From: Chloroflexota bacterium
GTDB lineage: Bacteria; Chloroflexota; Anaerolineae; UBA2200
Direction: 5' to 3'
DNA: 64,000 nt
NCBI GenBank assembly: GCA_030607875.1
Contig: JAUWJD010000004.1
Span: 68,605 to 132,604 of the forward strand
Shown: positions 1-64,000 of the stretch, one piece after another
How positions within the stretch are numbered: the first letter of the stretch is position 1
How the letters are laid out: each line of letters opens with the position of its first letter
The notes under the pieces: generated by a model
Databases searched by the model: none
Told to the model about the DNA's origin: nothing
Seen by the model: only the letters and a program-made list of their open reading frames with translations
Made by a program: the position numbers and the translations under genes

Positions 1-1
1 C

Positions 2-325
2 AAGCCAGACTTGAAGCCTAGCCGCATCTATCGTTTATTGCATTATTACTCCCCGCAGGCGCTCATGGCTTTTTCCATCGCCTTGGATTCGCCAGCCGCT
101 CGTGACAACGTTCTTCTGTACCTGCGAAAGCTGCGCTGGGTGCGGCCGCACATCAAGGGGGGCTTTCTCAAGCAGCAGGGCATTCCGCCTGGCCCGATCT
201 ATGGGAAGATATTGGAGCAACTGCTGTATGCTCGTCTCGATGGCAAGGTGCGTACTGCTTCTGAAGAGGCAGCCATGGCCGAGAAGCTGGTTGCTGCCTG
301 GAAGAAGCGAAACTCGAAGAAGTGA
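2..325 (+). CDS. C-terminal fragment of a CCA-adding enzyme / poly(A) polymerase-family tRNA nucleotidyltransferase; the 5' end lies outside the window
   Basis: The ORF is open to the window edge. The tail GGFLKQQGIPPGPIYGKILEQLLYARLDGKV resembles the C-terminal LG-x-PGP-x-G-x-IL region of CCA-adding enzymes. Confidence 0.5.
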   Translation, partial: KPDLKPSRIYRLLHYYSPQALMAFSIALDSPAARDNVLLYLRKLRWVRPHIKGGFLKQQGIPPGPIYGKILEQLLYARLDGKVRTASEEAAMAEKLVAAWKKRNSKK

Positions 326-347
326 AAAGGCCTGTCAGGTCTAGCCA

Positions 348-1349
348 TTAGAAGAGCTTGGTGATTTCGTCTTGATCGAAGCGGGGCAGGTCGATGGTAG
401 CTGCCCCGCTCTTTAGCTTCAGCCCCTCATCAGCGCTTGTGACGTGCCCAATCAGAGCGCAGGTTACGTTTTCCCTTTGATAGACGGACAACAAGGCGGG
501 TGTCTGTTCGTGGGGCAGCACAACGAGCAAGGCGCCCGAAGCAATAATGCCCCATGGATTCAAGCCGAACTCGGCGCACAGCAAGGCGCACTCGGGCCAA
601 ACCAGGATGGCCTCCGCATCCACCCATACGCCAACGTTTGCAGCCCTGGCTAGTTCATGTAGGCCAGTAGCCAGGCCGCCCTCGGTTGGGTCGTGCATGG
701 CATGGATCACGACGGACTCGACTGCCAGGAACGCTTCACGCACGATGCTGATCCCAGGGTCGTAGAGGTACTTCTGGGCACGCGTTATCAAGCTTTGGGA
801 GTAGCCGCGTTGTCGTAGCTCTTCTGCCTTCTCGCGGGCCATGATCGCCGTGCCCTCGATGGCAATCCCTTTCACCAGCACGATGTCGTCACCGACGTGA
901 GCGCCGCCTGTGACGATGCACTTGTCCTTGTTCACCTCCCCCAGCATGTGGCCGATGGCCAGCGGGCGATCCAGGTCATAGGGCACCTCCGTGTGTCCCC
1001 CCACGATGGCGATGTGCAGCTCTCGACACGCAGCGTCAATCTGGCCAAAGATCCGCTGGGCCAGCTCAGGAGTGCTGCTTGCCTCCGGCAGGAGCAGGGT
1101 CACCAGCAGCCAGCGGGGCACAGCTCCGGTCGTGGCCAGGTCGTTGGCGTTGACCTGCACCAGGTACCAGCCGATTTCCTCAGTCGCGAAGGTGATGGGA
1201 TCTGTCTTCGCTACCAGGTAGCGGTCGCCAAGGTCAATCACCGCCGCATCTTCGCCGATGCGCGGTCCGAGCACCACCCGCTCATCAGGCCACCCCTGGA
1301 GCTGGAGCAGTTTGGCGAGCAAGTCAGGGTCTAGTTTGCCAACAGGCAA
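348..1349 (-). CDS. AIR synthase-related protein (PurM/HypE/ThiL superfamily)
   Basis: The 333-aa ORF has a GEDAAVI...VAKTDP N-domain motif and a DPTEGGLA C-domain motif typical of PurM-like ATP-binding proteins. Confidence 0.75.
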   Translation of the reverse strand: MPVGKLDPDLLAKLLQLQGWPDERVVLGPRIGEDAAVIDLGDRYLVAKTDPITFATEEIGWYLVQVNANDLATTGAVPRWLLVTLLLPEASSTPELAQRIFGQIDAACRELHIAIVGGHTEVPYDLDRPLAIGHMLGEVNKDKCIVTGGAHVGDDIVLVKGIAIEGTAIMAREKAEELRQRGYSQSLITRAQKYLYDPGISIVREAFLAVESVVIHAMHDPTEGGLATGLHELARAANVGVWVDAEAILVWPECALLCAEFGLNPWGIIASGALLVVLPHEQTPALLSVYQRENVTCALIGHVTSADEGLKLKSGAATIDLPRFDQDEITKLF

Positions 1350-1483
1350 CGTGCGGGAGGCTGACGTGGTGGATTTCCTTTCTTTCTTGATGCAGACTGG
1401 TAGTGGCGACTTGAGTCGTTCCCAACAAGGACCTCGGGCCAGCGACTGAAGCCGTCACTACAAGTGGCTTGCAGGCAGAATGG

Positions 1484-2707
1484 TTACGCGCCGAATTTGG
1501 CCAGGCGCAGAGCGTTGGCCAGAGCAAGGGGCATCAGATCGACAGCGTTCAAGTTCCCCAGCGCCCCACGGGCACAGGCACGCTCGCTGTACTCTCGAGC
1601 CTCATCGCAGCGGCAATAGCGCGAGTAAAGCATGGTTGGCACCGGATGCCAGCTATGTGCTTTCAGCAGAGCCGGCGTGGAGTGATCCCCGGTGACTATC
1701 ACTACGTCTGGTTGTAAGTCCAGAGCGCGAGGTACGTACGTGTCGAATTCCTCGATAACTGCCACTTTGCCTCTAAAGTCACCGTCCTCGCCTCTGCTAT
1801 CCGTATACTTGAAATGCAGGTAGAAGAAGTCATAGTCTGGCCAGAACTTTTCGAGGGTATCGAATTCGTCTGCCAGTGTGCTGCCGCTCGGCAGTGCGGT
1901 CATGCCGACGAGCTTGGCCAAGCCGCGATACATCGGATACACGGCAATGGAAGCCGCACGCAGCCCAAAGACCTCGCTCATACTGGGAATGGCTGGACGC
2001 TTGTCCAGGCCGCGCAGGAGAACCATGTTGGCTGGGTGCTGGTCTGCCAACGCCTGCTGCGCTTGCGCGATGAACTGATTGACCAGATCGGCTGTCGTCT
2101 GGGATGCCTCTGCATGTGGTGCGCCTTCCAAAGGGCGAATCGGCAGAGGTGGTACACCCAGTTGCTGTGGATCTGACTCGGTCAAATCACCAGCAAGGCC
2201 TTTGCCGCGCAGCACCAACACGAAGCGGTGCTCTTTCACCGTTTCAATGAACAGCTCGACTCCGGGCAGCTTCACCTTCTCGCGCAGCAGTCCTACCAGC
2301 TCAACGTTCTTTTCCGTTGGGATGCGGCCTGCCCGGCGGTCCGTGATGCGGCCCTCTGTGTCAACAGAGCAAAAGTTGCCCCGGGCGGCAATGTCCTGCG
2401 GCCGCAGGTCAAAGTCGATTCCCAGCGCTTCCAGAACGCCCCGTCCGATGATATAGCGGCAGGGGTCATAGCCGAAAACGCCCAGATGCCCAGGCCCGCT
2501 TCCAGGGGTGATGCCGGGAGAAATGGGAATGGTGAGGCCGCAAGTGGAGCTGGCAGCAAGGGCATCTAGGTTCGGCGTACTTGCTGCTTCCAATTCAGTC
2601 AGGCCACCCTCTTCCATGGGCAGCCCGCCGATGCCGTCCATCACCAGAAGCACGATCTTGGTGTCCGCACGAATGACCAGCTTGCGGATAAAGTCCAGGT
2701 CCGCCAT
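1484..2707 (-). CDS. apgM: Cofactor-independent phosphoglycerate mutase, archaeal-type (ApgM family)
   Basis: The 407-aa ORF has an N-terminal LLVMDGIGGLP motif and a C-terminal VTGDHSTP metal-site motif. It lies next to pgk and pyk. Confidence 0.85.
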   Translation of the reverse strand: MADLDFIRKLVIRADTKIVLLVMDGIGGLPMEEGGLTELEAASTPNLDALAASSTCGLTIPISPGITPGSGPGHLGVFGYDPCRYIIGRGVLEALGIDFDLRPQDIAARGNFCSVDTEGRITDRRAGRIPTEKNVELVGLLREKVKLPGVELFIETVKEHRFVLVLRGKGLAGDLTESDPQQLGVPPLPIRPLEGAPHAEASQTTADLVNQFIAQAQQALADQHPANMVLLRGLDKRPAIPSMSEVFGLRAASIAVYPMYRGLAKLVGMTALPSGSTLADEFDTLEKFWPDYDFFYLHFKYTDSRGEDGDFRGKVAVIEEFDTYVPRALDLQPDVVIVTGDHSTPALLKAHSWHPVPTMLYSRYCRCDEAREYSERACARGALGNLNAVDLMPLALANALRLAKFGA

Positions 2708-2768
2708 AGATGCTCCTCTCGTGAGTCATGAGTAGTGAGTCGCGAACAACGAGCAGCGACTCACGTGT

Positions 2769-3944
2769 CTATTTGTCCTGTAACGCGTCCACTCCGGGCA
2801 GGCCTTTGCCCTCCAGGAACTCCAGCGATGCCCCGCCGCCGGTGGAGATGTGGGTCATCTGATCGGATAGCCCGGCCTGCTCCACTGCAGCCGCCGAGTC
2901 TCCGCCACCGATGATCGTTGTCGCCTCGGTCTCGGCCAGGGCTTGAGCAATGGCTACCGTCCCCACCGCGAAGGCAGGAAACTCGAACACGCCCATCGGT
3001 CCGTTCCAGACCACGGTCTTGGCTCTCTTCAGGATCTTGATGAACTGTTTCACACTCTTTGGGCCGATGTCCAGAATTCGCCAGTCCGCTGGCACCTTGT
3101 CCACGGGGACTGTCTTGTGCTTGGCATCGGCGGCGAAGGCGTCGGCAACCACTACGTCAACGGGCAGCGACAACTTGTCAGCGGCGCGCTTTAGCAGATC
3201 CTTGGCCAGGTCCACCTTGTCGTCCTCCAGCAGCGACGCTCCCACCTCGTGTCCCTGTGCTTTGAAGAACGTGTTGGCCATGCCACCGCCAACGATGAGC
3301 TGGTCCACCTTGGGCAGCAGGTTCTCGATCACGCCGATTTTGTCCGAGACTTTGGCCCCGCCCAGTATGGCCACGAAGGGGCGGGTTGGTTCGGACAGCG
3401 CTTGACCCAGGAAGGTGATTTCACACTCCATGAGAAAGCCGGCAACAGCAGGCAAGAAATGAGTCACACCTTCTGTGGATGCATGGGCGCGGTGCGCAGT
3501 GCCAAATGCATCATTGACGTAGATGTCGGCCAAAGCTGCCAATTGCTTGGCGAAATCGCGATTGTTCGCTCGCTCTTCGGCGTGGAAACGCAGGTTTTCC
3601 AGCAGGACGACGTCGCCAGGTTTCATTACTGCCACTACCCGCTCCACGTCGCAGCCAATGCAGTCGTCCGTTTTTACCACTTCCGTGCACAGGAGTTCAG
3701 ACAATCGCTTGGCTACCGGCGTGAGGCAAAGGCCCTCGACCACTCTTCCCTTTGGCCTGCCCAGATGCGAGCACAGGATGACCCTGGCTCCTTGTTGCCG
3801 CAGGTACTGGAGGGTAGGCAGAACGGCTTGAATCCGTCTGTCATCGGTGATCTGGCCTGCTTCGTCCAGCGGCACGTTGAAATCCGCACGGACCAGGACG
3901 CGTTTTCCCGCGACCTGGATGTCTCTCACGGTCTTTTTGTTCAC
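2769..3944 (-). CDS. pgk: Phosphoglycerate kinase
   Basis: The 391-aa ORF contains [16 protein letters not shown] and GGGDSAAA motifs. Confidence 0.95.
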
Positions 3945-4055
3945 TTCTTCTCCCTTCTGACAAGTTCAGTGCGGCAGACTTTGCGAGTTTGACAAACTTC
4001 CAAGTCTTCACAGCTCCATAATTCTATCACCGTTGCGCCCGTGGCTGCAAAACGG

Positions 4056-5813
<1,758 letters not shown>

Positions 5814-5824
5814 AGGCGTGTCTC

Positions 5825-5880
5825 CTACTGTTTCGTGCATCGAAGGTGGCTGAACCTCTTTGGTCGGATACTTGCACCCC
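5825..5880 (-). repeat. Degenerate copy of the dispersed 5'-module (TGCACGAAACAGTA motif plus a diverged hairpin-element arm), abutting the pyk start
   Basis: The plus strand reads ctactgtttcgtgcatcgaaggtggctgaacctctttggtcggatacttgcac. Compare with the copies at 46678, 57041, 58189, 10198 and 43775. Confidence 0.5.
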
Positions 5881-6215
5881 GTTCGGGCCGCCTCGGCCGA
5901 AGGTGTCGGTCCCTCAGACGAAGGTGTCGTCCTGAGACAGGGGGAGCCCCCGTCAAGCGGGGACGAACGGCCCGCTGGCGCGAGACGGCCTGCGCTGTGC
6001 TCTGGCGAAGTGCGGGTGTTGAACGATATGAAGACGGCTGCGTAGGTTTAGCGATTGATGCAGTACTCCGTAATCCCGTTCACTGCTGAGAACGTCGCCT
6101 CGCCGGACCGCGCCCAGGTGATGGCAGGGCGCTTTGTTGCAGACGGCGAGACGCTTCGCAGAGTGCGCAGAAGGAATGAGACCTCTTTGTGTTCTCTGCG
6201 TGCTCAGCGGTGAAA

Positions 6216-7583
6216 TCAAAAAACAAAGATAAAGATCAGGTCATTGACGTTGGTATTCGTAGGACCGGTAATGATCAAATCACCGAGGGCCTGGAAAAAG
6301 TGATAGGCGTCGTTGTCCGCCAGATGGCTGGTGATGGATAACTCTTTTTGTGCTGCGCGGCTGGCGGTGCGCCCGGTGCAGATCGCGCCTGCCGCGTCTG
6401 TAGGGCCATCGGTGCCATCTGTGCCCAGGGCAATCACCGCTACGTTGTCCAGCCCGGCGATTAGTGGTGCTGCAGCCATTGCCAGTTCCTGGCTGCGCCC
6501 GCCCAGGCCCTGCCCGCGTACGGTGACCGTCGTCTCCCCTCCAGCGACGATGCAGGCTGGCCGGGGAATGGGCCGACCCGAGCTCGCGATCTCTCGCGCT
6601 ATGGCGGCAAAGACTTTGGCCACCTCCCGCGCCTCTCCCTCGACGAAGGTAGAAAGGAGCATGCTGTTCAGGCCAAGTTGACGTGCCTTTGCCTGGGCTG
6701 CCTGGGCTGCGTGTTCATTGCTGGCAATGATCACATTCTGTACACGTCGGAAGGCTTTGTCGTCCGCTTTGGGTGTCTCCGATATCTGGCCATCCATCCC
6801 CTGCTGCAGGTATTCCACGATAGCGGTTGGTACGTCATGCAGCAGGTTGTACTTGTCCAGCACTGCGTGGGCCTGGGCAAAGGTCGTCGGATCAGGGCTC
6901 GTCGGGCCAGAAGCGATGACATCCAGAGGGTTGCCGATGACGTCGGAAAGGATGAGCGCAATGACCTGCGCTGGTTGGGAAAGCCGGGCGAGGTGTCCGC
7001 CCTTGAACTGAGAGAGGTGTTTGCGGATAGAGTTGATTTCGTTGATCGTGGCTCCGCTGCGAAGCAGGGCCTGGGTGAGGATCGCCATGTCACCAAGGGT
7101 GATGCCTTCCACCGGCAGGGTCATCAAGGCCGAGCCCCCGCCAGAAATGAGACAGAATACCAGGTCTTTCGGACCGGCCTGGCGCAGTAGAGCAGCGATT
7201 TGCCCACTGCCCTCGACGCCGCGTGCGTCGGGCAGCGGGTGGCCAGCTTCGTGGATGGCGACGGTGCGTGTTGGCGCGGTGTAGCCGTCCTTGACGTTGA
7301 TCCAGCCAGCGGTAATGCCCTCGCCAAAGATGCCCTCCAGCGCCACAGCCATGGGCGCGCTTGCTTTGCCTGCCCCAACGACGTAGATGTGCTCGTACGC
7401 AGCAAGGTCATAGCGCTGCTCGCCCACTTGCAGAGCCTCGCCCTCCAGGCGGAGGGCCCGTTTTACTGCTTCTCCAGGATCCACGGCCTGCAGAGCGGCT
7501 TCCATGATTGCCAGAGCGCATTCTCCGGCTGTGGTTGGCAGGTCCAGTTCAAATGCGCTGACGGGAGAAGACAGGAGTTTCAT
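6216..7583 (-). CDS. Glycerate kinase, MOFRL family (glycerate 2-kinase / TtuD-like)
   Basis: GAGKAS and SGGGSAL motifs are present with a C-terminal MOFRL-like GTDGTDGPTDAAG. I chose the start at MKLLSS (GAGGG upstream). The 549-aa track ORF includes a Cys/His/Pro-rich, unlikely N-terminal extension. Confidence 0.85.
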   Translation of the reverse strand: MKLLSSPVSAFELDLPTTAGECALAIMEAALQAVDPGEAVKRALRLEGEALQVGEQRYDLAAYEHIYVVGAGKASAPMAVALEGIFGEGITAGWINVKDGYTAPTRTVAIHEAGHPLPDARGVEGSGQIAALLRQAGPKDLVFCLISGGGSALMTLPVEGITLGDMAILTQALLRSGATINEINSIRKHLSQFKGGHLARLSQPAQVIALILSDVIGNPLDVIASGPTSPDPTTFAQAHAVLDKYNLLHDVPTAIVEYLQQGMDGQISETPKADDKAFRRVQNVIIASNEHAAQAAQAKARQLGLNSMLLSTFVEGEAREVAKVFAAIAREIASSGRPIPRPACIVAGGETTVTVRGQGLGGRSQELAMAAAPLIAGLDNVAVIALGTDGTDGPTDAAGAICTGRTASRAAQKELSITSHLADNDAYHFFQALGDLIITGPTNTNVNDLIFIFVF

Positions 7584-7824
7584 ACTACCCTCGCTTTTGT
7601 ACATTCGAGAGCGTGTTCGCAAGACATCAATTGCACGCTCGCAGTGGCGGCCTTCGTCATGACTCTGGCTGACGCCGCGTGCCACGCTGCAGACGACCGT
7701 TATAGATTCTAGTGCAAAAGGATGCGGATGGCAAGGCACGGCAGGCCGGTATGGCACACATGGAGTATAATGGGATTTGCCCGGGGCCATGTGAGCGTGT
7801 ACGCATTTCGGAGGAGAGGAGGCC

Positions 7825-8187
7825 ATGAAGCCAAGAATCCAGGCTGCCAGCTTTGGCTCGATCACTATTCAAGGAGAGAAAATTGAGCATGACGTGATCA
7901 TCCGGCTGGATGGCACGGTCAAGAACCGGAAGAAGAAGCTATCCAAGAGCGTGTATGGTACGTCGCACCGCATTTCTCTGGCGGAGGCCCAGTATGTCTT
8001 TGAGGAGAGTGCCCGGCTGCTGATCATTGGCGCGGGGCAGTACGGCCTGGTGCATCTCGATGACCAGGCACAGGGATTTTTTGATGAGCGGGGCTGCCAC
8101 GTGCGCCTCCTGCCTACCCCTGAAGCCATCCGGGCCTGGAACAAGGCCGAAGGTGCGGTGATTGCCCTGTTCCACGTGACTTGTTAG
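7825..8187 (+). CDS. Mth938-like domain protein (DUF498 family)
   Basis: The 120-aa ORF starts with FGSITIQGEKIEHDVII, and its size and pattern match Mth938/NDUFAF3-like proteins. Confidence 0.55.
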   Translation: MKPRIQAASFGSITIQGEKIEHDVIIRLDGTVKNRKKKLSKSVYGTSHRISLAEAQYVFEESARLLIIGAGQYGLVHLDDQAQGFFDERGCHVRLLPTPEAIRAWNKAEGAVIALFHVTC

Positions 8188-8223
8188 CATGACCAAGTGA
8201 CCGGCACCTGCCAGGTGTGGCGC

Positions 8224-9363
8224 CTAGTTTTGCTGCCTTTGTTCTTGCGCGGCGAGGAGGGTATAGATCTCCTGGATGTGTTGGGCGGTAACGATACCGA
8301 TAAGTTGGCCCTCCGCAGTCACCGGCAGAGCCCGCAGCCCTGATGTCGCCATCACCTGGCGCGCGTGGACGAGCGTGTCGGTCGGCGGCAGCGACAGGAA
8401 ATCTTTCTGCATAATGTCCCCTACGCGTGCGTCCGGCCCGTAGGTTGCCAGGGCCGACCGGATGTCCACCTGGGTCAACCAGCCGACCAGGCGGTCCTCT
8501 TCGCCCACAGCAAATGGAGCCGCATGACCGTGCAACGCCCGTTCCATCACCACTTGCAGAGTGTCATCCGATGACAGTATTGGGCAAGGCGTGATCAGCG
8601 CCTGTCCGACCTGCATTTCCCCCAGTACGGCCTGTAGGTCTGTGAACCGTCCCTCCTGGTGCGCGCCTACAGAGACAAGGATGCCAATGAGAACCAGCAT
8701 CAGGTTCCCGGAAAGCAACCCAGCCACGGCCATGAGGCTGGATAATCCCTGACCTACGCGCACCGCCCACCTGGTGGCTTGACGCTGGCCTATTGCCCAG
8801 GCAAGGGTGCTGCGCAGCATTCGCCCGCCGTCCATGGGAAAGGCAGGGATCAGGTTGAACAGCGCGAGCAGGATGTTCGAAGCAAACAGGTTGAGGATGA
8901 AACCCTGCCAGGACGGCTTGCTCATCAGGTAGACGAGGTGTCCCATGCTCTTGATGAAACCACCTTTCACCATCAACAGCACCACCCAGCCCAGAGGGAC
9001 AGCGATGACTAGATTGACCAGCGGACCAGCCAGGGCCATCACAAACTCCTGGTAGGGTCTCGCTGGCAGCGCATCCATCTTGGCCATCCCGCCGATGGGC
9101 GAGAGTTCGATCTCGCGTACTTGCACGCCGTAGAACATGGCCACGAAGCTGTGCGCTAGTTCGTGCAGCACCACACACAGGAAGAGGACGGCAATCAGAG
9201 CGATGCCGAAGAGTGCGCCCGAGCTGCCCCGACGCAAAGTGACGCCCCAATTGTATGCTGCCCAGAGGATGACCAACAGGAAGGTCAGGTGGATCTTGAT
9301 CTTGATCCCACGTACCGTACCGAGTGTAAATGCCCAGTCCATCAGTTGTTTGTCGCCTTTCAT
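8224..9363 (-). CDS. Site-2 protease family (M50) zinc metalloprotease with a C-terminal CBS pair
   Basis: It has an HELAHSF (HExxH) motif within multiple hydrophobic segments, a downstream FNLIPAFPMDGG motif, and a CBS-like C-terminal region. An alternative start is 9342 (MDWAF). Confidence 0.8.
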   Translation of the reverse strand: MKGDKQLMDWAFTLGTVRGIKIKIHLTFLLVILWAAYNWGVTLRRGSSGALFGIALIAVLFLCVVLHELAHSFVAMFYGVQVREIELSPIGGMAKMDALPARPYQEFVMALAGPLVNLVIAVPLGWVVLLMVKGGFIKSMGHLVYLMSKPSWQGFILNLFASNILLALFNLIPAFPMDGGRMLRSTLAWAIGQRQATRWAVRVGQGLSSLMAVAGLLSGNLMLVLIGILVSVGAHQEGRFTDLQAVLGEMQVGQALITPCPILSSDDTLQVVMERALHGHAAPFAVGEEDRLVGWLTQVDIRSALATYGPDARVGDIMQKDFLSLPPTDTLVHARQVMATSGLRALPVTAEGQLIGIVTAQHIQEIYTLLAAQEQRQQN

Positions 9364-9486
9364 AGGTCCCTTGGAATGCGTTCGAGCTGGCCACTGCCCG
9401 GAGGATTGCCTGAAGTCATCTGAGCTGTGCTCGTAGTAACGACTTTAGTCGTTCCTGACCACTGAGACGAATACTACGGCGGCCCC

Positions 9487-10164
9487 TCATTGGGGCCTTA
9501 ATTCGCGAACGCCGGATTCGGCAGCCACATAGACCAGCGAGGCCAGGCCAATGAAGAGCCCATTCTCAACCACGCCGGGGATGAGGTTAAGTTCACGTTC
9601 CAGCTTCATTGGGTCGTCAATATGTGCAAAGTGACAGTCCACGATGTAGTTGCCTTCATCCGTCAGGTAGGGTTCAGCGCCCCGCAAGCGCAGTATGGGC
9701 TCGCAGCCAAGGTCTCTGAGCGTCCCCAGGTAGGTACCCCATCCAAAGGGGATGACCTCAACGGCAAGGGGGGACCGGCTGCCCAGCACAGGCACCAGCT
9801 TAGAGTCATCGACGATTATGATTTCCCGTCGCGAGGCACGGGCCACAATCTTCTCGTGCAGCAATGCTCCCCCCTGGCCCTTGATCAGCGTGAGATCGGG
9901 GCTCACTTCATCCGCGCCATCAATGGTCAGGTCGATCAGCGCATGTTCTTGCAGGGTTGTAAGCGGTATGCCCGCTTCTCTGGCCAGCTTCGCACTTCCA
10001 CTTGAGGTTGGCACGCCGATGATGTCCCGCAACGTTCCGTCGCGCAGGCGCTTGCCGATCATCTCAATAGCATAGCGCGTGGTAGACCCTGTTCCCAGGC
10101 CTATGACCATGCCATTCTCCACCCACTCGATCGCTTGGGCTGCAGCCAGTTCCTTCAAGTTCAT
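9487..10164 (-). CDS. rpiA: Ribose-5-phosphate isomerase A
   Basis: GLGTGST, DGADEV and KGQGGALLHEK motifs are present. I chose the start at MNLKEL. The 17-codon upstream extension (MMREAMNRQ, to 10215) runs into the dispersed repeat motif. Confidence 0.9.
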   Translation of the reverse strand: MNLKELAAAQAIEWVENGMVIGLGTGSTTRYAIEMIGKRLRDGTLRDIIGVPTSSGSAKLAREAGIPLTTLQEHALIDLTIDGADEVSPDLTLIKGQGGALLHEKIVARASRREIIIVDDSKLVPVLGSRSPLAVEVIPFGWGTYLGTLRDLGCEPILRLRGAEPYLTDEGNYIVDCHFAHIDDPMKLERELNLIPGVVENGLFIGLASLVYVAAESGVRELRPQ

Positions 10165-10197
10165 GTCCGCCTCGTTTCTCAAGCTTGGTTGCCGGTT

Positions 10198-10300
10198 CAT
10201 TGCTTCGCGCATCAACTGCCGAAGGATCCCACTTGGACGGGATTGCTAACTCCCTTTGGTTCGATTATCGCATGAAAACGACTGGCTGAGTTTAGCAATC
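10198..10300 (-). repeat. Dispersed element copy A: TGCGCGAAGCAAT motif plus a ~60-nt element with terminal inverted repeats (gattgctaac...gtttagcaatc)
   Basis: The sequence matches the copies at 57041-57117 and 58189-58263. The termini at 10241-10252 and 10288-10300 are complementary. On the rpiA-sense strand it contains TGcGATAAT (extended -10-like). Confidence 0.6.
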
Positions 10301-10545
10301 CGGTCGAGCGACGAACGGTTAACGCAGCACACTGTGGGTTGCCAGATGTCCCCGGCCAGCAGAAACACGTGCCAACACCATTGTACACTTGGTTCTTGGA
10401 TTGTCAATCGGAATGCGTAGGATGCAAGCTCTGCACTGAGGAGCAAACCCCAAGGAGGCAAGGCAGCGGCACACCACGGGCCTCGGCTCTGTCAGCAGGA
10501 TGGTTTGGCCTCGTGCTTGGCCAATTGATCAATAGCCGGGTCCCC

Positions 10546-11346
10546 CTACGTGCGCTGCTCAAGGCAGCGGCGATGGAACGCGAAATGTGTTCCGATGTGT
10601 TGCCGTACAAAAGCCGTGTCGTGTTCACCGCGGTAAACGTGGTATTCGAAGGGGATGTGCAACGACCGCAAGGCGGCAGCGAAAGCTTCGTTCTGTGGGC
10701 GGTCAAAGGCCTCTTCGGCGGTGCAGAACTGGAGAGCCGTGTTGGCCAGTTTCGCTGCCCAGTGCGTTGGGTTGTAGCGCTGCCAGATCGTCAGGTTGGA
10801 CCCCAGCAGCAGCTTCAGCCGGTAATAGTCTGGGAACATCTGCGCGATGTCCAGAGGACCGAGAAGCGATGACGCTGCGCCGAACACCTCGGGATGCTGG
10901 CCGGCAAGCAGCATGGCACCGTAGCCGCCCATGCTAAAGCCGCAGACGCCCCGTGCTGTGCGGTTAGGGATGGTGCGGTAGTGGTGATCCACGAATTCAA
11001 TCAACTCGAGTACATACTGACCATAGAGGGTAGCGCTCAGCATCGGGCTGTCCAGCCACCAGCCCTGGTCGCCGTCTGGGATGACGAGTATGGCCTCGCC
11101 CAGCATTGCCACAGCGTCTTGGAGACAGACCTCGCGAAGCACGGACTGGTGATCGTGCCCTGAACCATGCAGCAGGTAAAGCACCGGCCAGCGTTTGGTG
11201 GGCTGCTCGTGGTAGGCCGCAGGTAGATGGACGGCAAAGGTCATACGCTTTTGCAGTGCTTGGCTATGCCACTGCAGTGCCCGAAACCCCGCAGGCAGCG
11301 AGTTTCGCCTGAACTGCCCACGTAAGCGGAAAGGGATACGGTTCAT
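10546..11346 (-). CDS. Alpha/beta-hydrolase esterase (putative esterase / esterase D-like family)
   Basis: It has LYLLHGSGHDH and a GFSMGGYGA nucleophile elbow (GxSxG). I chose the start at MNRIPF. The longer track ORF would overlap the upstream EamA gene. Confidence 0.7.
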   Translation of the reverse strand: MNRIPFRLRGQFRRNSLPAGFRALQWHSQALQKRMTFAVHLPAAYHEQPTKRWPVLYLLHGSGHDHQSVLREVCLQDAVAMLGEAILVIPDGDQGWWLDSPMLSATLYGQYVLELIEFVDHHYRTIPNRTARGVCGFSMGGYGAMLLAGQHPEVFGAASSLLGPLDIAQMFPDYYRLKLLLGSNLTIWQRYNPTHWAAKLANTALQFCTAEEAFDRPQNEAFAAALRSLHIPFEYHVYRGEHDTAFVRQHIGTHFAFHRRCLEQRT

Positions 11347-11354
11347 CTGGGTTC

Positions 11355-12260
11355 TCAGTTCTTGGGCCGGTAGCGCCCCAGGGCTACACCCACCAGAATC
11401 CCCACCGCTCCGAGGACTTGGAGTGGCTGCATGCTTTCGCCCAGGAAGATCCAGGCCACAACAACAGTGACCAAGGGCGTGAGGTAGGAATGGATTGCGG
11501 TCCGTGCACTGCCCAGGCGCTGCACCCCGGTGTTCCAGATCACGTAGCCAATGCCGATGGCCAGCACAGCAGAGTAGAGCAGGCCCAGCCAACTCTGCGT
11601 GGAAATGGCACTCCAGTCCTGAGCCCGCAGCTCAGGAAGCGCTGCCAGGAGCATTAGTGGCGCGTTGATGACCATCATCCAGGTTGTCACCTTGAGCACC
11701 GAGTTACGCTGCATCAGACCCTTGGAGAATGTGGTGTACACAGCCCATAGGATTGTGGCGCAGAGCACCAGCAGGTCGCCTGCCAGGGTTTGGCTGCTTG
11801 TTCCGATGCCTGCACCGCTGCTGCCGACAAGCAGGAAGATGCCGATGAACGAGAGCAGGATGCCTATCCAATTGCGGCCATGGAGCTTCTCGGACCGCAG
11901 GAGGGTGCCAATGAGAGCCACGAAAATGGGCACAGCCGCCAGGATGAGCGCGGAATTGCTGGCACTGGTACGCGCTATGCCGCTGATGAACAGAGCTTGA
12001 TGGGCAAAATTGCCAAAGAAACTCAACACCAACAACAGTCGCCAGTCACGACGAACGATGGATAGGTCCCGTTCGACGATCCAGGTGAGGATCAGGGTGA
12101 CCAGCGATGCCCCGATGAAGCGCAGGGCATTGAAAGCCAGCGGCGTCATTTCTGACAGGGCCGACTTGACTACGGCAAAGTTGACACCCCATACGATCAC
12201 CAGCCCCAGCAGCGCAAGGTCCACGAGCCCAAAGGAATGCGACTTGGCCGTGTGGATCAT
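11355..12260 (-). CDS. EamA/DMT-family transporter
   Basis: The 301-aa ORF has about 10 hydrophobic segments with a duplicated EamA-like architecture. Confidence 0.8.
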   Translation of the reverse strand: MIHTAKSHSFGLVDLALLGLVIVWGVNFAVVKSALSEMTPLAFNALRFIGASLVTLILTWIVERDLSIVRRDWRLLLVLSFFGNFAHQALFISGIARTSASNSALILAAVPIFVALIGTLLRSEKLHGRNWIGILLSFIGIFLLVGSSGAGIGTSSQTLAGDLLVLCATILWAVYTTFSKGLMQRNSVLKVTTWMMVINAPLMLLAALPELRAQDWSAISTQSWLGLLYSAVLAIGIGYVIWNTGVQRLGSARTAIHSYLTPLVTVVVAWIFLGESMQPLQVLGAVGILVGVALGRYRPKN

Positions 12261-12808
12261 GACATCTCCGCTCTCAGCGACTTGACCAGAGTCTGAACCG
12301 CCTCTTCGGGCGTGTGGGCCAGGTGCAGATGCGCAAAGTCGCGCTGGCGAATGATCAGCTCATCCGCGCAAAAATCGAACAGACCCTGCCAGGGGTCGCT
12401 GAGCAGCACAAAGGGTCTTGGTGGAATGGAGCGGATCTGCAGCAGACTCCAAACAGTGCTGATCTCGGTCAAAGTGCCGATGCCGCCTTTGAGCGCAAGG
12501 TAGCCATGAGCCACTTCGATGATCGTTCGCAGGCGTTCCAGGAACGTAGTTGTGCGGATCTCTTTGTCCACCCAGGCATTGGCAGCCAGGTGGCTGAACC
12601 AGTCGGTCGTCACACCGATGACCAAGCCGCCGGCTTCCTTGGCTCCACAGCTGACCGCTTCCATGACGCCACCATACCCACCGCTGCACACTGTCAGCCC
12701 TTCTTGAGCCAGAAGCGCTCCTATCTGCCTTGCCTCTTCGTAAGCCAGGCTGCCGCGTTGTGCCTGTGAGCTGCCGAATATGGATACTACGTTAGCTTGC
12801 TCGATCAT
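12257..12808 (-). CDS. LOG/TIGR00725-like Rossmann-fold protein (SLOG superfamily)
   Basis: SGGYGGVMEA and LKGGIGTLTE motifs are present. It overlaps the downstream EamA gene by 4 nt. Confidence 0.65.
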   Translation of the reverse strand: MIEQANVVSIFGSSQAQRGSLAYEEARQIGALLAQEGLTVCSGGYGGVMEAVSCGAKEAGGLVIGVTTDWFSHLAANAWVDKEIRTTTFLERLRTIIEVAHGYLALKGGIGTLTEISTVWSLLQIRSIPPRPFVLLSDPWQGLFDFCADELIIRQRDFAHLHLAHTPEEAVQTLVKSLRAEMS

Positions 12809-13041
12809 TTTCTGCCCCTTCTACATTGTGCGATGAGTCTGTTGATCCGAACCGAGAGCGAACTCTGGCTTTCCACGTCTGCAGTGTGCTGGCCAACCAT
12901 TGTTTCAAGCTGTGTCGGCCAAAGCGCCCCGCGAAATCCCGGGTCGCAGTTTCAGCTCCGACGTCGCTGCCGTGTTCCTAGCTCAGGTAGTAACGGTGAT
13001 CCATGATCCATAAGAAACCCTTCGGCAGTACGCGTTCACAG

Positions 13042-13728
13042 TCAGCGTGCGCAGCCAAGCTCTCCTTCTGGCTCACTGTGTATCTCTTCCCGGTGATTCG
13101 TTGGGGCCTCAATCTCCAGTACGCGATATGGGTGCGCGTTTATCACCATTGTGTCGTGGTACTGGGTCATGGTGGGCTGTAAGCGATTATAGACGTGCCT
13201 GTGGCCGTGAATCAAGTACTGTGGTCTGAAGCGTTCCATGAGCTTGGGAAAGGCGCGGAAGCCGGTGTGGCAGAGGTCACTGCCGTCGTGGATGCCAAGG
13301 GGGGCCGCATGGGTGACCAGAATGTCCAGCCACCGCCCCTTGGCAAGGCGCTTGCGCAGCAGCCTGACGCTCAGACGCAATGCCTTGCGGCTCATCTCAG
13401 CCTGGGTGTACTGGTGTGGCCCGCTCCTGTAGCGCATGGAGCCTTCTAATCCGGCGAACAGCAGCCCTCGGCATTCCGCCACTTTGCCATCGATGTCCAC
13501 GCAGCCTCCTGGGCCGATGCGTTCACCATCCGAGGTGATGGTGATCTCCTCGGCGTGGTTTCCCATGACGTAGTACAGCGGAATGTTCAGCATGGTGACG
13601 ATGTATTCCAGGTAATAGGCGGGCAGGTCGCCACAGCTCAACACCAGGTCCACGTCCGCGAAGCGGGTTTTGATGCCCGCGCTGTAGATCTGGGGTACGA
13701 CCTCATCACTGATGGCCAGTATCTTCAT
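13042..13728 (-). CDS. Metallophosphoesterase (calcineurin-like)
   Basis: It has MKILAISD, CGDL, MGNHA and HGHRH metal-ligand motifs. Confidence 0.7.
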   Translation of the reverse strand: MKILAISDEVVPQIYSAGIKTRFADVDLVLSCGDLPAYYLEYIVTMLNIPLYYVMGNHAEEITITSDGERIGPGGCVDIDGKVAECRGLLFAGLEGSMRYRSGPHQYTQAEMSRKALRLSVRLLRKRLAKGRWLDILVTHAAPLGIHDGSDLCHTGFRAFPKLMERFRPQYLIHGHRHVYNRLQPTMTQYHDTMVINAHPYRVLEIEAPTNHREEIHSEPEGELGCAR

Positions 13729-13749
13729 AAACCTTCTCTACTCAATCGT

Positions 13750-14166
13750 CTATCGACAATAAGCCCCAAGCTGTTCGCGGTACTCTAGCAAACGGCCAAT
13801 GCCCCAGTCGATCATGAAGTATGCTTCAGCGCGCACCAGGCTGTCTGCGCCGGGCAAGAGCAGCTTTCCTTTGCAGATGTGCCGGTAGGCGTCCAGGGCT
13901 TGCTCGTGCAAGGCCTCGAGACCTTGTGGGGGTTGGATCGCTTGCAGGGCCTGCAAGATCCGGGCGCTCTCGTCAGCGGACATGTCCTGAACGCTGAAGA
14001 TGATGCCCCACGAAGTGTATTTCTCCGTCATCATGGCGTATATCGCTCGTTCGTCTGGCGTGGGAAGCGGCATGGCAGTAGGAACCCGGCAGGCCAACAG
14101 CAGAGGAAGGCCCAGCAACACCAGCAGGGGAAGGATACGCTCCTGCCACGTGGAACATCTGTCCAA
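13750..14166 (-). CDS. Hypothetical lipoprotein
   Basis: The 138-aa ORF has a hydrophobic N-terminus ending in a LLLAC lipobox-like motif. No family was recognised. Confidence 0.4.
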   Translation of the reverse strand: MDRCSTWQERILPLLVLLGLPLLLACRVPTAMPLPTPDERAIYAMMTEKYTSWGIIFSVQDMSADESARILQALQAIQPPQGLEALHEQALDAYRHICKGKLLLPGADSLVRAEAYFMIDWGIGRLLEYREQLGAYCR

Positions 14167-14183
14167 GGGCTTTTCCTTCCGCC

Positions 14184-14459
14184 CTACTCTTCTCTGACTC
14201 TGCGCATCAAGACCACGGGATTGTAGGCGTCGGGGCAGGCATGAGCCGCTGCATCTTTGTGCTCAGCATCCAGCCAGGGGAACTCGGCGCCACAGCGCAT
14301 GGCGAATACCTCGGGCAAGAAACTGTACAGGGCACGCAGGCAAACGCGCCCCTGGATGGTCTCCCCACCGAAGAGGATCTCGTCGTCGACCTGGTGGCCG
14401 AAATCGCAGGTGCCGTCCGCCGAGAGCACCTTGACTACAATCCTGTATGGCTCGGACAT
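14184..14459 (-). CDS. Small Cys-containing protein resembling the TIGR04076 family
   Basis: I chose the start at MSEPYRIVVKV. The product is about 91 aa with the pattern CDFGH...GRVCLRALYS...CPD. The longer Arg-rich track N-terminus is unlikely. Confidence 0.55.
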   Translation of the reverse strand: MSEPYRIVVKVLSADGTCDFGHQVDDEILFGGETIQGRVCLRALYSFLPEVFAMRCGAEFPWLDAEHKDAAAHACPDAYNPVVLMRRVREE

Positions 14460-14815
14460 GGACGGTTTCCCTGGTCCAGTGGAGGGGTGAAGATGGCCAA
14501 CAACAGCAGATCGCCTTCTCCAGTGTTCTTGGCGCCGTGTACGGTGCCAGCCTTGGCGTGGCCGCAAGACCCTTCGTGACAAGGCACCCAATCCCCTTGC
14601 ACGTAGAAGGTTCCCTCCCCTGATAACACGTAAAAGGTCTCTGCAGACCGCTGGTGTGTGTGCGGCGGCACCTGCGCCCCTGGAGTGATGCGGACGACTT
14701 TTACCTCCAGGTCAGTGCTGATTCCGCTGTCCACCACAGATCGGGCGTACACTCCGCTGTAGGTGCGATGCGGCATCCAAGGCAGATCTCCGACATCTAC
14801 AAGCTGGACGCTCAT
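14435..14815 (-). CDS. Cupin-domain protein
   Basis: It has the cupin motifs G-x5-PPHTH and GTVHGAKN. I chose the start at MSVQLV. The 3' end overlaps the next gene by 25 nt. Confidence 0.65.
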   Translation of the reverse strand: MSVQLVDVGDLPWMPHRTYSGVYARSVVDSGISTDLEVKVVRITPGAQVPPHTHQRSAETFYVLSGEGTFYVQGDWVPCHEGSCGHAKAGTVHGAKNTGEGDLLLLAIFTPPLDQGNRPCPSHTGL

Positions 14816-15039
14816 ATTCTCCTTTCTCGGTGGTACGGCATACAGTATCGGAAGACACGTTTCGATTATACCATTGGCCTGGCACCTCGGCAAAAGTCGC
14901 CAGGTTTTACAGATTTCTTACATTTTAGCAATACGCGCATAGTATGTAGCCTCTATACTGCAGAGCGAACACAGGGACGAATACCTGGTCGCGCCGCTCA
15001 GGCAGAGCAGGGTTTGCCCAAACTTAAGGAGGGAGAAAA

Positions 15040-16146
15040 ATGAGACTCAAAAGCAAATGGTTAGGCATAGGGCTGGTCGCGCTGCTCCTGCTCAGCGTAA
15101 CTGGCGCTGCGATGGCGCAGGAACCGGCGCAGCCCCCCAGTGGGCCGGCGGTGCGAGGGCGCATAGAGGCCAAGTCACAGAGCGGATTCACGCTCAGCAC
15201 CAAGCGCGGAGAACTTGCGGTGTCGGTGGATGCCGGCACGCGCTATCGCATGCCTGGTGTGGAACAGCCGACGCTGGCTGATCTCCAGGTTGGCGACACG
15301 GTGCTCGTCCTGGGGCGCAGAAACGAAGCGGGTGAGTTCCTGGCGCGGTGGGTGGCCCTGCTTCCGCCGGTGCCAGTGGGCGCTCTGAAGGGCGAAATCA
15401 CGGCCATCGAAGGCCAGACGCTTACTGTGGCCACAGGCGCTGGCGAGAAAGCGCTGCTAACCGATGAGAACACGCAGTTCCGTGTGCCGGACGTGGAGCA
15501 GCCCACGCTGGCGGACATCCACGTGGGCGATCGCGTCTTTGTCTTGGTGGAAGCGCAGGAGGGGGGCACACTGTTGGCCAGGAGGGTGGCTGTGCTGCCA
15601 GAGGATTCGCGCGGCCCGGTAAGCCTGCGCGGCCGGGTGATCGAGGTCGCTGAATCCTCACTGAAGGTGCAGGCGCGTCAGGGTGAGGTCACCGTAGTGG
15701 CCACCGAGGCGACACACATACGCGTCCCGGGCGTGGAGAATCCTACCTTGGCTGACATCCGCGTAGGAGACACGGTGCTCGTAGTAGGCCGCCCAACAGG
15801 TCTGTGCCAGGTCGAGGCCAGGGCCATCGGGGCGCTGCCGCCGGTCTCTGCTCACAAGTTCGCCATCCCGGGCGAGGTCCTGAGCATTGAGGGCACGACG
15901 CTGACAGTGCAGGATCCGAGGGATACGCACACCATCTTCACCGACGAGCAGACACGGTTCCGTGTGCCGGGCGTGGAGGATGCGAGCATTGCCGACGTCG
16001 AGGTTGGAGACCACATCCTGGCCATTGGCCAGCCGGCTGAGGACAATGCCCTGCTGGCACGGTGGATCATCGTCAGACGCCCGCAGCAGCAGCCGGGCGC
16101 AGAGAAGCCGCCGGCAGAGGGCCCCAGCGTGCCAATTCCCTTCTAG
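15040..16146 (+). CDS. Secreted protein built of four tandem ~75-80-aa repeats (DUF5666-like)
   Basis: A signal-peptide-like N-terminus is preceded by a GGAGGGAG RBS. The unit ...T(R/Q)(Y/F)RVPGVE-PTLAD(I/L)-VGD-V-V... occurs four times. Confidence 0.7.
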   Translation: MRLKSKWLGIGLVALLLLSVTGAAMAQEPAQPPSGPAVRGRIEAKSQSGFTLSTKRGELAVSVDAGTRYRMPGVEQPTLADLQVGDTVLVLGRRNEAGEFLARWVALLPPVPVGALKGEITAIEGQTLTVATGAGEKALLTDENTQFRVPDVEQPTLADIHVGDRVFVLVEAQEGGTLLARRVAVLPEDSRGPVSLRGRVIEVAESSLKVQARQGEVTVVATEATHIRVPGVENPTLADIRVGDTVLVVGRPTGLCQVEARAIGALPPVSAHKFAIPGEVLSIEGTTLTVQDPRDTHTIFTDEQTRFRVPGVEDASIADVEVGDHILAIGQPAEDNALLARWIIVRRPQQQPGAEKPPAEGPSVPIPF

Positions 16147-16166
16147 CCACAGGAAAGTGCACAGCG

Positions 16167-16201
16167 GAAACCGGGCGCGTGATGCGCCCGGTTTCTTTTT
16201 G
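16167..16201. terminator. Rho-independent terminator between convergent genes
   Basis: The stem gaaaccgggcgc / gcgcccggtttc has a 5-nt loop and is followed by ttttt. Confidence 0.55.
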
Positions 16202-16240
16202 GCTATATGCCAAACCTGATTTGGGCCGCCACAGGGGACG

Positions 16241-16414
16241 CTATTCCTCCTCTTTGCTCTCCAGCTTCTGGTTCAGTTTCCGCAGTTCGGTCAGGATTTC
16301 ACCCAACAGCAGAAGCTGCAGACGCCGCCAATGCAGGGTGCTGGCCAGCTTGGCGCTCTTTGCCATGTCCCCGGAGCGATAACGCTCCAGCAGTTCCAGT
16401 ACGTCTTGTGACAT
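16241..16414 (-). CDS. Small hypothetical coiled-coil protein (57 aa)
   Basis: MSQDVLELL is preceded by a GGGAGGTGAGC RBS, 11 nt downstream of the DUF2284-like gene. No family was recognised. Confidence 0.3.
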   Translation of the reverse strand: MSQDVLELLERYRSGDMAKSAKLASTLHWRRLQLLLLGEILTELRKLNQKLESKEEE

Positions 16415-16425
16415 GCTCACCTCCC

Positions 16426-17088
16426 TCAAAAGACAAAAACAATGCCCACGGTGATGGCGCAGGGGACCTCGCTGAGGTCATCAAGCAGCGCGTAGGCTTG
16501 CCAACCGGCTTTGTTCACCAGATCAAACACGTCTATGCCCACTGCTTCCATAGCCGGTCGAGCACGGTTGGGGAAGCGGCACCTGCCGCTGTCCAGGTAC
16601 TGGCAGATCAGGCCCTTGCAGAGGTAGTCCTTGCATGAGCCACCGCCAAAGCCCATCGCCAGGTGGTAGCCATCCTTGTAGGCCTGGCGTTCCAGTTCGT
16701 AGACGATCTTGCCGCTCTGCTCGTGGAAGGAGAGCACGCGCCGTTTTTCCTCTTTCGTGACTCCCTGGCCGGGGACGTAATCCTCGATCGGCTCGACGTT
16801 GCACTTGAACAGGATGGCGTAGTGAAAACGGCTGACGGCCTTGCGCACCAGGTCCAGGGCCGGGGCGTAGGGCGGGCAATTAGGTGTCTCCCCGGCGCGG
16901 ATGCAGCGCGGCACCGTGCATTTGAGTCGCACTCGCTCATCGATGACCACGTCGCTGGCCGGTACGATCGCCGCTGCCGATGCTCCCAGATCGAGAGCCA
17001 GTTGGCGGCAACGCTCCAAATCGGCCTGCAGTGTCTCCTCGTCCACATTTCGGCCCAAGGCCCTGGCCGTGTTCCTTGCTGTTGTCAT
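16426..17088 (-). CDS. Predicted metal-binding protein (DUF2284-like)
   Basis: It carries the Cys clusters CTVPRC...NCPP and GGGSCKDYLCKGLICQ...GRC. I chose the start at MTTARN with a GAGGAGG RBS. Confidence 0.6.
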   Translation of the reverse strand: MTTARNTARALGRNVDEETLQADLERCRQLALDLGASAAAIVPASDVVIDERVRLKCTVPRCIRAGETPNCPPYAPALDLVRKAVSRFHYAILFKCNVEPIEDYVPGQGVTKEEKRRVLSFHEQSGKIVYELERQAYKDGYHLAMGFGGGSCKDYLCKGLICQYLDSGRCRFPNRARPAMEAVGIDVFDLVNKAGWQAYALLDDLSEVPCAITVGIVFVF

Positions 17089-17257
17089 CCCTTGGCCTCC
17101 TCTCTTCGCAGAAGACGCGCATATGATACCTGCATTGATCTGGATTGACAAGGCTGCGAATCTGGGCAATCATGCCACCGAAGCCAAGTCCGCCGAGGTC
17201 TTTTGATGCCTCTCAGCGATCTCTGTGGTCTCTGCGGTTAACAAGTGCTCCAACTCT

Positions 17258-17286
17258 TGGTGTCTTGGTGCCTTCGTGGTAGAATC
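17258..17286 (+). promoter_or_regulatory. Candidate sigma-70-type promoter for the M20 peptidase gene
   Basis: TTGGTG, a 17-nt spacer, then TGgTAGAAT (extended -10), 36 nt upstream of the ATG. Confidence 0.4.
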
Positions 17287-17321
17287 CTGGGCGACGATAC
17301 CTTCAGCGAGGAGAAAGGCGC

Positions 17322-18521
17322 ATGGCAGCAAAGCAGAACCTCATCCAGCTACTCTGCGATCTGATTGCTCTCCCCAGCGTGAATCCAGAGCACGAAACAC
17401 AGCAAAGCGAAGCGCCATACGGCGAGGGGCGGGTTGCCGACTACGTGCAGCGCTACTTCCAGCCCTTTGGCGTCAGGCTCCAACGGCAGCAAGCTCTCCC
17501 AGGGCGGGAAAGCGTGCTGGTTTGGGTGCCTGGCGCGGATGCTTCTGCCCCGCCCGTCCTGCTCGAAGCGCACACGGACACCGTGGGCGTGGAGGGCATG
17601 GACGATCCGTTCACTCCACGAGTGGAAGGCGGGCGGGTGTACGGCCGAGGGGCCTGTGATACCAAGGCCTCCCTGGCAGCGATGATGTTCGTGCTGCGGC
17701 AGTTGCTGGAGGAAGGCGCTTCGCTACCGCGAGGCCGCGTCTCGCTCCGGCGAGGCTGCGTGCTGGCCGCGACGGCGGATGAGGAGTTTGGTATGACCGG
17801 CGCACGCTGTCTGGTCGAATCGGGGGTGACCTTTTCCGGCGCTATCGTGGGCGAGCCGACCGCGCTGAAGATCGTTGCCGCGCACGATGGACAGATGTAC
17901 CTCAAGATCACAGCCCACGGCAAGGCCGCGCATACCTCGATGCCGCAGCACGGCGTCAATGCCATTTACCTGATGGACGAGGTGATCAACGTGCTGCGCC
18001 GCCGGGCGGATGCGATCTACCCGCAGCGCCAGCATCCCCTCTGTGGTTCGCCCAAGTGGACGGTGTCCATGATCCACGGCGGGACCTCGGAGCACATCGT
18101 GCCCAACCACTGCGAGATCGCCATCGACTTTCGCGTCATCCCCGGCGAGAGCTGCCAGGGGATGCTGGAGGAGGTCAAAAGCTGGCTGGCGCAAGACCTC
18201 GACGCTGCCGCTTTGGAGAGGATTGAGTTCGCAGAGCCTCACAAGACGGAGCCGCCGATGGAGACGCCGAGCGACCACCTGCTGCTGCGGGGCATGCGCG
18301 CGGCGGTTGCCGGCGTCACAGGGGATGCGCAGGTCGTGGGTGTGCCCTACAACACCAATGCCAGCCACTATGCCGCCGCAGGCATTCCCTGCGTCGTCTT
18401 TGGCCCTGGCGACATTGCCCAGGCGCACAGCGTGGACGAGTTCGTGGAAATCTCGCAGGTTGAGGCCGCAGTGGAGATCCTAAAGCGCTTCCTGCTGGAG
18501 AGTGCAGCGTCACTGAGTTAG
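17322..18521 (+). CDS. M20-family metallopeptidase (ArgE/DapE-like deacylase)
   Basis: The 399-aa ORF has LLEAHTDTV, RGACDTK, DEEFG and GPGDIAQAHSVDEF motifs. Confidence 0.85.
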   Translation: MAAKQNLIQLLCDLIALPSVNPEHETQQSEAPYGEGRVADYVQRYFQPFGVRLQRQQALPGRESVLVWVPGADASAPPVLLEAHTDTVGVEGMDDPFTPRVEGGRVYGRGACDTKASLAAMMFVLRQLLEEGASLPRGRVSLRRGCVLAATADEEFGMTGARCLVESGVTFSGAIVGEPTALKIVAAHDGQMYLKITAHGKAAHTSMPQHGVNAIYLMDEVINVLRRRADAIYPQRQHPLCGSPKWTVSMIHGGTSEHIVPNHCEIAIDFRVIPGESCQGMLEEVKSWLAQDLDAAALERIEFAEPHKTEPPMETPSDHLLLRGMRAAVAGVTGDAQVVGVPYNTNASHYAAAGIPCVVFGPGDIAQAHSVDEFVEISQVEAAVEILKRFLLESAASLS

Positions 18522-19017
18522 CTGACCACCAGGGCTGCAAAGTCCCCAACAGACTGGGCAGCGACTGCTATCGCGGCTGCGATAGCATGGAATTGCCCTC
18601 CGGGCCCCAGGTCTCGGCCTAGTCCTGGGTCCAGAACGCATATCTCCTGAGCCCCGGAACGTAGCATAGGGCCTTGCCGCATGTCTCGTCGTAGATCTTG
18701 GCGAAGACAAGGCAGAAGGCGACAGTTCGTCCCGCGCCGACGGGATGGTTCGCCTCGCTACGACGAGGTGCTCGTCCTCTCCCGAGCGCCGCAACGTAGC
18801 ATAGGGCCTTGTGCCCGTCCTCTCCCCCCGAATCAGGACGCCACAAGGGGTTAGGCTACGCTTATTGTCAAATCAGATGGCTCCGTGTCACGTGAACTGC
18901 GCCTCGCAGCAAGAACTAGCCCATCTGGGCCAACTGTGCATCTCATTTCGCTCTGATGTCAGTCGCCGAAACCGACCTTGCAACAGCCCTGCAATCATGT
19001 ACTCATGTACCCGTGAT

Positions 19018-19046
19018 TTGACAAAATAGAACATTTGTGCTATACT
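19018..19046 (+). promoter_or_regulatory. Orphan near-consensus sigma-70-type promoter
   Basis: TTGACA, a 17-nt spacer, then TGcTATACT. It reads toward the M20 fragment and the R-M-like operon. Confidence 0.45.
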
Positions 19047-19286
19047 CCCACCTATGACAACTTGCAGCAAACCAGCCACAATCCCATCCGCCGCCACCAC
19101 CCACTACCCACGATCCTTTTTTTGCCAAACGAACCCATTTTTCACAAATGTACATCGTCCCCCATCACCCAGTTACCCATCAGCCGTACACTGCTGGAGA
19201 CTTGACCCATGACTGTTACCAGTAAACAGCTTGCCGCCAACTGCCGCAACGCCCCGCCCCCCCGATGGCAGAACTCGCAGCCGCTG

Positions 19287-19547
19287 GAGACGCCGACCGA
19301 CCACCTGCTGGTGCAGGGCATGCGCACGGCGACAGCCGACGTTGCAGGGGATGCAGAGGTCGTGGGTGTCCCCTACAACACCGATGCCAGCCACTTTTCT
19401 GCCGCGGGGATTCCCTGCGTCGTCTTTGGCCCCGCCGACATCGCCCAGGCGCACAGCGTGACCGAGTTCGTGGCGATCGAGCAGGTTGAGGCCGCGGTGG
19501 AGATCCTGAAGCGCTTTCTGCTGGAGGGTGCAGGGTCACTGGGTTAG
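19287..19547 (+). pseudogene. Diverged duplicate of the 3' end of the M20 peptidase gene (last ~87 codons only)
   Basis: A hand alignment of 19287-19553 against 18261-18527 gives 233/267 identical positions with no gaps, extending 6 nt past the stop. The fragment sits in a 112-aa ORF (19209-19547) whose first ~26 codons are unrelated. Confidence 0.7.
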
Positions 19548-19670
19548 CTGACCGTGGCTCACTGTTGACTGCTCTGCGAAGGTATGTTATCATAATGGCG
19601 CAGGTGATGTAAAAGACTCTAGCCTTTCATTGTGCCCTCAAGCTGCCAGGTAGACCAGGAGTGTGTCCCT

Positions 19671-21518
19671 ATGGCCAAGAGCCAACCCACGCAGCGAGAA
19701 CTGTTTGAGGTAGCCGAACTCCCCGGCCGGCCGATGCTGCACTGGCACGGCAAGCGCCCCCTGCAGGAAATCCCCTACTACCCTGCCCAACTGCGCGAAC
19801 GCTACGGTGACCTCCCCTCTCCCCCTGGGAGAGGGGCCGGGGGTGAGGGCGAGGGCCGTCCCTGGGCCAACCGCCTCTACTGGGGTGACAATCTCCAGGT
19901 GATGGCCCACCTGCTGCGCGAATTCCGCGGCAAGATCAAGCTGATCTACATTGATCCGCCCTTCGACTCTGGCGCTGACTACCGCAAGCACGTCAAGCTG
20001 CGCGGCACCTCGGTGCAGACCGACCTAGGTGTGCTCGAAGAGCGGCAGTACACCGACATCTGGAGCAACGACCTCTACCTGCAGTACATCTACGAGCGGC
20101 TGATCCTGATGCGGGAATTGCTCACAGAGGATGGGAGTATCCATCTGCATTGCGATTGGCACCGTGTGCATCATCTGCGGTGTGTGATGGACGAGGTCTT
20201 TGGCGCAGACAACTTCAAGAATGAGATTGTGTGGTGGTACTACAACAAGATGCAGGGAAATGTGAAACGCTTCGCGTCAAACCATGACACCGTCTTGTAC
20301 TACGCCAAGTCAGACAGGTTCACGTTCAATCGGCAGACGGAGCCTCGCGACAGGCCAGTTAGGCAACTCAAGCGCGCGTGGGATCCCGAAGAGGGCAAGC
20401 TTGTCAACGTAAGGGACGAGGAAGGAAACATAGTCTACATCGAATCTACTGAGCGAACTGTGGATGATGTGTGGCGCCTATCCATGCTGCAACCGGCCGA
20501 TACTACAGAGAATCTTCGGTTCCCAACTCAAAAGCCTGAGTCGCTCGTTCGTAGAATCGTCTGTGCGTCTTCAAACCCCGGTGACGTTGTCGCTGACTTC
20601 TTTGTCGGCTCGGGGACAACGCTGGCCGTGGCACAGAAACTGGGCCGGCGCTGGATCGGCGCGGACATCAACCTGGGAGCCATCCACACCACGGCCCAGC
20701 GCCTGTCGCGCATCATTGAGGAGCAGCAGGCCCAGGCTCAGCAGTTGGAGTTGCCCGACGGCGACCAGAAACCGGCTTTTTCCGAAGAACCGAGTTTCCA
20801 TCCCGTTTTCGAGCTCTACAACGTCAACCACTATGAAGTGTTCAAGAACGCCGAAGAAGCCCGCGACATCATCCTGCAACTCTACGGCGTACAGCCGCTC
20901 AAGGGCCACCGCTTCTTCGACGGCATCCTGGACGGTCGCTGGGTCAAGGTGGTGGACCTCAACCGCATCTGCTCCAAGCTGGACATCCAGACCATCTTCG
21001 ACAACCTGCCGCCCGACGACACGCGCGGCGTGGTGGTGCTCTGCTCCGGCCACGAGTACGATGTGCCGGAGGTCATCAAACAGCGTAACTTGCTGAACAT
21101 CCCCTTTGAAGTGCGTGACATCCTCACCGACCGCAAGGATGTCATCTTCAAGCGGCTGCCGGAGGCGCAGCTCAAGCTGACCCGCGCCAACGGCCATCTC
21201 ACCCTGACCATCGAGCAGTTCTACTCGCCGCTGCTGCTGCAAAAGCTGTCGCTGGAGGACGAGCCCGAAGCCATCGAAGACTGGCGGCAGATCGTGGCCT
21301 CAGTGCTCATTGACCCCGCCTACGATGGCGAAGTCTTCCACGCCCGCATCACCGATACCCCCGCCCGGCGCGACGAATTGGTGAGCGGTGAGTACACGTG
21401 GGAGGTAAGGGAGTACAGGGAAGGCCAGGTGGCCGTGAAGATTGTGGACGTCCTGGACGAGACGTGGTTTGGAGTGGTAGACTTGCAAAGCGAGCCTGGG
21501 GATTCCCTGGCGGATTAA
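19671..21518 (+). CDS. Type III Mod-like beta-class N6/N4 amino-DNA methyltransferase
   Basis: Motif IV IDPPF (19953-19964) precedes motif I DFFVGSGTT (20595-20621), which is the beta-class order. A variable middle region lies between them, and a long C-terminal extension follows. I chose the start at MAKSQP; the track start is 19632. Confidence 0.85.
   Translation: MAKSQPTQRELFEVAELPGRPMLHWHGKRPLQEIPYYPAQLRERYGDLPSPPGRGAGGEGEGRPWANRLYWGDNLQVMAHLLREFRGKIKLIYIDPPFDSGADYRKHVKLRGTSVQTDLGVLEERQYTDIWSNDLYLQYIYERLILMRELLTEDGSIHLHCDWHRVHHLRCVMDEVFGADNFKNEIVWWYYNKMQGNVKRFASNHDTVLYYAKSDRFTFNRQTEPRDRPVRQLKRAWDPEEGKLVNVRDEEGNIVYIESTERTVDDVWRLSMLQPADTTENLRFPTQKPESLVRRIVCASSNPGDVVADFFVGSGTTLAVAQKLGRRWIGADINLGAIHTTAQRLSRIIEEQQAQAQQLELPDGDQKPAFSEEPSFHPVFELYNVNHYEVFKNAEEARDIILQLYGVQPLKGHRFFDGILDGRWVKVVDLNRICSKLDIQTIFDNLPPDDTRGVVVLCSGHEYDVPEVIKQRNLLNIPFEVRDILTDRKDVIFKRLPEAQLKLTRANGHLTLTIEQFYSPLLLQKLSLEDEPEAIEDWRQIVASVLIDPAYDGEVFHARITDTPARRDELVSGEYTWEVREYREGQVAVKIVDVLDETWFGVVDLQSEPGDSLAD
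19814..19836. repeat. Perfect 9-bp GC-rich hairpin (cccctctcc-N5-ggagagggg) inside the Mod coding sequence
   Basis: I read this directly. It encodes the in-frame Gly/Pro-rich insert LPSPPGRGAGGEGEGRP. Confidence 0.6.
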
Positions 21519-21561
21519 CGAACCATTCTCAGCGATAGTTGGAGCTTGAGGAGGCGGAAAT

Positions 21562-23385
21562 ATGAACTTAGAAGAACAACTCCGAGGTAGATCTTTCGAA
21601 CAGATTCCAATCAGAGTCACTTCTGGGATCCTACTTCACATAGGAGCAGGCATCTACAATTCAGTTGCAGGAGCAATAAAGGAACTTGTGAGTAATTCCT
21701 TTGATGCAGATGCTACTCGTGTCGTCATCTCAACAGACTACCCAAACTTTGAACAGATAAAGGTTGTAGACAATGGGCTTGGTATGACTCCAGGGCATTT
21801 CGCCAAAGCCATGCAATCAATCGGAAGTAGTCTCAAGGGTATACTACAACCAACTGGACTAACACCTATCTTCAAACGTCCCATAATCGGACACTTGGGC
21901 ATTGGGCTGATGGCACTGACTCAGGTGTGCGGAGAGGCTACTATCGAGTCACAGATTCCTGACTCGGATACCAAATTCGTTGCTCAACTGGATTTCTCTC
22001 AATTCAGACAGCGCAAGCAGAGGCAGACTGAAGCCGCAAAGGTGGACATTTTCCGCGAGTTAGCGACGGCCTACGGTGGACTTGAGGAGATGAAACAGCG
22101 TCTGGAAAGCCTGGACCCTGAATCCGATGTATATATTGAGATGTTGGCACAGTATGAATTGGCAAGTAGAGCGGAAATGGTTTTCAGAGAACGGGGCATG
22201 GAAGACCCAGAGAAGGAGCACTTGGGCTATTGCGTGCTTTTTCCTGATCTGCCAGCCGTTCCGAATCAGCAGGGCACTACTATTACTCTGACCAAGATTG
22301 ATGAAGGCGTCCGAGCTTCACTGCTAGATAAGGGCAGATCGCCAGATGCAATACCTCAGCATTACAAAGACAGAGGTATGACGTGGAGTGAATACCGTGA
22401 TGAGGTAAACAATTGGCCTTGGGATGAGCTTTGCAAGCGACTGCGGATGAAAACAAGTCAACTAGCCTATCAGTCATTGCCGCGATATCATCAATTTCTC
22501 TGGGAACTTTCCAGTATGATACCTGTACAATACCTGGAAGAAGGCCCTGTTCTGCTGGAGACTGATCTGCTAAGGCGGAAGAAAAAGGAACTCGATCGCT
22601 TCAGTTTCTCCGTGCTCGTGGACAATCGCCCTTTGTTGAAGCCTATTCTGTTGCCATCAGGCGCTGTGGCTCGTGAAGACAAACTGGAGCGAGGGTATGA
22701 TTACTATCTAGAAACTTTCAGTCAACAAGATGAGACGGTTGATGAGGAGCTTCTGAAATACGAGGGTTACATATTCTGGCAAAGAAAGCAGGTAGAGCCT
22801 AGCGCCGTGCGAGGCATTCAAGTCTACATCCGTAATGTTGGTATTGGGCTTTATGACCAAACACTGATGGGTTTTTCCGTAGTGAACCCAACATCCAGAG
22901 CAGGGCAGATGTCGGGAGAGATATATGTTGAAGAAGGGCTTGAGCGAGCCTTGAGCGTTGATCGAAACAGTTTTCGCGAGACGGATGCTCACTACATTGC
23001 CCTACAGGAGCATTTGTGGGAACTAATTGGATCAGCGACCCGTGAGGACGGCATCATGGGTATGTCTGTGGAGGCCTACTGGAAACGCAGAGACCGGCGC
23101 GAAGAACAAGCCCTTGAAGAGCATATCCAGACACTCGCGGAGCAGGTGCAGCAAGCTAGTGGCGGCAAGTTCGTTCTCGAGTTTTCTGATCAGGAAAAGC
23201 CGCAGCCATATGTCGTAAGAGATAACCAGATAACTGTGTACGATGGCTCATCCAGTTGGCCCCGCTCAAGTTCGGAACGTCGTTTATACCAGCAGTTGTT
23301 AGCTCCGATAAAGGCGGCTATCGCAACGGGCGCGTCCGCTGAACAAGTGCTGGATCTTCTGGAAGAGATTCTGTTGAAGCAATAG
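21562..23385 (+). CDS. GHKL-superfamily (HATPase_c_3 / MORC- or MutL-like) ATPase
   Basis: Bergerat-fold motifs are present: N-box ELVSNSFDA (21682-21705), DNGLGM (21769-21786) and GHLGIGLMA. A GAGGAGG RBS precedes the gene. The product is 607 aa. Confidence 0.8.
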   Translation: MNLEEQLRGRSFEQIPIRVTSGILLHIGAGIYNSVAGAIKELVSNSFDADATRVVISTDYPNFEQIKVVDNGLGMTPGHFAKAMQSIGSSLKGILQPTGLTPIFKRPIIGHLGIGLMALTQVCGEATIESQIPDSDTKFVAQLDFSQFRQRKQRQTEAAKVDIFRELATAYGGLEEMKQRLESLDPESDVYIEMLAQYELASRAEMVFRERGMEDPEKEHLGYCVLFPDLPAVPNQQGTTITLTKIDEGVRASLLDKGRSPDAIPQHYKDRGMTWSEYRDEVNNWPWDELCKRLRMKTSQLAYQSLPRYHQFLWELSSMIPVQYLEEGPVLLETDLLRRKKKELDRFSFSVLVDNRPLLKPILLPSGAVAREDKLERGYDYYLETFSQQDETVDEELLKYEGYIFWQRKQVEPSAVRGIQVYIRNVGIGLYDQTLMGFSVVNPTSRAGQMSGEIYVEEGLERALSVDRNSFRETDAHYIALQEHLWELIGSATREDGIMGMSVEAYWKRRDRREEQALEEHIQTLAEQVQQASGGKFVLEFSDQEKPQPYVVRDNQITVYDGSSSWPRSSSERRLYQQLLAPIKAAIATGASAEQVLDLLEEILLKQ

Positions 23386-23398
23386 GGAGCGTGCAACG

Positions 23399-24490
23399 AT
23401 GCCTGGAAGGTCTAAAAGGGAAGAGCGTAAGCAAAGGCTCGAGGAGGAAGGAGTTCCAGGACGAATTCGCGAACAGGCTGAGCGTCAAAAGGAACTCTTC
23501 TTCTTGGAGCGGGATCCTATCAAGCAGTATGTTCGTCACTTTGGTTGGCTTCAGATTGTCCAGGACTATGTGCAACGACGGCGAGACGATGGTGTAAACC
23601 GACCTTTAAGGTATCTCACTTTGCCTGGACCCAACGCCACGGATGTAGGGGTGCTGTGGCGCGCGGGCCTACTTGTTAGAACGGATGAAGGGTTTCCGGA
23701 CCTGGTAATCTGTGACGAGAAGTTCGCCGATGAGGCTTTGATGGTTTTAGGCGCGGTTGACGGCGTCAGCAGACAATCGCTCATCTATGCAGTAAAGAAA
23801 GACTTGGTCCCTTATTTCCCCTTCGATGTCATCAATTTGGATATGTACGGAGCCGTGGTCACCGGTAGCCCCACACGGCGCAGAGCTCTGCGGACACTGA
23901 TAGCTGTTCGACAGATCATCTATCTGCAAAGAGGGCAAAGCTTCCTTCTTCTTCTGACCTGTTCAACCGATGATCTCTCGGCCCACACTTACTTGGAAGA
24001 GTGCCTCTTGGGAAACTTCAATGAAGATGATTTCCGAAAGGCTTATCTTGAACGATATGGAAGGCTCGATTCCAATCCTTTCCAAAATGACTACAGAACC
24101 TTTGTGGGCCTGGTTCTCCCAAAAGCCATTGGAAGGATGGCTAGGAAACGTGGCTACAAAATAGCCGAACACTTTGCAGCCGAGTACGATAGAAGAAGCC
24201 ACCATATATTGTGCCATGGTTTTGAGCTGGAGCCTTTGGGGAGAAAGAAGCCTGAGAAGAAGTACGAAGCTCACTTCGAAAACGTCGAGTGGGATGAGCT
24301 AAATGAAGAACTAACTGGTTCAACTCGGGACCTTGCGAACAAGGCTTATCTGGAGTTTATTCCGACCCTTGTACAGCGGGATCTACTTGATGTTCAAAAT
24401 ATCTTGCGGTCGAATCCCGACTTGGAGATCCGGATGAAGCAAGAAGCAAAATCATATGTCGGGTGGGAAAAATCGAATGAGCCAGAGTGA
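23399..24490 (+). CDS. Hypothetical protein (363 aa) in the R-M-like operon; no family recognised
   Basis: The ORF has a coding-like composition. It starts 14 nt after the GHKL gene and overlaps the next gene. Local patterns YLTLPGPNATD and FDVINLDMYG weakly recall a Rossmann/MTase-like fold. Confidence 0.6.
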   Translation: MPGRSKREERKQRLEEEGVPGRIREQAERQKELFFLERDPIKQYVRHFGWLQIVQDYVQRRRDDGVNRPLRYLTLPGPNATDVGVLWRAGLLVRTDEGFPDLVICDEKFADEALMVLGAVDGVSRQSLIYAVKKDLVPYFPFDVINLDMYGAVVTGSPTRRRALRTLIAVRQIIYLQRGQSFLLLLTCSTDDLSAHTYLEECLLGNFNEDDFRKAYLERYGRLDSNPFQNDYRTFVGLVLPKAIGRMARKRGYKIAEHFAAEYDRRSHHILCHGFELEPLGRKKPEKKYEAHFENVEWDELNEELTGSTRDLANKAYLEFIPTLVQRDLLDVQNILRSNPDLEIRMKQEAKSYVGWEKSNEPE

Positions 24491-25832
24491 GAATTTGACA
24501 ACGAGTCTAATTGACAGGCTGCTTCTCAAAGATGCTCGTCTCTTGACGGGAGTTCTTTCCTCCACTGATCCTCGTGTGGATGTCATAATCACCTCCCCGC
24601 CTTACTGGGATTTGAAGGACTACAAAATACCCAACCAGATTGGGTACGGCCAGACCAAAGGCAAATACCTTGACGATATGGAGAAAGTCCTGAGGGATTG
24701 TCTTCTAGCAACGAAGCCAACTGGCTCCTTGTGGCTTGTCGTTGACACCTATCGAGAAGACGGCGAATTGCAGCTTCTTCCCTTGGAACTGGCTGAGCGT
24801 GCCCGCCAAGCGGGCTGGAAGCTCCGCGATCTAATCGTGTGGGACAAGCAGCATAGCGTTCCTTGGCATAGAAAGGGACAACTACGAAATATCTCCGAAT
24901 TCATTCTTTTCATGACCAAGTCCGATGACTACAAATACTATGTGGAACGTATCAAGACCCTGGATGAGATTAGCAAATGGTGGGTAGATTTCCCGGAGCG
25001 GTTCAATCCGAAGGGCAAGACGCCGACAAACATATGGAGCATTCCGATGAGACCTCGGGGGACATGGCGCAAGCCATCCAAACTCGATCACTGCTGCTCA
25101 TTCCCCACCGCGCTAGTGGCACGGATCATCGAACTCACGACCGACCCCGGTGATCTAGTGATGGACCCTTTTGCTGGATCAGGCGTTGTGCTGGCTCAGG
25201 CTGCTACGATGGGGCGCCACTACATAGGATTCGAGGTCAATGAGGAATATGTCCAAATGTTTGAAGAAACAGTCAAAGACGAGGTGGCCGCTGAGTGGAA
25301 GGAGATGAGGGCCTGGAGAAAAAGCCAGGCAGATGCCAAAGTTGATTTCGAGCAGACGATTATGAAATTAAGAGCATTGAAGTACGCGCGTCAAGTAACC
25401 AGGCCCTTCCTCGAAGTGCTCAAGCCAGAACAACAAGCCCAGATTTGCGCCATTCTATGCACAGCGTCAATCCCTAGTGAACATCAACGTGGTCGTCCCT
25501 TTGATGTCAAGGTCTTGATAGTGGTGGATCGAAGCCTTCCTGAGTTCGAGACAGCTCTTGAAAAAGCCAGGGCTAGGGCGGCACGACCGCCGCTGACTCA
25601 ATATGGCATACGCTCAGATATACAAATTGCTACCTATTCGGATCTAAGGTGCCAAGGTGACCTTGTCGATCATACGTTATACCTGTACCCCAAATACAAG
25701 TCCCGCAAGTGCACAGCCAGTGGCTCGTTGCAAAGCTGGTTTGAAACGGGACAACTGAAAGAGTTAGGCGGGGATGGCAAGGTGCCAATGCTTGCAAATG
25801 TCGCTGTAGACGTTGCATGGGTATTGGAGTAA
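24477..25832 (+). CDS. Beta-class N4-cytosine/N6-adenine DNA methyltransferase
   Basis: Motif IV TSPPY (24594-24605) precedes motif I DPFAGSGVV (25164-25190). An alternative start is 24456. Either start overlaps the upstream gene. Confidence 0.85.
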   Translation: MSQSENLTTSLIDRLLLKDARLLTGVLSSTDPRVDVIITSPPYWDLKDYKIPNQIGYGQTKGKYLDDMEKVLRDCLLATKPTGSLWLVVDTYREDGELQLLPLELAERARQAGWKLRDLIVWDKQHSVPWHRKGQLRNISEFILFMTKSDDYKYYVERIKTLDEISKWWVDFPERFNPKGKTPTNIWSIPMRPRGTWRKPSKLDHCCSFPTALVARIIELTTDPGDLVMDPFAGSGVVLAQAATMGRHYIGFEVNEEYVQMFEETVKDEVAAEWKEMRAWRKSQADAKVDFEQTIMKLRALKYARQVTRPFLEVLKPEQQAQICAILCTASIPSEHQRGRPFDVKVLIVVDRSLPEFETALEKARARAARPPLTQYGIRSDIQIATYSDLRCQGDLVDHTLYLYPKYKSRKCTASGSLQSWFETGQLKELGGDGKVPMLANVAVDVAWVLE

Positions 25833-25839
25833 TAGAGTA

Positions 25840-28374
25840 ATGACCGAGCCGGTGGCTGATTTTCAAGCTCTCCTATCAGCGGCTTTCGCTGTTGAACGTC
25901 GTGAGCCTAAAGACCCGACCCTGCGCTACGGCGGCTCTGGCCGCAGCGAGGACAAACTGCGCGAGTTCACCAGCACGCCCTTCTACCATGCACTGCTGCC
26001 GGAGACGCAGAACATCCTGCGTCACATCCGGCGCGTGGAGTGGCTCCGTCCGCCGCAGGTGGATGCCCTGGAACTGTACATCTACCTAAAAGAGGTGCGC
26101 GGCAACCCCACCACCCAGCAACTGTACCGCGAAGTGCTGCTGGGGGACATCGAGGGCAAATCGGCCCTGGAGCTGACCGCTGCCGAGTTGGAGCGGCTCA
26201 AGGCGGCCAAGGCCCAGATTGAGGCCATCGAACAGACCCTGATGGGCGTGGACTATCCCAACACCATCTACTCCCTGGCCATGGGTACCGGCAAGACCAT
26301 CCTGGTCGCGGCGATGATCTTTTACGAGTTCGTGCTCTCCTGGAAGCACCCCGACGGTCCCCGCTTCGCCAGGAATGCCCTGGTCTCTGCCCCGGACCTG
26401 ACCGTCATCGATTCCCTGCGCGAGATACAGGCACTCGACCGCTCGCGTATCCTGCCTGGAGAGTACGTCAACTTCCTCGATACCAACCTAAAGTTCCACT
26501 ACCTGGCCGACTCGGGCGCTGAACTGACCGTGCTGCCCGGTTCTGCCTATAACATCATCGTCTCCAACGTGCAAAAGATCATCCTGCGCCGCTACCGCCG
26601 CCCCAGCGATGCCCGCACGCTGTTCGGTGATACGCGCCGCGCCGAAGCTGAACTGGTCTCTAACCGGCGCTTGCAGCGCCTGCAGGAACTGGACAACCTG
26701 GCTATCTTCGTGGACGAAGCCCACCACTCCTTCGGCCGCTCCCTGGAGGGCAACCTGAAGCGCGTGCGAGAGACCATCAACCACCTGCACACGCGGACAC
26801 CGCTGGTCGGCTGCGTCAACCTGACCGGCACCCCCTACGTGAACAACCGCATGTTGCCTGAGGTGGTCTACCACTACCCCCTGGCTGACTCTATCCAGGA
26901 CGGTCACCTCAAAGAGGTGCGCTTCTACGACTATAGCCGGGTCAAGACCGAGGAGTTCGTTCGCGACGTGGTGGGCCGCTTCTGGGAAGCCTACGGGGAG
27001 CAGCGGAGCGAGGGGCTGCTGCCCAAAATGGCCGTTTACTGCGCCACCATCCGCGAACTGGAGAGTGAATTCCGCCCTTTGCTGGAGAAGGTGCTGGTTG
27101 AGCTAGGCATCCCTACGGCCAAGATTCTGGTCAACCACAGCAAGGTAGATGACGACGCGGTGCGCCGCTTCCGCGAGCTGGACACGCCGGATTCACCCTA
27201 CCAGTTCATCCTGCTGGTGGGTAAGGGCACCGAGGGCTGGAACTGCCGCAGCCTTTTCAGCACGGCCCTCTACCGCCGGCCCCACAGCCGCGTCTTTCTG
27301 CTGCAATCCTCGATGCGCTGCCTGCGCTCCATCGGCGACATGCCCCAGACGGCCAGTATCTTTCTGTCCACCGAGAACCGCAACGTGCTGGAGAAGGAGA
27401 TCGCGGCTAACCTGGGCACCAGTATGGATGCATTGCAACGGCAGAAGAACCGACGGCGCATCACCATCAAGGTCCTCAAAGCCAAGAAAGTGCGCCTCAA
27501 GAAGCCCATTACCCGCATCGTGCAGCGCCGCCGAGCAAAGATCGGCTCTCTGGCCTTTGGGCTGGACAGCGTTGACCTGAGCCTGTACGAGCCAGTGGTC
27601 ACCTTGACCAAGGGTCTGGAGATGCGCACTGCAGAGGCCGAGAAGGTGTACCGGCTTCAGCGCTGCTACAACTCGTACTCGCTGGTGGAGGAGGCGGCGC
27701 GTTTCACCGGCCTGCCTTGCCTGGAGGTGGAGCGCATCCTGCGCCAGTCCGACGATGGGATTGATAGTGTGCTGGACTATGTGAATCGCGAGAACGCCCT
27801 GCTCCACGACGTTGTGATTCCTGCAATCCAGGATGCCCTGTTCGAATACGAGGAAAAGAGCGGCTCGAGCGAGGAGGAGGTGGCACTGGCGGCCAATTTC
27901 CCTGTAGAGCGGTACGTCAGCGGGGATCAAGAAAGGTTGGTGATGCGGCCAGACGGTGGCCGTGAGCGCAGCTACCACCTGGATCATTACATCTTCGACT
28001 CTGGCGAGGAACGAAGGCTCTTCGAGATGTTGCTGACCCACGAACGGGTGGAGGAGGTCTACTTCACCGGCGGCATCACCGACCCCGCGCACAACGAATT
28101 CTACATCGAATACTACGATGGGCAGGCGGGTCGCTGGCGCAGGTACTTCCCTGATTTCTTCCTCAAGTTTGCCGACGACGGCTGGATGGTGATCGAAGTA
28201 AAACGCCAGGACCAGACCGAGCATCCTAACGTCAAGGCCAAGGATGACGCCGCTCGCCAGGTCTTTGAAACGCTGAACGGCATCCTCTACCACGTCAAGC
28301 CCGACGACCAGATCCGTCGGGGCGAGATCCACGACATCTTTCAACGTGCTGTGCCTCCGCCAGCGGGTGCGTGA
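25840..28374 (+). CDS. Type III Res-like SF2 DEAH helicase with a C-terminal PD-(D/E)xK-type nuclease motif
   Basis: Helicase motif I AMGTGKT (26278-26298), motif II DEAH (26713-26724) and motif III LTGTPY are present. The C-terminal YFPDFF...WMVIEVKRQD (28144-28206) is nuclease-like. I chose the start at MTEPVA after a GGAG. Confidence 0.85.
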   Translation: MTEPVADFQALLSAAFAVERREPKDPTLRYGGSGRSEDKLREFTSTPFYHALLPETQNILRHIRRVEWLRPPQVDALELYIYLKEVRGNPTTQQLYREVLLGDIEGKSALELTAAELERLKAAKAQIEAIEQTLMGVDYPNTIYSLAMGTGKTILVAAMIFYEFVLSWKHPDGPRFARNALVSAPDLTVIDSLREIQALDRSRILPGEYVNFLDTNLKFHYLADSGAELTVLPGSAYNIIVSNVQKIILRRYRRPSDARTLFGDTRRAEAELVSNRRLQRLQELDNLAIFVDEAHHSFGRSLEGNLKRVRETINHLHTRTPLVGCVNLTGTPYVNNRMLPEVVYHYPLADSIQDGHLKEVRFYDYSRVKTEEFVRDVVGRFWEAYGEQRSEGLLPKMAVYCATIRELESEFRPLLEKVLVELGIPTAKILVNHSKVDDDAVRRFRELDTPDSPYQFILLVGKGTEGWNCRSLFSTALYRRPHSRVFLLQSSMRCLRSIGDMPQTASIFLSTENRNVLEKEIAANLGTSMDALQRQKNRRRITIKVLKAKKVRLKKPITRIVQRRRAKIGSLAFGLDSVDLSLYEPVVTLTKGLEMRTAEAEKVYRLQRCYNSYSLVEEAARFTGLPCLEVERILRQSDDGIDSVLDYVNRENALLHDVVIPAIQDALFEYEEKSGSSEEEVALAANFPVERYVSGDQERLVMRPDGGRERSYHLDHYIFDSGEERRLFEMLLTHERVEEVYFTGGITDPAHNEFYIEYYDGQAGRWRRYFPDFFLKFADDGWMVIEVKRQDQTEHPNVKAKDDAARQVFETLNGILYHVKPDDQIRRGEIHDIFQRAVPPPAGA

Positions 28375-28529
28375 CGTCCGTTGTTGCGTAGACAATTCAG
28401 GCCTCTGGCAACAGCTAAAGCCCGGCTCATTCACTGACTGGGCATAGCGCTGCTTACATCCCTCACTATTCGACGTTGTGTTTTGAACTCACCCTCCGCC
28501 GAGACTGCGGGCGGAGCAAAGGAACGTGA

Positions 28530-29264
28530 ATGAAAGACAGAGCGCGCATCCACATCGGCACATGCGGCTGGCACTATGCGCATTGGTGCGGCCCTTTCTA
28601 TCCGCCTGATTTGGACAAGAAGGGCTTTCTCCAGTACTACGCAGGCTACTTCCATACCGTCGAGATCAACAACACCTTTTACCAGCAGCCGCGGGAGGAA
28701 ACCTTCGTCCAGTGGCGGGAGACGGTACCCCGCGGCTTTGTGTTTGCGGTCAAGGCCAATCGCTACATCACGCATATGAAGAAGCTGAAGGACCCGCAGG
28801 ACCCGGCAGCGCGCTTTCTGAAGGGCGCACGCAGGTTGCAGAGCAAGTTAGGCCCGATCCTCTTCCAACTGCCACCGAACTGGAGGGTGAATGTGGAGCG
28901 GCTGCGTTCATTCCTCGAAACACTCCCCAAGGAGCACAGCTACGCTTTCGAGTTTCGCCATCCAAGCTGGTTTGATGTCCAGGTCTATGATTTGCTCAGG
29001 GAGCATGGAGCAGCATTTTGTTTGCATGACCTGTCCGGCCAACCCTCGCCCGAAGTGATCACCTCCAACGTCGTCTTTGTGCGCCTGCACGGCCCTACAG
29101 GGCGCTACCAGGGACTGTACACAGAGGAAGCGCTGGCTCGGTGGGCCGGTGCCTTCTTAACCTGGGCCGGTCAGGGGAAGGAGATCTACTGCTATTTCAA
29201 CAACGACATCAATGCGTATGCGCCCCGGAATGCCCGGCAATTGCAGGAGATGATTGACAGGTGA
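28530..29264 (+). CDS. DUF72 (YecE-like) family protein
   Basis: The IGTCGWHYAHWCGPFYP N-terminus and NTFY motif are typical of DUF72. Confidence 0.8.
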   Translation: MKDRARIHIGTCGWHYAHWCGPFYPPDLDKKGFLQYYAGYFHTVEINNTFYQQPREETFVQWRETVPRGFVFAVKANRYITHMKKLKDPQDPAARFLKGARRLQSKLGPILFQLPPNWRVNVERLRSFLETLPKEHSYAFEFRHPSWFDVQVYDLLREHGAAFCLHDLSGQPSPEVITSNVVFVRLHGPTGRYQGLYTEEALARWAGAFLTWAGQGKEIYCYFNNDINAYAPRNARQLQEMIDR

Positions 29265-29911
29265 TGCAATACAATCCCACTCTGTTCCGGGATCGAGCCG
29301 ATGCTGGGGGAAAACTGGGCCAGGAACTGGACAGACTGGAACTGCAGAATCCAGTGGTGCTTGCCGTCCCTGCCGGAGGCGTGCCGGTCGCCAAGGAGGT
29401 TGCCAGGATCCTGCATGCACCCCTCGATGTGATCATCGCCCGCAAGATCCAGTTCCCCTGGACCACAGAAGCTGGATTTGGCGCGGTGGTCGCCGATGGC
29501 ACGGTATACCTGGGTCCCTATGCGGAGAATCTCCCCAGGGCGGTTGTCGAAGCGCAAACCCAGAAGGCACAACGGGAAGTGGAACACCGCACGAAGGAGT
29601 TCCTGCGCGGCAGGAAGCAGGTGCAACTCTGCGGCAAGGTGGTCATCCTGGTTGATGATGGCCTGGCCACTGGCTCCACGATGCTCGCAGCTGTCCAATC
29701 GGTGAAGAAGAAAGGCCCAAAGAAGATCATTGTCGCAGTTCCCACTGCATCAGGGACCGCAGTGAAGTTGATTGAACTTCACGTTGATCGATTGATCGCG
29801 CTCTATGTGCATCCGGGAGGCATGCCCTTTGCGGTTGCCTCCTCCTATCAGAACTGGTATGATCTCACGGACGAACAGGTAAAGGCGTATCTCGAGGCAT
29901 CCTCTGAGTAG
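29261..29911 (+). CDS. Phosphoribosyltransferase-domain protein
   Basis: It has the PRPP-binding motif VVILVDDGLATGST. The start overlaps the DUF72 stop (GTGATG). Confidence 0.75.
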   Translation: MMQYNPTLFRDRADAGGKLGQELDRLELQNPVVLAVPAGGVPVAKEVARILHAPLDVIIARKIQFPWTTEAGFGAVVADGTVYLGPYAENLPRAVVEAQTQKAQREVEHRTKEFLRGRKQVQLCGKVVILVDDGLATGSTMLAAVQSVKKKGPKKIIVAVPTASGTAVKLIELHVDRLIALYVHPGGMPFAVASSYQNWYDLTDEQVKAYLEASSE

Positions 29912-29973
29912 AAAGGGTGTTGTCATGTCCAAAGCATCTGGTGTTCTGACGTTGACGGCATGGTGAAGAAGAG

Positions 29974-30789
29974 ATGAGCAAACCGACCCTGATGGCGGTT
30001 TTTGCCCACCCTGATGATGAAGCCTTTGGTGTGGGCGGCACACTGGCCAAGTATGCTGACCAGGACTGCGACGTGTACCTGGTGACCGCCACGCGCGGTG
30101 AAGCGGGCGAGATCGGTGATCCCAGTCTGGCCACTACCGCCAACCTGCCCCAGGTGCGCGAACAAGAACTGCGCTGTGCCTGCGAGGCGTATGGCATCCA
30201 TGCGCCGCGTTTCCTGGACTATGTGGATGGACAATTGGCCATCATCCATCAAGGCCAGGCCGTGGGCAAACTGGTGCGCCTCATCCGTGAGTGTCAACCG
30301 CAGGTTCTGGTGACCTTTGGCCCCGAAGGCATCTACGGTCACTACGACCACATTGCCGTCCATCGCTGGACGACCATCGCTTATGATCTGGCGGCGGATG
30401 CCAGTTGCTTCCCCGATCAGCTCACAGACGCCTGCGTCCCGCACCAGGTGAGCAAGCTATACTTCCAGGTGCTGCCCGAAGAACTGGCAGGAATGATGTC
30501 CCAGGACGGCAAGCCGGCAGCGGTGATGATGGACGGTGTGCCATTTCCCATGGTTGGCTACTCCCAAAAGGAGATCACCACGGTAATCAACATTGGCCGA
30601 TATCTGGAGACCAAAATGCGTGGCCTCCAATGCCACGCCAGCCAGTTCGACGCCAGCAGCGCCGCGGAGGAGGCGCAGCAGATGCTCGATGGCCCTTTGT
30701 TCCGCCAGGAGACCTTCGTGCTGGCCCGTTCCACGGTTGGTTGGCCGGATGGGGTGGAGACAGACCTGTTTCGCGGCCTGCGGAACTGA
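29974..30789 (+). CDS. PIG-L/LmbE-family N-acetylglucosaminyl deacetylase
   Basis: It has an AHPDDEAFG motif and a downstream HxDH (GHYDHIAVH). Confidence 0.8.
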   Translation: MSKPTLMAVFAHPDDEAFGVGGTLAKYADQDCDVYLVTATRGEAGEIGDPSLATTANLPQVREQELRCACEAYGIHAPRFLDYVDGQLAIIHQGQAVGKLVRLIRECQPQVLVTFGPEGIYGHYDHIAVHRWTTIAYDLAADASCFPDQLTDACVPHQVSKLYFQVLPEELAGMMSQDGKPAAVMMDGVPFPMVGYSQKEITTVINIGRYLETKMRGLQCHASQFDASSAAEEAQQMLDGPLFRQETFVLARSTVGWPDGVETDLFRGLRN

Positions 30790-30823
30790 GCAGAGAAGCA
30801 GCGGTCCCAGGTTCTCACACGAG

Positions 30824-31843
30824 GTGCTCAACTTGCAGAAGCTGGCCATTCCCGAGCCTGTCTCCGGCGGGCTCTTGCTCTCCTACAAATGCACCAGCCG
30901 TTGCCGGCATTGCCTGTACGCTTGCTCGCCCAGGTGGAAGGCGGATTGGCTCTCGGTGGCTGATGCCGAGGCCATCCTGACCCAGCTTGCTCCCAAGCTG
31001 CGGGGCAACTGCGCTGGCTATGGCGGCGTGGGCGTCAACCAGGGCCTGCATTTCACGGGCGGTGAACCTTTCCTCAATTTCGACCTTCTTCTGGAGGTCA
31101 CGGCTATCGCGCACCGGCTGGGCATCCCCTCCACGTTTGTGGAGACCAATGGCTACTGGTGCACCGATGACCATTCCGCCAGGGAGAAGCTGATACGCCT
31201 CAAAGAAGCAGGCCTGGAGGGCATCCTCATCAGTGCCAACCCGTTCGTCGTGGAGCAGGTGCCCTTTGCGCGCACCCGGCGGGCTGCCAGGATCAGCGCA
31301 GAGTTTTTTCCAGGCAACGTGATGGTGTACCAGCAATTCTTCTACCAGCAATTCCGCCAGATGGGCCTCGAGGGCACTCTGGCTCTGGAGGAGTACCTGC
31401 AGAGGGCAGACTGCGGCCTGCGGTATGCCGAGTTGCTACCTGGGGGGCGAGTCTCCTACGCTCTGGGGCACCTCTTTCGGAAGTATCCAGCGCAGCACTT
31501 CTTCTCTGCATCCTGCCGGCACGAGCTGATCCGCGACTGGCACATCCACGTTGATAACTATGGCAACTATATCCCCGGCTACTGCGCAGGCCTGTCACTG
31601 GGCGACGCGCGTGATCTGGACGCGCTTTGCCAGGGCATCAACCTGGATGAGCTTCCCGTTTTGCGCGCCCTGCTGACCAGCCTGGCCGAATTGTACCGGC
31701 TGGGCCGGGAATTCGGCTACGAAGAAGGAGATGGATACGTCTCCAAATGCCATCTGTGTATTGATATCAGAAGGCATCTGGTGCAGGTGGGTGAGTTCAA
31801 AGAGCTCAAGCCACGGCAGTTCTACGAGCATCTGGAGGATTAG
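30824..31843 (+). CDS. Radical SAM protein of unknown specificity
   Basis: It has CTSRCRHC (CxxxCxxC) and FTGGEPF. The start is uncertain (GTG at 30824). The track ORF start at 30593 overlaps the PIG-L gene and is unlikely. Confidence 0.7.
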   Translation: MLNLQKLAIPEPVSGGLLLSYKCTSRCRHCLYACSPRWKADWLSVADAEAILTQLAPKLRGNCAGYGGVGVNQGLHFTGGEPFLNFDLLLEVTAIAHRLGIPSTFVETNGYWCTDDHSAREKLIRLKEAGLEGILISANPFVVEQVPFARTRRAARISAEFFPGNVMVYQQFFYQQFRQMGLEGTLALEEYLQRADCGLRYAELLPGGRVSYALGHLFRKYPAQHFFSASCRHELIRDWHIHVDNYGNYIPGYCAGLSLGDARDLDALCQGINLDELPVLRALLTSLAELYRLGREFGYEEGDGYVSKCHLCIDIRRHLVQVGEFKELKPRQFYEHLED

Positions 31844-31846
31844 TCG

Positions 31847-32395
31847 ATGGAGCGTCTATATCGGAGGGTGGCACGCGTACCAGTTGTCTGGTTTTCTCTC
31901 TTCTTGACCGTGTTGGCGTTCGTAGCTTTCGCGGTGTTGGATAGAGGGCGGCCGCTCGGAGCGCCGGGAGTGGTCGCGCTGGAGCTGGCGTTCTCCGCGG
32001 ACGCTTTTCGCAACATCATCGCGCAGTGGGGTGATGCAGGTGTGCAGGCCTACCGGGTGAGCACGCTTTGTTTCGACTACTGGTTCCCCGTCGCCTATGC
32101 ACTGCTCCTGGCCAGCCTCATCGCTCTTCTGGCAGCCAGGTCAGGCAGAGTCCCAGCCAGGCTTCGGCTGAGCTTGTTCGCGCTGCCGTTTCTTGCTGCG
32201 CTGTTGGACTGGATCGAGAACACGCTGCACCTGATCCTGCTCCGAGATCCTCGTCATATCTCGACGCCTGTGGTGTTTATCGCCTCTGTTGCGGCAGCGA
32301 TCAAGTGGGGGCTCATTGCGCTCTCGGTTCTGGTCATTATCTTTCTTATGCTGAGAGAGCTAACACGAGGACACTGGGGCACAAAGACACGATGA
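31847..32395 (+). CDS. Hypothetical integral membrane protein
   Basis: The 182-aa ORF has 4-5 hydrophobic segments and starts 4 nt after the radical SAM stop. Confidence 0.5.
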   Translation: MERLYRRVARVPVVWFSLFLTVLAFVAFAVLDRGRPLGAPGVVALELAFSADAFRNIIAQWGDAGVQAYRVSTLCFDYWFPVAYALLLASLIALLAARSGRVPARLRLSLFALPFLAALLDWIENTLHLILLRDPRHISTPVVFIASVAAAIKWGLIALSVLVIIFLMLRELTRGHWGTKTR

Positions 32396-32493
32396 GTAAC
32401 ATGGCTGTCGAAGCCCACGAGGTCGTCATGAAGCAGTTGCGGGCGCACCGAAGGAAACCATTCTCCCTGTGCAAGGCAACAGGCCCCTGGGGC

Positions 32494-33732
32494 TTACGTG
32501 GCCATCGCGCGGTTTTTCCCCGGCAACAGCCAAAGGAGGGGCAACCCCAGCAGCATGATAATGGCACTGGCGGTGAACGCCCAACGCAGCCCAAAGCGGT
32601 CTCCCATTGCTCCCACCACCACTCCGATGAGGGAGCGCGTGACAAAGCTCAGTGCCAGGTAGAGGCCATTGGCCAGGGCCCGATTCTCGGAAAAGCGCTC
32701 CTGAACCAGGGCGAGAAAGACCGGCATGGTGGACATCGAGGTCAAGCCCAGCAGGAACAGGCTCAAGACCTGGACCCAGCCGTTGACCTGCAGAAAAAGC
32801 AGCATGAAGGCTGGGGCTGCCAGGAAACCGCTGAGGAGGATGGGGCGGCGGCCCAACCGGTCGCTCAGGGCACCGGCCAGTAGTGCCCCCAGCGTGCCTG
32901 CACCGTGTAAGACTGAAAGGGCGGCCCCGGCAAACCACAGGTCAGCGCCCTCTTCAGTCAAGAAGACTGGCAAGTAAGTACCAAGAGCAGAAGTCATGAA
33001 GGATCGAATGGCAACGATGCCGGTCATGAGGAGCATCAGCGGCGCCATGGCCCCAAGGGCCTGCTTTGAGAGTGGTACTTGCCTGGCTCGTGTGGGTTGT
33101 TTGGGTACATCTCTCAGTCGCAGGTAGAGCAAGCCTGATCCCAGCAGTCCGAGGATCATCAGCCAGGGCAGGCCTCTCAGGCCCAGTATCTGCACCACGC
33201 TCACAACCAGGATGGGCCCCAGGGTCGGACCCAGACGGCCGCCGACCATCCACAGGCCCATGCCCCGGCCCAGCCTTCGTCCTGACAGTCTGCCGGCTGC
33301 CGCTGGCCCCACAGCGTGGAAACCTGCCCGGCTGATGCCGGCTACCGTCAACAACAGTGCCAGCACACCATAGTTTGGTGCTATGCCCAGGAGGCTCATC
33401 ATTACCGCGGTCACGGCCGGCCCCAGGATGACCACGGGGCGTAAATCGACGCGGTCAGCCCAATGGCCGATAAGCGGCTGAAGCAGCGACGGCATATCGA
33501 GCAGGGCTGCCAGCACACCAGCTTCGGCTTTCGATAGGGAGAGATTGGCGATGAATGTGGGCAAGAGGGGCGGCAAGAAACCCTGGAAAGTATCGTGTAC
33601 TGCGTGTGCTGCAGCGATGGTGAGCACATTGCCTGTTTCGAACGGCGTCGTCTGTGTGCTGCCGTCCGCTTGATGCTCGGTGCTGGCTCGTGCGGTGTCC
33701 TCGGTCTCTTCGGTCATGGTTGCGATGTGCAT
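32494..33732 (-). CDS. MFS transporter
   Basis: It has about 12 hydrophobic segments and is a paralogue of the adjacent gene. Confidence 0.8.
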   Translation of the reverse strand: MHIATMTEETEDTARASTEHQADGSTQTTPFETGNVLTIAAAHAVHDTFQGFLPPLLPTFIANLSLSKAEAGVLAALLDMPSLLQPLIGHWADRVDLRPVVILGPAVTAVMMSLLGIAPNYGVLALLLTVAGISRAGFHAVGPAAAGRLSGRRLGRGMGLWMVGGRLGPTLGPILVVSVVQILGLRGLPWLMILGLLGSGLLYLRLRDVPKQPTRARQVPLSKQALGAMAPLMLLMTGIVAIRSFMTSALGTYLPVFLTEEGADLWFAGAALSVLHGAGTLGALLAGALSDRLGRRPILLSGFLAAPAFMLLFLQVNGWVQVLSLFLLGLTSMSTMPVFLALVQERFSENRALANGLYLALSFVTRSLIGVVVGAMGDRFGLRWAFTASAIIMLLGLPLLWLLPGKNRAMAT

Positions 33733-33769
33733 CTCCTGTGATTTGCCCTACCGTCGGATGTGAGCGGGC

Positions 33770-35080
33770 CTACGGCCCTGTGTCTCCTGTGGAGCGACTG
33801 GCTGGCAACAAGAAAACCAGCGGAGTTCCCAGCAGGAAGATACAGGTGCTGATCGTAAATGCCCACTGCAGCCCCCGCCAATCGCCCAATGCCCCGACTG
33901 CAACTACCGCCAGCGAGCGAATCAGGAAGGCCAACGATAGGTAAACGCTGCTGGCCAGGGCACGGTTGTGTGCGGAGCTTTCCTGAATGGCAGCCATGGC
34001 TACGGGGTCGTAGGTCACCACGACAAAGCCAATGGCGAGCAAGGTCAGCAGTTGCGCTGCACCGTCGAGTGCCAGGAAGGCAAAGAGGAACAATGGTGTG
34101 AGCAACATGGAGCCCAGCATGACGGCCCGCCGGCCCACCCGGTCGCTCAGTGAGCCACCTACCAACACGCCGCATGCTGCGGCTCCCTGGTACACCGTCA
34201 GCGACGCGCCCGCGATCCAGAAGCTCGCTCCTGCCTCGCTCAAGTAGGTCGGGAGGTAGCTGGCCATTGCGGACATGGCAAAAGAGCGCGTCACCACCAG
34301 CCCAAGCAGGGGCAGCAGGATATGCCTCATCTGCTTCAGGGCCTGGCGCCAGGGCAGACTCTGTGCGGATTGCGTGGCCCGCTGCCGTGTGTCCCCGAGC
34401 CGGAAGAAGAGCAGAAGCGATCCCAACATGCCGATGCCCACCAGCCAAGGGGTGGCCCTGAGGCCAAACTTGTCCACCACGCTGACAATGAGCACTGGCC
34501 CCAGCGTGAATCCGAGCTCTCCGCCAAAGATCCACAGGCCCATGCCGCGACCGATATTGCTCGCCCCGCTCAGTTCGCCAGCCATCGCCGGAACAACAGC
34601 GTGAAAGGCCATGGAGCTGATGCCAGCCACTACCAGCAACAGCGCCAATACGGTGTAACTCGGTGCCAGGCCCAGCAGACTGGTCATCACTGCGGTGATC
34701 GTCGGTGCCAGGATGACCAGCCTACGCAGGTTGAAGCGGTCTGCCAGGTGGCCGATGGCAGGCTGCAACAGCGCCGGCGTCTGTCTCAGCAGTGACAGCA
34801 GCCCGGCGCGGGTATGCGAGAGGCCTAGATTGGCGATGAACAGCGGTAAAAGGGCCGGCAGAAACGACATGTAGATATCGTTTGCCGCATGCCCCAGGGT
34901 GATAGTGAGTATGCTGCCCAATGGGAATTCCTGCGCGCCAGGGTTCCCGCCCTGCGAGACGCCAGACTCGTTCGCGGGGGTATCCATTTCCTTGCCGGTG
35001 CTGGTTGCGATGATGTCCTCCTGAAACTGGGTGGGCTCCCGGCTGAGTGTTGTTGTCATAGTGTGGATGGCTCCAGGCAA
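33770..35080 (-). CDS. MFS transporter (tandem paralogue)
   Basis: It is collinear with 32494-33732 (for example LPALLPLFIANLGLS vs LPPLLPTFIANLSLS). The exact start is uncertain. Confidence 0.8.
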   Translation of the reverse strand: MPGAIHTMTTTLSREPTQFQEDIIATSTGKEMDTPANESGVSQGGNPGAQEFPLGSILTITLGHAANDIYMSFLPALLPLFIANLGLSHTRAGLLSLLRQTPALLQPAIGHLADRFNLRRLVILAPTITAVMTSLLGLAPSYTVLALLLVVAGISSMAFHAVVPAMAGELSGASNIGRGMGLWIFGGELGFTLGPVLIVSVVDKFGLRATPWLVGIGMLGSLLLFFRLGDTRQRATQSAQSLPWRQALKQMRHILLPLLGLVVTRSFAMSAMASYLPTYLSEAGASFWIAGASLTVYQGAAACGVLVGGSLSDRVGRRAVMLGSMLLTPLFLFAFLALDGAAQLLTLLAIGFVVVTYDPVAMAAIQESSAHNRALASSVYLSLAFLIRSLAVVAVGALGDWRGLQWAFTISTCIFLLGTPLVFLLPASRSTGDTGP

Positions 35081-35272
35081 TCCTGCCCGCTGCCTTTCGG
35101 ATAGGTACCAAGTATAGCACCTGGCCCCGCCTGCGGCAAGTTGACTGACCGCGAAGGGCAGGCCCGGTCTGTGTCCTTGCTTTGATTCCTGCTTTGGTTT
35201 CGGGTATACTACCCCCGGGCTTGTTGGTGTAGGCTGCGTATTCTCTCAATTTATGATTTGCAAGGAGGTCCC

Positions 35273-35512
35273 ATGCTTGGCACTTCGACTCAGTGGATGT
35301 TGGATGAAGACATCCTGCGTTGCCCGGCTTGTGTCAGCGATCCAGAGCGTGATCCAAAGAAAAAAGACCCAGGTCGGCTCGACGTGGTCAAGAACAAGTG
35401 GCTCGTTTGCCGTGACTGCGGACGCAAGTACCCCGTGGAGGACGATATCCCGCAGATGTTGATCGAAATCGGTGACAAGTATCGCCATACTCCTGTGGAG
35501 GAACTGGAGTAG
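35273..35512 (+). CDS. Trm112-family zinc-ribbon protein
   Basis: It has CPAC...CRDCGRKYPVEDDIPQML and an AAGGAGG RBS 4 nt upstream of the chosen ATG. Confidence 0.7.
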   Translation: MLGTSTQWMLDEDILRCPACVSDPERDPKKKDPGRLDVVKNKWLVCRDCGRKYPVEDDIPQMLIEIGDKYRHTPVEELE

Positions 35513-35519
35513 GACGCTG

Positions 35520-36770
35520 ATGGACAGGAGCAGCTCATGGCTGCGGCCCGCGCTGCGGGTGGCGATTCCGCTGATGCTTGCGGCGTGTTGTTTCTTTGGG
35601 CAGGGTTTGCCCGTCTGCGCGGATGACGCCATTCGGATCCTGGAGAACACTCACAAGGTTCACTTCTCGGAGCGCATCACCTTCCGCTTACAGGTTGACG
35701 CTCTGAATGAGATACAGGAAGTGACGCTGTACTACCGGCGGATTGGTAAAGGCCTGACAGTCAAAGTTCCGATTCCCGTTTCGTCTGGTGAGGATGCCTT
35801 CACCTACACCTGGGAACTCGAGCCGGGTGAGGTGCCGGTGGGTGCCCACATTGAATACGATTGGCGCATCGTAGACGACTCCGGGAACGAACTGCGGACC
35901 TCTCCGCTGACGCTCGACTATGCAGACGACCGCTTCACCTGGCAGGCGCTGGAGGAAGACAACATCATCCTCTTCTGGTACCGATCGAGTGAGGTGGAAG
36001 CACGGCGTCTGTTGGGGTACGCCACCCAATCGCTGGCCCGTTTGCAGGACGAGATGGGCGTCATGCTGAAAGAGCCAGTGCGCATCTACGTCTACCGCAG
36101 CAAGTCGGACATGAGCCTGGCGCTGCCGCGAAAGAGCGAGGCGTACGATGATCGCATTCTGACCCTGGGCGTGGTTGTCGACGATGCAACGCTGTTGCTG
36201 CTGGGCTCACAATCCGACGTAGAAGGGACGATTGCCCACGAACTGTCGCACATTGTCGTGGGGCTGGCTACAGACAACCCCTACACATCCCTTCCACGCT
36301 GGTTGGATGAAGGCCTAGCCATGTACGCGGAAGGGGAGCTTCCTGCTGGGAACCGGCGTGCTCTGGAGAATGCCATCCAGCGCGACCAGTTGATCTCGGT
36401 GCGCTCTCTGTCCAGCTACACAGGGGATCCATCCCAGGTTGACCTGTTCTACGGCGAGGTCTACAGCCTGGTCGAATACTTGCTGCAGACCTACGGCAAA
36501 GACAAGATGACACAGTTGCTGGACTCTTTCACCGCCGGCATCACGCAGGAGGAGGCGTTGCAGCGTGCCTATGGGTTCGGCGTCGATGAACTGGATGCCC
36601 ACTGGCGCAAGAGCCTAGGCCTGCAGCCACGCGGGACGCCGGGTCCGGCCACGCCGGTGCCCCAACGCCCTGTGCAACGCCCATGCATTCCATGTCCTGG
36701 GGTGCTTTGGGGCGGATTCCTGAGCGCAGCAGCAGTTGCCGTTGGTAGGAAGCGTGCCAGAGCTTCCTGA
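35520..36770 (+). CDS. Secreted peptidase MA-like zinc metalloprotease
   Basis: A signal-like N-terminus from MDRSSSW, an HELSHIV (HExxH) motif and a downstream EGLAMYAE are present. Confidence 0.65.
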   Translation: MDRSSSWLRPALRVAIPLMLAACCFFGQGLPVCADDAIRILENTHKVHFSERITFRLQVDALNEIQEVTLYYRRIGKGLTVKVPIPVSSGEDAFTYTWELEPGEVPVGAHIEYDWRIVDDSGNELRTSPLTLDYADDRFTWQALEEDNIILFWYRSSEVEARRLLGYATQSLARLQDEMGVMLKEPVRIYVYRSKSDMSLALPRKSEAYDDRILTLGVVVDDATLLLLGSQSDVEGTIAHELSHIVVGLATDNPYTSLPRWLDEGLAMYAEGELPAGNRRALENAIQRDQLISVRSLSSYTGDPSQVDLFYGEVYSLVEYLLQTYGKDKMTQLLDSFTAGITQEEALQRAYGFGVDELDAHWRKSLGLQPRGTPGPATPVPQRPVQRPCIPCPGVLWGGFLSAAAVAVGRKRARAS

Positions 36771-37584
36771 AGTGGAGACGCTGGCCGGGGATTTGCGGCG
36801 ACTGCTGCGCGGCGCCGAGTTTTCCTCGGTGGAGATTCTTTGGTCACGCACGGTGGCCATGCCTGCTGCGGATGAGTTGGCCAGCCAATTGCCAGGCCGG
36901 AGAATCCTCGACGTCGGCAGGCGGGGCAAGTTTCTCATCCTGTCGCTGTCCGGGCCGAGCTATTTGCTCATCCACCTGCGGATGAGCGGGCAGTTGCGGG
37001 TCGAACATGGTAACTGCCCACCGGACCGCCATGCCCGTGTCGTTTTCCACCTGGTGGACGGCCGGCAACTGATCTTTTCCGACACGCGCAAGTTCGGTCG
37101 TGTCTACTGGGTTGACGACCCGGACCTGGTGGTAGGTGATCTCGGACCGGAGCCTCTAGCTCCCGACTTTACTCCGGAGGCCCTTGCCGCCCTCTTGTCG
37201 AGGCATAGGGGTGCGATCAAACCCTTGCTGCTCAATCAGAGAGTGCTGGCCGGGCTGGGCAATATCTACACCGATGAAGCGCTATTTGTCGCCGGTCTGC
37301 ACCCTTTGCGCAAAGCGAACACCCTTTCCCTGGCGGAGAGCGAGCATCTCTACGCGGCCATCCGCCAGGTGCTGCTGCAGGCCATCGACAACCGTGGTAC
37401 AACACTGGCCGATGCCCGCTATCGCGATGCGGAAGGCCGGCCAGGCCTAAATGTGGGAAGCCTGCGCGTGTATCATCGTGCAGGGGAGCCTTGTCCTCGC
37501 TGTGGAACGCTCATCGAGCGCACCGTCGTCGGTGGACGGGGAACGCACTTTTGCCCCTGCTGTCAGAGCCTGGTGGACGGTTGA
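36754..37584 (+). CDS. mutM: Formamidopyrimidine-DNA glycosylase
   Basis: A GTG start gives the canonical (M)PELPEVE N-terminus. The C-terminal zinc finger is CPRCG...CPCCQ. Confidence 0.9.
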   Translation: MPELPEVETLAGDLRRLLRGAEFSSVEILWSRTVAMPAADELASQLPGRRILDVGRRGKFLILSLSGPSYLLIHLRMSGQLRVEHGNCPPDRHARVVFHLVDGRQLIFSDTRKFGRVYWVDDPDLVVGDLGPEPLAPDFTPEALAALLSRHRGAIKPLLLNQRVLAGLGNIYTDEALFVAGLHPLRKANTLSLAESEHLYAAIRQVLLQAIDNRGTTLADARYRDAEGRPGLNVGSLRVYHRAGEPCPRCGTLIERTVVGGRGTHFCPCCQSLVDG

Positions 37585-37685
37585 TGGTTCTTAGTTGGCA
37601 GTCTCACGTGACAAGGCGTGAACTGAAACCTGTGGCGGAACACACCAACTGCCAACTGACAACTGGTCACTGTGGAGGTACAACC

Positions 37686-38774
37686 ATGTCGGCCAATGAG
37701 CGGAAGAAGTGCCGCATTCTGGTGATTAACCCAGGGTCTACGTCGACGAAGGTGGGCGTGTTCAAGAATGAGCGGGCTGTGCACGCTGAAACGATTGCCC
37801 ACGCCCATACCGAAATTGCGCGCTTTCCTCGCATTCCAGACCAATACGCTTTCCGCCGTTCCGCGGTGCTGTCCTTCTTGCAGGGGCATGACGTTGATGT
37901 CCAATCCCTTGATGCTGTGGTCGGGCGTGGCGGCATCCTGCGGCCTCTGCCCAGCGGGACGTATGCCGTAAACGAGCGCATGTTGGATGAACTGCGCAAT
38001 CCGGTCAAGGAGCGTGACCACGTCACCAATCTGGGCGCGCTCATCGCCAACGAGATCGCACAGCAGGCGGGCATCCCGGCCTATATCGTCGATCCGGTGT
38101 GTGTGGACGAGTTCGAACCGCTGGCGCGGATATCTGGCCTGCCGGAAATCGAACGCAAGAGCCTCTCTCACGTGCTCAGCCTGAAGAGTGCGGCCAGGCG
38201 CGCGGCGCAGGATCTCGGACGGCCTTACTCAGAGCTGAAGCTGGTGGTGGTGCACATGGGTGGGGGCATTTCGGTCAGCGCGCACCTCAACGGGCGCATG
38301 GTTGACGTAAATCAGGCCCTGGACGGCACCGGCCCCTTTTCTCCAGAGCGCGTGGGAGGGCTTCCGGTTGGCGATGTCCTGCGACTGGCTTTCTCTGGCA
38401 ACTACACCTACGAGGAATTGCTCCGGCGCTTCACCCGGCAGGGCGGCCTGCTGGCCCATCTGGGTACCAATGACGCTCGCGAGGTAGAGCGGCGCATTGC
38501 CGAAGGCGACGGGCATGCCCGCCTGGTCTACGAAGCCATGGCCTATCAGATTGCCAAGGAAATTGGCTTGATGTCCACCGTGCTGCGGGGCAGGCCGGAT
38601 GCCATTGTGCTCACTGGTGCCCTTGCCCATTCGCAGATGCTCTTGCAGTGGCTCGGTGAGCGGGTGGAGTGGCTGGCACCACTGTTGGTCTATCCCGGTG
38701 GTGACGAGATGCTAGCAATGGCCCAGGGCGCGCTGCGCGTGCTGCGTGGTGAGGAGGAGGTGCAGGAATACTGA
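37686..38774 (+). CDS. buk: Butyrate kinase
   Basis: ILVINPGSTSTKVGVF is present within an ASKHA fold. I chose the start at MSANERKK with a GGAGG RBS. Confidence 0.9.
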   Translation: MSANERKKCRILVINPGSTSTKVGVFKNERAVHAETIAHAHTEIARFPRIPDQYAFRRSAVLSFLQGHDVDVQSLDAVVGRGGILRPLPSGTYAVNERMLDELRNPVKERDHVTNLGALIANEIAQQAGIPAYIVDPVCVDEFEPLARISGLPEIERKSLSHVLSLKSAARRAAQDLGRPYSELKLVVVHMGGGISVSAHLNGRMVDVNQALDGTGPFSPERVGGLPVGDVLRLAFSGNYTYEELLRRFTRQGGLLAHLGTNDAREVERRIAEGDGHARLVYEAMAYQIAKEIGLMSTVLRGRPDAIVLTGALAHSQMLLQWLGERVEWLAPLLVYPGGDEMLAMAQGALRVLRGEEEVQEY

Positions 38775-39013
38775 TGCGCATCCATGTCAAGTTGTACGCT
38801 ACCTTGCGCCGATACCAACCGGATTTGCCTCGGGGCGCGGCGTTGCTCCTTGCCGTGCCACCAGGCACGACTGTGAACCAGGTGCTTCAGCAATTGGCAA
38901 TTCCAGACAACGTGCCACTTGTGACTATGGTCAATTCTTCGGTGTGCAGGCTGGATTGTGTCCTGGCGGAGGGTGACACGCTCAACCTGTTTCCACCTGT
39001 GGCGGGTGGATAG
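38774..39013 (+). CDS. ThiS/MoaD-family ubiquitin-like sulfur-carrier protein
   Basis: The 79-aa ORF ends in ...PPVAGG. Its start overlaps the buk stop (TGATG). Confidence 0.7.
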   Translation: MRIHVKLYATLRRYQPDLPRGAALLLAVPPGTTVNQVLQQLAIPDNVPLVTMVNSSVCRLDCVLAEGDTLNLFPPVAGG

Positions 39014-39092
39014 AGACATAAAGCGTAGCCCGTAAAACGTAACCGGTAGTGTTATCTGTGCAATCTGCGTAATGTGTGGATAGGAGGTCTTG

Positions 39093-39944
39093 ATGCAGGA
39101 GATCGGTGAGCGCCTGCGAGCGCTGGCAGTGGAGACGACCGATGCACATGGGGAGCAGTTCTGGGTGATATCCTCGGCGCGAATAAGAGAGGCTGCCGAA
39201 CAAGTGGGCCTGTCGCGGCGCGAAGCGGAGATCGCTGCCCTGCGTGGGCACGTGCTGCCTGGCCGCTACGTGCGCAACCTGGGCACTGTTGGCTGGGAGG
39301 GACAAATCGCCCTGCTGCAGTCCACCGTTGGTATCATCGGGGCCGGCGGCCTGGGCGGCTGGATCATCGAAGGGCTGGCGCGTATGGGCGTCGGGCGGCT
39401 GATCATCATTGATAACGATGTGTTCGAGGAGAACAACCTCAATCGGCAGGCTTTCTGCAGGGAAGGTAACCTGGGGCAGCCCAAGGTGGAGGCAGCGCGG
39501 CAGCGCGTCGCGGAAGTCAATGTTGCGGTGGAAGTGGTGACCCACCAGGTGAGGGTGGACAAGCCGCAGGAGATGGTCGAGCTGCTGCGCGGAGCGGGTG
39601 TACTGGTCGATGCGTTGGATGCCCTGCCAACGCGGCTGGCCCTGCAGCAAGCAGCGCGGGAGCTATCGGTGCCGTTGGTGCATGGCGCCATAGCTGGCTA
39701 TGTCGGGCAGGTGATGACTATCTTTCCTGATGATCCCGGGCTCTTGGGGCTGTATGGCGAGGGGCCTGTTCCCGAGCACGGCATCGAAGTGCAATGGGGC
39801 AATCCGGCAGCTACGCCGATGATGGTTGCAGCCTGGCAGATTCAAGAGGTCATCAAGTTGCTGACTGGCCGTGGGGAGCTGTTGCGCCGTCGCATGTTGT
39901 TCATGGACAGCGAAATCGGAGCAATAGATATCCTGCAGGTTTAG
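39093..39944 (+). CDS. ThiF/MoeB/HesA-family E1-like adenylyltransferase
   Basis: It has a GAGGLGG nucleotide-binding loop followed by DNDVFEENNLNRQ. An AGGAGG RBS lies 5 nt upstream. Confidence 0.8.
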   Translation: MQEIGERLRALAVETTDAHGEQFWVISSARIREAAEQVGLSRREAEIAALRGHVLPGRYVRNLGTVGWEGQIALLQSTVGIIGAGGLGGWIIEGLARMGVGRLIIIDNDVFEENNLNRQAFCREGNLGQPKVEAARQRVAEVNVAVEVVTHQVRVDKPQEMVELLRGAGVLVDALDALPTRLALQQAARELSVPLVHGAIAGYVGQVMTIFPDDPGLLGLYGEGPVPEHGIEVQWGNPAATPMMVAAWQIQEVIKLLTGRGELLRRRMLFMDSEIGAIDILQV

Positions 39945-40192
39945 TCGCGTGCATATCATCCCCAGAATGCTGATCCGGTCCGGCAGCACACTGTGACTTT
40001 TCGCATTCACACTGGGCTCGTGCTCAGGACAACTCCAGCAGGGTGCAAGAACGCCCCCTGTTTTCCCTTGTTTCCCTTTCCAGATGAAGAAACTGTCATC
40101 ATTCTGAGGGCTCCTTTTCATCCTCTTTTCACCTACTGATGCTATCATGTCCTCAATGGTAAGCATAGCATGTTGTACGTGGAGGACGGTAC

Positions 40193-40903
40193 GTGATTGA
40201 GGCCAAAAGCAAGCCCATCCCCTGGTCCAGGATCACCGTTGAGACGGTGTGCAAGACCGGATTGGCCAAGTCAGAGGCGTCGCTTTACCCCTTGGCCAAG
40301 CGGTGCATAGATCTAGTCTGCGCCACCATTTTGTTGGTGCTGTTAGCGCCGTTTATGGCCCTGATTGCGCTGGCCATCCGCTTGGACTCCCCCGGCCCCG
40401 CCGTCTTCCGACAAATGAGGGTCGGCAGGTGGTGCAAAGAGTTCACCATGTTCAAGTTCCGCTCTATGTATGCCGGCGCAGATGAAAAAGTGCACCGCAA
40501 GTTCGCCACGGACTATATCAACGGGAACGGAACTCATCCTAGTCATGTCGTATACAAGCCCAATGGAGATAAGCGCATCACTCGAGTGGGAAAGTGGTTG
40601 CGCCGGACCAGCCTCGATGAATTGCCACAGCTACTCAACGTGCTGAAGGGTGAGATGAGCCTGGTTGGCCCACGACCATCGGTGGACTATGAAGTGGAGC
40701 AGTATTCCAAGTGGCATTTGCAGCGCCTGGCCGTACTGCCTGGTTTGACCGGCCTGGCCCAGATCAGTGGTCGCAGTGGGCTGACCTTTGAGAAGATCGT
40801 GCGCCTGGATCTCAAGTACGTTGAAAGGCGCTCCGTAGCTCTTGATCTGGCAATCCTGTTGCGAACGATTCCTGTCGTGCTCAAAGCCAAGTGTGTGGCG
40901 TAA
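40193..40903 (+). CDS. Polyprenyl-phosphate sugar phosphotransferase (bacterial sugar transferase family)
   Basis: It has [26 protein letters not shown] and [12 protein letters not shown] motifs. Confidence 0.85.
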
Positions 40904-40923
40904 GGTAAGACTCGCTATCGAGG

Positions 40924-40953
40924 AGCCCAGGCAGTTTGCCTGGGCTTTTTTTC
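40924..40953 (+). terminator. Rho-independent terminator
   Basis: The stem agcccaggca / tgcctgggct has a 3-nt loop and is followed by a T7 run. Confidence 0.7.
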
Positions 40954-41150
40954 TTCTCCAGAGTCAAGGATTGAAATCTCCGTCTGAAACTGAAAGGCCG
41001 TCAGGTCCGGTCGGGCGCTGCCTGACGGGGTGCCCGCAGGCACTGAATTCAGGTGGTGTTTGCAGTCCCTGCGGGGGCTTGGATGCTGGTCCGCTGGCTT
41101 GGATCTGATATTCGCCTCAAGCTGACCTGCACCCTCCAAGAGCTGCTGAC

Positions 41151-41178
41151 TTGACAAACGACGGGGATACGGCATAAT
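41151..41178 (+). promoter_or_regulatory. Candidate sigma-70-type promoter for the polyphosphate-cluster phosphoesterase gene
   Basis: TTGACA, a 16-nt spacer, then CATAAT, about 70 nt upstream of the GTG start. Confidence 0.4.
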
Positions 41179-41249
41179 TGCGAAGGCAATCTCCCTCCGT
41201 TTCTCAAAGATGCTCGATGCTCGATTCTCTGTTTTCACCGGGGTAGCTT

Positions 41250-42635
41250 GTGAGAATAGCTTTGCTCGGAGATATTCACGCCAACCTGCCAGCCCTCGAA
41301 GCTGTGCTGGTGCACACACGCCAGCATCGGGTCGAGGCAATCTGGAGCGTTGGGGATTTGGTCGGTTATGGTGCCTTTCCTGAGCAAGTGGTGGAACGGC
41401 TTCAACAGGAGAATGCGCTGGGCATCATCGGCAACTATGATCTGAAGGTATTGCAGGTACCGGAGCAGGAACAGAAGTGGCGGAGAAGCAAAGTGCCGCA
41501 GAAATGGCTTGCCTTCAGGTGGGCATACGATCACCTCTCCGCGGAGAGCTTGGAGTTTCTCCGTTCCCTGCCTCTAGAGATACGGCTGGAGGTTGAGGGC
41601 AGGCGGATCCTGCTGACACACGGCAGCCCCGCTTCGAACGAGGAGCCTCTGACTCCCGACACGCCGTTGGAGCGCCTGCGCGAGCTAGCACAGATGGCAG
41701 ATGCCGACGTGATCATCTTCGGTCATTCGCACGTGCCCTTTGTGCGTAGGGTTGATGGTGTCCGCTTCGTCAACACCGGGAGTGTGGGGCGGCCCGATGA
41801 TGGCGATCCATGTGCTTGCTATGCGATTCTGTACGTCCGGCCAACACGTTTTCAGGTGCGGCACTACCGGGTGGAGTACGATGTGCAGAGAGCAGTTGCG
41901 GCGATCCGTGACCATGATCTGCCGGAAGAGTTCGCACAGATGGTCCTGCAAGGTCGCAACCTGGACGCGGTATCGCGGGCTTCGGAGCTCCAAACACCTG
42001 CTGATCCACCCATCGCTGAAGCGAAAGAGGAGGAAGCCACTGCCCTTCAGGCAGTGTTGAAGCTAGCCCAAAGCTGCGAGTACGAGGTGCAACACACCCA
42101 TCAGGTTACGCGGTTGGCGCTGCGCTTGTTTGATGAACTGCGTGCTGTGCATGGACTGGGCCCACGGGAGCGTCGATGGCTCCAGTACGCGGCTCTCTTG
42201 CATGACATCGGCTTGATTGAAGGGCCGAAAGGGCATCACAAGGCTTCTCTGCGCATCATCCTTGACTCGCCTCTTTTGCCGTTCGGCAAGACAGAACGGC
42301 TGATCATTGGCTCCATTGCTCGGTACCACCGCGCGGCCCTGCCAAGGAAGAGGCATCGCCACTTTGCCAGGCTGAAGCCAGCAACCAGGCGCGTGGTGTG
42401 CATTCTGACCGCAATCCTGCGCGTCGCGGATGGTTTGGATTATACGCACCAGAGTCTGGTGGAGGACCTGGTGTGTGATGTTGCGCCCACGAAGATCGTG
42501 GTGCGGTGTACCGCGCGCCAACTACCGACGGAGCGGGGCGAACGGTTAGCGGTAATAGAGCGTCAGAGAGCACTGGACAAGGGCCAGTTGCTAGAACTGG
42601 TCTTGGAGCGGAAGTTGGTCATCGAGTGCCGGTGA
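41250..42635 (+). CDS. Metallophosphoesterase (YfcE/MJ0936-like) fused to an HD domain resembling the Ppx/GppA C-terminal domain
   Basis: The N-terminus has LLGDIHAN and GHSH motifs. The C-terminal half has LLHDIG and YHR motifs. Confidence 0.75.
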   Translation: MRIALLGDIHANLPALEAVLVHTRQHRVEAIWSVGDLVGYGAFPEQVVERLQQENALGIIGNYDLKVLQVPEQEQKWRRSKVPQKWLAFRWAYDHLSAESLEFLRSLPLEIRLEVEGRRILLTHGSPASNEEPLTPDTPLERLRELAQMADADVIIFGHSHVPFVRRVDGVRFVNTGSVGRPDDGDPCACYAILYVRPTRFQVRHYRVEYDVQRAVAAIRDHDLPEEFAQMVLQGRNLDAVSRASELQTPADPPIAEAKEEEATALQAVLKLAQSCEYEVQHTHQVTRLALRLFDELRAVHGLGPRERRWLQYAALLHDIGLIEGPKGHHKASLRIILDSPLLPFGKTERLIIGSIARYHRAALPRKRHRHFARLKPATRRVVCILTAILRVADGLDYTHQSLVEDLVCDVAPTKIVVRCTARQLPTERGERLAVIERQRALDKGQLLELVLERKLVIECR

Positions 42636-42695
42636 CGCCGTGTTTTGATGGCTGGCAACATCGCCAGCCTCAGCCCAGAAGCGGGAGCGCCGGAT

Positions 42696-43538
42696 TTACT
42701 TCTTCTTCCCCTTCTTCTTCTTGTTCTGCTTCTTGTCCTTCTGCTTTTTTTGTTTGCGTTTCTTGCCTTTAGCCACAGCACTCCCTTCTGGTTTGGAACC
42801 TGGCACCTTGGCCTCTGGTGGCTGGTGTTTCAGTTCCTTGCTCAGCACTTGGACCAAGGTACGCAGGGTCTTGATCCGAGCGTACCATTTGTCGTTGCCC
42901 TCGACGATTGTCCACGGTGCAGTCAGGGTGCTCGTTTTCAGCAACATCTCCTCCACCGCTGCCTCGTAGTCGCTCCATTTCTGGCGATTGCGCCAATCCT
43001 CGTCCGTCAGCTTCCACGATTTGTAGGCTGTGTCCTGGCGTTGCTCAAAACGACGCAACTGCTCCTCTGAGCTGATGTGGATCCAGAACTTGACGATGAT
43101 GATGCCATAGTCCGCCAATTGGCGTTCAAATTCGTTGATCTCGCGGTAGGCCCGTTTCCATTCTTGTTCAGTGCAGAATCCCTCTATGCGTTCTACTATC
43201 ACCCGGCCGTACCAACTGCGGTCAAATATGAGGATCTGCTTCTCGTCAGGGGGCAGGAGTCTTCGCCAGAAGCGCCACAGATAGTGGTGGGTGCGATCTT
43301 CGCCTGCCGGCGCTGCGATGGGGAAAACCTCGTAGCCACGAGGGTCCAACCTTTCGGTGACGCGCTTGATGTTGCCCCCTTTGCCCGCGGCATCCCACCC
43401 TTCGTACACCATCGCCAGCGAACGCTTTTGCACGTAGAGCTGGTCAGCCAGGTCTCGTAGCTGCACCTGGTAGCGGATCAGACTGCGCACGTATTCCTCG
43501 CGGGGCAGGCTCTTGCTCAGGTCTATCGTCTCCAACAT
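42696..43538 (-). CDS. ppk2: Polyphosphate kinase 2 with a Lys-rich C-terminal tail
   Basis: It has a YEGWDAAGKGG P-loop and FDRSWYGR. I chose the start at MLETIDL with a GGAGGAG RBS. The tail is KGKKRKQKKQKDKKQNKKKKGKKK. Confidence 0.85.
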   Translation of the reverse strand: MLETIDLSKSLPREEYVRSLIRYQVQLRDLADQLYVQKRSLAMVYEGWDAAGKGGNIKRVTERLDPRGYEVFPIAAPAGEDRTHHYLWRFWRRLLPPDEKQILIFDRSWYGRVIVERIEGFCTEQEWKRAYREINEFERQLADYGIIIVKFWIHISSEEQLRRFEQRQDTAYKSWKLTDEDWRNRQKWSDYEAAVEEMLLKTSTLTAPWTIVEGNDKWYARIKTLRTLVQVLSKELKHQPPEAKVPGSKPEGSAVAKGKKRKQKKQKDKKQNKKKKGKKK

Positions 43539-43774
43539 GGTTGCTCCTCCTGGATGGGTCTGGTAGTCCGCCGCAGAGTACTGCGTGAACAGTTCGTGCT
43601 CTGCATGCCCTGGCGGTGCATGTGCTCTGCATGCCTCGTGGGCACCTGCGGGCGACGGGCGACCTCCGAAGGTCTTGGCGAAGACAAGGCCGGAGGCGAC
43701 AGCCGAAGGGTCCCGCACCGACGGGATGGCTCGACGGGATCGCTAAAGACAAACGGGCTTTTTTTACCATGCTA

Positions 43775-43813
43775 CGGTGAGATACGTTCAGCCATCTGTG
43801 CACGAAGCAGTAG
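43775..43813 (+). repeat. Partial copy of the dispersed 5'-module motif (…gttcagccatctgTGCACGAAGCAGTAg)
   Basis: It matches the pyk- and CHAD-proximal copies. No gene follows it in this orientation. Confidence 0.45.
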
Positions 43814-43869
43814 TCTCTGGGCCGAGCACTCATACAACAGCTCGCCATGCCGACCATTGAACTAGCCGA

Positions 43870-44670
43870 CTACTCGACTCCTGGTGTCTCAATCGCGAGC
43901 TGGTTGTCCACTCCCTCATCGTCCGCCGAGGCGTCAGGCTCTGGCGGCAGCGGCAGACCTCGCTTCTGCAGAGCGTCCTCCAACCGCTGGGTGATCGTCT
44001 CAAAGATCTTGACCCGTGTCCAGTAGCGGTCGGTTGCTTCCACAACTGTCCACGGGCCCCATTCGGTGTAGGTACGTTCCAGCATCTCCTCAATGACTAT
44101 CCGCCACTGATCGTAGTTGCGGTTGTGTTCCCAGTCTTCTGGCTCGACGTGCCAGCTTTCCAAGGGATCCTTTTCCAACTGTCTGAGTCGGTGGGCTTGC
44201 TCCTTCTTGCTGATGTGCAGGAAGAACTTGATCACTACATAGCCATCATCGGCGATGGTGCGCTCAAAGTCTACCATGTCTCGATAGGCTTCGCGCCACT
44301 TTTCCTCGGGTATCAATCCCTCTACGCGCTCGACCAATACCCGCCCGTACCAGCTCCGGTCAAAGATAGCCATTTGACCGTAATTGGGCAGTTTGAGCCA
44401 GAAGCGCCACAGCCAGGGCATGTGCGTTTCGTATGTGCGCGGCGCGCGGATGGCATAGAGCCTGCGCCCACGTGGGTCGAGCCTCTGGGTGAGTACGTTG
44501 ATGGAGGATCCCTTGCCTGCGGCGTCCCAGCCTTCGAAGAGAATCACACTGGGAATGTTGGCATCCCAACAGGCCTTTTGCAGATCGTACAGACGGTTGC
44601 GCAGGTAGGGCATCCGAGCTTTGTATGCTTTCCTGCTCAGCCGCTTTGACAAGTCCACTTTTTCCAACAT
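43870..44670 (-). CDS. ppk2: Polyphosphate kinase 2 (second copy)
   Basis: It has an FEGWDAAGKGS P-loop and FDRSWYGR. The product is 266 aa. Confidence 0.85.
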   Translation of the reverse strand: MLEKVDLSKRLSRKAYKARMPYLRNRLYDLQKACWDANIPSVILFEGWDAAGKGSSINVLTQRLDPRGRRLYAIRAPRTYETHMPWLWRFWLKLPNYGQMAIFDRSWYGRVLVERVEGLIPEEKWREAYRDMVDFERTIADDGYVVIKFFLHISKKEQAHRLRQLEKDPLESWHVEPEDWEHNRNYDQWRIVIEEMLERTYTEWGPWTVVEATDRYWTRVKIFETITQRLEDALQKRGLPLPPEPDASADDEGVDNQLAIETPGVE

Positions 44671-44694
44671 TGTTCGACCCCCTCTACCTAACCG

Positions 44695-46653
44695 TTACCA
44701 TAACATCGCCAATGCCGTCTCCAGCATGTGATGGAATTCAGGGCTCTGAATCTGAGACCAGGCCTGCGGGAAAGTGCCCACCAGTTGCTGGATCTCTGTC
44801 TGTCTGACGGCCATGTAGGTGACCACACCAGGTGCAACGACGGGTTCGCTTGGCCAGGTGTCCCTCTGGTTCTTCTGATGGCCCCAAGTGCCCCAGGTCA
44901 GAAAGTCGCGCAGCAGATTGCAGGCGACAACCGCATCCTGCAGATTGCCCAGATGATCCTGGAGAGCCTTCATGGTGTCAATAAGGGTCTTTGTCTCAGC
45001 TCCCAGCACTTCGCGGAAGAATTCCAGCGCATAGCGCAGTGCTTTGCAGGCTATGCGCAACTGATGAAGACGCTCCAGTGGCACATCTGGTCCGGTCACC
45101 CATTCCTCATAGGCATGCACTGCTGCCAGTCGCTGGTAGATGACGACAGGTACAACATGCCGCAGCCGATGTGGAATGGGTTCTCCTTGGCGCGTGACCG
45201 CCGGCAACGCGCCAGCGTTGGGCTTTTCCAGGAACTCGCCAAATTCCGTCTTGAACCGCAAATAACGGGCGCTGTTTAGGTAGGTCAGCATCTTCTTCCG
45301 TGCTGTGTCGAGTTGTGCTTGCCATACAGTCAACAGTGGATTCAGAGCGTCCTGTTGTCCTGGTGGCAGTGTATCCAGGTAGAGCTGCATCTTTTCCCGG
45401 AATACGTCCAGATCGCGCACAGCACCCAGGGCGCGGCCAGTGCGCCGTAGTCCCTTGACAAAGGGAGCCATCTGTTTGGGGTCCAGGTAGCTGCCGAACA
45501 CGTGCATCGATGCGCGCATGCGTCGCGTCGCTACCCGCATATCGTGCAGTTCTTCGATGTCCTCGCCTTTGCGGGTGCCTGACTCATGGTACAGCATCCG
45601 CTGCAAGTGGAAGTGAAGCGTCTTCCGGGCAGCCTCGGCCATGGAATCGTCTGCCTCCAGGCCGGGTTTGGCACGGAGTTTGATCCGTGGTTCAGCAGGC
45701 CTTTCTGGCAGCTCAGGAAGGACTGCAGCGCCCTCAGCTTCGATCGCTGTGACTGTGTCGGCTTGCACGTGCATTTCGCCGATCTCAGATGGCAGCAGCA
45801 TTGAGGTGGCCTCTGCCTGGATGCGAGCAGGAAAGATGTCCATGCGCTCTTGTCGGAATCTGGCTAGCCAGTATCTTACGCTCCGTTCCGACAGGTGAGC
45901 GCGTTTGCCAGCTTTTTTCTGGATCTGTCCGTCGTCCAGAGCTAGAAGAGCCATGGCCCGTCGGCTGTACCGATCATTTCGTTCTGCGATTTGCTGGAAG
46001 ATGTCACGTTCGTGTGAGGTCAGTAGTCGGTTGGGCGTGGGATGCTGGTCCAAGAAACGCAGTGCTCGCTCAAACTTGGAACGGGGTTCTGGTTGCAATC
46101 GCCACTCGTCTCGCAGGCAGGTCACCATCTTTGCCAGGTCATTCTCGGTGCCTTCCGCCAGCAACTCGACCTCCAGTTCCAATAGGGGATAAGCGCTGGC
46201 GCCGGAACTGAACAACACCTCGTCCAGGCTCAATTCAGCCACCACTTGATCGCCCCGGCTTACTGGACGGACCGTTCGGGTCTGTTCGAGCTCGAATAGC
46301 GGGGTCAGTGGGTCCTCTGCTATCAAATTGAGCACCCGGTCGCGCACAGGACTGGGGGGCCACTGCAGCGGCGGCTGATACACTGGCAACGAGACTTCTA
46401 GCTCTTCCCGCCGGTGGACGGCGCCTTCGGAGCTCTTCAGCTCTTTGAGCGTAATCAAGATTCCGTCACTGTGCTCGCGTCTGCGGCAGGCATAGCCAGC
46501 AGCCAGAATCCGCCGGTCGCATGTATCGAGGTAGGTGTCGCACACCTGTTTGACCTGACCAGTCAGCAGATCAAAATCAGCCAGGTGCTCAACTGCTGCC
46601 AGGCGGTGAAGGGTCTCCAGATCAGGCAAGGCGAACTTGGCTTCAATCTCCAC
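44695..46653 (-). CDS. CYTH-domain / CHAD-domain protein with a central HTH-like insert
   Basis: The N-terminal EIEAKF (ExExK) is a CYTH motif. The C-terminal half is His/Arg-rich and helical, as in CHAD domains. I chose the GTG start after GGAGG. The alternative start is 46692 (MHEAV), inside the repeat motif. Confidence 0.8.
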   Translation of the reverse strand: MEIEAKFALPDLETLHRLAAVEHLADFDLLTGQVKQVCDTYLDTCDRRILAAGYACRRREHSDGILITLKELKSSEGAVHRREELEVSLPVYQPPLQWPPSPVRDRVLNLIAEDPLTPLFELEQTRTVRPVSRGDQVVAELSLDEVLFSSGASAYPLLELEVELLAEGTENDLAKMVTCLRDEWRLQPEPRSKFERALRFLDQHPTPNRLLTSHERDIFQQIAERNDRYSRRAMALLALDDGQIQKKAGKRAHLSERSVRYWLARFRQERMDIFPARIQAEATSMLLPSEIGEMHVQADTVTAIEAEGAAVLPELPERPAEPRIKLRAKPGLEADDSMAEAARKTLHFHLQRMLYHESGTRKGEDIEELHDMRVATRRMRASMHVFGSYLDPKQMAPFVKGLRRTGRALGAVRDLDVFREKMQLYLDTLPPGQQDALNPLLTVWQAQLDTARKKMLTYLNSARYLRFKTEFGEFLEKPNAGALPAVTRQGEPIPHRLRHVVPVVIYQRLAAVHAYEEWVTGPDVPLERLHQLRIACKALRYALEFFREVLGAETKTLIDTMKALQDHLGNLQDAVVACNLLRDFLTWGTWGHQKNQRDTWPSEPVVAPGVVTYMAVRQTEIQQLVGTFPQAWSQIQSPEFHHMLETALAMLW

Positions 46654-46677
46654 GGCGCTGCCTCCGAGCTGAGGAAT

Positions 46678-46732
46678 TACTGCTTCGTGCACCGAAGGTG
46701 GCTAATGCAATACTTTGTAGTCGTATTATACG
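46678..46732 (-). repeat. Copy of the dispersed 5'-module next to the CYTH-CHAD start
   Basis: The plus strand reads ttactgcttcgtgcaccgaaggtggctaatgcaatactttgtagtcgtattatacgc. On the gene-sense strand it contains TATAAT about 32 nt upstream of the motif. Confidence 0.5.
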
Positions 46733-46832
46733 CTATGCTGCCCAGGCTCACAAACAACCTCCTCTGAGGCATACGCGTGTGCCATGGGTGCTTGAAACTC
46801 ACCGGCTGCTGCCTGAGCCGCGCGCGCTGTAT

Positions 46833-46861
46833 TTGGCTATTCAGGAGGATTGTGTTATACT
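46833..46861 (+). promoter_or_regulatory. Candidate promoter of the rpsB-tsf operon
   Basis: TTGGCT, a 17-nt spacer, then TGtTATACT. The ~135-nt leader before rpsB could hold the usual S2 autoregulatory structure, which I did not verify. Confidence 0.45.
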
Positions 46862-46997
46862 TTTTGTTTGGACATGAATCCATCAAACACGTTCTCTGAC
46901 TGAAATGGCGTGCCAGACGCTTGGGCTTTCTGGGCGGCCGGTTCCATTTCGGAGTGAGGAGGGCGGAAGATCAAAACGAAAGGAAGGATGAGTCAAA

Positions 46998-47942
46998 GTG
47001 GCAATCGTACGCATGAAAGAACTTTTAGAGGCAGGGGTGCATTTCGGACACCGCAGTCGCCGCTGGCATCCCAAGATGCGCTCCTACATCTTCACGGAGC
47101 GCAATGGCATTCACATTATCGACCTACAGCAAACGATCCGAATGCTGGACGAGGCCTATAACTTTATTCGCGATACAGCGGCGGAAGGAGGCACGGTCCT
47201 CTTTGTTGGCACCAAGCGGCAGGCGCAGGAGAACATTGAGATTCAAGCCGGAAGATGTGGCATGCCCTATGTTACTCTGCGTTGGCTTGGTGGCACGTTG
47301 ACCAATTTCCGCACCATTCGGCAAAGGTGCAACTACTTGCTCGAGTTGGAAAAGCAGAAAGAACTGGGAGAGTTCTCCAGGCTGCTCAAGAAAGAAGCCC
47401 TTTGGAAGGACCGGGAGCTGATCAAGCTACAGAGAAGGTTTGGCGGCATCAAGAACATGTTCTACCTGCCGGGCGCTCTCTTTGTGGCGGACATATTGCG
47501 TGAGACGAATGCGGTCAAGGAAGCCAATGCTCTGGGCATTCCCGTTGTGGCTATGGTGGATACCAACTGTGATCCGGATCTCATCGACTACATCATACCG
47601 GCCAATGATGACGCTATCCGCGCCATCAAGCTGATCGCGACCAAGATAGCCGATGCAGTCATTGAAGGGCAGCAAATGCGTGGCGTGATCATGGCCGAAG
47701 AGGGCGAAGAAGCGGCGCTGGCCGAGGAGATGCTGGCCGTAGGAATAAAAGCCTCTCCCATTCCTGAGGAGGTGTCGACTCAGGAAAAAGAGCCAACCGA
47801 AGAAGTGGCTCTGGTGGCTGAGGAAGTGGCAGGCGAGGCAGCGGAGGTGCCTGAGAAAGTGGCTGTAGCTGCAGAAACAGACAACCTGCCTGCACAAGAC
47901 GTGGAGTCTCCGGCTACCGAGGAAATCGATAGCGCGGCCTAG
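46998..47942 (+). CDS. rpsB: 30S ribosomal protein S2 with a long acidic C-terminal extension
   Basis: It has [13 protein letters not shown] with a GTG start and a GGAAGGA RBS. The last ~70 aa are Glu/Ala-rich. Confidence 0.95.
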
Positions 47943-48038
47943 CTATTGGGGAACGTATGCGTGGGTTACGCCTGCTCGCGTAACCCACTTTGTATACCCA
48001 GACAAAGCAGAAATCAACACACGAGGAGAAACAAGGAT

Positions 48039-48632
48039 ATGCGTGTCACACCGGATATGGTTAAGGAACTGCGCGGGATTACTGGTGCTGGTGTTCTCGA
48101 TTGTAAGGAGGCATTGGAATCTGCCAACTGCGATATGACCCGCGCGCAGCAGATTCTGCGTGAGAAAGGATGGGCCAAGGTCGCTCGGAGAGCAGAGCGT
48201 GAGGCCAGGGAAGGACTCGTTGAGGCCTACGTGCACATGGGCAAGGTGGGTGCCCTGGTTGAGCTGAACTGCGAGACGGATTTCGTTGCGCGCACTTCTG
48301 AGTTCAAAGAACTGGCACACAATCTGGCTATGCAGGTAGTAGCTGCCCGCCCGCAGTATGTCAAGCCCGAAGACATACCAGCGAAGGTCCTAGAGAAGGA
48401 AAAAGAGGAATACCAGGCACAGTTGGCCGATCAGAAGAAAGCCGAGCATATCATGGAAAAGATCATTGAGGGCAAGCTGAAGAAATTCCATGCCGAGGTC
48501 TGTATCCTGAATCAGCCCTTTATCAGAGACCAGGACAAGACCGTACAGGACGTGATCAACGAAGCCATTGCCACCCTCGGCGAGAACATAGTGTTGCGGA
48601 GATTCGTCCGCCTGGAACTGAGTGAAGCGTAG
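48039..48632 (+). CDS. tsf: Elongation factor Ts
   Basis: It has VKELRGITGAGVLDCKEAL. I chose the start at MRVTPD after GAGGAG. Confidence 0.95.
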   Translation: MRVTPDMVKELRGITGAGVLDCKEALESANCDMTRAQQILREKGWAKVARRAEREAREGLVEAYVHMGKVGALVELNCETDFVARTSEFKELAHNLAMQVVAARPQYVKPEDIPAKVLEKEKEEYQAQLADQKKAEHIMEKIIEGKLKKFHAEVCILNQPFIRDQDKTVQDVINEAIATLGENIVLRRFVRLELSEA

Positions 48633-48653
48633 AGGCCTCAGGATGGCTGGGTG

Positions 48654-49370
48654 ATGACTGAAGCGAAGTACGATCGGATTTTGCTCAAACTGAATGGCGA
48701 GGCCCTTGCTGGCCAGGCAGGCTGGGGTATTGATGTTGCCACGGTGGAGAGCATTGCAGTACAGATCCAGCGTGTGCACGGCATGGAGGTGCAGGTTGCC
48801 ATCGTCATCGGCGCTGGCAACATATGGCGGGGTGTCAATGGCCTGGAACGGGGCATGGAACGTGCCACGGCGGACTATATGGGCATGCTGGCCACAGTGA
48901 TGAATGCCCTGGCTTTGCAGGATGCCCTGGAACGAGGTGGTTTGGCTACTCGCACGCAAACCGCCATCGAGATGCGGGAGGTTGCTGAACCCTACATCAG
49001 ACGGCGTGCCATCCGGCACATGGAAAAGGGGCGTGTGGTCATTTGTGCCGCCGGCACGGGCAACCCCTACTTCACTACCGATACGGCTGCTGCCTTGCGC
49101 GCGATGGAAGTTGATGCCGACGTCTTGCTGAAGGCAACCAAGGTGGATGGGGTATATGACAAAGACCCGATGATCCATCCCGATGCGAAACGTTTTGAGC
49201 ATCTTACCTACATCGATGCACTCAACATGGGGGTCAAAGTCATGGACAGCGCGGCGCTGTCACTGTGTATGGACAATGATTTGCCCATTATCGTTTTCAA
49301 GTTGGCCGAGCGGAACAGCATCGAGCGGGTCGTCTGTGGGGAACCGATCGGGACGCTGATCACTCGTTGA
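48654..49370 (+). CDS. pyrH: UMP kinase
   Basis: It has [10 protein letters not shown] and GAGNIWRG motifs. Confidence 0.95.
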
Positions 49371-49380
49371 GCAGGAGGGA

Positions 49381-49941
49381 ATGATGATTGCTGACGCGTT
49401 GAAAGAAGCAGGAACCAGGATGAACAAAGCGGTTGAGAAGCTCAGGGAAGACCTCATGACCATCAGGACTGGGCGTGCTTCTCCTGCTCTTGTGGAACGC
49501 CTGCGGGTGGACTATTACGGTGCTGCCACACCGCTCAACCAACTGGCAGCTATCTCTGTACCAGAGCCGAGGCTGCTGGTCATCCGCCCCTGGGATCCAA
49601 CGGCGGTCGGCGAAATCGAGAAAGCAATCCTCAAGTCAGAGCTGGGATTGACGCCTAGCAACGACGGGGGGATCATTCGTCTGCCCATTCCACGTCTCAC
49701 CGAGGAGCGGAGGCAAGAGTTGAGCAAGGTCGTTGGACGTCGTGTGGAAGAGGGGCACATTGCGGTGCGCAACATCAGGCGCGACATCCAGGATGATCTA
49801 CGTGCTTTCGAGAAGGAGAAGCTGATCACCGAGGATGAGCTTCACGACGGCCGGAAGAAGCTGCAGGAACTGCATGACAAGTACATCGCTCAGATGGATG
49901 AAATCGGCAAGGCGAAGCAGCAGGAGATTCTGGAGGTATAG
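49381..49941 (+). CDS. frr: Ribosome recycling factor
   Basis: The 186-aa ORF has the [10 protein letters not shown] motif. Confidence 0.95.
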
Positions 49942-49949
49942 ACATCCCA

Positions 49950-50693
49950 ATGGTCAGCGCGGAGGGAGGATCTGCTCCAACAAACGAGCTGGACACCGTC
50001 CCACAACACGTGGCGATCATCATGGATGGCAACGGCCGCTGGGCTCGGCAGCGCGGGCTGCCACGCCTGGCCGGGCACCGGGCAGGGACGGAGAACCTGC
50101 GGCGAATCATTCAGGCCTGCGTTGACTTCGGCGTAAAGATCCTGACCATTTATGCTTTCTCCACCGAGAACTGGACCAGGCCGCAAGAGGAAGTAGGCGG
50201 GTTGCTGGCCTTGATGTCTCGGGTGATCGATCGGGAGCTTGACAATCTGCGCAAGAACGGTGTGCAGATACGGCATCTTGGTTCGCTGGACGAGTTGCCG
50301 CCCGACTTGCAGAGCAAGATTCGTCATGCTGTACAGGTGACCGCCGCCAACGACCGGTTGGTCCTCAATGTTGCCTTGAACTATGGCGGACGCAGGGAGA
50401 TTGTAGGGGCTGCGCAGCGGATGATGCGAGAGGGCCTGGCACCCGAACAGGTAACAGAGCAGACCTTCAGCCGCTATCTCTACACTGGTGGTCTCCCAGA
50501 CCCTGACCTGATCATTCGCACTGCTGGTGAAATGCGCCTCAGCAACTTTCTCGTCTGGCAGGCGGCCTATGCCGAGTTCTACGCTACACCTACCTACTGG
50601 CCCGATTTTGACCCCAAGGAGTTCCGCAAGGCACTGGTAGCCTACGGTCAACGGACTAGAAAATTCGGGGGGCTGCCCGACGCAGACCGATAG
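49950..50693 (+). CDS. uppS: Undecaprenyl-diphosphate synthase (isoprenyl transferase)
   Basis: It has [13 protein letters not shown] and FSTENW motifs. Confidence 0.9.
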
Positions 50694-50745
50694 GGATGCG
50701 ATTCCTTCGTGCCTCTACCAGAGTCCCTTCAGGAGAATTGGCATC

Positions 50746-51534
50746 GTGCTCACTCAACGCGTTCTGAGTGCCGTCGTCTTGATCCCGGTAGTTCTGGGGG
50801 CCGCTTACCTCGGAGGGCCTTGGTTCGCGGCTCTTGTAGCTGTGGCAGCTCTTTTGGCGGGCTACGAGTTCTACCGTATCATGCGCAGCGGGGGCTACCA
50901 GCCTTCATACGCTGTCGGCCTGGCGCTAATCGCTCTTCTCCTGCTTGATGCTTACTATCCCAACCATGGGATATGGCGTTGGGCTGTGGTGGCTGCAGTT
51001 GTCTTGCCAATGGCGTGGCAGATTCTGCAGGCGGACCCCCAGGGTTTCCTGGCCAATTGGGCGCTCACGCTAGCCGGGGCGCTGTACATCGGTGGATTAT
51101 TCGGACACATGCTTTCCCTACGTGGCTTGCCTCGGGGGCTGGGTTGGCTCCTGCTGACCTTTGTGGCTACTTGGAGTTGTGATACGATGGCCTATTTTGC
51201 TGGTACTTGGTGGGGCAAACGTCCTTTTTTTGCTCACATCAGCCCTCACAAGACCTGGGAGGGTGCCATCGGTGGTTATCTGGCCGGCATACTGGCCACA
51301 GTGATTGCTGGTCATTGGATGGGCCTCTTGCTTTGGCAGAGCCTTGCCTTGGGCATCCTGTTGGTGTTGGGTGCTACCTTAGGCGATTTGGCAGAGTCTT
51401 TGCTCAAGCGCCAAGTAGGGGTCAAGGATTCGAGCGCGCTCATTCCTGGTCATGGCGGTATGCTCGATCGCGTTGACAGCCTGTTATTTGCTTCTGTGAT
51501 CACGTACTATTTCGTGGTGTGGGTGGTTCGGTAG
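50746..51534 (+). CDS. cdsA: Phosphatidate cytidylyltransferase
   Basis: This multi-pass membrane protein has the C-terminal signature SLLKRQVGVKDSSALIPGHGGMLDRVDS. It uses a GTG start. Confidence 0.85.
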   Translation: MLTQRVLSAVVLIPVVLGAAYLGGPWFAALVAVAALLAGYEFYRIMRSGGYQPSYAVGLALIALLLLDAYYPNHGIWRWAVVAAVVLPMAWQILQADPQGFLANWALTLAGALYIGGLFGHMLSLRGLPRGLGWLLLTFVATWSCDTMAYFAGTWWGKRPFFAHISPHKTWEGAIGGYLAGILATVIAGHWMGLLLWQSLALGILLVLGATLGDLAESLLKRQVGVKDSSALIPGHGGMLDRVDSLLFASVITYYFVVWVVR

Positions 51535-51588
51535 GCTAGGGCATTCGACGCTTGCGGCGGATGCTGTGCATCTCTTGGAGTTTGTGAT

Positions 51589-53565
51589 ATGCTGGAAAGT
51601 TGGCTGACATCCATACTGTCGCTAGCCAATTTGATCCTCGCTTCGGCCAACGTGATTATCGGCTTTTCGTTGTTGGCCTATATCTTGACCAACAACTTCC
51701 GCAGCTCGGTCGCCCGGGCCTTTTCCGCTATGCTTGCTTTCATCACCATTGTCTATGTGGGCGACATTCTGGTTGCCAACGTTGTCTCCCCTCCTGCAAC
51801 TCTGCTTTGGCTGCGTTTTCAGTGGTTGGGTATTGCCTTTGTACCGGCTGCCTGTCTCCATTTCTCTGACGCCTTGTTGCGGACGACCAACGCGGTGTCC
51901 GCGAAACGTAGATTGGCTGTCAGCGCAAGCTATGCATTGGGGCTGGTGTTCTTTGTCTTGGCAGCGGCCACCGACCTGGTGGTGCAGGACGGAGTGAGCC
52001 TGCAGTGGATTTCGCACCTGGCGCCAGGCCCGTATTTTGGCGTGTTCACGACCTTTTTCTTTGTCACGGTTCTGACTGCTGTGGTCAACGTGTTTCTGGC
52101 ACGTCAGCGCTGTTTAACCTCTACCTCACGGCGACGCATGACCTACTTGACGGTGGCCATCATCGCGCCCGGCTTTGGCGTCTTCCCGTTTCTGCTCGTG
52201 GCGACCATGCCGAGTTTCCTGTCGCCCAATGCCATCTTCGGCCTTTCCCTGGTCGGGAACCTTGCCATTGGCCTCATGACTGTGCTCAGTGCCTACACGG
52301 TTGCCTATCAAGGTGTATTTGCGCCAGACCGGGTGGTCAAGCACAAGCTGATCCACTATCTACTGCGCGGGCCGCTGGTTGGTTCAGTGGTGATTTTCCT
52401 GATGCTGGTCATACCCAGAGTAGAGGCCATCCTGGGGCTGCCTCGCGACACAGTGCTCATCTTTGCCGTGATTGCTGCCATTGTGCTCTTGCAGGTATTG
52501 GTCAACCTGGCCAAGCCGTACATTGATCGCCTCATCTACCGCCAGGACCGGGAGCAGGTCGCGTGGATAGAACAACTGGACAGCCGCCTCTTAACCAGCA
52601 CTGACCTCGCACAGTTGTTGGAGAACGTGCTCATCGCTTTGTGCGACCAGCTCAGGGTGAGGAGCGGATTCGTGGTGGCTATGCAGCAGGGGGCGCTCAA
52701 GATTCAAGTGTTGTGTGGCCCGAAGGAGGCTGCGAGGCGCTTCCTTCAAGAATGCGACTGGCAGGACTTGATGTCTTCGTTTGGGCCGACCTCTGGGCAG
52801 CGTAGTCAAGCCTCGACGCCTGTCAGGCAAGGGCACGTGCCACCATCTGTACGGCGCGGCGAACTACGCAATGAAGATTTTGTCTTGCGGAACAGCTATT
52901 GGCTCCTGCCGTTACGCCAGAAGGATGGGACATCCACACTCGGCATTCTCGGCCTCGAGTCGCACAATGGGCCGCCCGCCTTGACCCTGGAGGAGTTGGC
53001 CACCGTGGCCCAACTTATCGGGCAGGCAGAGCTGGCGCTCGAGGACATGCATTTGCAGCAGGATGTGTTCGAGGCGCTGCGGCAGATTGTGCCGGAGATT
53101 GAAGAGATTCAGCGTTGGCGCAGCGCACCGCTTTACCCTGCTCCGGCCCGCCTTGAACGCCTGGAAAGCAATCCGGTCTATGCACCTGATTTCCCACAAA
53201 TCGTCAGGGATGCGCTGCGTGACTACTGGGGTGGGCCACGGCTTGTGGACAGTCCACTGATGCGCACACGGCTCGTTCGCCAAGCCATGCAAGAGAATGA
53301 TGGCGTCCCAGCTCGAGCCTTGCGCGCAGTGTTGTCAACAGCGATCGAACGCTTGCGGCCGGAAGGGGGGCGCAGTATGACCGCCAGCGAGTGGGTCGTC
53401 TACAATATTCTAGAGGCCAAATTCATTCAGGGGCGGCCTATCCGGGAGATAGTCGACCGCATGGCGATGAGCGAATCCGACTTCTATCGTAAGCAGCGTG
53501 CCGCGATTGGGCAACTGGCCAAGATGCTGATCACGATGGAGTTGGAAGAGAACGAATTGGCGTGA
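51589..53565 (+). CDS. Multi-pass membrane protein with a cytoplasmic C-terminal sigma-70 region-4-like HTH
   Basis: There are about 8-9 hydrophobic segments in the first ~300 aa. The C-terminus ...WVVYNILEAKFIQGRPIREIVDRMAMSESDFYRKQRAAIGQLA is HTH-like. Confidence 0.55.
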   Translation: MLESWLTSILSLANLILASANVIIGFSLLAYILTNNFRSSVARAFSAMLAFITIVYVGDILVANVVSPPATLLWLRFQWLGIAFVPAACLHFSDALLRTTNAVSAKRRLAVSASYALGLVFFVLAAATDLVVQDGVSLQWISHLAPGPYFGVFTTFFFVTVLTAVVNVFLARQRCLTSTSRRRMTYLTVAIIAPGFGVFPFLLVATMPSFLSPNAIFGLSLVGNLAIGLMTVLSAYTVAYQGVFAPDRVVKHKLIHYLLRGPLVGSVVIFLMLVIPRVEAILGLPRDTVLIFAVIAAIVLLQVLVNLAKPYIDRLIYRQDREQVAWIEQLDSRLLTSTDLAQLLENVLIALCDQLRVRSGFVVAMQQGALKIQVLCGPKEAARRFLQECDWQDLMSSFGPTSGQRSQASTPVRQGHVPPSVRRGELRNEDFVLRNSYWLLPLRQKDGTSTLGILGLESHNGPPALTLEELATVAQLIGQAELALEDMHLQQDVFEALRQIVPEIEEIQRWRSAPLYPAPARLERLESNPVYAPDFPQIVRDALRDYWGGPRLVDSPLMRTRLVRQAMQENDGVPARALRAVLSTAIERLRPEGGRSMTASEWVVYNILEAKFIQGRPIREIVDRMAMSESDFYRKQRAAIGQLAKMLITMELEENELA

Positions 53566-53575
53566 TAAGTGAGAC

Positions 53576-54250
53576 GTGAAACATGAAAGGCAATGTACAG
53601 AGGAGAACACCTTGCCCATCTACGATCTGAGTTTGCCGATTTCCCCGTCGATGGTGACCTGGCCAGGCGATCCGCCTGTTCGCGTCGAACCACGCTTGCG
53701 TATCGCTCGTGGGCAGCCAGCCAACGTCTCCGAGTTGTGCTTCGGCTCACACACTGGTACGCATGTGGATCCACCTTACCACTTTGATGACCAGGGGATG
53801 AAGGTGGATGCAATCCCTTTGGAGCTGTTGATGGGCCCGGCTTGGGTGTGTGACGTGGAGTCCAAACGCGATATCGAGTTGTCCGCCCTGCAGGACAGGG
53901 TTCCACAGGGCACGGTTCGCCTCCTGCTCAAGACGGCCAACTCTGCCCTCTGGCGCCGCCAGGTGCAGGAATTCACCCCGGACTTTTGCGCGCTCACGGT
54001 CGATGCAGCCCATTGGATTGTGGAGCAGGGCATTCGCCTGTTGGGCGTGGACTATTTGTCGCTCGAGCGCCCAGGTTCGGAAGGCCATCCGCTGCACCAC
54101 ACCTTGCTGGGAGCAGGCGTACTTGTTGTAGAAGGGCTCGATTTGTCATCTTTGCGGACCGGGTGGTATAATTTCTACTGCTTGCCTCTGAAAGTGGCCA
54201 ACGGTGACGGCGCACCCGCTCGTGCGGTTGCTGTCGGGCCTCTGCAGTGA
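53576..54250 (+). CDS. Cyclase-family protein / kynurenine formamidase-like
   Basis: It has the GSHTGTHVDPPYHF motif. The start is uncertain. Confidence 0.8.
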   Translation: MKHERQCTEENTLPIYDLSLPISPSMVTWPGDPPVRVEPRLRIARGQPANVSELCFGSHTGTHVDPPYHFDDQGMKVDAIPLELLMGPAWVCDVESKRDIELSALQDRVPQGTVRLLLKTANSALWRRQVQEFTPDFCALTVDAAHWIVEQGIRLLGVDYLSLERPGSEGHPLHHTLLGAGVLVVEGLDLSSLRTGWYNFYCLPLKVANGDGAPARAVAVGPLQ

Positions 54251-54288
54251 CAGCGAAACATTCATTACACATCTAAGGAGGAAGAGGA

Positions 54289-54549
54289 ATGGCTTTCAAG
54301 ATTACGGAGGACTGCATTGCTTGTGCTGCCTGTGAGACAGAGTGCCCGAACGATGCGATCACCGAGGGGGAAGAGATCTTTATCATCGACCCCGACAAGT
54401 GCACCGAGTGCGTGGGCTTTTACGACACGAAGCAGTGTGCTGATGTCTGTCCGGTAGATTGTTGTGTGTCGGATCCGGACCACAAAGAGAGCCACGACGA
54501 GCTGCTGGCCAAGTTCAAGAAGTTGCATCCTGACAAGGAACCCAAGTAG
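54289..54549 (+). CDS. 2x[4Fe-4S] ferredoxin (YfhL-like)
   Basis: It has the Cys clusters CIACAACETECP and CTEC...CADVCP. Confidence 0.85.
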   Translation: MAFKITEDCIACAACETECPNDAITEGEEIFIIDPDKCTECVGFYDTKQCADVCPVDCCVSDPDHKESHDELLAKFKKLHPDKEPK

Positions 54550-54622
54550 CTGGCCATCGGTCTGGGGCCGCTCTCCCTGCTGGAGTTCGCGGCTGTCAGT
54601 GCGGTGAAGCGATGCTGTTGCT

Positions 54623-55489
54623 GTGAAAGCCGCGTCGGTCATGGAGTGCTTCCAGACCGTAGCCATTCCTGGATGCGTCCTGACGGAGGGCGTTCGTTAC
54701 ATTCGGTTCCGCTCATGGGGCTCGATCATGCGAGAGGCTGTTCACCACTTGCGTAGTCGGGCCCCATGTTTTCATCCATGGGGCAGCACTATGGGTCGTG
54801 GGGATGTTGGGGAGCCTCGGGGCATATCCGAGCTCATCCCTGAGGATGTATTCGTAGGCACCAGCCTGATCCTGCGCCAGCCCCCGGTCCCGCCCCGCGG
54901 GGGTGGCCGGTTCCTGTATGGCGCCCGGCCGCCACGTGCAGAGGGCACACGGCAGGTAATCGAGCTGACGGGCATCGGCGGTGGCCTGGAAAAAGATGAC
55001 CCTTCGCTGACGGCCGGCGTGCTGCGTGAAGCTCAGGAGGAGATTGGCTGCACTGTGCGGCTGCTGCCCTGCCGCGAGACCATCGTCGTGCGTGGGCCTG
55101 ACTGGATTGAGCGGGTGGTGCTGCGAGGGGAGGAGCGGCCGGCAGCCGTGGTTTTCCGCCGCTACCGCACGCCACCGCACCAGCCCTGGCACGAGGACAA
55201 TCAGGGTGAAGCTTGCCTGGTGATCTTTCTGGCTGAGTTGGTTGGACAGCCCCGGCCAGTGATGGAGTTACCGGCGCTCCTCTGGCTCAAACCACTTCAA
55301 GTTGTCGAGACAGCCCGCCAGGATGTTCCCTTGAACACGTTGCTGCACTGGGGCGCGGAACCCGTCGAGAGCGAGAAGGGTTGCTTGCCCAGGACTGCCT
55401 GGGCCCGCCTGACCGATTCGCAGGAAGCCCTCGTCCTGGCGTTGGGGGATGACGCGCTGTCGTTCTATGAGGCAGTGTCAGGACAGTAG
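54623..55489 (+). CDS. NUDIX hydrolase-family protein
   Basis: It has the Nudix box GGGLEKDDPSLTAGVLREAQEEIGC. The start is uncertain; internal candidates include MREAVHH at 54728. Confidence 0.65.
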   Translation: MKAASVMECFQTVAIPGCVLTEGVRYIRFRSWGSIMREAVHHLRSRAPCFHPWGSTMGRGDVGEPRGISELIPEDVFVGTSLILRQPPVPPRGGGRFLYGARPPRAEGTRQVIELTGIGGGLEKDDPSLTAGVLREAQEEIGCTVRLLPCRETIVVRGPDWIERVVLRGEERPAAVVFRRYRTPPHQPWHEDNQGEACLVIFLAELVGQPRPVMELPALLWLKPLQVVETARQDVPLNTLLHWGAEPVESEKGCLPRTAWARLTDSQEALVLALGDDALSFYEAVSGQ

Positions 55490-55562
55490 GTCACACGCTA
55501 CTTGGCATGCAATTGGCCTTTGCAGTTCAATCAGTGATGTTCTCAGCAGTGGAGAGAGTCGC

Positions 55563-55793
55563 ATGCAGCAAACGGGTCCAGAGATCAGAGGTCTCGCTGT
55601 CTTGTTCCCAGAAGAGATCAGTGTGGAGATCAACAAGTGGCGTCGCGTGTACGCTCCCCGCTATCAGATGGTTCCGCCTCACATCACTGTGGCCTACCCT
55701 CCCTTCGTACCCGAGAAGGAATGGCCATTGGTGCGGCCTGCTCATGCCTCGCCGTCTCCTCCCGATCATCCCACGTCCCTTGGGTCAGCTTGA
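55563..55793 (+). pseudogene. Truncated 2H phosphoesterase (LigT / 2'-5' RNA ligase-like); only the first HxT motif is retained
   Basis: It starts MQQTGPEIRGLAVLF and contains PPHITVAYPP. The ORF ends after 76 aa, whereas the family is usually about 180 aa with two HxT/S motifs. A possible continuation lies in another frame up to 55821. Confidence 0.45.
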
Positions 55794-56023
55794 CGCCCCG
55801 ATGCACGTGTCCCCTCTTTGAAACGACCACCCAGGTTCCGATACCAAGTACAGCTGGAGTGACGGGATTGAGGTCGCTTCTCGTGGCCCCCAGTCTTTCA
55901 GAGCCTCGTTCGTCCATTGATGCGCTGCTGTTGGCCTGCTGTTGTTGCGTGTTTAGGCATAGGGGCCCCACCTGCGTCCTGGGTGACTGGCGGCTGGATA
56001 TGCAATCATCACGTAACCCAAAT

Positions 56024-56051
56024 TTGACTTCTTTGTAACGTTTGGTATAAT
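56024..56051 (+). promoter_or_regulatory. Orphan near-consensus sigma-70-type promoter
   Basis: TTGACT, a 16-nt spacer, then TGgTATAAT. The next convincing start codon is about 400 nt downstream. Confidence 0.5.
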
Positions 56052-56448
56052 AGAGATGTGCTGACGAGTCGAGCTGAGAAGCATCTCAGCGACTTGAGAA
56101 ACCCTCGCTGTTTACAACGATTTGATCCGGGCGGGATACAGGGGGCACTCGTTGTCGTCTCGCCGTATGCCCCCAACAGCAAAAAGTCCATACGTCGAGC
56201 CCTGCATGCGACGACACATCAAGCCTCTACGCTCAACTCACCACATCTGTGCCCGTCGAAGGGAAGCGAGCACGCGTAGCGAAACGGCCGTCCACCCGCA
56301 GCCGCACTCTCGGGAGGATAGTACAGCTGGGAAGCAAAACCAAGGCTTCGAGTTCATCTTTTTGACTGAATTGGGGTGTGGACAAAGTGCTTCACCGATC
56401 TGCTAGTTAGCCGACATTTGTCTCAGGAAGCACCAAGGGGGAAAGACC

Positions 56449-56796
56449 ATGTCATGGCTGGCCACAGTCCTGGGGAAGAGTAGAGAATCTTACAAGACGT
56501 GCGCAATCTGCGGTGTGACTGTCGTGGAGGGTCTCCTGGAGCAGGTGTACAATTGGGTGATCGATGCCAGGGATGATCAGGGAAGGTCGTACGGAGGCTT
56601 CTGCCGCAAATGCGGCAGGTACTATTGCTGGCGCTGCGCGCACAGACGAGGCGAGCATCTATTGGGAACAGTGAGCCGTCCCGTCTTAGCTTCTCGTGGC
56701 ACGTTCGGTTCGGCAACCATCCTTGACTACCATGGTATGATGTACTGTCCAAGGTGCGGAGACCTTCGGACGTCCAGGACACTACAAGCAACGTGA
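56449..56796 (+). CDS. Hypothetical Cys-rich (zinc-ribbon-like) protein
   Basis: The 115-aa ORF has the CxxC pairs CAIC, CRKC, CWRC and CPRC and an AAGGGGGAAAG RBS. Confidence 0.4.
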   Translation: MSWLATVLGKSRESYKTCAICGVTVVEGLLEQVYNWVIDARDDQGRSYGGFCRKCGRYYCWRCAHRRGEHLLGTVSRPVLASRGTFGSATILDYHGMMYCPRCGDLRTSRTLQAT

Positions 56797-57040
56797 AGAA
56801 GCGCTCCCTGCGTTTCTCTCTACCCCGTGTCGACCACAAGCGTCAGGCAACGGTCTGCCTCAGCGGAATGTGCGCAGTTCTCACCGTTGAGGCGAGACGG
56901 TTGCCAACACATGGCCGACGCGTATATGCTCTGCATGGACTCAAAAACGGTCGGCTATCCAGCCGTCTGTGGGTGTCCTGAGCCGTAACGCTGCTGGCGC
57001 CAAAATGTGAAGCAGCAGCTCAGTAGTCTGGACCCGACAC

Positions 57041-57117
57041 CTACTGCTTCGTGCATCAGTTGCTAAACCCGTTTGGCTCGATTATCACACAAAGACGACT
57101 GCCTGAGTTTCGCAATT
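57041..57117. repeat. Dispersed element copy B (left arm of an inverted pair)
   Basis: The sequence is ctactgcttcgtgcatcagttgctaaacccgtttggctcgattatcacacaaagacgactgcctgagtttcgcaatt. By eye it is about 85% identical to the reverse complement of 58189-58263. Confidence 0.65.
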
Positions 57118-57427
57118 GACGCAGCCCCCTGTAGTCTACTCGTTGATCGGCATCCTTCTCCTAGCTGCCAGCCTCATCCTCCGAGGCAGGATCCACTTGG
57201 AAGGTCCTCCAGATCATGCTCCTATCCCTCGGTGCACACTCACGCCTCCTGGCATGGTGCTCCTGGTTGAACCTCAAATGCAGGGGTCGCCACAAAGCAA
57301 GGCTGGATCTAGCGGACCGAGTTTTGCTTCCGCTTGAAGCTGCAATATACTCAGATTGCTCGAGAGCATTCAACCACTCTGAAGGCACGACAGTCCTGAG
57401 AGAGAAGCAGGGGGTGCAGAAGCATCC

Positions 57428-58162
57428 ATGAACGCACGAAAAGCCCGAGAACTGGGGGCACGCGTCGCAAGCCTCGTTCAAGCTGGGCAGATGAAGCAAG
57501 CTTATACCTTGTTGGCACCAGTCCTCGCTGAGCGTACACCGTTTCCTGTCCTGGGGCGCATTGGTAAGTTGGTTGGCGCTGGTTCGCTGCCGGAAGTGAA
57601 CGCTTTCCTGAAGTACGTTGCCTCGCAGAGAACCATGGGCGGCTGGGTGGTGATCGGCGGTGCCCTGGGTGCACAGTTGGGACGCGACCTGGCCGGCGCA
57701 TTTGCCCGCTGCCACGACTGGATCGTGATGGCCGATGTGTGGTATGCGACGGACATTCTGGGTGAGCGCGTGCCCGGCCCCGCTTTGCTGGCCAGTTTCC
57801 AGCCGGCGCTGACACTGCTCGAACCCTGGCGCGCGGATGCCAACCGCTGGGTGCGCCGCACCGTTGGCGTCGCCATTCACTTCTGGGCCAAACGTTCACG
57901 CGGCGCACCGGAGCACGCCCCACAAGCGGGAGCACTGCTGGCCTTCCTGGAGCCTATGTTCTCCGAGTGGGACTTGGATGCGGTCAAGGGCGTCGGCTGG
58001 GGGCTGAAGACGCTGGGCAAGCACTATCCCGATCTTGTTGCTGGGTGGCTGGCACAACAGGTCGTTCATCGCCAGCGCCGTCACCGGGCGTTGATGCTGC
58101 GCAAAGCTCTTACCTACCTCTCGGACGGGCAGCGTGCTCGTGCCACGGGGGAGGCGCCTTGA
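57428..58162 (+). CDS. DNA alkylation repair enzyme-like HEAT-repeat protein (AlkC/AlkD-like family)
   Basis: The 244-aa ORF has NRWVRRTVGVA and AVKGVGWGLKTLGKHYPDLV patterns typical of the DNA_alkylation family. Confidence 0.7.
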   Translation: MNARKARELGARVASLVQAGQMKQAYTLLAPVLAERTPFPVLGRIGKLVGAGSLPEVNAFLKYVASQRTMGGWVVIGGALGAQLGRDLAGAFARCHDWIVMADVWYATDILGERVPGPALLASFQPALTLLEPWRADANRWVRRTVGVAIHFWAKRSRGAPEHAPQAGALLAFLEPMFSEWDLDAVKGVGWGLKTLGKHYPDLVAGWLAQQVVHRQRRHRALMLRKALTYLSDGQRARATGEAP

Positions 58163-58188
58163 TGGAGCTACAGAGTACTGCGCCGAAG

Positions 58189-58263
58189 GTTGCTAAACTC
58201 AGACAATCATTTCTGTGTGATAATCCAGCCAAAGGGTTTAGCAATTGATGCGCGAAGCAGTAG
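58189..58263. repeat. Dispersed element copy C (right arm of the inverted pair), overlapping the radical SAM gene start
   Basis: The sequence is gttgctaaactcagacaatcatttctgtgtgataatccagccaaagggtttagcaattgatgcgcgaagcagtag. It contains TGtGATAAT reading toward the downstream gene. Confidence 0.65.
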
Positions 58264-59390
58264 AGTTCCAGGAGTACAAGGCCCGCAGAATCGTCAACGT
58301 CCAGCGCCACGTGGACGGCCCTTGGTTTTGGTGCAAGTACAGCGCTCATCCCTACGTGGGCTGTAGGAGTGGCTGCGAGTTCTGCTATGCGCGGGGCGGC
58401 CGCTATCTGGGAAAGCGCGACCCAGCTACCTTCGATACCTTGATCCAGGTCAAAACCAACGCTGTGGAGCTGTTGCGCAAGGAGCTTGGCCGCCTGGATG
58501 CTGACGTGATTGTCTGTGGTGACTGGCAGCAGCCAGCCGAAGATCGCTACCGGCTATCGCGCGGCATGTTGGAGGTGGTGCTCAATCTTGGGTTCCCCCT
58601 GTTCATCGTCGAGCGCTCGCCGCTGCTCACCCGCGACCTGGACCTGCTGACGGAGATCAACCGGCAGACCTGGGTGGGGGTGGTGTTGAGCATGAGCAAC
58701 GTGGATCCCGCCCTGAAGCGGGCCTTTGAACCGCGCAGCCCAGGTTTGAAGCGCCGCTTGTTGGCCATGCAGAAGCTGGCAGAAGCCGGCATTCTGGTCG
58801 GCACGGCGCTTATGCCTGTGCTTCCCCTCGTAGGCGACGACGAAAAGCACCTGGAAGATGCCATACGGGCCACCAAGGAGCACGGGGGGTCGTTTGTCCT
58901 GGCAGGCGAACTGACCATGGACGGTGTCCAGGCCGAGCGCACCCTGGCCGTCGTTCGGCGTCTTGGCCCGGCTCTAGAGGCTCGCTGGCGGGAGCTGTAC
59001 AACTGGCAGGTCGGAGGCAAGCCTGAGTACGCTCCGCCGCGCGGTTACGCTGCCCGGCTGGGGCTGCTGGTACGCGAATTGTGTGCCCGCCACGGTCTGA
59101 TGGACCGCATGCCGCGCTACGTCGCGCCCGGGCCGTTGGCGGTCAACAAGCGCATTGCGGAGAAGTTGTTTCTCAAGACCTACGACCTCGAACTGGAGCA
59201 AGCGAAAGGGTATCGCATCTGGGCCTATCGCAAGGCCGCGTGGGCCGTAGATGAATGGCCCGAGAGCATTGCCGAGATCTACCACACCGGTGGTGAGGCT
59301 GGCTTGCGCGAGCTGCCGCGTATCGGCAAGAGCTTGGCCAGTGAGATCGCCGGCTGGCTGCGGGAAGAGCCGAGATTTGCTGCTGGATGA
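58248..59390 (+). CDS. Radical SAM protein of the DNA-repair-photolyase-like (SplB / Rv2578c-like) type with a C-terminal helix-hairpin-helix
   Basis: It has HPYVGCRSGCEFCYAR (CxxxCxxC). The C-terminal LRELPRIGKSLASEIAGWL is HhH-like. The N-terminal MREAVEFQEYKARR begins inside the repeat motif. Confidence 0.8.
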   Translation: MREAVEFQEYKARRIVNVQRHVDGPWFWCKYSAHPYVGCRSGCEFCYARGGRYLGKRDPATFDTLIQVKTNAVELLRKELGRLDADVIVCGDWQQPAEDRYRLSRGMLEVVLNLGFPLFIVERSPLLTRDLDLLTEINRQTWVGVVLSMSNVDPALKRAFEPRSPGLKRRLLAMQKLAEAGILVGTALMPVLPLVGDDEKHLEDAIRATKEHGGSFVLAGELTMDGVQAERTLAVVRRLGPALEARWRELYNWQVGGKPEYAPPRGYAARLGLLVRELCARHGLMDRMPRYVAPGPLAVNKRIAEKLFLKTYDLELEQAKGYRIWAYRKAAWAVDEWPESIAEIYHTGGEAGLRELPRIGKSLASEIAGWLREEPRFAAG

Positions 59391-59504
59391 ACCACATCCG
59401 CGCCACAGCAGGCAGCCCGAGGTCGCGCGAAGGGCCAGGTCGGCTCCTATGGAAGTTAGACGGCTTCAGGTGATGCTCCTGCGTAGCCTCGCAGACATAG
59501 GTTG

Positions 59505-59935
59505 TCAACGTTGAATCACCGGCAAGTAGACGGTCCACACACGGCCCACCGCGTACCACATAGTCCTGTCAGCACCGGTATCTACCACAAATTGCATTTG
59601 GCCGGGTGCCGGTATCTGGTGCTCTAGCTGGCGGTGGAGAGCTCCCCTCTCATCAAGTGCCCACACTTCTACATCGTCTGTGTCGGACAGAGTCAGTGTA
59701 GTCGTGAATCGAACCGGCTCAATGAGCGCTGGCGCCGTACCCCACTCCTCCAACGATGTCTCGTCCTCGTTCCACACCATGCCCGTGTTCTCCACGCGGG
59801 TGAAAACGCCCAGCAGCAGTCCGTTGGAAGCAGCGATGGGTTGGCCATCCTGGCTTTGGAGGGTGACGGCGCTGAACTGGGCTATATCGGCCGTACCCGG
59901 AAGGCCTTCTGGATCTGTTGGATACTGCAAGGAGC
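59505..59935 (-). pseudogene. 3' remnant of an unidentified gene (C-terminal ~140 codons, no plausible N-terminus)
   Basis: It has a coding-like sequence (...VEVWALDERGALHRQLEH...MWYAVGRVWTVYLPVIQR). Upstream it runs straight into the opposite-strand AlkD-like fragment. Confidence 0.3.
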
Positions 59936-59940
59936 ATGCC

Positions 59941-60205
59941 ATGAACGCACGCGAAGCCAGGGAACATGGAGCACGCATAGCCGCTCTCGTTCAGGCTGGA
60001 AAGATGCGGCAAGCCCATTTCCTGTTGGCTCCGGTTCTCGCCGAACGGACTCCGTTTCGCTTCCTTGGGCGCATTGGTGAGGCTGTCGGCGCGGGCTCAC
60101 TGGACGAGGTGAACCTTTTCCTGGAGCACATCGCCGCAGAGAAGACCGAAGGTGGCTGGGTGGTGATCGCCAGCGCCCTGGGCGCACAGTTGGGGCGCGA
60201 CCTGG
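59941..60205 (+). pseudogene. N-terminal ~88-codon fragment paralogous to the AlkD-like gene at 57428
   Basis: MNAREAREHGARIAALVQAGKMRQAHFLLAPVLAERTPF aligns with MNARKARELGARVASLVQAGQMKQAYTLLAPVLAERTPF. Similarity stops near 60205. Confidence 0.6.
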
Positions 60206-60408
60206 CTGGCGGAATTGCCTCACGGCCGCAACTTCAGCAGGATCGAACGTCCGGTCAGGAGCGCAGACCATCAAAGCATCGTAGCCGTGCAAGAGTTGAA
60301 GCGTCAGGGATGCAGCCGGGTTGCGCTCAAAGACGAACTCGTCTTGCAGCACCTCAAACTAGTCTTGGTCTCAAAGCTTCATAGGCTGCTCCTTCTGGCG
60401 TTCTTGGA

Positions 60409-62088
60409 TCATTGTGGGTCGGGTGCCCTCACGAAATAGTCCTCCCACCCTGTTGCTTTGTCAAGGGTGGGCGCTTTGATGTTCCCCAGCCTTTGTCCTC
60501 GTGATCGGCGGGCTTTCAGGTAGGCCTCCATCGCACCCTTGGCTACTGGAAAGACTTTAGGATGGCCCAACTGGCCAAGTTTGCGGCAATAGTTGTAGTG
60601 AAAACTCCGACGGAGATTCTGGTCAAGATCCGCACATAAATCAGTCAGCACTTGAGTGCATTGCTGATCAGGAGGGAGCTCAAGATATAGTGTGTAGCGG
60701 AAACCCCTTGCTGCATCGTCAGGTGCCAGCATGGCAAATACTGGCGATAGCCCGTGTTGGTCAAAGATATCGTGCAGTATTCTGACTACAAAGTGCTCGT
60801 TGAGTTTTTCTCCGAACCAGTCTGAAACGTGGTCGGCTTTGCCAAGAAACCGAAGGCAAGGAGCTTGTTCCATGTAGTCAACCACCTCCACGATATCCTG
60901 CAATTGGTACCTATAGAAACCACCGCCTGTAGTTACCACCACAGCATAGGTCTGTCCCCTATCCAGTTCATGGGCTAGTTTGGGCTGCTCAGACAAGACT
61001 TCGTAGGTCTGACTATTCACTGGCAGGAACTCAAGAAAGTGAGCTGTGACGGCGAGAACGGCTCCAGTGACCCCTGCGACTGGAAAAGAGACAAACGCTT
61101 CCGTAGCGATCAAGCCCTTGCCTTGGAATTGAACATTGGGGAATTGTGCCTTCAGCGTTTGGGCATAGCGAGCAGCGGGGCCATCCATCCAGCAACTGAT
61201 CAAACGAAGACCTGGCCAAATAGCCTGATAGTTGGATGGCTGGATCACAGCGAGTGCTTTTGCCCGCTGGGGATCGGGGGGCAGTTGATGAAGCAAGGTT
61301 TGATGCAGACAAGAATCTAGTCCGCTTGGCGATGTTAGCGTTCCATGCGCGATATCGCCTATCAGGGCTTCCCACCATTCGGACAGAGGCGCGAGCAACA
61401 GGCTGAGGAATGTCGGATTCCACACGGAGATGATGCGCAGGTCTGGTTGACACAGCAAGAAGAGCAAGGTTACGTAGCGAAAACTTGTTACATCCGGAAT
61501 GTATTTAACCTCATTAGGAACGGCGAGGGCTGAGTCGACCAAGTACTTGCCTAGAGAGCCAAGGTATGCACTGTCTTCTTCAAAACCTATTGGGATACCA
61601 CTGGAGGTGAATCGTCGACCGTCGGTTAGAGGCGTAATTGACCAGTAAGCCGGTCCACGCTTAAGATGAGGATCGTGCCGAAAAAGGCTGTATATCCAGC
61701 AAGCGATGCCTCTTTGAAACTCGGATCTCAGCTGCACGGTGTACGGTATCAGTTTTGAAGCCGCCGTTGATCCACTGGAGATCTCAAGCATGAGCACAGG
61801 TGAAGCAGTCAGAACTCTTTGCCTTCCCTGGCTGATTGCCTCGATGGCTTTCGTGTAGTTGTCATAGGTTGTTAGTGGGACGGATCTCTGATAGGCGTCG
61901 ACGGAGGTTATTGAGGCAAACTCGAAGCGGCTCCCGTAGTCTGTATCCCGGTTTTTCTCCAGATAGCTCATTAGGAGCTTGCACTGTACCTCCGCAACGT
62001 CCGTTGTGGCGCGCACAAATTGATGCCAGGCAGGCAAACAGGTAGCTTGCCAAAGGTTGTTTGCCAGTCTTGGCCCTACGCCTCTCAT
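60409..62088 (-). CDS. GH3 (auxin-responsive promoter) family acyl-adenylate-forming enzyme
   Basis: The 559-aa ORF has the N-terminal pattern YGSRFEF...YQRSVPLTTYDNY...SSGSTAASKLIPYT typical of bacterial GH3 proteins. Confidence 0.8.
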   Translation of the reverse strand: MRGVGPRLANNLWQATCLPAWHQFVRATTDVAEVQCKLLMSYLEKNRDTDYGSRFEFASITSVDAYQRSVPLTTYDNYTKAIEAISQGRQRVLTASPVLMLEISSGSTAASKLIPYTVQLRSEFQRGIACWIYSLFRHDPHLKRGPAYWSITPLTDGRRFTSSGIPIGFEEDSAYLGSLGKYLVDSALAVPNEVKYIPDVTSFRYVTLLFLLCQPDLRIISVWNPTFLSLLLAPLSEWWEALIGDIAHGTLTSPSGLDSCLHQTLLHQLPPDPQRAKALAVIQPSNYQAIWPGLRLISCWMDGPAARYAQTLKAQFPNVQFQGKGLIATEAFVSFPVAGVTGAVLAVTAHFLEFLPVNSQTYEVLSEQPKLAHELDRGQTYAVVVTTGGGFYRYQLQDIVEVVDYMEQAPCLRFLGKADHVSDWFGEKLNEHFVVRILHDIFDQHGLSPVFAMLAPDDAARGFRYTLYLELPPDQQCTQVLTDLCADLDQNLRRSFHYNYCRKLGQLGHPKVFPVAKGAMEAYLKARRSRGQRLGNIKAPTLDKATGWEDYFVRAPDPQ

Positions 62089-62795
62089 CGGATCATCCGC
62101 AGCCCAGCAGGAGTAAAGTTATTGAGATGAATGCGTGTCAGACAGACCAACTCGTCGCCCTGACCATGTCCAGGATTCCTGGCAACAAAGAAGGCAACGT
62201 GTGGATCCTTTAGACGTCTTTCGGTGATTTCAGCCACTCCCTGTTTCAGGGGGGTAGCACCGGCGGCAAAACGAACGATGCCTGACTCAGGGTAGTATTG
62301 CGATCCAAAACGCTCGCGAGCTAGGTGATGAATCACCTCTTGAATCTGAGAAGGAGTTGGTCGGTCGTATCTGGGATAGTACTCCTTGAAAAAGGTTGTG
62401 AGAAAGCGGTAGGTTTTGTAGCCGGATGAGATGAGGAGCCAATACAGTGGTTTCGGCAGTTGCTCCCCCATTCTTAGAACAAGCTCACCCCAGGCACGAG
62501 GGAGTTCAGACGTGCCCCAATAGGCCGGGCGGATGATCGTATCGCCAGAGTAGACCACACCTACCTCTTTGCCCTCTACAAGGGATGTGTAGAAAGCAAG
62601 CGTGGAGAAGCCGTGGATGGATTTGGACGTTGGATCTCGCAGAACAATCACCCAGTTCTTGTCGTCCAGATCTCTCCGGAATGTCTCTGGGGTGGTGTTT
62701 TCATAGTAATCTTGGAACACGTCGAACATGTTCTGGACATCATCATCGGTTAGATCGGACTTGGGTAGTGACTCGCCTTTCAATAGTTGGGCCAT
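62085..62795 (-). CDS. Hypothetical protein (236 aa), possibly an acyltransferase-like fold
   Basis: It is tightly packed between the radical SAM gene (3-nt gap) and the GH3 gene (4-nt overlap). No diagnostic motif was recognised. Confidence 0.55.
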   Translation of the reverse strand: MAQLLKGESLPKSDLTDDDVQNMFDVFQDYYENTTPETFRRDLDDKNWVIVLRDPTSKSIHGFSTLAFYTSLVEGKEVGVVYSGDTIIRPAYWGTSELPRAWGELVLRMGEQLPKPLYWLLISSGYKTYRFLTTFFKEYYPRYDRPTPSQIQEVIHHLARERFGSQYYPESGIVRFAAGATPLKQGVAEITERRLKDPHVAFFVARNPGHGQGDELVCLTRIHLNNFTPAGLRMIR

Positions 62796-62798
62796 TCT

Positions 62799-64000
62799 TT
62801 AACCTCCTATCGCGGTACCAAGCCCCAAACCTCTGCTTGTTGTCAGTTGGAGGGGCACATTCTCCAGACCTGGTTCCAGGGGCGTTTTGGCACCCAGTCG
62901 GTGCTCAAGCTTGTAGGCAAGCTCGCGTCTTGCGAGCAGGTTTACTCCTAAGAACAGCCCGAGGCTGTGAATGTTGCGGCTGTTTGCCAGGGGGTCGAGC
63001 GCGCGCTTGAGAATAGATCCATATCCATGAAAGATCATGCGCGCCCGCATACATCCTTCAGTCAGCTCATCCGCTGTCATCCGGAGCGGGTGAAAGGTTG
63101 CCTGCCCATAGCGATAATCGGGGTCGAGCCACCAGCGCTCGTAGATTAGCCGGTCTTCATTCATTAACCGATTGTAGAGCCTTGAACCGGGCATCGGGGC
63201 CAAAGTGTTAATATTGGCCAGGGCGCACTTGGAGCGGATGGCGAATTCGGCTGTGATATCGAACGTGTCAACCGTATCGTGGTCATAACCGAAGACAAGG
63301 GAGGCGTAGACCATGATGCCCCGATCGCGGAATTCTCGGATCGCGGTAGGATAGTCGCTGTGCTTGAGGTTCCATCCTTTCCTCATCTGCCTCAGGTTGT
63401 CTTCATCGAGCGACTCGAACCCAATCATAGCGCAGAAACAACCGCTTTTCGCCATCAGATCCATCAACTGAGTATTCTTGGCTATGTCAATGCTGATCTG
63501 GCAAGCCCAGTGGATGTTCAAAGGAATCAAGGCGCGGAACAGCTCTTCCACCTTTGAGATATCCACAAACAGGTTGTCATCAATAAACACGATGTATCTA
63601 CGATCAAGAGCTTTGATTTCAGCCACCACTTCGGCTACTGGCCGTTGCCGTGTCTGAGAACCGTAGAAGGCATGGATTGAACAGAAATCACAGGCATATC
63701 GGCACCCACGGCCAAACTGGACAGGAGCGACCAGCTTGTAGCGCTTGCCCTTGAAGATGCTACGGTCGAATCTCAGCCCCTCTAGCGACGGCTGTTCCGA
63801 GTCCCTGTAGACCCGCTGCAGCTCACCCTGCTGGGCGTCTCGAACGAGCTGTCCCCAAATCCTTTCTGCATCCCCGATCACAACCGCATCGGCGTAGACC
63901 AACGCCTCCTCGGGCAGGAAGCTGGGATGGTAGCCGCCCATAACAACCGGGATGCCGCGCTTGCGGAACTGAGTGGCAATCTGATAGGCGCGCCTGGCGG
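62799..64000 (-). CDS. B12-binding-domain radical SAM enzyme; the 5' end lies beyond the window
   Basis: It has GRGCRYACDFC (CxxxCxxC). The reading frame stays open upstream of the track Met (…FRKRGIPVVMGGYHPS), which is typical of the B12-binding N-domain. Confidence 0.8.
   Translation of the reverse strand, partial: ARRAYQIATQFRKRGIPVVMGGYHPSFLPEEALVYADAVVIGDAERIWGQLVRDAQQGELQRVYRDSEQPSLEGLRFDRSIFKGKRYKLVAPVQFGRGCRYACDFCSIHAFYGSQTRQRPVAEVVAEIKALDRRYIVFIDDNLFVDISKVEELFRALIPLNIHWACQISIDIAKNTQLMDLMAKSGCFCAMIGFESLDEDNLRQMRKGWNLKHSDYPTAIREFRDRGIMVYASLVFGYDHDTVDTFDITAEFAIRSKCALANINTLAPMPGSRLYNRLMNEDRLIYERWWLDPDYRYGQATFHPLRMTADELTEGCMRARMIFHGYGSILKRALDPLANSRNIHSLGLFLGVNLLARRELAYKLEHRLGAKTPLEPGLENVPLQLTTSRGLGLGTAIGG

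Follow-up and report, generated by a model that had tools for sequence, protein, structure and literature searches.

A foreign cassette of a GHKL ATPase, a predicted methyltransferase-fold protein and an amino-methyltransferase in the mod–res gap of a Chloroflexota bacterium

Introduction

GHKL ATPases of the MORC and paraMORC kind occur in restriction–modification (R–M) neighbourhoods where, in the sections of Iyer, Abhiman and Aravind (2008, PMC2292703) drawn on here, they are described as sporadically distributed in bacteria and archaea, integrated at hotspots and linked to mostly cytosine-specific DNA methylases, sometimes with SFII helicases and Vsr-like repair functions nearby. GHKL domains are also found in HgiDII/BbrUII-type Type II enzymes, which are proven restriction enzymes, and in the anti-phage protein VcSduA (Shedu type I-D, or paraMORC3), for which the published model is an entwined dimer whose middle domain resembles a clamp (PMC12137116). 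BREX and DndCDEA-PbeABCD, modification-based defences that are not known to cleave DNA, combine self-marking by a modification enzyme with ATPases, and no cleavage of viral DNA was seen for Pbe (PMC6459918). Defence genes can also be nested within another defence operon, as is the case for Septu inside hmaABC (PMC11232893). Here, we describe a locus from a 64,000-nt stretch of a Chloroflexota contig (hereafter, the window) in which a three-gene cassette separates mod from res in a Type III-like system—a cassette of no known function that is found again across many phyla.

Gene layout and the outer Mod/Res pair

Five co-directional ORFs, A to E, lie on the + strand at window positions 19671–28374 (ORF calls), separated at the chosen starts by 43 nt (A/B), 13 nt (B/C) and 7 nt (D/E), with an overlap of C and D—exactly the spacings given in an earlier note on this DNA. 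Profile searches of all five proteins also bore out the domain assignments of that note, and the motifs it had listed were recovered: DPPF followed by FVGSG in A; ELVSNSFDA, DNGLGM and GHLGIGL in B; SPPY followed by DPFAGSG in D; and DEAH and PDFF...IEVK in E. Its suggestion that a GHKL ATPase and an orphan protein beside methylases constitute an uncatalogued system agrees with PADLOC 2.0, which has no model for C; the same program returned only weak REase_II matches for B, and no BREX, DISARM or Dnd match for any of the five proteins. A sigma-70-type scan upstream of the five genes yielded a sole good match, at 19565..19593 on the + strand (TTGACT-17-TATCAT, extended TG, 10/12 matches; a match to consensus only), and no notable promoter-like or terminator-like site was present at the A/B and D/E junctions.

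Gene A (19671..21518, + strand, with a longer GTG form from 19632) encodes a 615-aa Mod-type beta-class amino-methyltransferase (N6_N4_Mtase, 4e-48; PADLOC MTase_III, 2e-68), which is the modification subunit of the outer system and, by prediction, probably an m6A methylase. The restriction subunit is encoded by gene E (25840..28374, + strand, alternative TTG at 25813): an 844-aa Res-type protein in which an SF2 DEAH helicase is joined to a PD-(D/E)xK nuclease at the C-terminus, matching ResIII (6e-7), Tn7_TnsA-like_N (a PD-(D/E)xK fold; 1.5e-7, residues 768–821) and PADLOC REase_III (6e-8), and carrying GTGKT, TGTP and QSSMR in addition to the motifs given above. The GC3 values are 0.778 for A, which is host-like, and 0.804 for E. 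Together, A and E form a widespread, ordinary two-gene Type III-like system; E has at least 559 metagenomic relatives, and an A-like mod gene (37–66% identity to A) lies upstream of an E-like res gene in 70 of the 73 usable metagenomic loci, directly adjacent in 48.

A foreign cassette in the mod–res gap

Genes B, C and D lie within a 4.4-kb low-GC cassette at 21430..25836 (+ strand), delimited by homology edges and by composition. Over exactly this interval, nucleotide identity reaches 85% to three other loci (L008, L009 and L010), 79% to L005 and 72% to L011; the homology to all of these ends at 21430 and 25836, and the flanks are unrelated. The left edge includes some 50–90 nt in common with the 3' tail of mod, and the right edge falls 4 nt past the stop codon of D. 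The GC content, in 400-nt windows, drops from 0.60–0.63 to 0.46–0.53 before rising again to 0.61 at about 25836, with GC3 values of 0.49–0.56 for B, C and D versus 0.78–0.80 for A and E. Because of this composition and these sequence edges, B-C-D is identified as a horizontally acquired, foreign cassette between mod and res. The three-gene arrangement, which the earlier note had proposed as a search target, is conserved in other genomes, and the trio occurs without any Mod/Res relative in L001, L003, L005, L008–L010 and L013–L017. In five of six independent contexts the cassette is accompanied by other defence or toxin–antitoxin genes, its neighbours being TIR/STAND, HEPN/NTase, PIN and R–M genes. 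Some copies are in decay, with a frameshifted B in L008 and L009. Phage and plasmid collections contained no C homologue, so that the mobility of the cassette is read from composition only.

In the nearest relatives of A and E (84% identity for Res), the mod–res gap is likewise occupied by defence genes, though by different ones: NTase/HEPN, TIR-SIR2 and CHAT genes in L063, a CHAT gene in L064 and an EVE-domain gene in L069–L074. The mod–res junction of this Mod/Res lineage is a repeated site of variable defence cargo.

These observations bear on the proposal, also made in the earlier note, that the locus is one integrated five-gene system. B, C and D would then be accessory subunits of Mod/Res, and E would supply the nuclease and helicase missing from the cassette. 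The tight co-directional packing of the five genes, the single promoter-like site 5' of A and the absence of internal terminator-like sites are compatible with such a system, as is the lack of a recognisable nuclease in B, C and D (profile searches and models). Moreover, an SF2 helicase directly follows the GHKL-PP pair in two archaeal loci, and an SFII helicase adjoins about 70% of prokaryotic MORCs according to the part of Iyer et al. (2008, PMC2292703) considered here. However, the five genes were never found together elsewhere: relatives of B, C or D were present in 0 of 80 metagenomic loci with an E relative, and relatives of A or E in 0 of about 55 loci with a C relative. The archaeal helicases, furthermore, are of the HKD/PbeA type and unrelated to E, and the foreign composition and sharp homology edges of the cassette, together with the unrelated cargo in the same gap of the nearest relatives, likewise argue against a single system, which we consider improbable.

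B and C form the invariant core of the cassette

Gene B (21562..23385, + strand) encodes a 607-aa GHKL ATPase of the MORC/Hsp90/MutL type (HATPase_c_3, 3e-15), which also has an S5-like transducer domain and a C-terminal region made up of helices, with no recognisable nuclease domain. The ATP-binding residues E41, N45, D48, D70, G72, G74, G110, G113, G115, G238 and T239 are invariant across 39 homologues. Foldseek searches with the AlphaFold model of B (pLDDT 86) retrieved TRAP1/Hsp90 and MORC2/3/4 (E-values of 1e-12 to 1e-9), and the protein is predicted to be an intact MORC/Hsp90-type GHKL ATPase. It aligns to true MutL, sensor kinases and topoisomerases over its GHKL N-domain only and clusters with none of them; such clustering would, according to the earlier note, have spoken against its proposal.

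Gene C (23399..24490, + strand) encodes a 363-aa protein of the PP_RS20740 family (Pfam PF28273); C itself had no match in a local copy of Pfam, and 71 of its homologues carry PF28273. The family comprises 794 clusters at 50% identity, all of them stand-alone proteins of 320–420 aa. The invariant residues of C are P76, G77, D82, C105, D106, D143, N146, D148, K242 and E276. The top Foldseek matches of the structure model (pLDDT 89) in PDB and BFVD were all SAM methyltransferases (Trm1, DNMT3B, MET1 and DNMT2; E-value of 5e-4, TM about 0.3), and the predicted fold of C is of the class-I SAM-methyltransferase (Rossmann) type, though divergent and with a motif IV that departs from the canonical form. 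Such a fold, in which the conserved acidic D106 closes strand 2 at the place used by methyltransferases to bind the ribose of SAM, could be taken to indicate that C is an active second methyltransferase and the cassette a two-methylase modification module plus ATPase, devoid of restriction function. Yet C has none of the catalytic motifs GxGxG, DPPY/SPPY and PCQ, the loop following D148 varies, the Foldseek similarity is weak and the constant partner of C is an ATPase rather than a methylase—all of which make an active C very unlikely indeed.

The B-C pair constitutes the invariant core of the cassette: every one of the 47 genome loci has B immediately 5' of C. These span Chloroflexota, Acidobacteriota, Poribacteria, Bacteroidota, Verrucomicrobiota, Nitrospirota and Saccharimonadales among the bacteria, and also archaea.

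D and the interchangeable modification partners

Gene D (24477..25832, + strand, alternative ATG at 24456) encodes a 451-aa beta-class amino-methyltransferase (N6_N4_Mtase, 3e-45) that is the cassette's own modification enzyme and, judged by the SPPY motif alone, probably an N4-cytosine (m4C) methylase. SPPY and D(P/S)FAGSG were present in all 10 orthologues examined, a C-terminal extension of about 170 aa is conserved and has no recognised fold, and D lies directly 3' of C in every close cassette (L001–L017). The modification partner of the B-C pair is interchangeable: an SPPY-type beta-class methylase downstream, an SPPY-type permuted methylase upstream, a C5 methylase (in three cases fused to HhH-GPD) or, in 19 of 20 Poribacteria loci, DndC-like and DndD-like genes. 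About one third of the non-Poribacteria B-C loci have no adjacent modification gene.

In Poribacteria, the pair occupies one syntenic site in about 20 species, is 70–94% conserved and looks vertically inherited, with no methylase within 10 kb in the roughly 20 loci; for this group, a chromosomal housekeeping role therefore fits as well as defence. An alternative to the defence reading is that B-C(-D) is a chromosomal DNA-maintenance or epigenetic module: the MutL/MORC-like ATPase, together with its methyltransferase-fold partner, would serve to organise or repair modified DNA, or to regulate it. The established stimulation by MutL of Vsr repair at methylated cytosines, which PMC2292703 also discusses, lends this some plausibility, as do the fusions of partner C5 methylases to a repair glycosylase (HhH-GPD) and the absence of both a visible nuclease and phage or plasmid copies. 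Against it stand the patchy spread over phyla, the foreign composition of the module in the window, its defence-rich neighbourhoods, the decaying copies and an exchange of modification partners typical of R–M systems. Overall, we regard a maintenance role in place of defence as unlikely.

A probable composite of two modification-based systems

The reading that we favour, with a probability of roughly 0.7, is that two independent modification-based systems make up the locus, B-C-D being nested in A + E. The evidence points to B-C-D as an uncharacterised modification-linked, restriction-like module. Its defence role is putative, and since B, C and D show no recognisable nuclease, so is any restriction by it in the classical sense. 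In a possible mode of action, D would mark host DNA, while a putative B-C complex surveys DNA, with C as a sensor of DNA or of its modification and B as a dimerising, ATP-driven clamp or looping motor of the MORC/Hsp90-like GHKL kind. On encountering unmarked DNA, the complex might block its use or hand it to a putative nuclease. Functional cross-talk of A/E with B-C-D may occur in this genome, given that all five genes lie on one strand, that no terminator-like site separates them and that D and E are a mere 7 nt apart.

Comparison with known systems

The outer pair resembles EcoP15I-like Type III R–M in that the Mod methylase A belongs to the beta class and has a central region that is variable, E carries a PD-(D/E)xK nuclease C-terminal to its SF2 DEAH helicase, and mod is directly 5' of res in A/E relatives. 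It differs in that E is distant from curated Res models (REase_III at the value given above; NCBIfam BPTD_3080 at 57 bits, where the cut-off is 800) and that the junction holds inserted genes. The cassette shares ATPases and, by prediction, self-marking with BREX and DndCDEA-PbeABCD, and in L035 and L061, both archaeal, the GHKL-PP pair adjoins PbeA/C/D-like genes; however, B and C are homologous to none of the Pbe/Brx proteins, PbeA being an HKD-SF2 helicase and PbeC a CxC ABC ATPase.

The best NCBIfam match of B is to the N-terminal GHKL region of HgiDII/BbrUII-type enzymes (NF050001, 3e-18, residues 23–156), whose C-terminal nuclease fold is likewise unassigned. The match reaches 65 bits, where the cut-off is 550, and its alignment is confined to the first 130 positions of the 659 in the profile; these enzymes consist of a single protein plus methylase, without a C-like partner. 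VcSduA also has a GHKL ATPase, but it acts alone through a C-terminal DUF4263 PD-(D/E)xK nuclease, whereas B has no DUF4263 and always occurs with C. With the MORC/paraMORC proteins, B shares the GHKL and S5-type domains with intact motifs as well as the distribution, hotspot integration and gene associations outlined in the Introduction. B lacks the exact GhXhhpXXRhl MORC-specific motif and is not placed in a particular paraMORC family, and the obligatory methyltransferase-fold partner C and the minimal, nuclease-free three-gene form are not described in the sections of PMC2292703 used here. B-C-D falls within the broad class predicted by Iyer et al. (2008).

Locus organisation

An independent gene call on L007, a public contig identical to the window, placed five co-directional open reading frames (ORFs) on the forward strand at the positions first read from the sequence alone: gene A (Mod-type methylase, 19671-21518, 615 aa), B (GHKL ATPase, 21562-23385, 607 aa), C (PP_RS20740 protein, 23399-24490, 363 aa), D (SPPY amino-methylase, 24477-25832, 451 aa) and E (Res-type helicase-nuclease, 25840-28374, 844 aa). 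The starts derived from L007 also reproduced the gaps of 43, 13 and 7 nt and the single overlap. Profile searches bore out the domains claimed for A, B, D and E—with A and D identified as N6_N4 amino-methyltransferases (E-values 4e-48 and 3e-45) and B matching HATPase_c_3 (3e-15)—and every motif quoted in the earlier note was found in these four proteins. C had no match in an older Pfam release, which its family, PF28273, postdates. A consensus scan of the locus detected one promoter-like site, ahead of A, and a scan for terminator-like sites found none between the five genes. Rfam families gave no match within the window. A 413-aa antisense ORF within E (27193-28434, minus strand) most likely stays open by chance in this GC-rich coding sequence.

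The earlier note had interpreted these genes as one five-gene R-M-like defence system. The observation stands, and so does its three-gene part (B-C-D), which recurs in other genomes without Mod/Res relatives; the unity of all five genes fails the note's own test of co-occurrence in other genomes, as the outer pair (A+E) and the cassette each occur alone. The note's interpretation is thereby supported in part. What looked like a single five-gene system is chimeric, combining an ordinary Type III-like pair with three cassette genes that were acquired horizontally—two nested units rather than one, as follows from base composition, the edges of homology, and the separate occurrence of both cassette and outer pair.

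A Type III-like Mod/Res pair

The best match of A was to a Type III Mod model (PADLOC MTase_III, 2e-68). The protein (DPPF, residue 95; FVGSG, residue 311) has the layout that identifies Mod, i.e., a beta-class amino-methyltransferase in which motif IV precedes motif I, with a variable region between them; DPPF is an adenine-type methylase motif. Positions 20227-20565 could not be aligned with L063, the nearest sequenced relative, and both flanks of this segment were 80% identical. Profiles and motifs alike gave E the architecture of Res, with SF2 helicase motifs (GTGKT, DEAH, TGTP and QSSMR; ResIII, 6e-7) followed by a C-terminal PD-(D/E)xK nuclease (PD-x16-EVK, residues 771-788; TnsA-like_N, 1.5e-7), and its match to curated Res models was weak.

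A metagenome scan with E yielded at least 559 relatives, from which 80 loci were kept, 73 of them with a usable upstream flank. An A-like mod gene lay upstream of the E-like res gene in 70 of the 73 and directly adjacent to it in 48, and relatives of B, C or D were found in none of the 80 loci. In the window, mod and res stand 4.3 kb apart with the cassette between them, and co-transcription of A and E across it is plausible from the sequence. A functional coupling of the cassette to E in this genome was considered as a rival to two nested units: on its side is the tight, co-directional packing of the five genes, and on the other the absence of B, C and D from all 80 E-containing loci. Both A and E are full length compared with their relatives and, together with the single promoter-like site and the lack of terminator-like sites, this suggests that the Type III-like system may still be functional. 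We place A+E among the Type III-like systems as a new member. Cleavage by Type III R-M enzymes depends on ATP and on a pair of unmethylated sites in inverse orientation, and these systems methylate one strand only.

Edges and origin of the cassette

GC3 values of A (0.778) and E (0.804) were similar to those of the flanking housekeeping genes; for B, C and D they were 0.488, 0.519 and 0.558. In 400-nt windows, GC dropped near 21430, from about 0.61 to about 0.48, and was back up at about 25836. The same interval (21430-25836) showed 85% nucleotide identity to three metagenomic contigs (L008-L010), with homology ending at both edges, 79% to L005/L013 (an Anaerolineae MAG) and 72% to L011. The order GHKL, PP_RS20740, N6_N4 methylase, with no Mod/Res relative, was found in L001, L003, L005, L008-L010 and L013-L017, and C identity across the stand-alone cassette loci ranged from 90% down to 32%.

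At the left edge, the last ~15 codons of A overlap the cassette homology. A cassette origin for the last 29 aa of A was rejected: cassette-free Mod relatives align to A residue 613-620 (numbered from a GTG at 19632, giving 628 aa), which shows the tail to be Mod's own sequence. L008-L010 retain an A-like mod tail as a remnant with an in-frame stop, which implies that their cassette formerly stood behind an A-like mod gene. The GHKL gene is frameshifted in L008 (1184-3002) and L009 (249-2067), with residues 1-26 in a different frame and the mod remnant, roughly 50 nt long, upstream; these two cassette copies are decaying.

A radical-SAM gene, found 3' of D in L005, L008-L010, L014 and L015, was rejected as a fourth cassette gene. 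Its identity across these loci (90-94%) exceeds the conservation of the cassette itself, and it is missing from the window, L001, L003 and L011, which marks it as a syntenic chromosomal neighbour. A 277-nt direct repeat (18251-18527 and 19277-19553, 87% identical) was likewise rejected as an island boundary, its copies flanking only ~750 nt upstream of A. The repeat duplicates the 3' end of an M20 peptidase gene (17322-18521) 1026 nt downstream and leaves a 112-aa gene fragment (19209-19547); within the non-coding spacer (18528-19276) are a 34-nt repeat, whose copies at 18643-18676 and 18778-18811 are 91% identical, and, at 19018-19046, a promoter-like site close to consensus. The arrangement looks like the scar of an element that integrated at the 3' end of the gene, with the R-M locus outside it. 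A second low-GC stretch spans 60001-64000 (GC 0.537-0.539 vs ~0.58-0.61 elsewhere) and contains three co-directional minus-strand ORFs (60409-62088, 62085-62795 and 62799-63941).

The mod-res junction as a recurrent cargo site

The nearest relatives of A and E (L063-L066; Res 84-85% identical, Mod 80% identical outside the variable central region) also have an occupied mod-res gap, filled by genes other than B-C-D. In L063 (1-9100) the cargo consists of an NTase/HEPN pair, a TIR-SIR2 protein, a CHAT protein and a 290-aa ORF; in L064 (1-5830), of a HEPN gene, an 823-aa CHAT protein and a 247-aa ORF. More distant relatives (L069-L074) have a three-gene variant with a 387-aa EVE-domain gene between mod and res (e.g., L071 3468-9126) and overlapping stop and start codons. 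In six full-length contigs the EVE protein is 91-94% conserved, and domains of this type are predicted to read modified bases. The mod-res junction of this Type III-like family is thus a recurrent landing site for defence cargo. There is precedent for defence genes nested in a defence operon, namely Septu inside hmaABC (PMC11232893). Automated system callers must recognise such nested cargo, or chimeric "new systems" will be reported.

A conserved B-C core with a swappable modification partner

Scanning species-representative genomes with a C profile identified 50 loci, 47 with a left flank, and a B-like gene stood directly 5' of the C-like gene in all 47, often overlapping it. The 50 loci occur in Chloroflexota, Acidobacteriota, Candidatus Poribacteria, Cyclobacterium (Bacteroidota), Nitrospiraceae, Verrucomicrobiota, Omnitrophota, Planctomycetota, Saccharimonadales and two archaea. 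The neighbouring modification enzyme varies. The clade of the window has a beta-class SPPY methylase downstream of the GHKL-PP_RS20740 pair, and a permuted SPPY methylase, with motif I first, lies upstream in L051, L053, L054, L056, L057, L059 and L062; in L043 it is downstream. In L034, L040, L042, L046, L055 and L060 the pair adjoins a C5 cytosine methylase, fused in three of these to an HhH-GPD glycosylase (L034 11020-12645, L042 563-2221, L055 6487-8199), a fusion that may provide built-in repair of deaminated 5-methylcytosine; in L052, a C5 methylase and a NaeI endonuclease adjoin the pair. Overall, about 18 of 27 non-Poribacteria loci have an adjacent methylase.

In Candidatus Poribacteria (~20 species, ~20 loci: L018-L033, L036, L038, L039, L049 and L050; e.g., L018 3-11092), no DNA methylase was found within 10 kb of the pair. 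In 19 of 20 loci it is syntenic with genes for a DndC-like protein (PAPS_reduct + Sp-DndD) and a DndD-like ABC ATPase. Some of these loci also hold an inserted four-gene block encoding an SNF2 helicase, a ParB_N protein, an HTH_ParB protein and a 339-aa ORF. In the archaeal loci L035 (8139-15726) and L061 (926-8442), genes for an HKD-like SF2 helicase of ~705 aa, an ABC ATPase of the CxC type (656-695 aa) and a DndE-sized ORF (144-145 aa) come directly after the pair—a set resembling PbeA, PbeC and PbeD—with an amino-methylase nearby.

Across lineages, the enzyme beside the pair is swapped between probable m4C, m5C and phosphorothioate types. One B-C core thus adjoins DNA-modification systems of three different chemistries, as would be expected of a module on the restriction side. 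A role of B-C, with or without D, in chromosomal maintenance or repair was considered as an alternative to a restriction role. A tblastn search with C gave no match in plasmid or phage collections, and an IMG/VR scan returned one weak match.

The GHKL ATPase

At least 326 homologues of B, about 600 aa long, were detected, and 39 diverse members share invariant E41, N45, D48, D70, G72, G74, G110, G113, G115, G238 and T239. Foldseek aligned the AlphaFold model of B (pLDDT 86) over more than 500 columns to TRAP1/Hsp90, MORC2, MORC3 and MORC4 (E 1e-12 to 1e-9); by sequence, MutL, PMS2 and Hsp90 match the N-terminal GHKL domain alone. As in MORC proteins, four intact GHKL ATP-binding motifs are followed by an S5-fold transducer. 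No nuclease domain was found in B by profile search or among the Foldseek structural matches. The stretch closest to the MORC motif GhXhhpXXRhl is G418-IQVYIRNVGI, in which, judged against the quoted motif only, the Arg sits two positions earlier; B is better called paraMORC-like.

The PP_RS20740 protein and the cassette methylase

Precomputed Pfam annotation placed PF28273 on a protein identical to C and on 70 of 71 homologues. C scored 57 bits against the NCBIfam equivalog NF047698 (cut-off 200), and all 38 aligned homologues likewise matched below the cut-off, making C a distinct branch of the wider PP_RS20740 family. An exhaustive profile search with C retrieved 794 clusters at 50% identity; every one represents a stand-alone protein of 320-420 aa, and fusions were absent. 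The only literature found under the name PP_RS20740 concerns a furfural-tolerance mutation, in a hypothetical protein of adapted Pseudomonas putida.

The model of C (pLDDT 89) matched class-I SAM methyltransferases exclusively in Foldseek searches of PDB and BFVD, weakly (E 5e-4, TM about 0.3) and with Trm1, NovO, DNMT3B, MET1 and DNMT2 among the matches. Searching PDB by sequence with E, with C and the C profile, and with the C-terminal portion of D returned nothing useful. That C is a second active methylase was considered as a rival reading. Conserved LPGxxAxD, ICD and FPFDVINLD occupy the sites of methyltransferase motifs I, II and IV; the canonical GxGxG, (D/N/S)PPY and PCQ signatures are absent, and the loop after D148 is variable. 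A possible counterpart of this methyltransferase-fold protein is the "MTaX1" domain, described alongside C5 and circularly permuted N4 methylases in CxC-ABC and R-M systems (PMC10853773); its context fits C.

In D and all nine orthologues examined, SPPY is followed by D(P/S)FAGSG. The SPPY motif hints at N4-cytosine specificity and suggests that D methylates N4-cytosine.

A proposed mechanism

In the mechanism we propose, D would mark a host motif, while B and C would form a complex in which C senses DNA or its modification via the methyltransferase-like fold. In Type I, Type III and BREX enzymes, recognition falls to methylase modules, which offers an analogy for C. B would be the ATP-driven partner that dimerises and clamps or loops DNA, a role that Iyer et al. 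2008 (PMC2292703) proposed for MORC and paraMORC proteins, and unmarked DNA would be blocked, or passed to a nuclease outside the recognisable content of the cassette. The main gap in this scheme is that the cassette has no recognisable nuclease, a gap that two precedents make less serious: the nuclease fold of the GHKL-bearing R.HgiDII is unassigned, and in Pbe, a modification-based defence, viral DNA cleavage was not detected (PMC6459918).

A bolder proposal, to which we give perhaps one chance in seven, is that the pair is a modification-agnostic, nuclease-free restriction module—a MORC-like ATP-driven DNA clamp guided by a DNMT-like sensor with a methyltransferase fold. The pair would entrap or silence, without cutting it, DNA on which the host's m4C, m5C or phosphorothioate mark is missing. 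If true, the pair would be a prokaryotic counterpart, and possible ancestor, of eukaryotic transposon silencing by MORC and DNA methylation. What the window offers is a portable, three-gene minimal form, 4.4 kb long, which, combined with the methyltransferase-fold partner and the swapped modification enzymes, makes MORC-like reading of DNA modification directly testable in a small construct; it also has a bearing on how eukaryotic MORC silencing arose.

Comparison with known systems

We compared the locus with PADLOC-DB 2.0 (BREX, DISARM, Dnd, Mza, Hma and others), covering systems described up to 2023. A, D and E matched generic MTase and REase models only, B had two weak REase_II matches, and no model existed for C; on these matches, B-C-D appears to correspond to no catalogued system. 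Hma, which also joins a helicase, a methylase and an ATPase, was rejected as an identity because HmaC is a DUF499 ATPase, whereas B is of the GHKL type. The archaeal pairs trailed by a helicase and an SMC-like ATPase raised the suspicion that B and C are PbeA and PbeB. This too was rejected: PbeA belongs to the HKD-SF2 helicases and PbeB is 66 aa long (PMC6459918, PMC10853773), so the Pbe-like genes are neighbours of the pair and not homologues. More broadly, the architectures of PbeABCD/CxC-ABC (HKD-SF2 helicase, CxC ABC ATPase and DndE-like protein) occur in none of the five window proteins.

Among families that carry a GHKL ATPase, B falls below the curated cut-off of BbrUII/HgiDII (NF050001; 65.5 vs 550 bits), matching profile positions 9-139 of 659 and no others. 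Shedu type I-D (paraMORC3) differs in its fused C-terminal DUF4263 PD-(D/E)xK nuclease, a domain that B lacks. Our literature search found no experimental study of methylase-linked GHKL ATPases, whose R-M role was predicted in 2008. The general idea of GHKL proteins in R-M is thus 18 years old, and it is the minimal form that makes the question experimentally tractable. B-C-D belongs within the broad class of GHKL genes in R-M neighbourhoods described in 2008 by comparative genomics and, within it, the cassette is a conserved, uncharacterised R-M-like variant that combines a MORC-like ATPase with a methyltransferase-fold partner.

What the first reader, a model, noticed from the sequence alone, without database searches (positions are those of the whole stretch)
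21519..25839. Low-GC three-gene cassette (GHKL ATPase - orphan - MTase) sits exactly between a GC-matched mod/res pair
I hand-counted GC on 60-nt lines. Inside 21.6-25.4 kb the values were about 42-50%, with one line at 57%. Lines in mod (20041), res (26041, 27001) and flanking chromosome (30001) gave about 57-65%. The switch points coincide with the mod stop (21518) and the res start (about 25840-25900). Type III mod and res genes are normally adjacent or overlapping. The simplest reading is that a foreign 4.3-kb module inserted between, or was recruited into, a resident Type III system. The module could be a self-contained unit of MTase plus GHKL effector plus partner. Alternatively it could now work with Res as a hybrid.
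Basis: seen in the sequence. Interest (0 to 1): 0.75.

Follow-up and report, generated by a model that had tools for sequence, protein, structure and literature searches.

The report
Defence cassette nested inside restriction operon
A foreign, low-GC three-gene unit (a MutL/MORC-like ATPase, a partner of unknown function and a DNA methylase) sits between the two genes of a Type III-like restriction system, and in related bacteria the same gap holds quite different defence genes, so the gap behaves as a swap-in slot.

Summary
Window 21519-25839 has GC 0.496, against 0.590±0.015 for equal-sized windows (z = -6). GC3 is 0.49-0.56, against 0.78 in mod and 0.80 in res. The steps fall at the mod stop and the res start.

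The insertion reading is supported:
- In 16 of 18 distant mod-res relatives the two genes abut or overlap.
- The cassette (GHKL ATPase, PP_RS20740-family protein, N4/N6 methylase) occurs without mod or res in several other genomes, including an Acidobacteriota genome.
- Every close Chloroflexota relative in which both genes are visible carries other cargo in the same gap: HicBA, MNT-HEPN, TIR-SIR2 with CHAT, AAA ATPase with subtilase, or zinc-ribbon proteins. An EVE-domain protein fills it in a more distant group. Cargo is always co-oriented and lower in GC than the frame.

Homology between loci stops at the mod stop and the res start. Cargo modules recur as units and stack. Duplicated res 5' fragments and mod 3' relics point to recombination through the frame genes.

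The ATPase and its partner form a conserved pair that sits beside varied DNA-modification genes elsewhere. I therefore read the cassette as an autonomous restriction-modification-like module. No nuclease was identified in it.

[quoted passage not shown] This is a new variant.

The parts
19565..19593 (+). Sigma-70-like promoter match (TTGACT-17-TATCAT with TG) 39 nt upstream of mod. It is a candidate promoter for the whole five-gene operon.
   Evidence: Consensus scan (10 of 12 matches). No convincing intrinsic terminator on the + strand between mod and the end of res. This is a pattern match only, not evidence of function.
19632..21518 (+). mod: Type III-like beta-class N6-adenine DNA methyltransferase (motif IV DPPF). 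It forms the left frame of the cargo slot.
   Evidence: Pfam N6_N4_Mtase E = 4e-48. PADLOC MTase_III E = 2e-68. GC3 0.777. Sequence. Orthologues at 36-86% identity lie next to res orthologues in 30+ loci.
21430..21518 (+). Last ~88 nt of mod. This segment travels with the cassette in two loci that lack the rest of mod.
   Evidence: blastn homology of L002 and L154 to the window begins at 21430 and 21436. tblastn finds the last 34 codons of mod directly upstream of GHKL in L154.
21519..25839 (+). Low-GC cargo cassette (GHKL ATPase, PP_RS20740-family protein, methyltransferase) embedded between mod and res.
   Evidence: GC 0.496, z = -6.1; tetranucleotide z = 13.6. Collinear at 72-89% nucleotide identity with cassettes in L002, L003, L150, L152 and L154 in other genomic contexts.
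21562..23385 (+). GHKL (Bergerat-fold) ATPase, 607 aa, MutL/MORC/Hsp90-like. The motifs are intact: ELVSNSFDAD (N box), DNGLGM (G1), GHLGIGLMA (G2). A transducer-like middle region and a helical C-terminus follow.
   Evidence: Pfam HATPase_c_3 E = 3e-15. NCBIfam gives weak MutL and BbrUII/HgiDII N-terminal hits, far below cut-off. AlphaFold2 model pLDDT 79.7. Foldseek top hits are TRAP1/Hsp90, MORC2/3/4 and SMCHD1. A profile search of PDB sequences hits the MutL/PMS2 N-terminal domain. Sequence.
23399..24490 (+). orf363: PP_RS20740-family protein (Pfam PF28273) with a predicted Rossmann, SAM-methyltransferase-like fold. Function unknown. It is the constant partner of the GHKL ATPase and the fastest-evolving gene of the cassette.
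   Evidence: Precomputed PF28273 hits. NCBIfam NF047698 gives 56.9 bits against a cut-off of 200. No PADLOC hit. AlphaFold2 pLDDT 87. The listed Foldseek hits are nearly all SAM-dependent methyltransferases, but weak (best E = 1e-3: Trm1, DNMT3B). Conserved motifs: LTLPG, ICD, FPFDVINLD, QRGQSFLLL. Not a paralogue of MT2 or mod. Mean pairwise identity among cassette copies is 61%, against 81% for GHKL and 76% for MT2.
24456..25832 (+). MT2: beta-class N4/N6 DNA methyltransferase, Type II-like. Motif IV is SPPY and motif I is DPFAGSG. It is the predicted protective methylase of the cassette.
   Evidence: Pfam N6_N4_Mtase E = 3e-45. Best PADLOC hits are MTase_II models. Sequence. It overlaps orf363 by 35 nt and ends 7 nt before the res ATG.
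25840..28374 (+). res: SF2 helicase (GTGKT, DEAH, TGTP) fused to a C-terminal PD-(D/E)xK nuclease (FPDF...IEVK, TnsA-N-like). It forms the right frame of the cargo slot.
   Evidence: Pfam ResIII E = 6e-7 and Tn7_TnsA-like_N E = 1.5e-7. Weak PADLOC REase_III hit. NCBIfam BPTD_3080 restriction endonuclease at 57 bits against a cut-off of 800. GC3 0.80. Sequence. 1883 homologues.
25840..25905 (+). First ~22 codons of res. They are homologous at nucleotide level only to the res genes that also follow this cassette, so the recombination junction lies inside the res 5' end.
   Evidence: blastn of L081, L084, L086 and L116 against the window starts at 25895-25912, whereas L085 aligns continuously from 24529 to 28341. 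Alignment of res starts.

Best explanation
The five genes are two systems, one nested in the other.

The frame is a Type III-like restriction-modification pair, Mod (an m6A-type methylase) and Res (a helicase-nuclease), in an Anaerolineae-like Chloroflexota genome. In this lineage the few bases between the mod stop and the res start act as a cargo slot. Horizontally acquired, lower-GC defence or toxin-antitoxin modules are found there. They are always co-oriented and tightly packed, so they are probably read through from the mod promoter (inferred).

Cargo content differs in almost every relative. Modules recur as units and can stack. Exchange most likely runs through homologous recombination in the conserved mod 3' and res 5' ends. 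This step is inferred from three things: the mod 3' relics, the duplicated res 5' fragments, and the lack of any integrase or of room for recombination sites.

The cargo in this window is a self-contained, restriction-modification-like module:
- MT2 (motif SPPY, probably m4C) marks the host DNA.
- The dimeric GHKL ATPase, with its obligatory PP_RS20740-family partner, is the component that acts on unmarked DNA. This is inferred from gene context only.
- No nuclease is recognisable. The action may be ATP-driven clamping or compaction of DNA, as with MORC. It may use a cryptic nuclease. In this locus it may hand over to Res.
For: Composition. The step is sharp at both boundaries.

Ancestral adjacency. 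In 16 of 18 loci with 35-48% identical mod and res, the extrapolated gap is -195 to -21 nt. L100, from the 55%-identity group, has a 62-nt gap.

Variable slot. In loci with res at 78-88% identity the gap holds the following:
- HicB-HicA in L089 (0.5 kb)
- a double zinc-ribbon protein in L104 (0.75 kb)
- unknown ORFs in L125
- MNT-HEPN, then a res' fragment, then a zinc-ribbon gene in L081 (1.4 kb)
- an AAA ATPase plus an S8 subtilase in L116 (3.5 kb)
- MNT-HEPN plus TIR-SIR2, CHAT and orf290 in L086 (4.6 kb)
In the 55%-identity group L093-L098 the gap holds an EVE-domain protein.

Boundaries. Inter-locus homology ends at the mod stop codon and begins at the res start codon. Cargo GC is below frame GC in every one of these close loci; in the 55% group (L093) the EVE gene is no lower in GC than its frame.

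Modularity. L155 stacks ParE, HicBA (84-86% identical to L089), MNT-HEPN (81-86% to L081), an intact GHKL cassette, and a res'(aa 1-73)-zinc-ribbon unit whose zinc-ribbon gene is 81% identical to that of L081.

Cassette autonomy.
- It occurs without mod or res in L003, L004 (Acidobacteriota), L150/151 (between DUF499 and DUF1156 genes), L152/153, L156/157 and L158/159. In L154 and L155 it is intact with no complete res.
- Its GC is 0.47-0.53 in hosts whose flanking DNA ranges from 0.56 to 0.68.

Core pair. Of 63 GHKL relatives, 44 have an orf363 relative directly downstream. In other phyla the pair sits beside C5 methylases, DndC/DndD-like genes, B12-radical-SAM enzymes and SNF2/ResIII helicases.

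Literature. GHKL (MORC/paraMORC) ATPases were predicted to be components of RM systems together with Type III-like helicase-nucleases (PMC2292703). [quoted passage not shown] PrrC lies within a Type Ic locus (PMC12707154).
Against: - No nuclease or other effector domain was found in the cassette, so restriction by the GHKL/partner pair is inference from context alone.
- The cassette is next to this res family in three lineages (window, L085, L155) and next to another MTase-ResIII pair in L152. That is also what a functional link to a helicase-nuclease would produce.
- L002 and L154 carry a mod 3' relic. Some of the 'standalone' copies therefore descend from embedded ones and are not independent evidence of autonomy.
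- The MT2|res junction is shared by the window and L085, although their res genes are only 78% identical and their MT2 genes only 64%. The association is therefore old or has recurred, and yet the GC step has not decayed. Simple recent transfer does not explain this.
- The sample of close loci is small (about 11), comes from metagenome contigs, and is often cut at contig ends.
- Transcription as one operon was not tested.
Confidence: 0.72

Rival explanations
1. Integrated five-gene system. The GHKL ATPase, its partner and the second methylase are accessory subunits of the Type III-like enzyme, a MORC-type RM system as predicted by Iyer, Abhiman and Aravind. The GHKL clamp would loop or hand DNA to the Res helicase-nuclease, which supplies the only nuclease. 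The low GC would only reflect the older foreign origin of these parts.
For: - The genes are tightly packed and co-oriented: gaps of 43, 13, -35 and 7 nt, with no internal terminator-like site of note.
- No nuclease is found in the cassette.
- The literature predicts MORC/paraMORC ATPases working with Rad25-like Type III helicase-nuclease fusions and methylases.
- The cassette-res junction recurs in L085 and L155.
- Another ResIII helicase with a methylase lies beside the cassette in L152.
- Distant GHKL-partner pairs sit next to SNF2/ResIII helicases.
Against: - The cassette is intact without any res in L003, L004, L150, L154, L155 and L158.
- Every other member of the mod-res family sampled lacks it, and its closest relatives hold unrelated cargo in the same gap.
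- The cassette brings its own methylase, which an accessory subunit of Mod/Res would not need.
Confidence: 0.18
2. The cassette is not an immune module. It would be an epigenetic or repair unit: a methylase with a MutL-like ATPase and a methyltransferase-fold partner, acting in methyl-directed repair or gene regulation. It would sit in the slot by hitch-hiking.
For: By sequence, the GHKL N-terminal domain is closest to MutL/PMS2. No effector nuclease was found. In L158/159 the cassette lies among housekeeping-looking genes rather than in a defence island. The one published phenotype for the family namesake, PP_RS20740, concerns furfural tolerance and not phage.
Against: - Most contexts are defence islands or defence operons: TIR-STAND, caspase-TPR, toxin-antitoxin pairs, DUF499/DUF1156, other RM systems.
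- The distribution is patchy and laterally mobile, with foreign composition in every host.
- The partners of the core pair are interchangeable DNA-modification enzymes, including Dnd-like genes. That is typical of modification-dependent immunity.
Confidence: 0.08
3. Artefact. The cassette was joined to mod and res by metagenome mis-assembly, or the low GC is a constraint of the encoded proteins rather than a sign of foreign origin.
For: The window appears to come from a metagenome-assembled genome. The only near-identical second copy (L001, 99.993% over 14.25 kb) may derive from the same reads.
Against: Independent contigs from other samples show the same junctions: MT2 to res in L085, and mod ... 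cassette to the res 5' fragment in L155. The GC difference is concentrated at third codon positions (GC3 0.49-0.56 against 0.78-0.80), while GC at the first and second positions is similar. This is therefore not an amino-acid effect.
Confidence: 0.02

Closest known systems
Genes embedded within multi-gene defence systems ('guilt by embedding', Payne et al. 2024, bioRxiv 10.1101/2024.01.29.577857), and PrrC inside the Type Ic EcoprrI locus
   Same: A complete, unrelated defence or toxin module is nested between the genes of a restriction-type system. The same module also occurs non-embedded elsewhere. Embedded content varies between related host systems.
   Different: [quoted passage not shown] Here the host is a Type III-like two-gene system. 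The slot is a single point between the mod stop and the res start. Every close relative sampled is occupied. Modules stack, and fragments of the frame genes (res', mod') mark the joints. PrrC is a guardian that senses its host enzyme; nothing here shows such a dependence.
MORC/paraMORC GHKL ATPases of restriction-modification systems (Iyer, Abhiman and Aravind 2008, PMC2292703)
   Same: A GHKL ATPase with a transducer-like domain is encoded with DNA methylases and, in this locus, with a Rad25/ResIII-type helicase fused to a restriction-endonuclease-fold nuclease. It is laterally mobile and predicted to manipulate DNA in a methylation-aware system.
   Different: I could not assign the protein to a named paraMORC family. 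The constant partner here is the PP_RS20740-family protein, a methyltransferase-like fold that I did not find in the parts of that paper I read. The helicase-nuclease is not a conserved neighbour of this GHKL family.
Canonical Type III restriction-modification (EcoP1I/EcoP15I type)
   Same: Gene order mod then res. Mod is a beta-class N6A methylase with a strong MTase_III profile hit. Res has an N-terminal SF2 helicase and a C-terminal PD-(D/E)xK nuclease. The genes overlap or abut in most family members.
   Different: Res is highly divergent: only weak ResIII and REase_III hits, a TnsA-N-like nuclease domain, and no sequence match to any solved structure. In this lineage the genes are separated by 0.5-4.6 kb of cargo.
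BbrUII/HgiDII-family restriction enzymes (NCBIfam NF050001)
   Same: An N-terminal GHKL ATPase domain in a protein encoded beside a DNA methylase.
   Different: Only the first ~140 residues match (65.5 bits against a cut-off of 550). The rest of the protein is unrelated, and a separate partner gene is present.
Integron cassette arrays and defence hotspots flanked by conserved genes
   Same: Co-oriented, promoter-distal, interchangeable and stackable modules sit between two conserved anchors.
   Different: No integrase was found among the neighbouring genes annotated. The gaps between genes are often only 4-13 nt, which leaves no room for attC-like sites. The anchors are the two halves of one functional system, not housekeeping genes.

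Membership tests
Type III restriction-modification system (mod/res frame) | Mod subunit: beta-class N6-adenine methyltransferase with a DPPY/F catalytic motif and an FxGxG SAM motif | tested here: met
   Pfam PF01555 E = 4e-48. PADLOC MTase_III PDLC03633 E = 2e-68 over residues 79-457. DPPF and FFVGSG are present in the sequence.
Type III restriction-modification system (mod/res frame) | Res subunit: SF2 helicase motifs plus a PD-(D/E)xK endonuclease domain in one polypeptide | tested here: met
   GTGKT, DEAH, TGTP and FPDF...IEVK are readable in the sequence. Pfam ResIII E = 6e-7 and Tn7_TnsA-like_N E = 1.5e-7.
Type III restriction-modification system (mod/res frame) | Sequence-level membership of Res in the characterised Type III Res family | tested here: inconclusive
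   PADLOC REase_III hits only residues 267-367 (E = 6e-8). NCBIfam BPTD_3080 restriction endonuclease gives 57 bits against a cut-off of 800. A profile of 12 homologues finds no PDB chain at E <= 0.01.
Type III restriction-modification system (mod/res frame) | mod immediately upstream of res, in one operon | tested here: not met
   In this window the genes are 4.3 kb apart. The feature is met in 16 of 18 distant relatives, where the genes overlap or abut.
Type III restriction-modification system (mod/res frame) | ATP-dependent cleavage that needs unmethylated, inversely oriented sites; hemimethylation by Mod | not testable with these tools
   This is biochemistry.
MORC/paraMORC GHKL ATPases of RM systems | Bergerat-fold ATP-binding motifs (N box, G1, G2) intact | tested here: met
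   E41, N45, D48, D70, G72, G74, G110, G113 and G115 are invariant in 18 homologues. Pfam HATPase_c_3 E = 3e-15.
MORC/paraMORC GHKL ATPases of RM systems | S5-fold transducer domain following the GHKL domain | tested here: inconclusive
   The whole-model Foldseek search hits Hsp90/TRAP1, MORC2/3/4 and SMCHD1 with probability 1.0 but TM-scores of about 0.3. The domain could not be searched on its own.
MORC/paraMORC GHKL ATPases of RM systems | Conserved neighbourhood with DNA methylases, SFII helicases and nucleases | tested here: met
   Modification enzymes (N4/N6 methylase, C5 methylase, Dnd-like genes, B12-radical SAM) or helicases lie beside the pair in the loci annotated. No specific helicase or nuclease is constant.
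PP_RS20740 family (NCBIfam NF047698 / Pfam PF28273) | Score above the curated cut-off of the family model | tested here: inconclusive
   NCBIfam equivalog: 56.9 bits against a cut-off of 200, so it is not a member at equivalog level. Precomputed Pfam PF28273 hits are recorded for this protein and for 70 of its 71 homologues.
BbrUII/HgiDII restriction enzyme family (NF050001) | Full-length match above cut-off | tested here: not met
   65.5 bits against a cut-off of 550. Only residues 23-156 match.
Embedded defence systems (Payne et al. 2024) | Cargo genes nested between the genes of a known multi-gene defence system, with homologues of the cargo also found non-embedded | tested here: met
   The cassette lies between mod and res here. 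It occurs non-embedded in at least six other contexts.
Known or candidate defence systems in PADLOC-DB v2.0.0 | Profile match of the cassette-specific proteins | tested here: not met
   orf363 has no hit. GHKL has only two weak N-terminal REase_II hits (E = 1e-5 and 3e-3). MT2 hits generic MTase_II models.
Integron-type cassette platform | Integrase gene and attC/attI recombination sites at cassette borders | tested here: not met
   No integrase is found among the annotated neighbours of the locus. Cassette borders are 4-43 nt long and share no motif between loci. No flanking repeats were found.

The most novel reading that the evidence does not exclude
This mod-res family would be a dedicated, integrase-free carrier for immune cargo. 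Modules would enter directly upstream of the res start codon by homologous (Campbell-type) recombination of excised circles that carry a short res 5' or mod 3' segment. That would leave res' and mod' fragments as joints, would allow stacking, and would place all cargo under the mod promoter. The addictive RM pair on either side would hold the cargo in the genome. In this reading the GHKL/PP_RS20740/methylase cassette is an undescribed, nuclease-free (MORC-like DNA-clamping) restriction-modification system.
Probability: 0.3. Interest if true: 0.72.

Novelty: new variant of a known kind. Interest (0 to 1): 0.58.

Why it matters
Nesting of defence genes inside other defence operons is a recent and productive idea for finding new immune systems. 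[quoted passage not shown] This locus extends it in three ways.

First, it shows the pattern in a Type III-like system, in an uncultured Chloroflexota lineage. Occupancy and turnover of a single point slot are unusually high, and the joints (mod' and res' fragments) hint at how cargo is exchanged without a dedicated recombinase.

Second, it nominates a three-gene candidate system that is absent from PADLOC v2. Its constant core is a MutL/MORC-like ATPase plus a protein with a methyltransferase-like fold. That core is paired in different phyla with N4/N6 methylases, C5 methylases, Dnd-like genes or B12-radical-SAM enzymes. If it restricts DNA without a nuclease, it would be a bacterial counterpart of MORC-type silencing. 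That origin was proposed in 2008 and has not, to my knowledge, been tested.

Third, the other cargo found in the slot is a short list of further candidates: AAA ATPase with subtilase, TIR-SIR2 with CHAT, and several unknown ORFs.

Tried and rejected
- Phage origin. A scan of IMG/VR with the GHKL alignment found no relative.
- Plasmid origin. tblastn of GHKL against PLSDB gave only weak N-terminal hits, and orf363 gave none.
- RNA genes or tRNA as an integration target. There are no Rfam or tRNA hits in the window.
- Flanking direct or inverted repeats around the cassette. Only chance-level short matches were found.
- Relics of mod or res inside the window's cassette. None were found.
- orf363 as a diverged copy of MT2 or mod. 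Rejected by hhalign.
- Sequence matches of res or orf363 to solved structures. None were found.
- A link to the MADS system. The preprint does not mention a GHKL, HATPase or MutL component, so I dropped the lead.
- The only paper that names PP_RS20740 concerns furfural tolerance and says nothing on mechanism.
- I suspected that the cassettes in L154 and L155 were decaying, because the gene calls were short. Translation showed full-length intact ORFs. Only L156/157 has a frameshifted GHKL.
- A hypervariable target-recognition segment in orf363. The protein is uniformly faster-evolving rather than locally variable.
- Finding a nuclease in the GHKL C-terminal half. The whole-model fold search gave only Hsp90/MORC-type matches, and the domain could not be searched separately.

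Full report
**Observation**

The interval 21519-25839 is a sharply bounded compositional island.
- GC in 500-nt windows is 0.46-0.53 inside and 0.55-0.66 outside.
- The whole interval has GC 0.496. Equal-sized windows elsewhere in the 64 kb average 0.5895 with sd 0.0154 and a minimum of 0.539, which gives z = -6.1. Its tetranucleotide usage is 13.6 sd from the background.
- The difference sits at synonymous sites. GC3 is 0.488, 0.519 and 0.556 for the three inner genes, against 0.776 for mod and 0.799 for res. GC at the first and second codon positions is similar. Mod and res in fact have among the highest GC3 values of the 43 long ORFs in the window.
All genes are on the + strand: mod 19632-21518, GHKL ATPase 21562-23385, orf363 23399-24490, a second methylase MT2 24456-25832, and res from ATG 25840 (or TTG 25813) to 28374.
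- The spacers are 43, 13, -35 and 7 nt. A sigma-70-like promoter match lies at 19565-19593, and no convincing terminator lies inside the block.

**What the genes are**

Mod is a beta-class N6_N4 methylase. It has a strong Type III Mod profile match and a DPPF motif.

Res combines SF2 helicase motifs (GTGKT, DEAH, TGTP) with a C-terminal PD-(D/E)xK nuclease (FPDF...IEVK) that Pfam sees as TnsA-N-like. It is Type III-like in architecture but divergent. Family hits are weak and no solved structure matches by sequence.

The GHKL protein has an intact Bergerat ATP site. These residues are invariant in 18 homologues.
- By sequence it resembles MutL/PMS2 N-terminal domains.
- As a model (pLDDT 79.7) it resembles Hsp90/TRAP1, MORC2-4 and SMCHD1.

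orf363 belongs to the uncharacterised PP_RS20740 family (Pfam PF28273).
- Its model (pLDDT 87) has a Rossmann fold. The listed structural neighbours are nearly all SAM-dependent methyltransferases, but only weakly (best E = 1e-3).
- Conserved motifs are LTLPG, ICD and FPFDVINLD.
- It is not a paralogue of MT2 or mod.
- About 800 clusters at 50% identity match its profile.

MT2 is a Type II-like beta-class methylase with an SPPY motif. From general knowledge of this class, that motif suggests N4-cytosine specificity.

No nuclease domain was detected in the cassette.

**Is the cassette an insertion?**

Three lines of comparative evidence say yes.

First, the mod-res pair is a widespread two-gene family. 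A metagenome scan with a res alignment returned 64 loci. In 16 of the 18 loci where both genes are 35-48% identical to the window's, they overlap or abut. The other two have gaps of about 300 nt. One locus from the 55%-identity group, L100, also has adjacent genes.

Second, the cassette exists without mod or res. These copies include:
- L003 (Anaerolineae; 81, 60 and 81% amino-acid identity for the three proteins)
- L004 (Acidobacteriota; 55, 39 and 56%)
- L150/151, where it lies between DUF499 and DUF1156 genes of another methylase-based system
- L152/153, where it follows an unrelated methylase-ResIII pair
- L156/157 and L158/159

In each of these loci profiled except L004, whose whole locus has GC 0.50, the cassette keeps GC 0.47-0.53 while the flanking DNA is 0.56-0.68.

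In relatives whose res is 78-88% identical, the space between mod and res holds the following:

| Locus | Gap | Cargo |
|---|---|---|
| L089 | 0.5 kb | HicB-HicA |
| L104 | 0.75 kb | double zinc-ribbon protein |
| L125 | 1.1 kb | two unknown ORFs |
| L081-83 | 1.4 kb | MNT-HEPN, a 65-codon duplicate of the res N-terminus, and a zinc-ribbon gene |
| L116 | 3.5 kb | AAA ATPase plus S8 subtilase |
| L086 | 4.6 kb | MNT-HEPN plus TIR-SIR2, CHAT and an unknown gene |

L087 and L088 have a TPR-CHAT protein and a HEAT-repeat protein, each followed by an unknown ORF, directly upstream of res; mod was not found in the ~3.3 kb held upstream of res. In a 55%-identity group (L093-L098) the gap holds an EVE-domain protein. 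All cargo is co-oriented with the frame, and in the close (78-88%) loci it has lower GC than the frame; the EVE gene in L093 does not.

Nucleotide alignments show that homology between loci ends at the mod stop codon and starts again at the res start codon.

**How cargo moves (inferred)**

Cargo modules behave as discrete units. L155 carries the following in one array, before the chromosomal flank resumes:
- the 3' end of mod
- a ParE pair
- HicBA, 84-86% identical to that of L089
- MNT-HEPN, 81-86% identical to that of L081
- an intact GHKL cassette
- a res fragment (residues 1-73) followed by a zinc-ribbon gene 81% identical to that of L081

The arrangement res'-zinc-ribbon-res in L081 is what a single crossover between the chromosomal res 5' end and a circle carrying a short res 5' segment would produce.

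L154 and L002 keep the last ~30 codons of mod directly upstream of GHKL, although mod itself is absent.

In the window, the first ~22 codons of res are homologous at nucleotide level only to L085, the other contig in which res follows this cassette.

There is no integrase among the neighbours. Several joints are only 4-13 nt long, which leaves no room for attC-like sites. Recombination through the conserved ends of mod and res is therefore the most economical mechanism. It is an inference from scars, not a demonstration.

**One unexplained point**

The MT2|res junction is shared by the window and L085. Their res proteins are 78% identical, but their MT2 proteins are only 64% identical. The window's MT2 is closer (72-84%) to the copies in L002, L003, L150, L152 and L154, all of which lack res (two of them keep a mod 3' relic).

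Either the cassette has been replaced by recombination with the mobile pool, or it entered the same site twice. Either way the GC step has persisted. Recent transfer alone does not explain that.

**What the cassette does (inferred)**

The GHKL ATPase and the PP_RS20740-family protein form the conserved core. Of 63 GHKL relatives from one-genome-per-species contigs, 44 have an orf363 relative directly downstream. These span many bacterial phyla and archaea. MT2-like methylases accompany only the closest copies.

Elsewhere the pair sits beside other genes:
- C5 methylases (L009, L018)
- B12-binding radical-SAM enzymes (L005, L020, L023, L050)
- DndC/DndD-like genes (L033, L015)
- SNF2/ResIII helicases (L006, L013, L015, L039)

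A constant pair with interchangeable DNA-modification partners is the signature of the restricting half of a modification-dependent immune system. It also matches the 2008 prediction that MORC/paraMORC ATPases work in RM systems.

I therefore read the cassette as an autonomous RM-like module. MT2 marks self DNA. The GHKL dimer and its partner act on unmarked DNA. The chemistry of that action is unknown, because no nuclease was found.

The rival reading, that in this locus the pair uses Res as its nuclease, remains possible. It is weakened by the intact res-less copies.

**Comparison with the known**

Nesting of defence genes within defence systems is established. PrrC sits inside a Type Ic locus. 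[quoted passage not shown] Type III systems were not among the host systems analysed in the text I read, and the cassette proteins have no meaningful PADLOC v2 match.

The finding is thus a new variant of a known phenomenon, plus a candidate system of a kind that was predicted but has not been characterised. It is not categorically new.

**Limits**

- All comparative loci are metagenome or MAG contigs, and many are cut near the genes of interest.
- The set of close relatives is small (about 11).
- The near-identical copy L001 may come from the same reads as the window.
- Operon structure, methylation specificity and any defence phenotype are untested.

Noticed in passing
window 18251-18527 and 19277-19553: The last 277 nt of the M20 peptidase gene (17322-18521) are repeated at 87% identity directly upstream of mod, giving a truncated M20 C-terminal ORF at 19209-19547. 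This looks like a scar of integration or recombination and may mark the left border of the whole mod...res island.
   Followed up: partly
window 18528-19276: About 750 nt of apparently non-coding DNA lies between the two M20 copies. It has strongly negative GC skew (-0.30) and an internal 34-nt direct repeat (18643-18676 and 18778-18811, 91% identical). It also has a near-consensus promoter match at 19018-19046. There is no Rfam or tRNA hit.
   Followed up: partly
L084, L154, L155 (downstream flanks); L081, L085, window: The mod-res block sits in a different chromosomal neighbourhood in each relative. It is followed by HAD-X-PfkB in L084, L154 and L155, by an ATP-cone PRK gene in L081, and by DUF72-PRTase in the window. 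The framed system itself therefore moves. At the HAD-PfkB site, res is complete in L084, reduced to a 73-codon fragment in L155 and absent in L154.
   Followed up: partly
L116 2353-5796; L086 2990-6585; L087 72-3299: Other cargo in the same slot may be uncharacterised immune modules: an AAA ATPase (341 aa) with an S8 subtilase (800 aa); TIR-SIR2 (519 aa) with a CHAT protease (383 aa) and an unknown 290-aa protein; and TPR-CHAT (823 aa) with an unknown 247-aa protein.
   Followed up: no
L013 8466-12513 and L056 8457-12506: In two Dehalococcoidia genomes, two GHKL ATPase genes lie in tandem before the PP_RS20740-like gene. An SNF2 helicase and two unknown genes precede them. This is a larger variant of the core pair.
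   Followed up: no
L150 904-12520 (also L151): Here the GHKL cassette, preceded by an MNT gene, lies between a DUF499 gene and a DUF1156 methylase gene. It thus appears to be embedded in a second, unrelated methylase-based system. The GC step is equally sharp (0.48-0.54 against 0.64-0.70).
   Followed up: partly
window 60412-62795 (- strand): This is a second, milder low-GC stretch (GC3 0.54-0.56). It encodes a GH3-family adenylating enzyme and an unknown 236-aa protein, next to a radical-SAM gene.
   Followed up: partly
L156 2396-4211 (also L157): This cassette copy has a frameshift near codon 88 of the GHKL gene, inside the ATP-binding domain. The partner and methylase genes remain intact.
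   Followed up: partly
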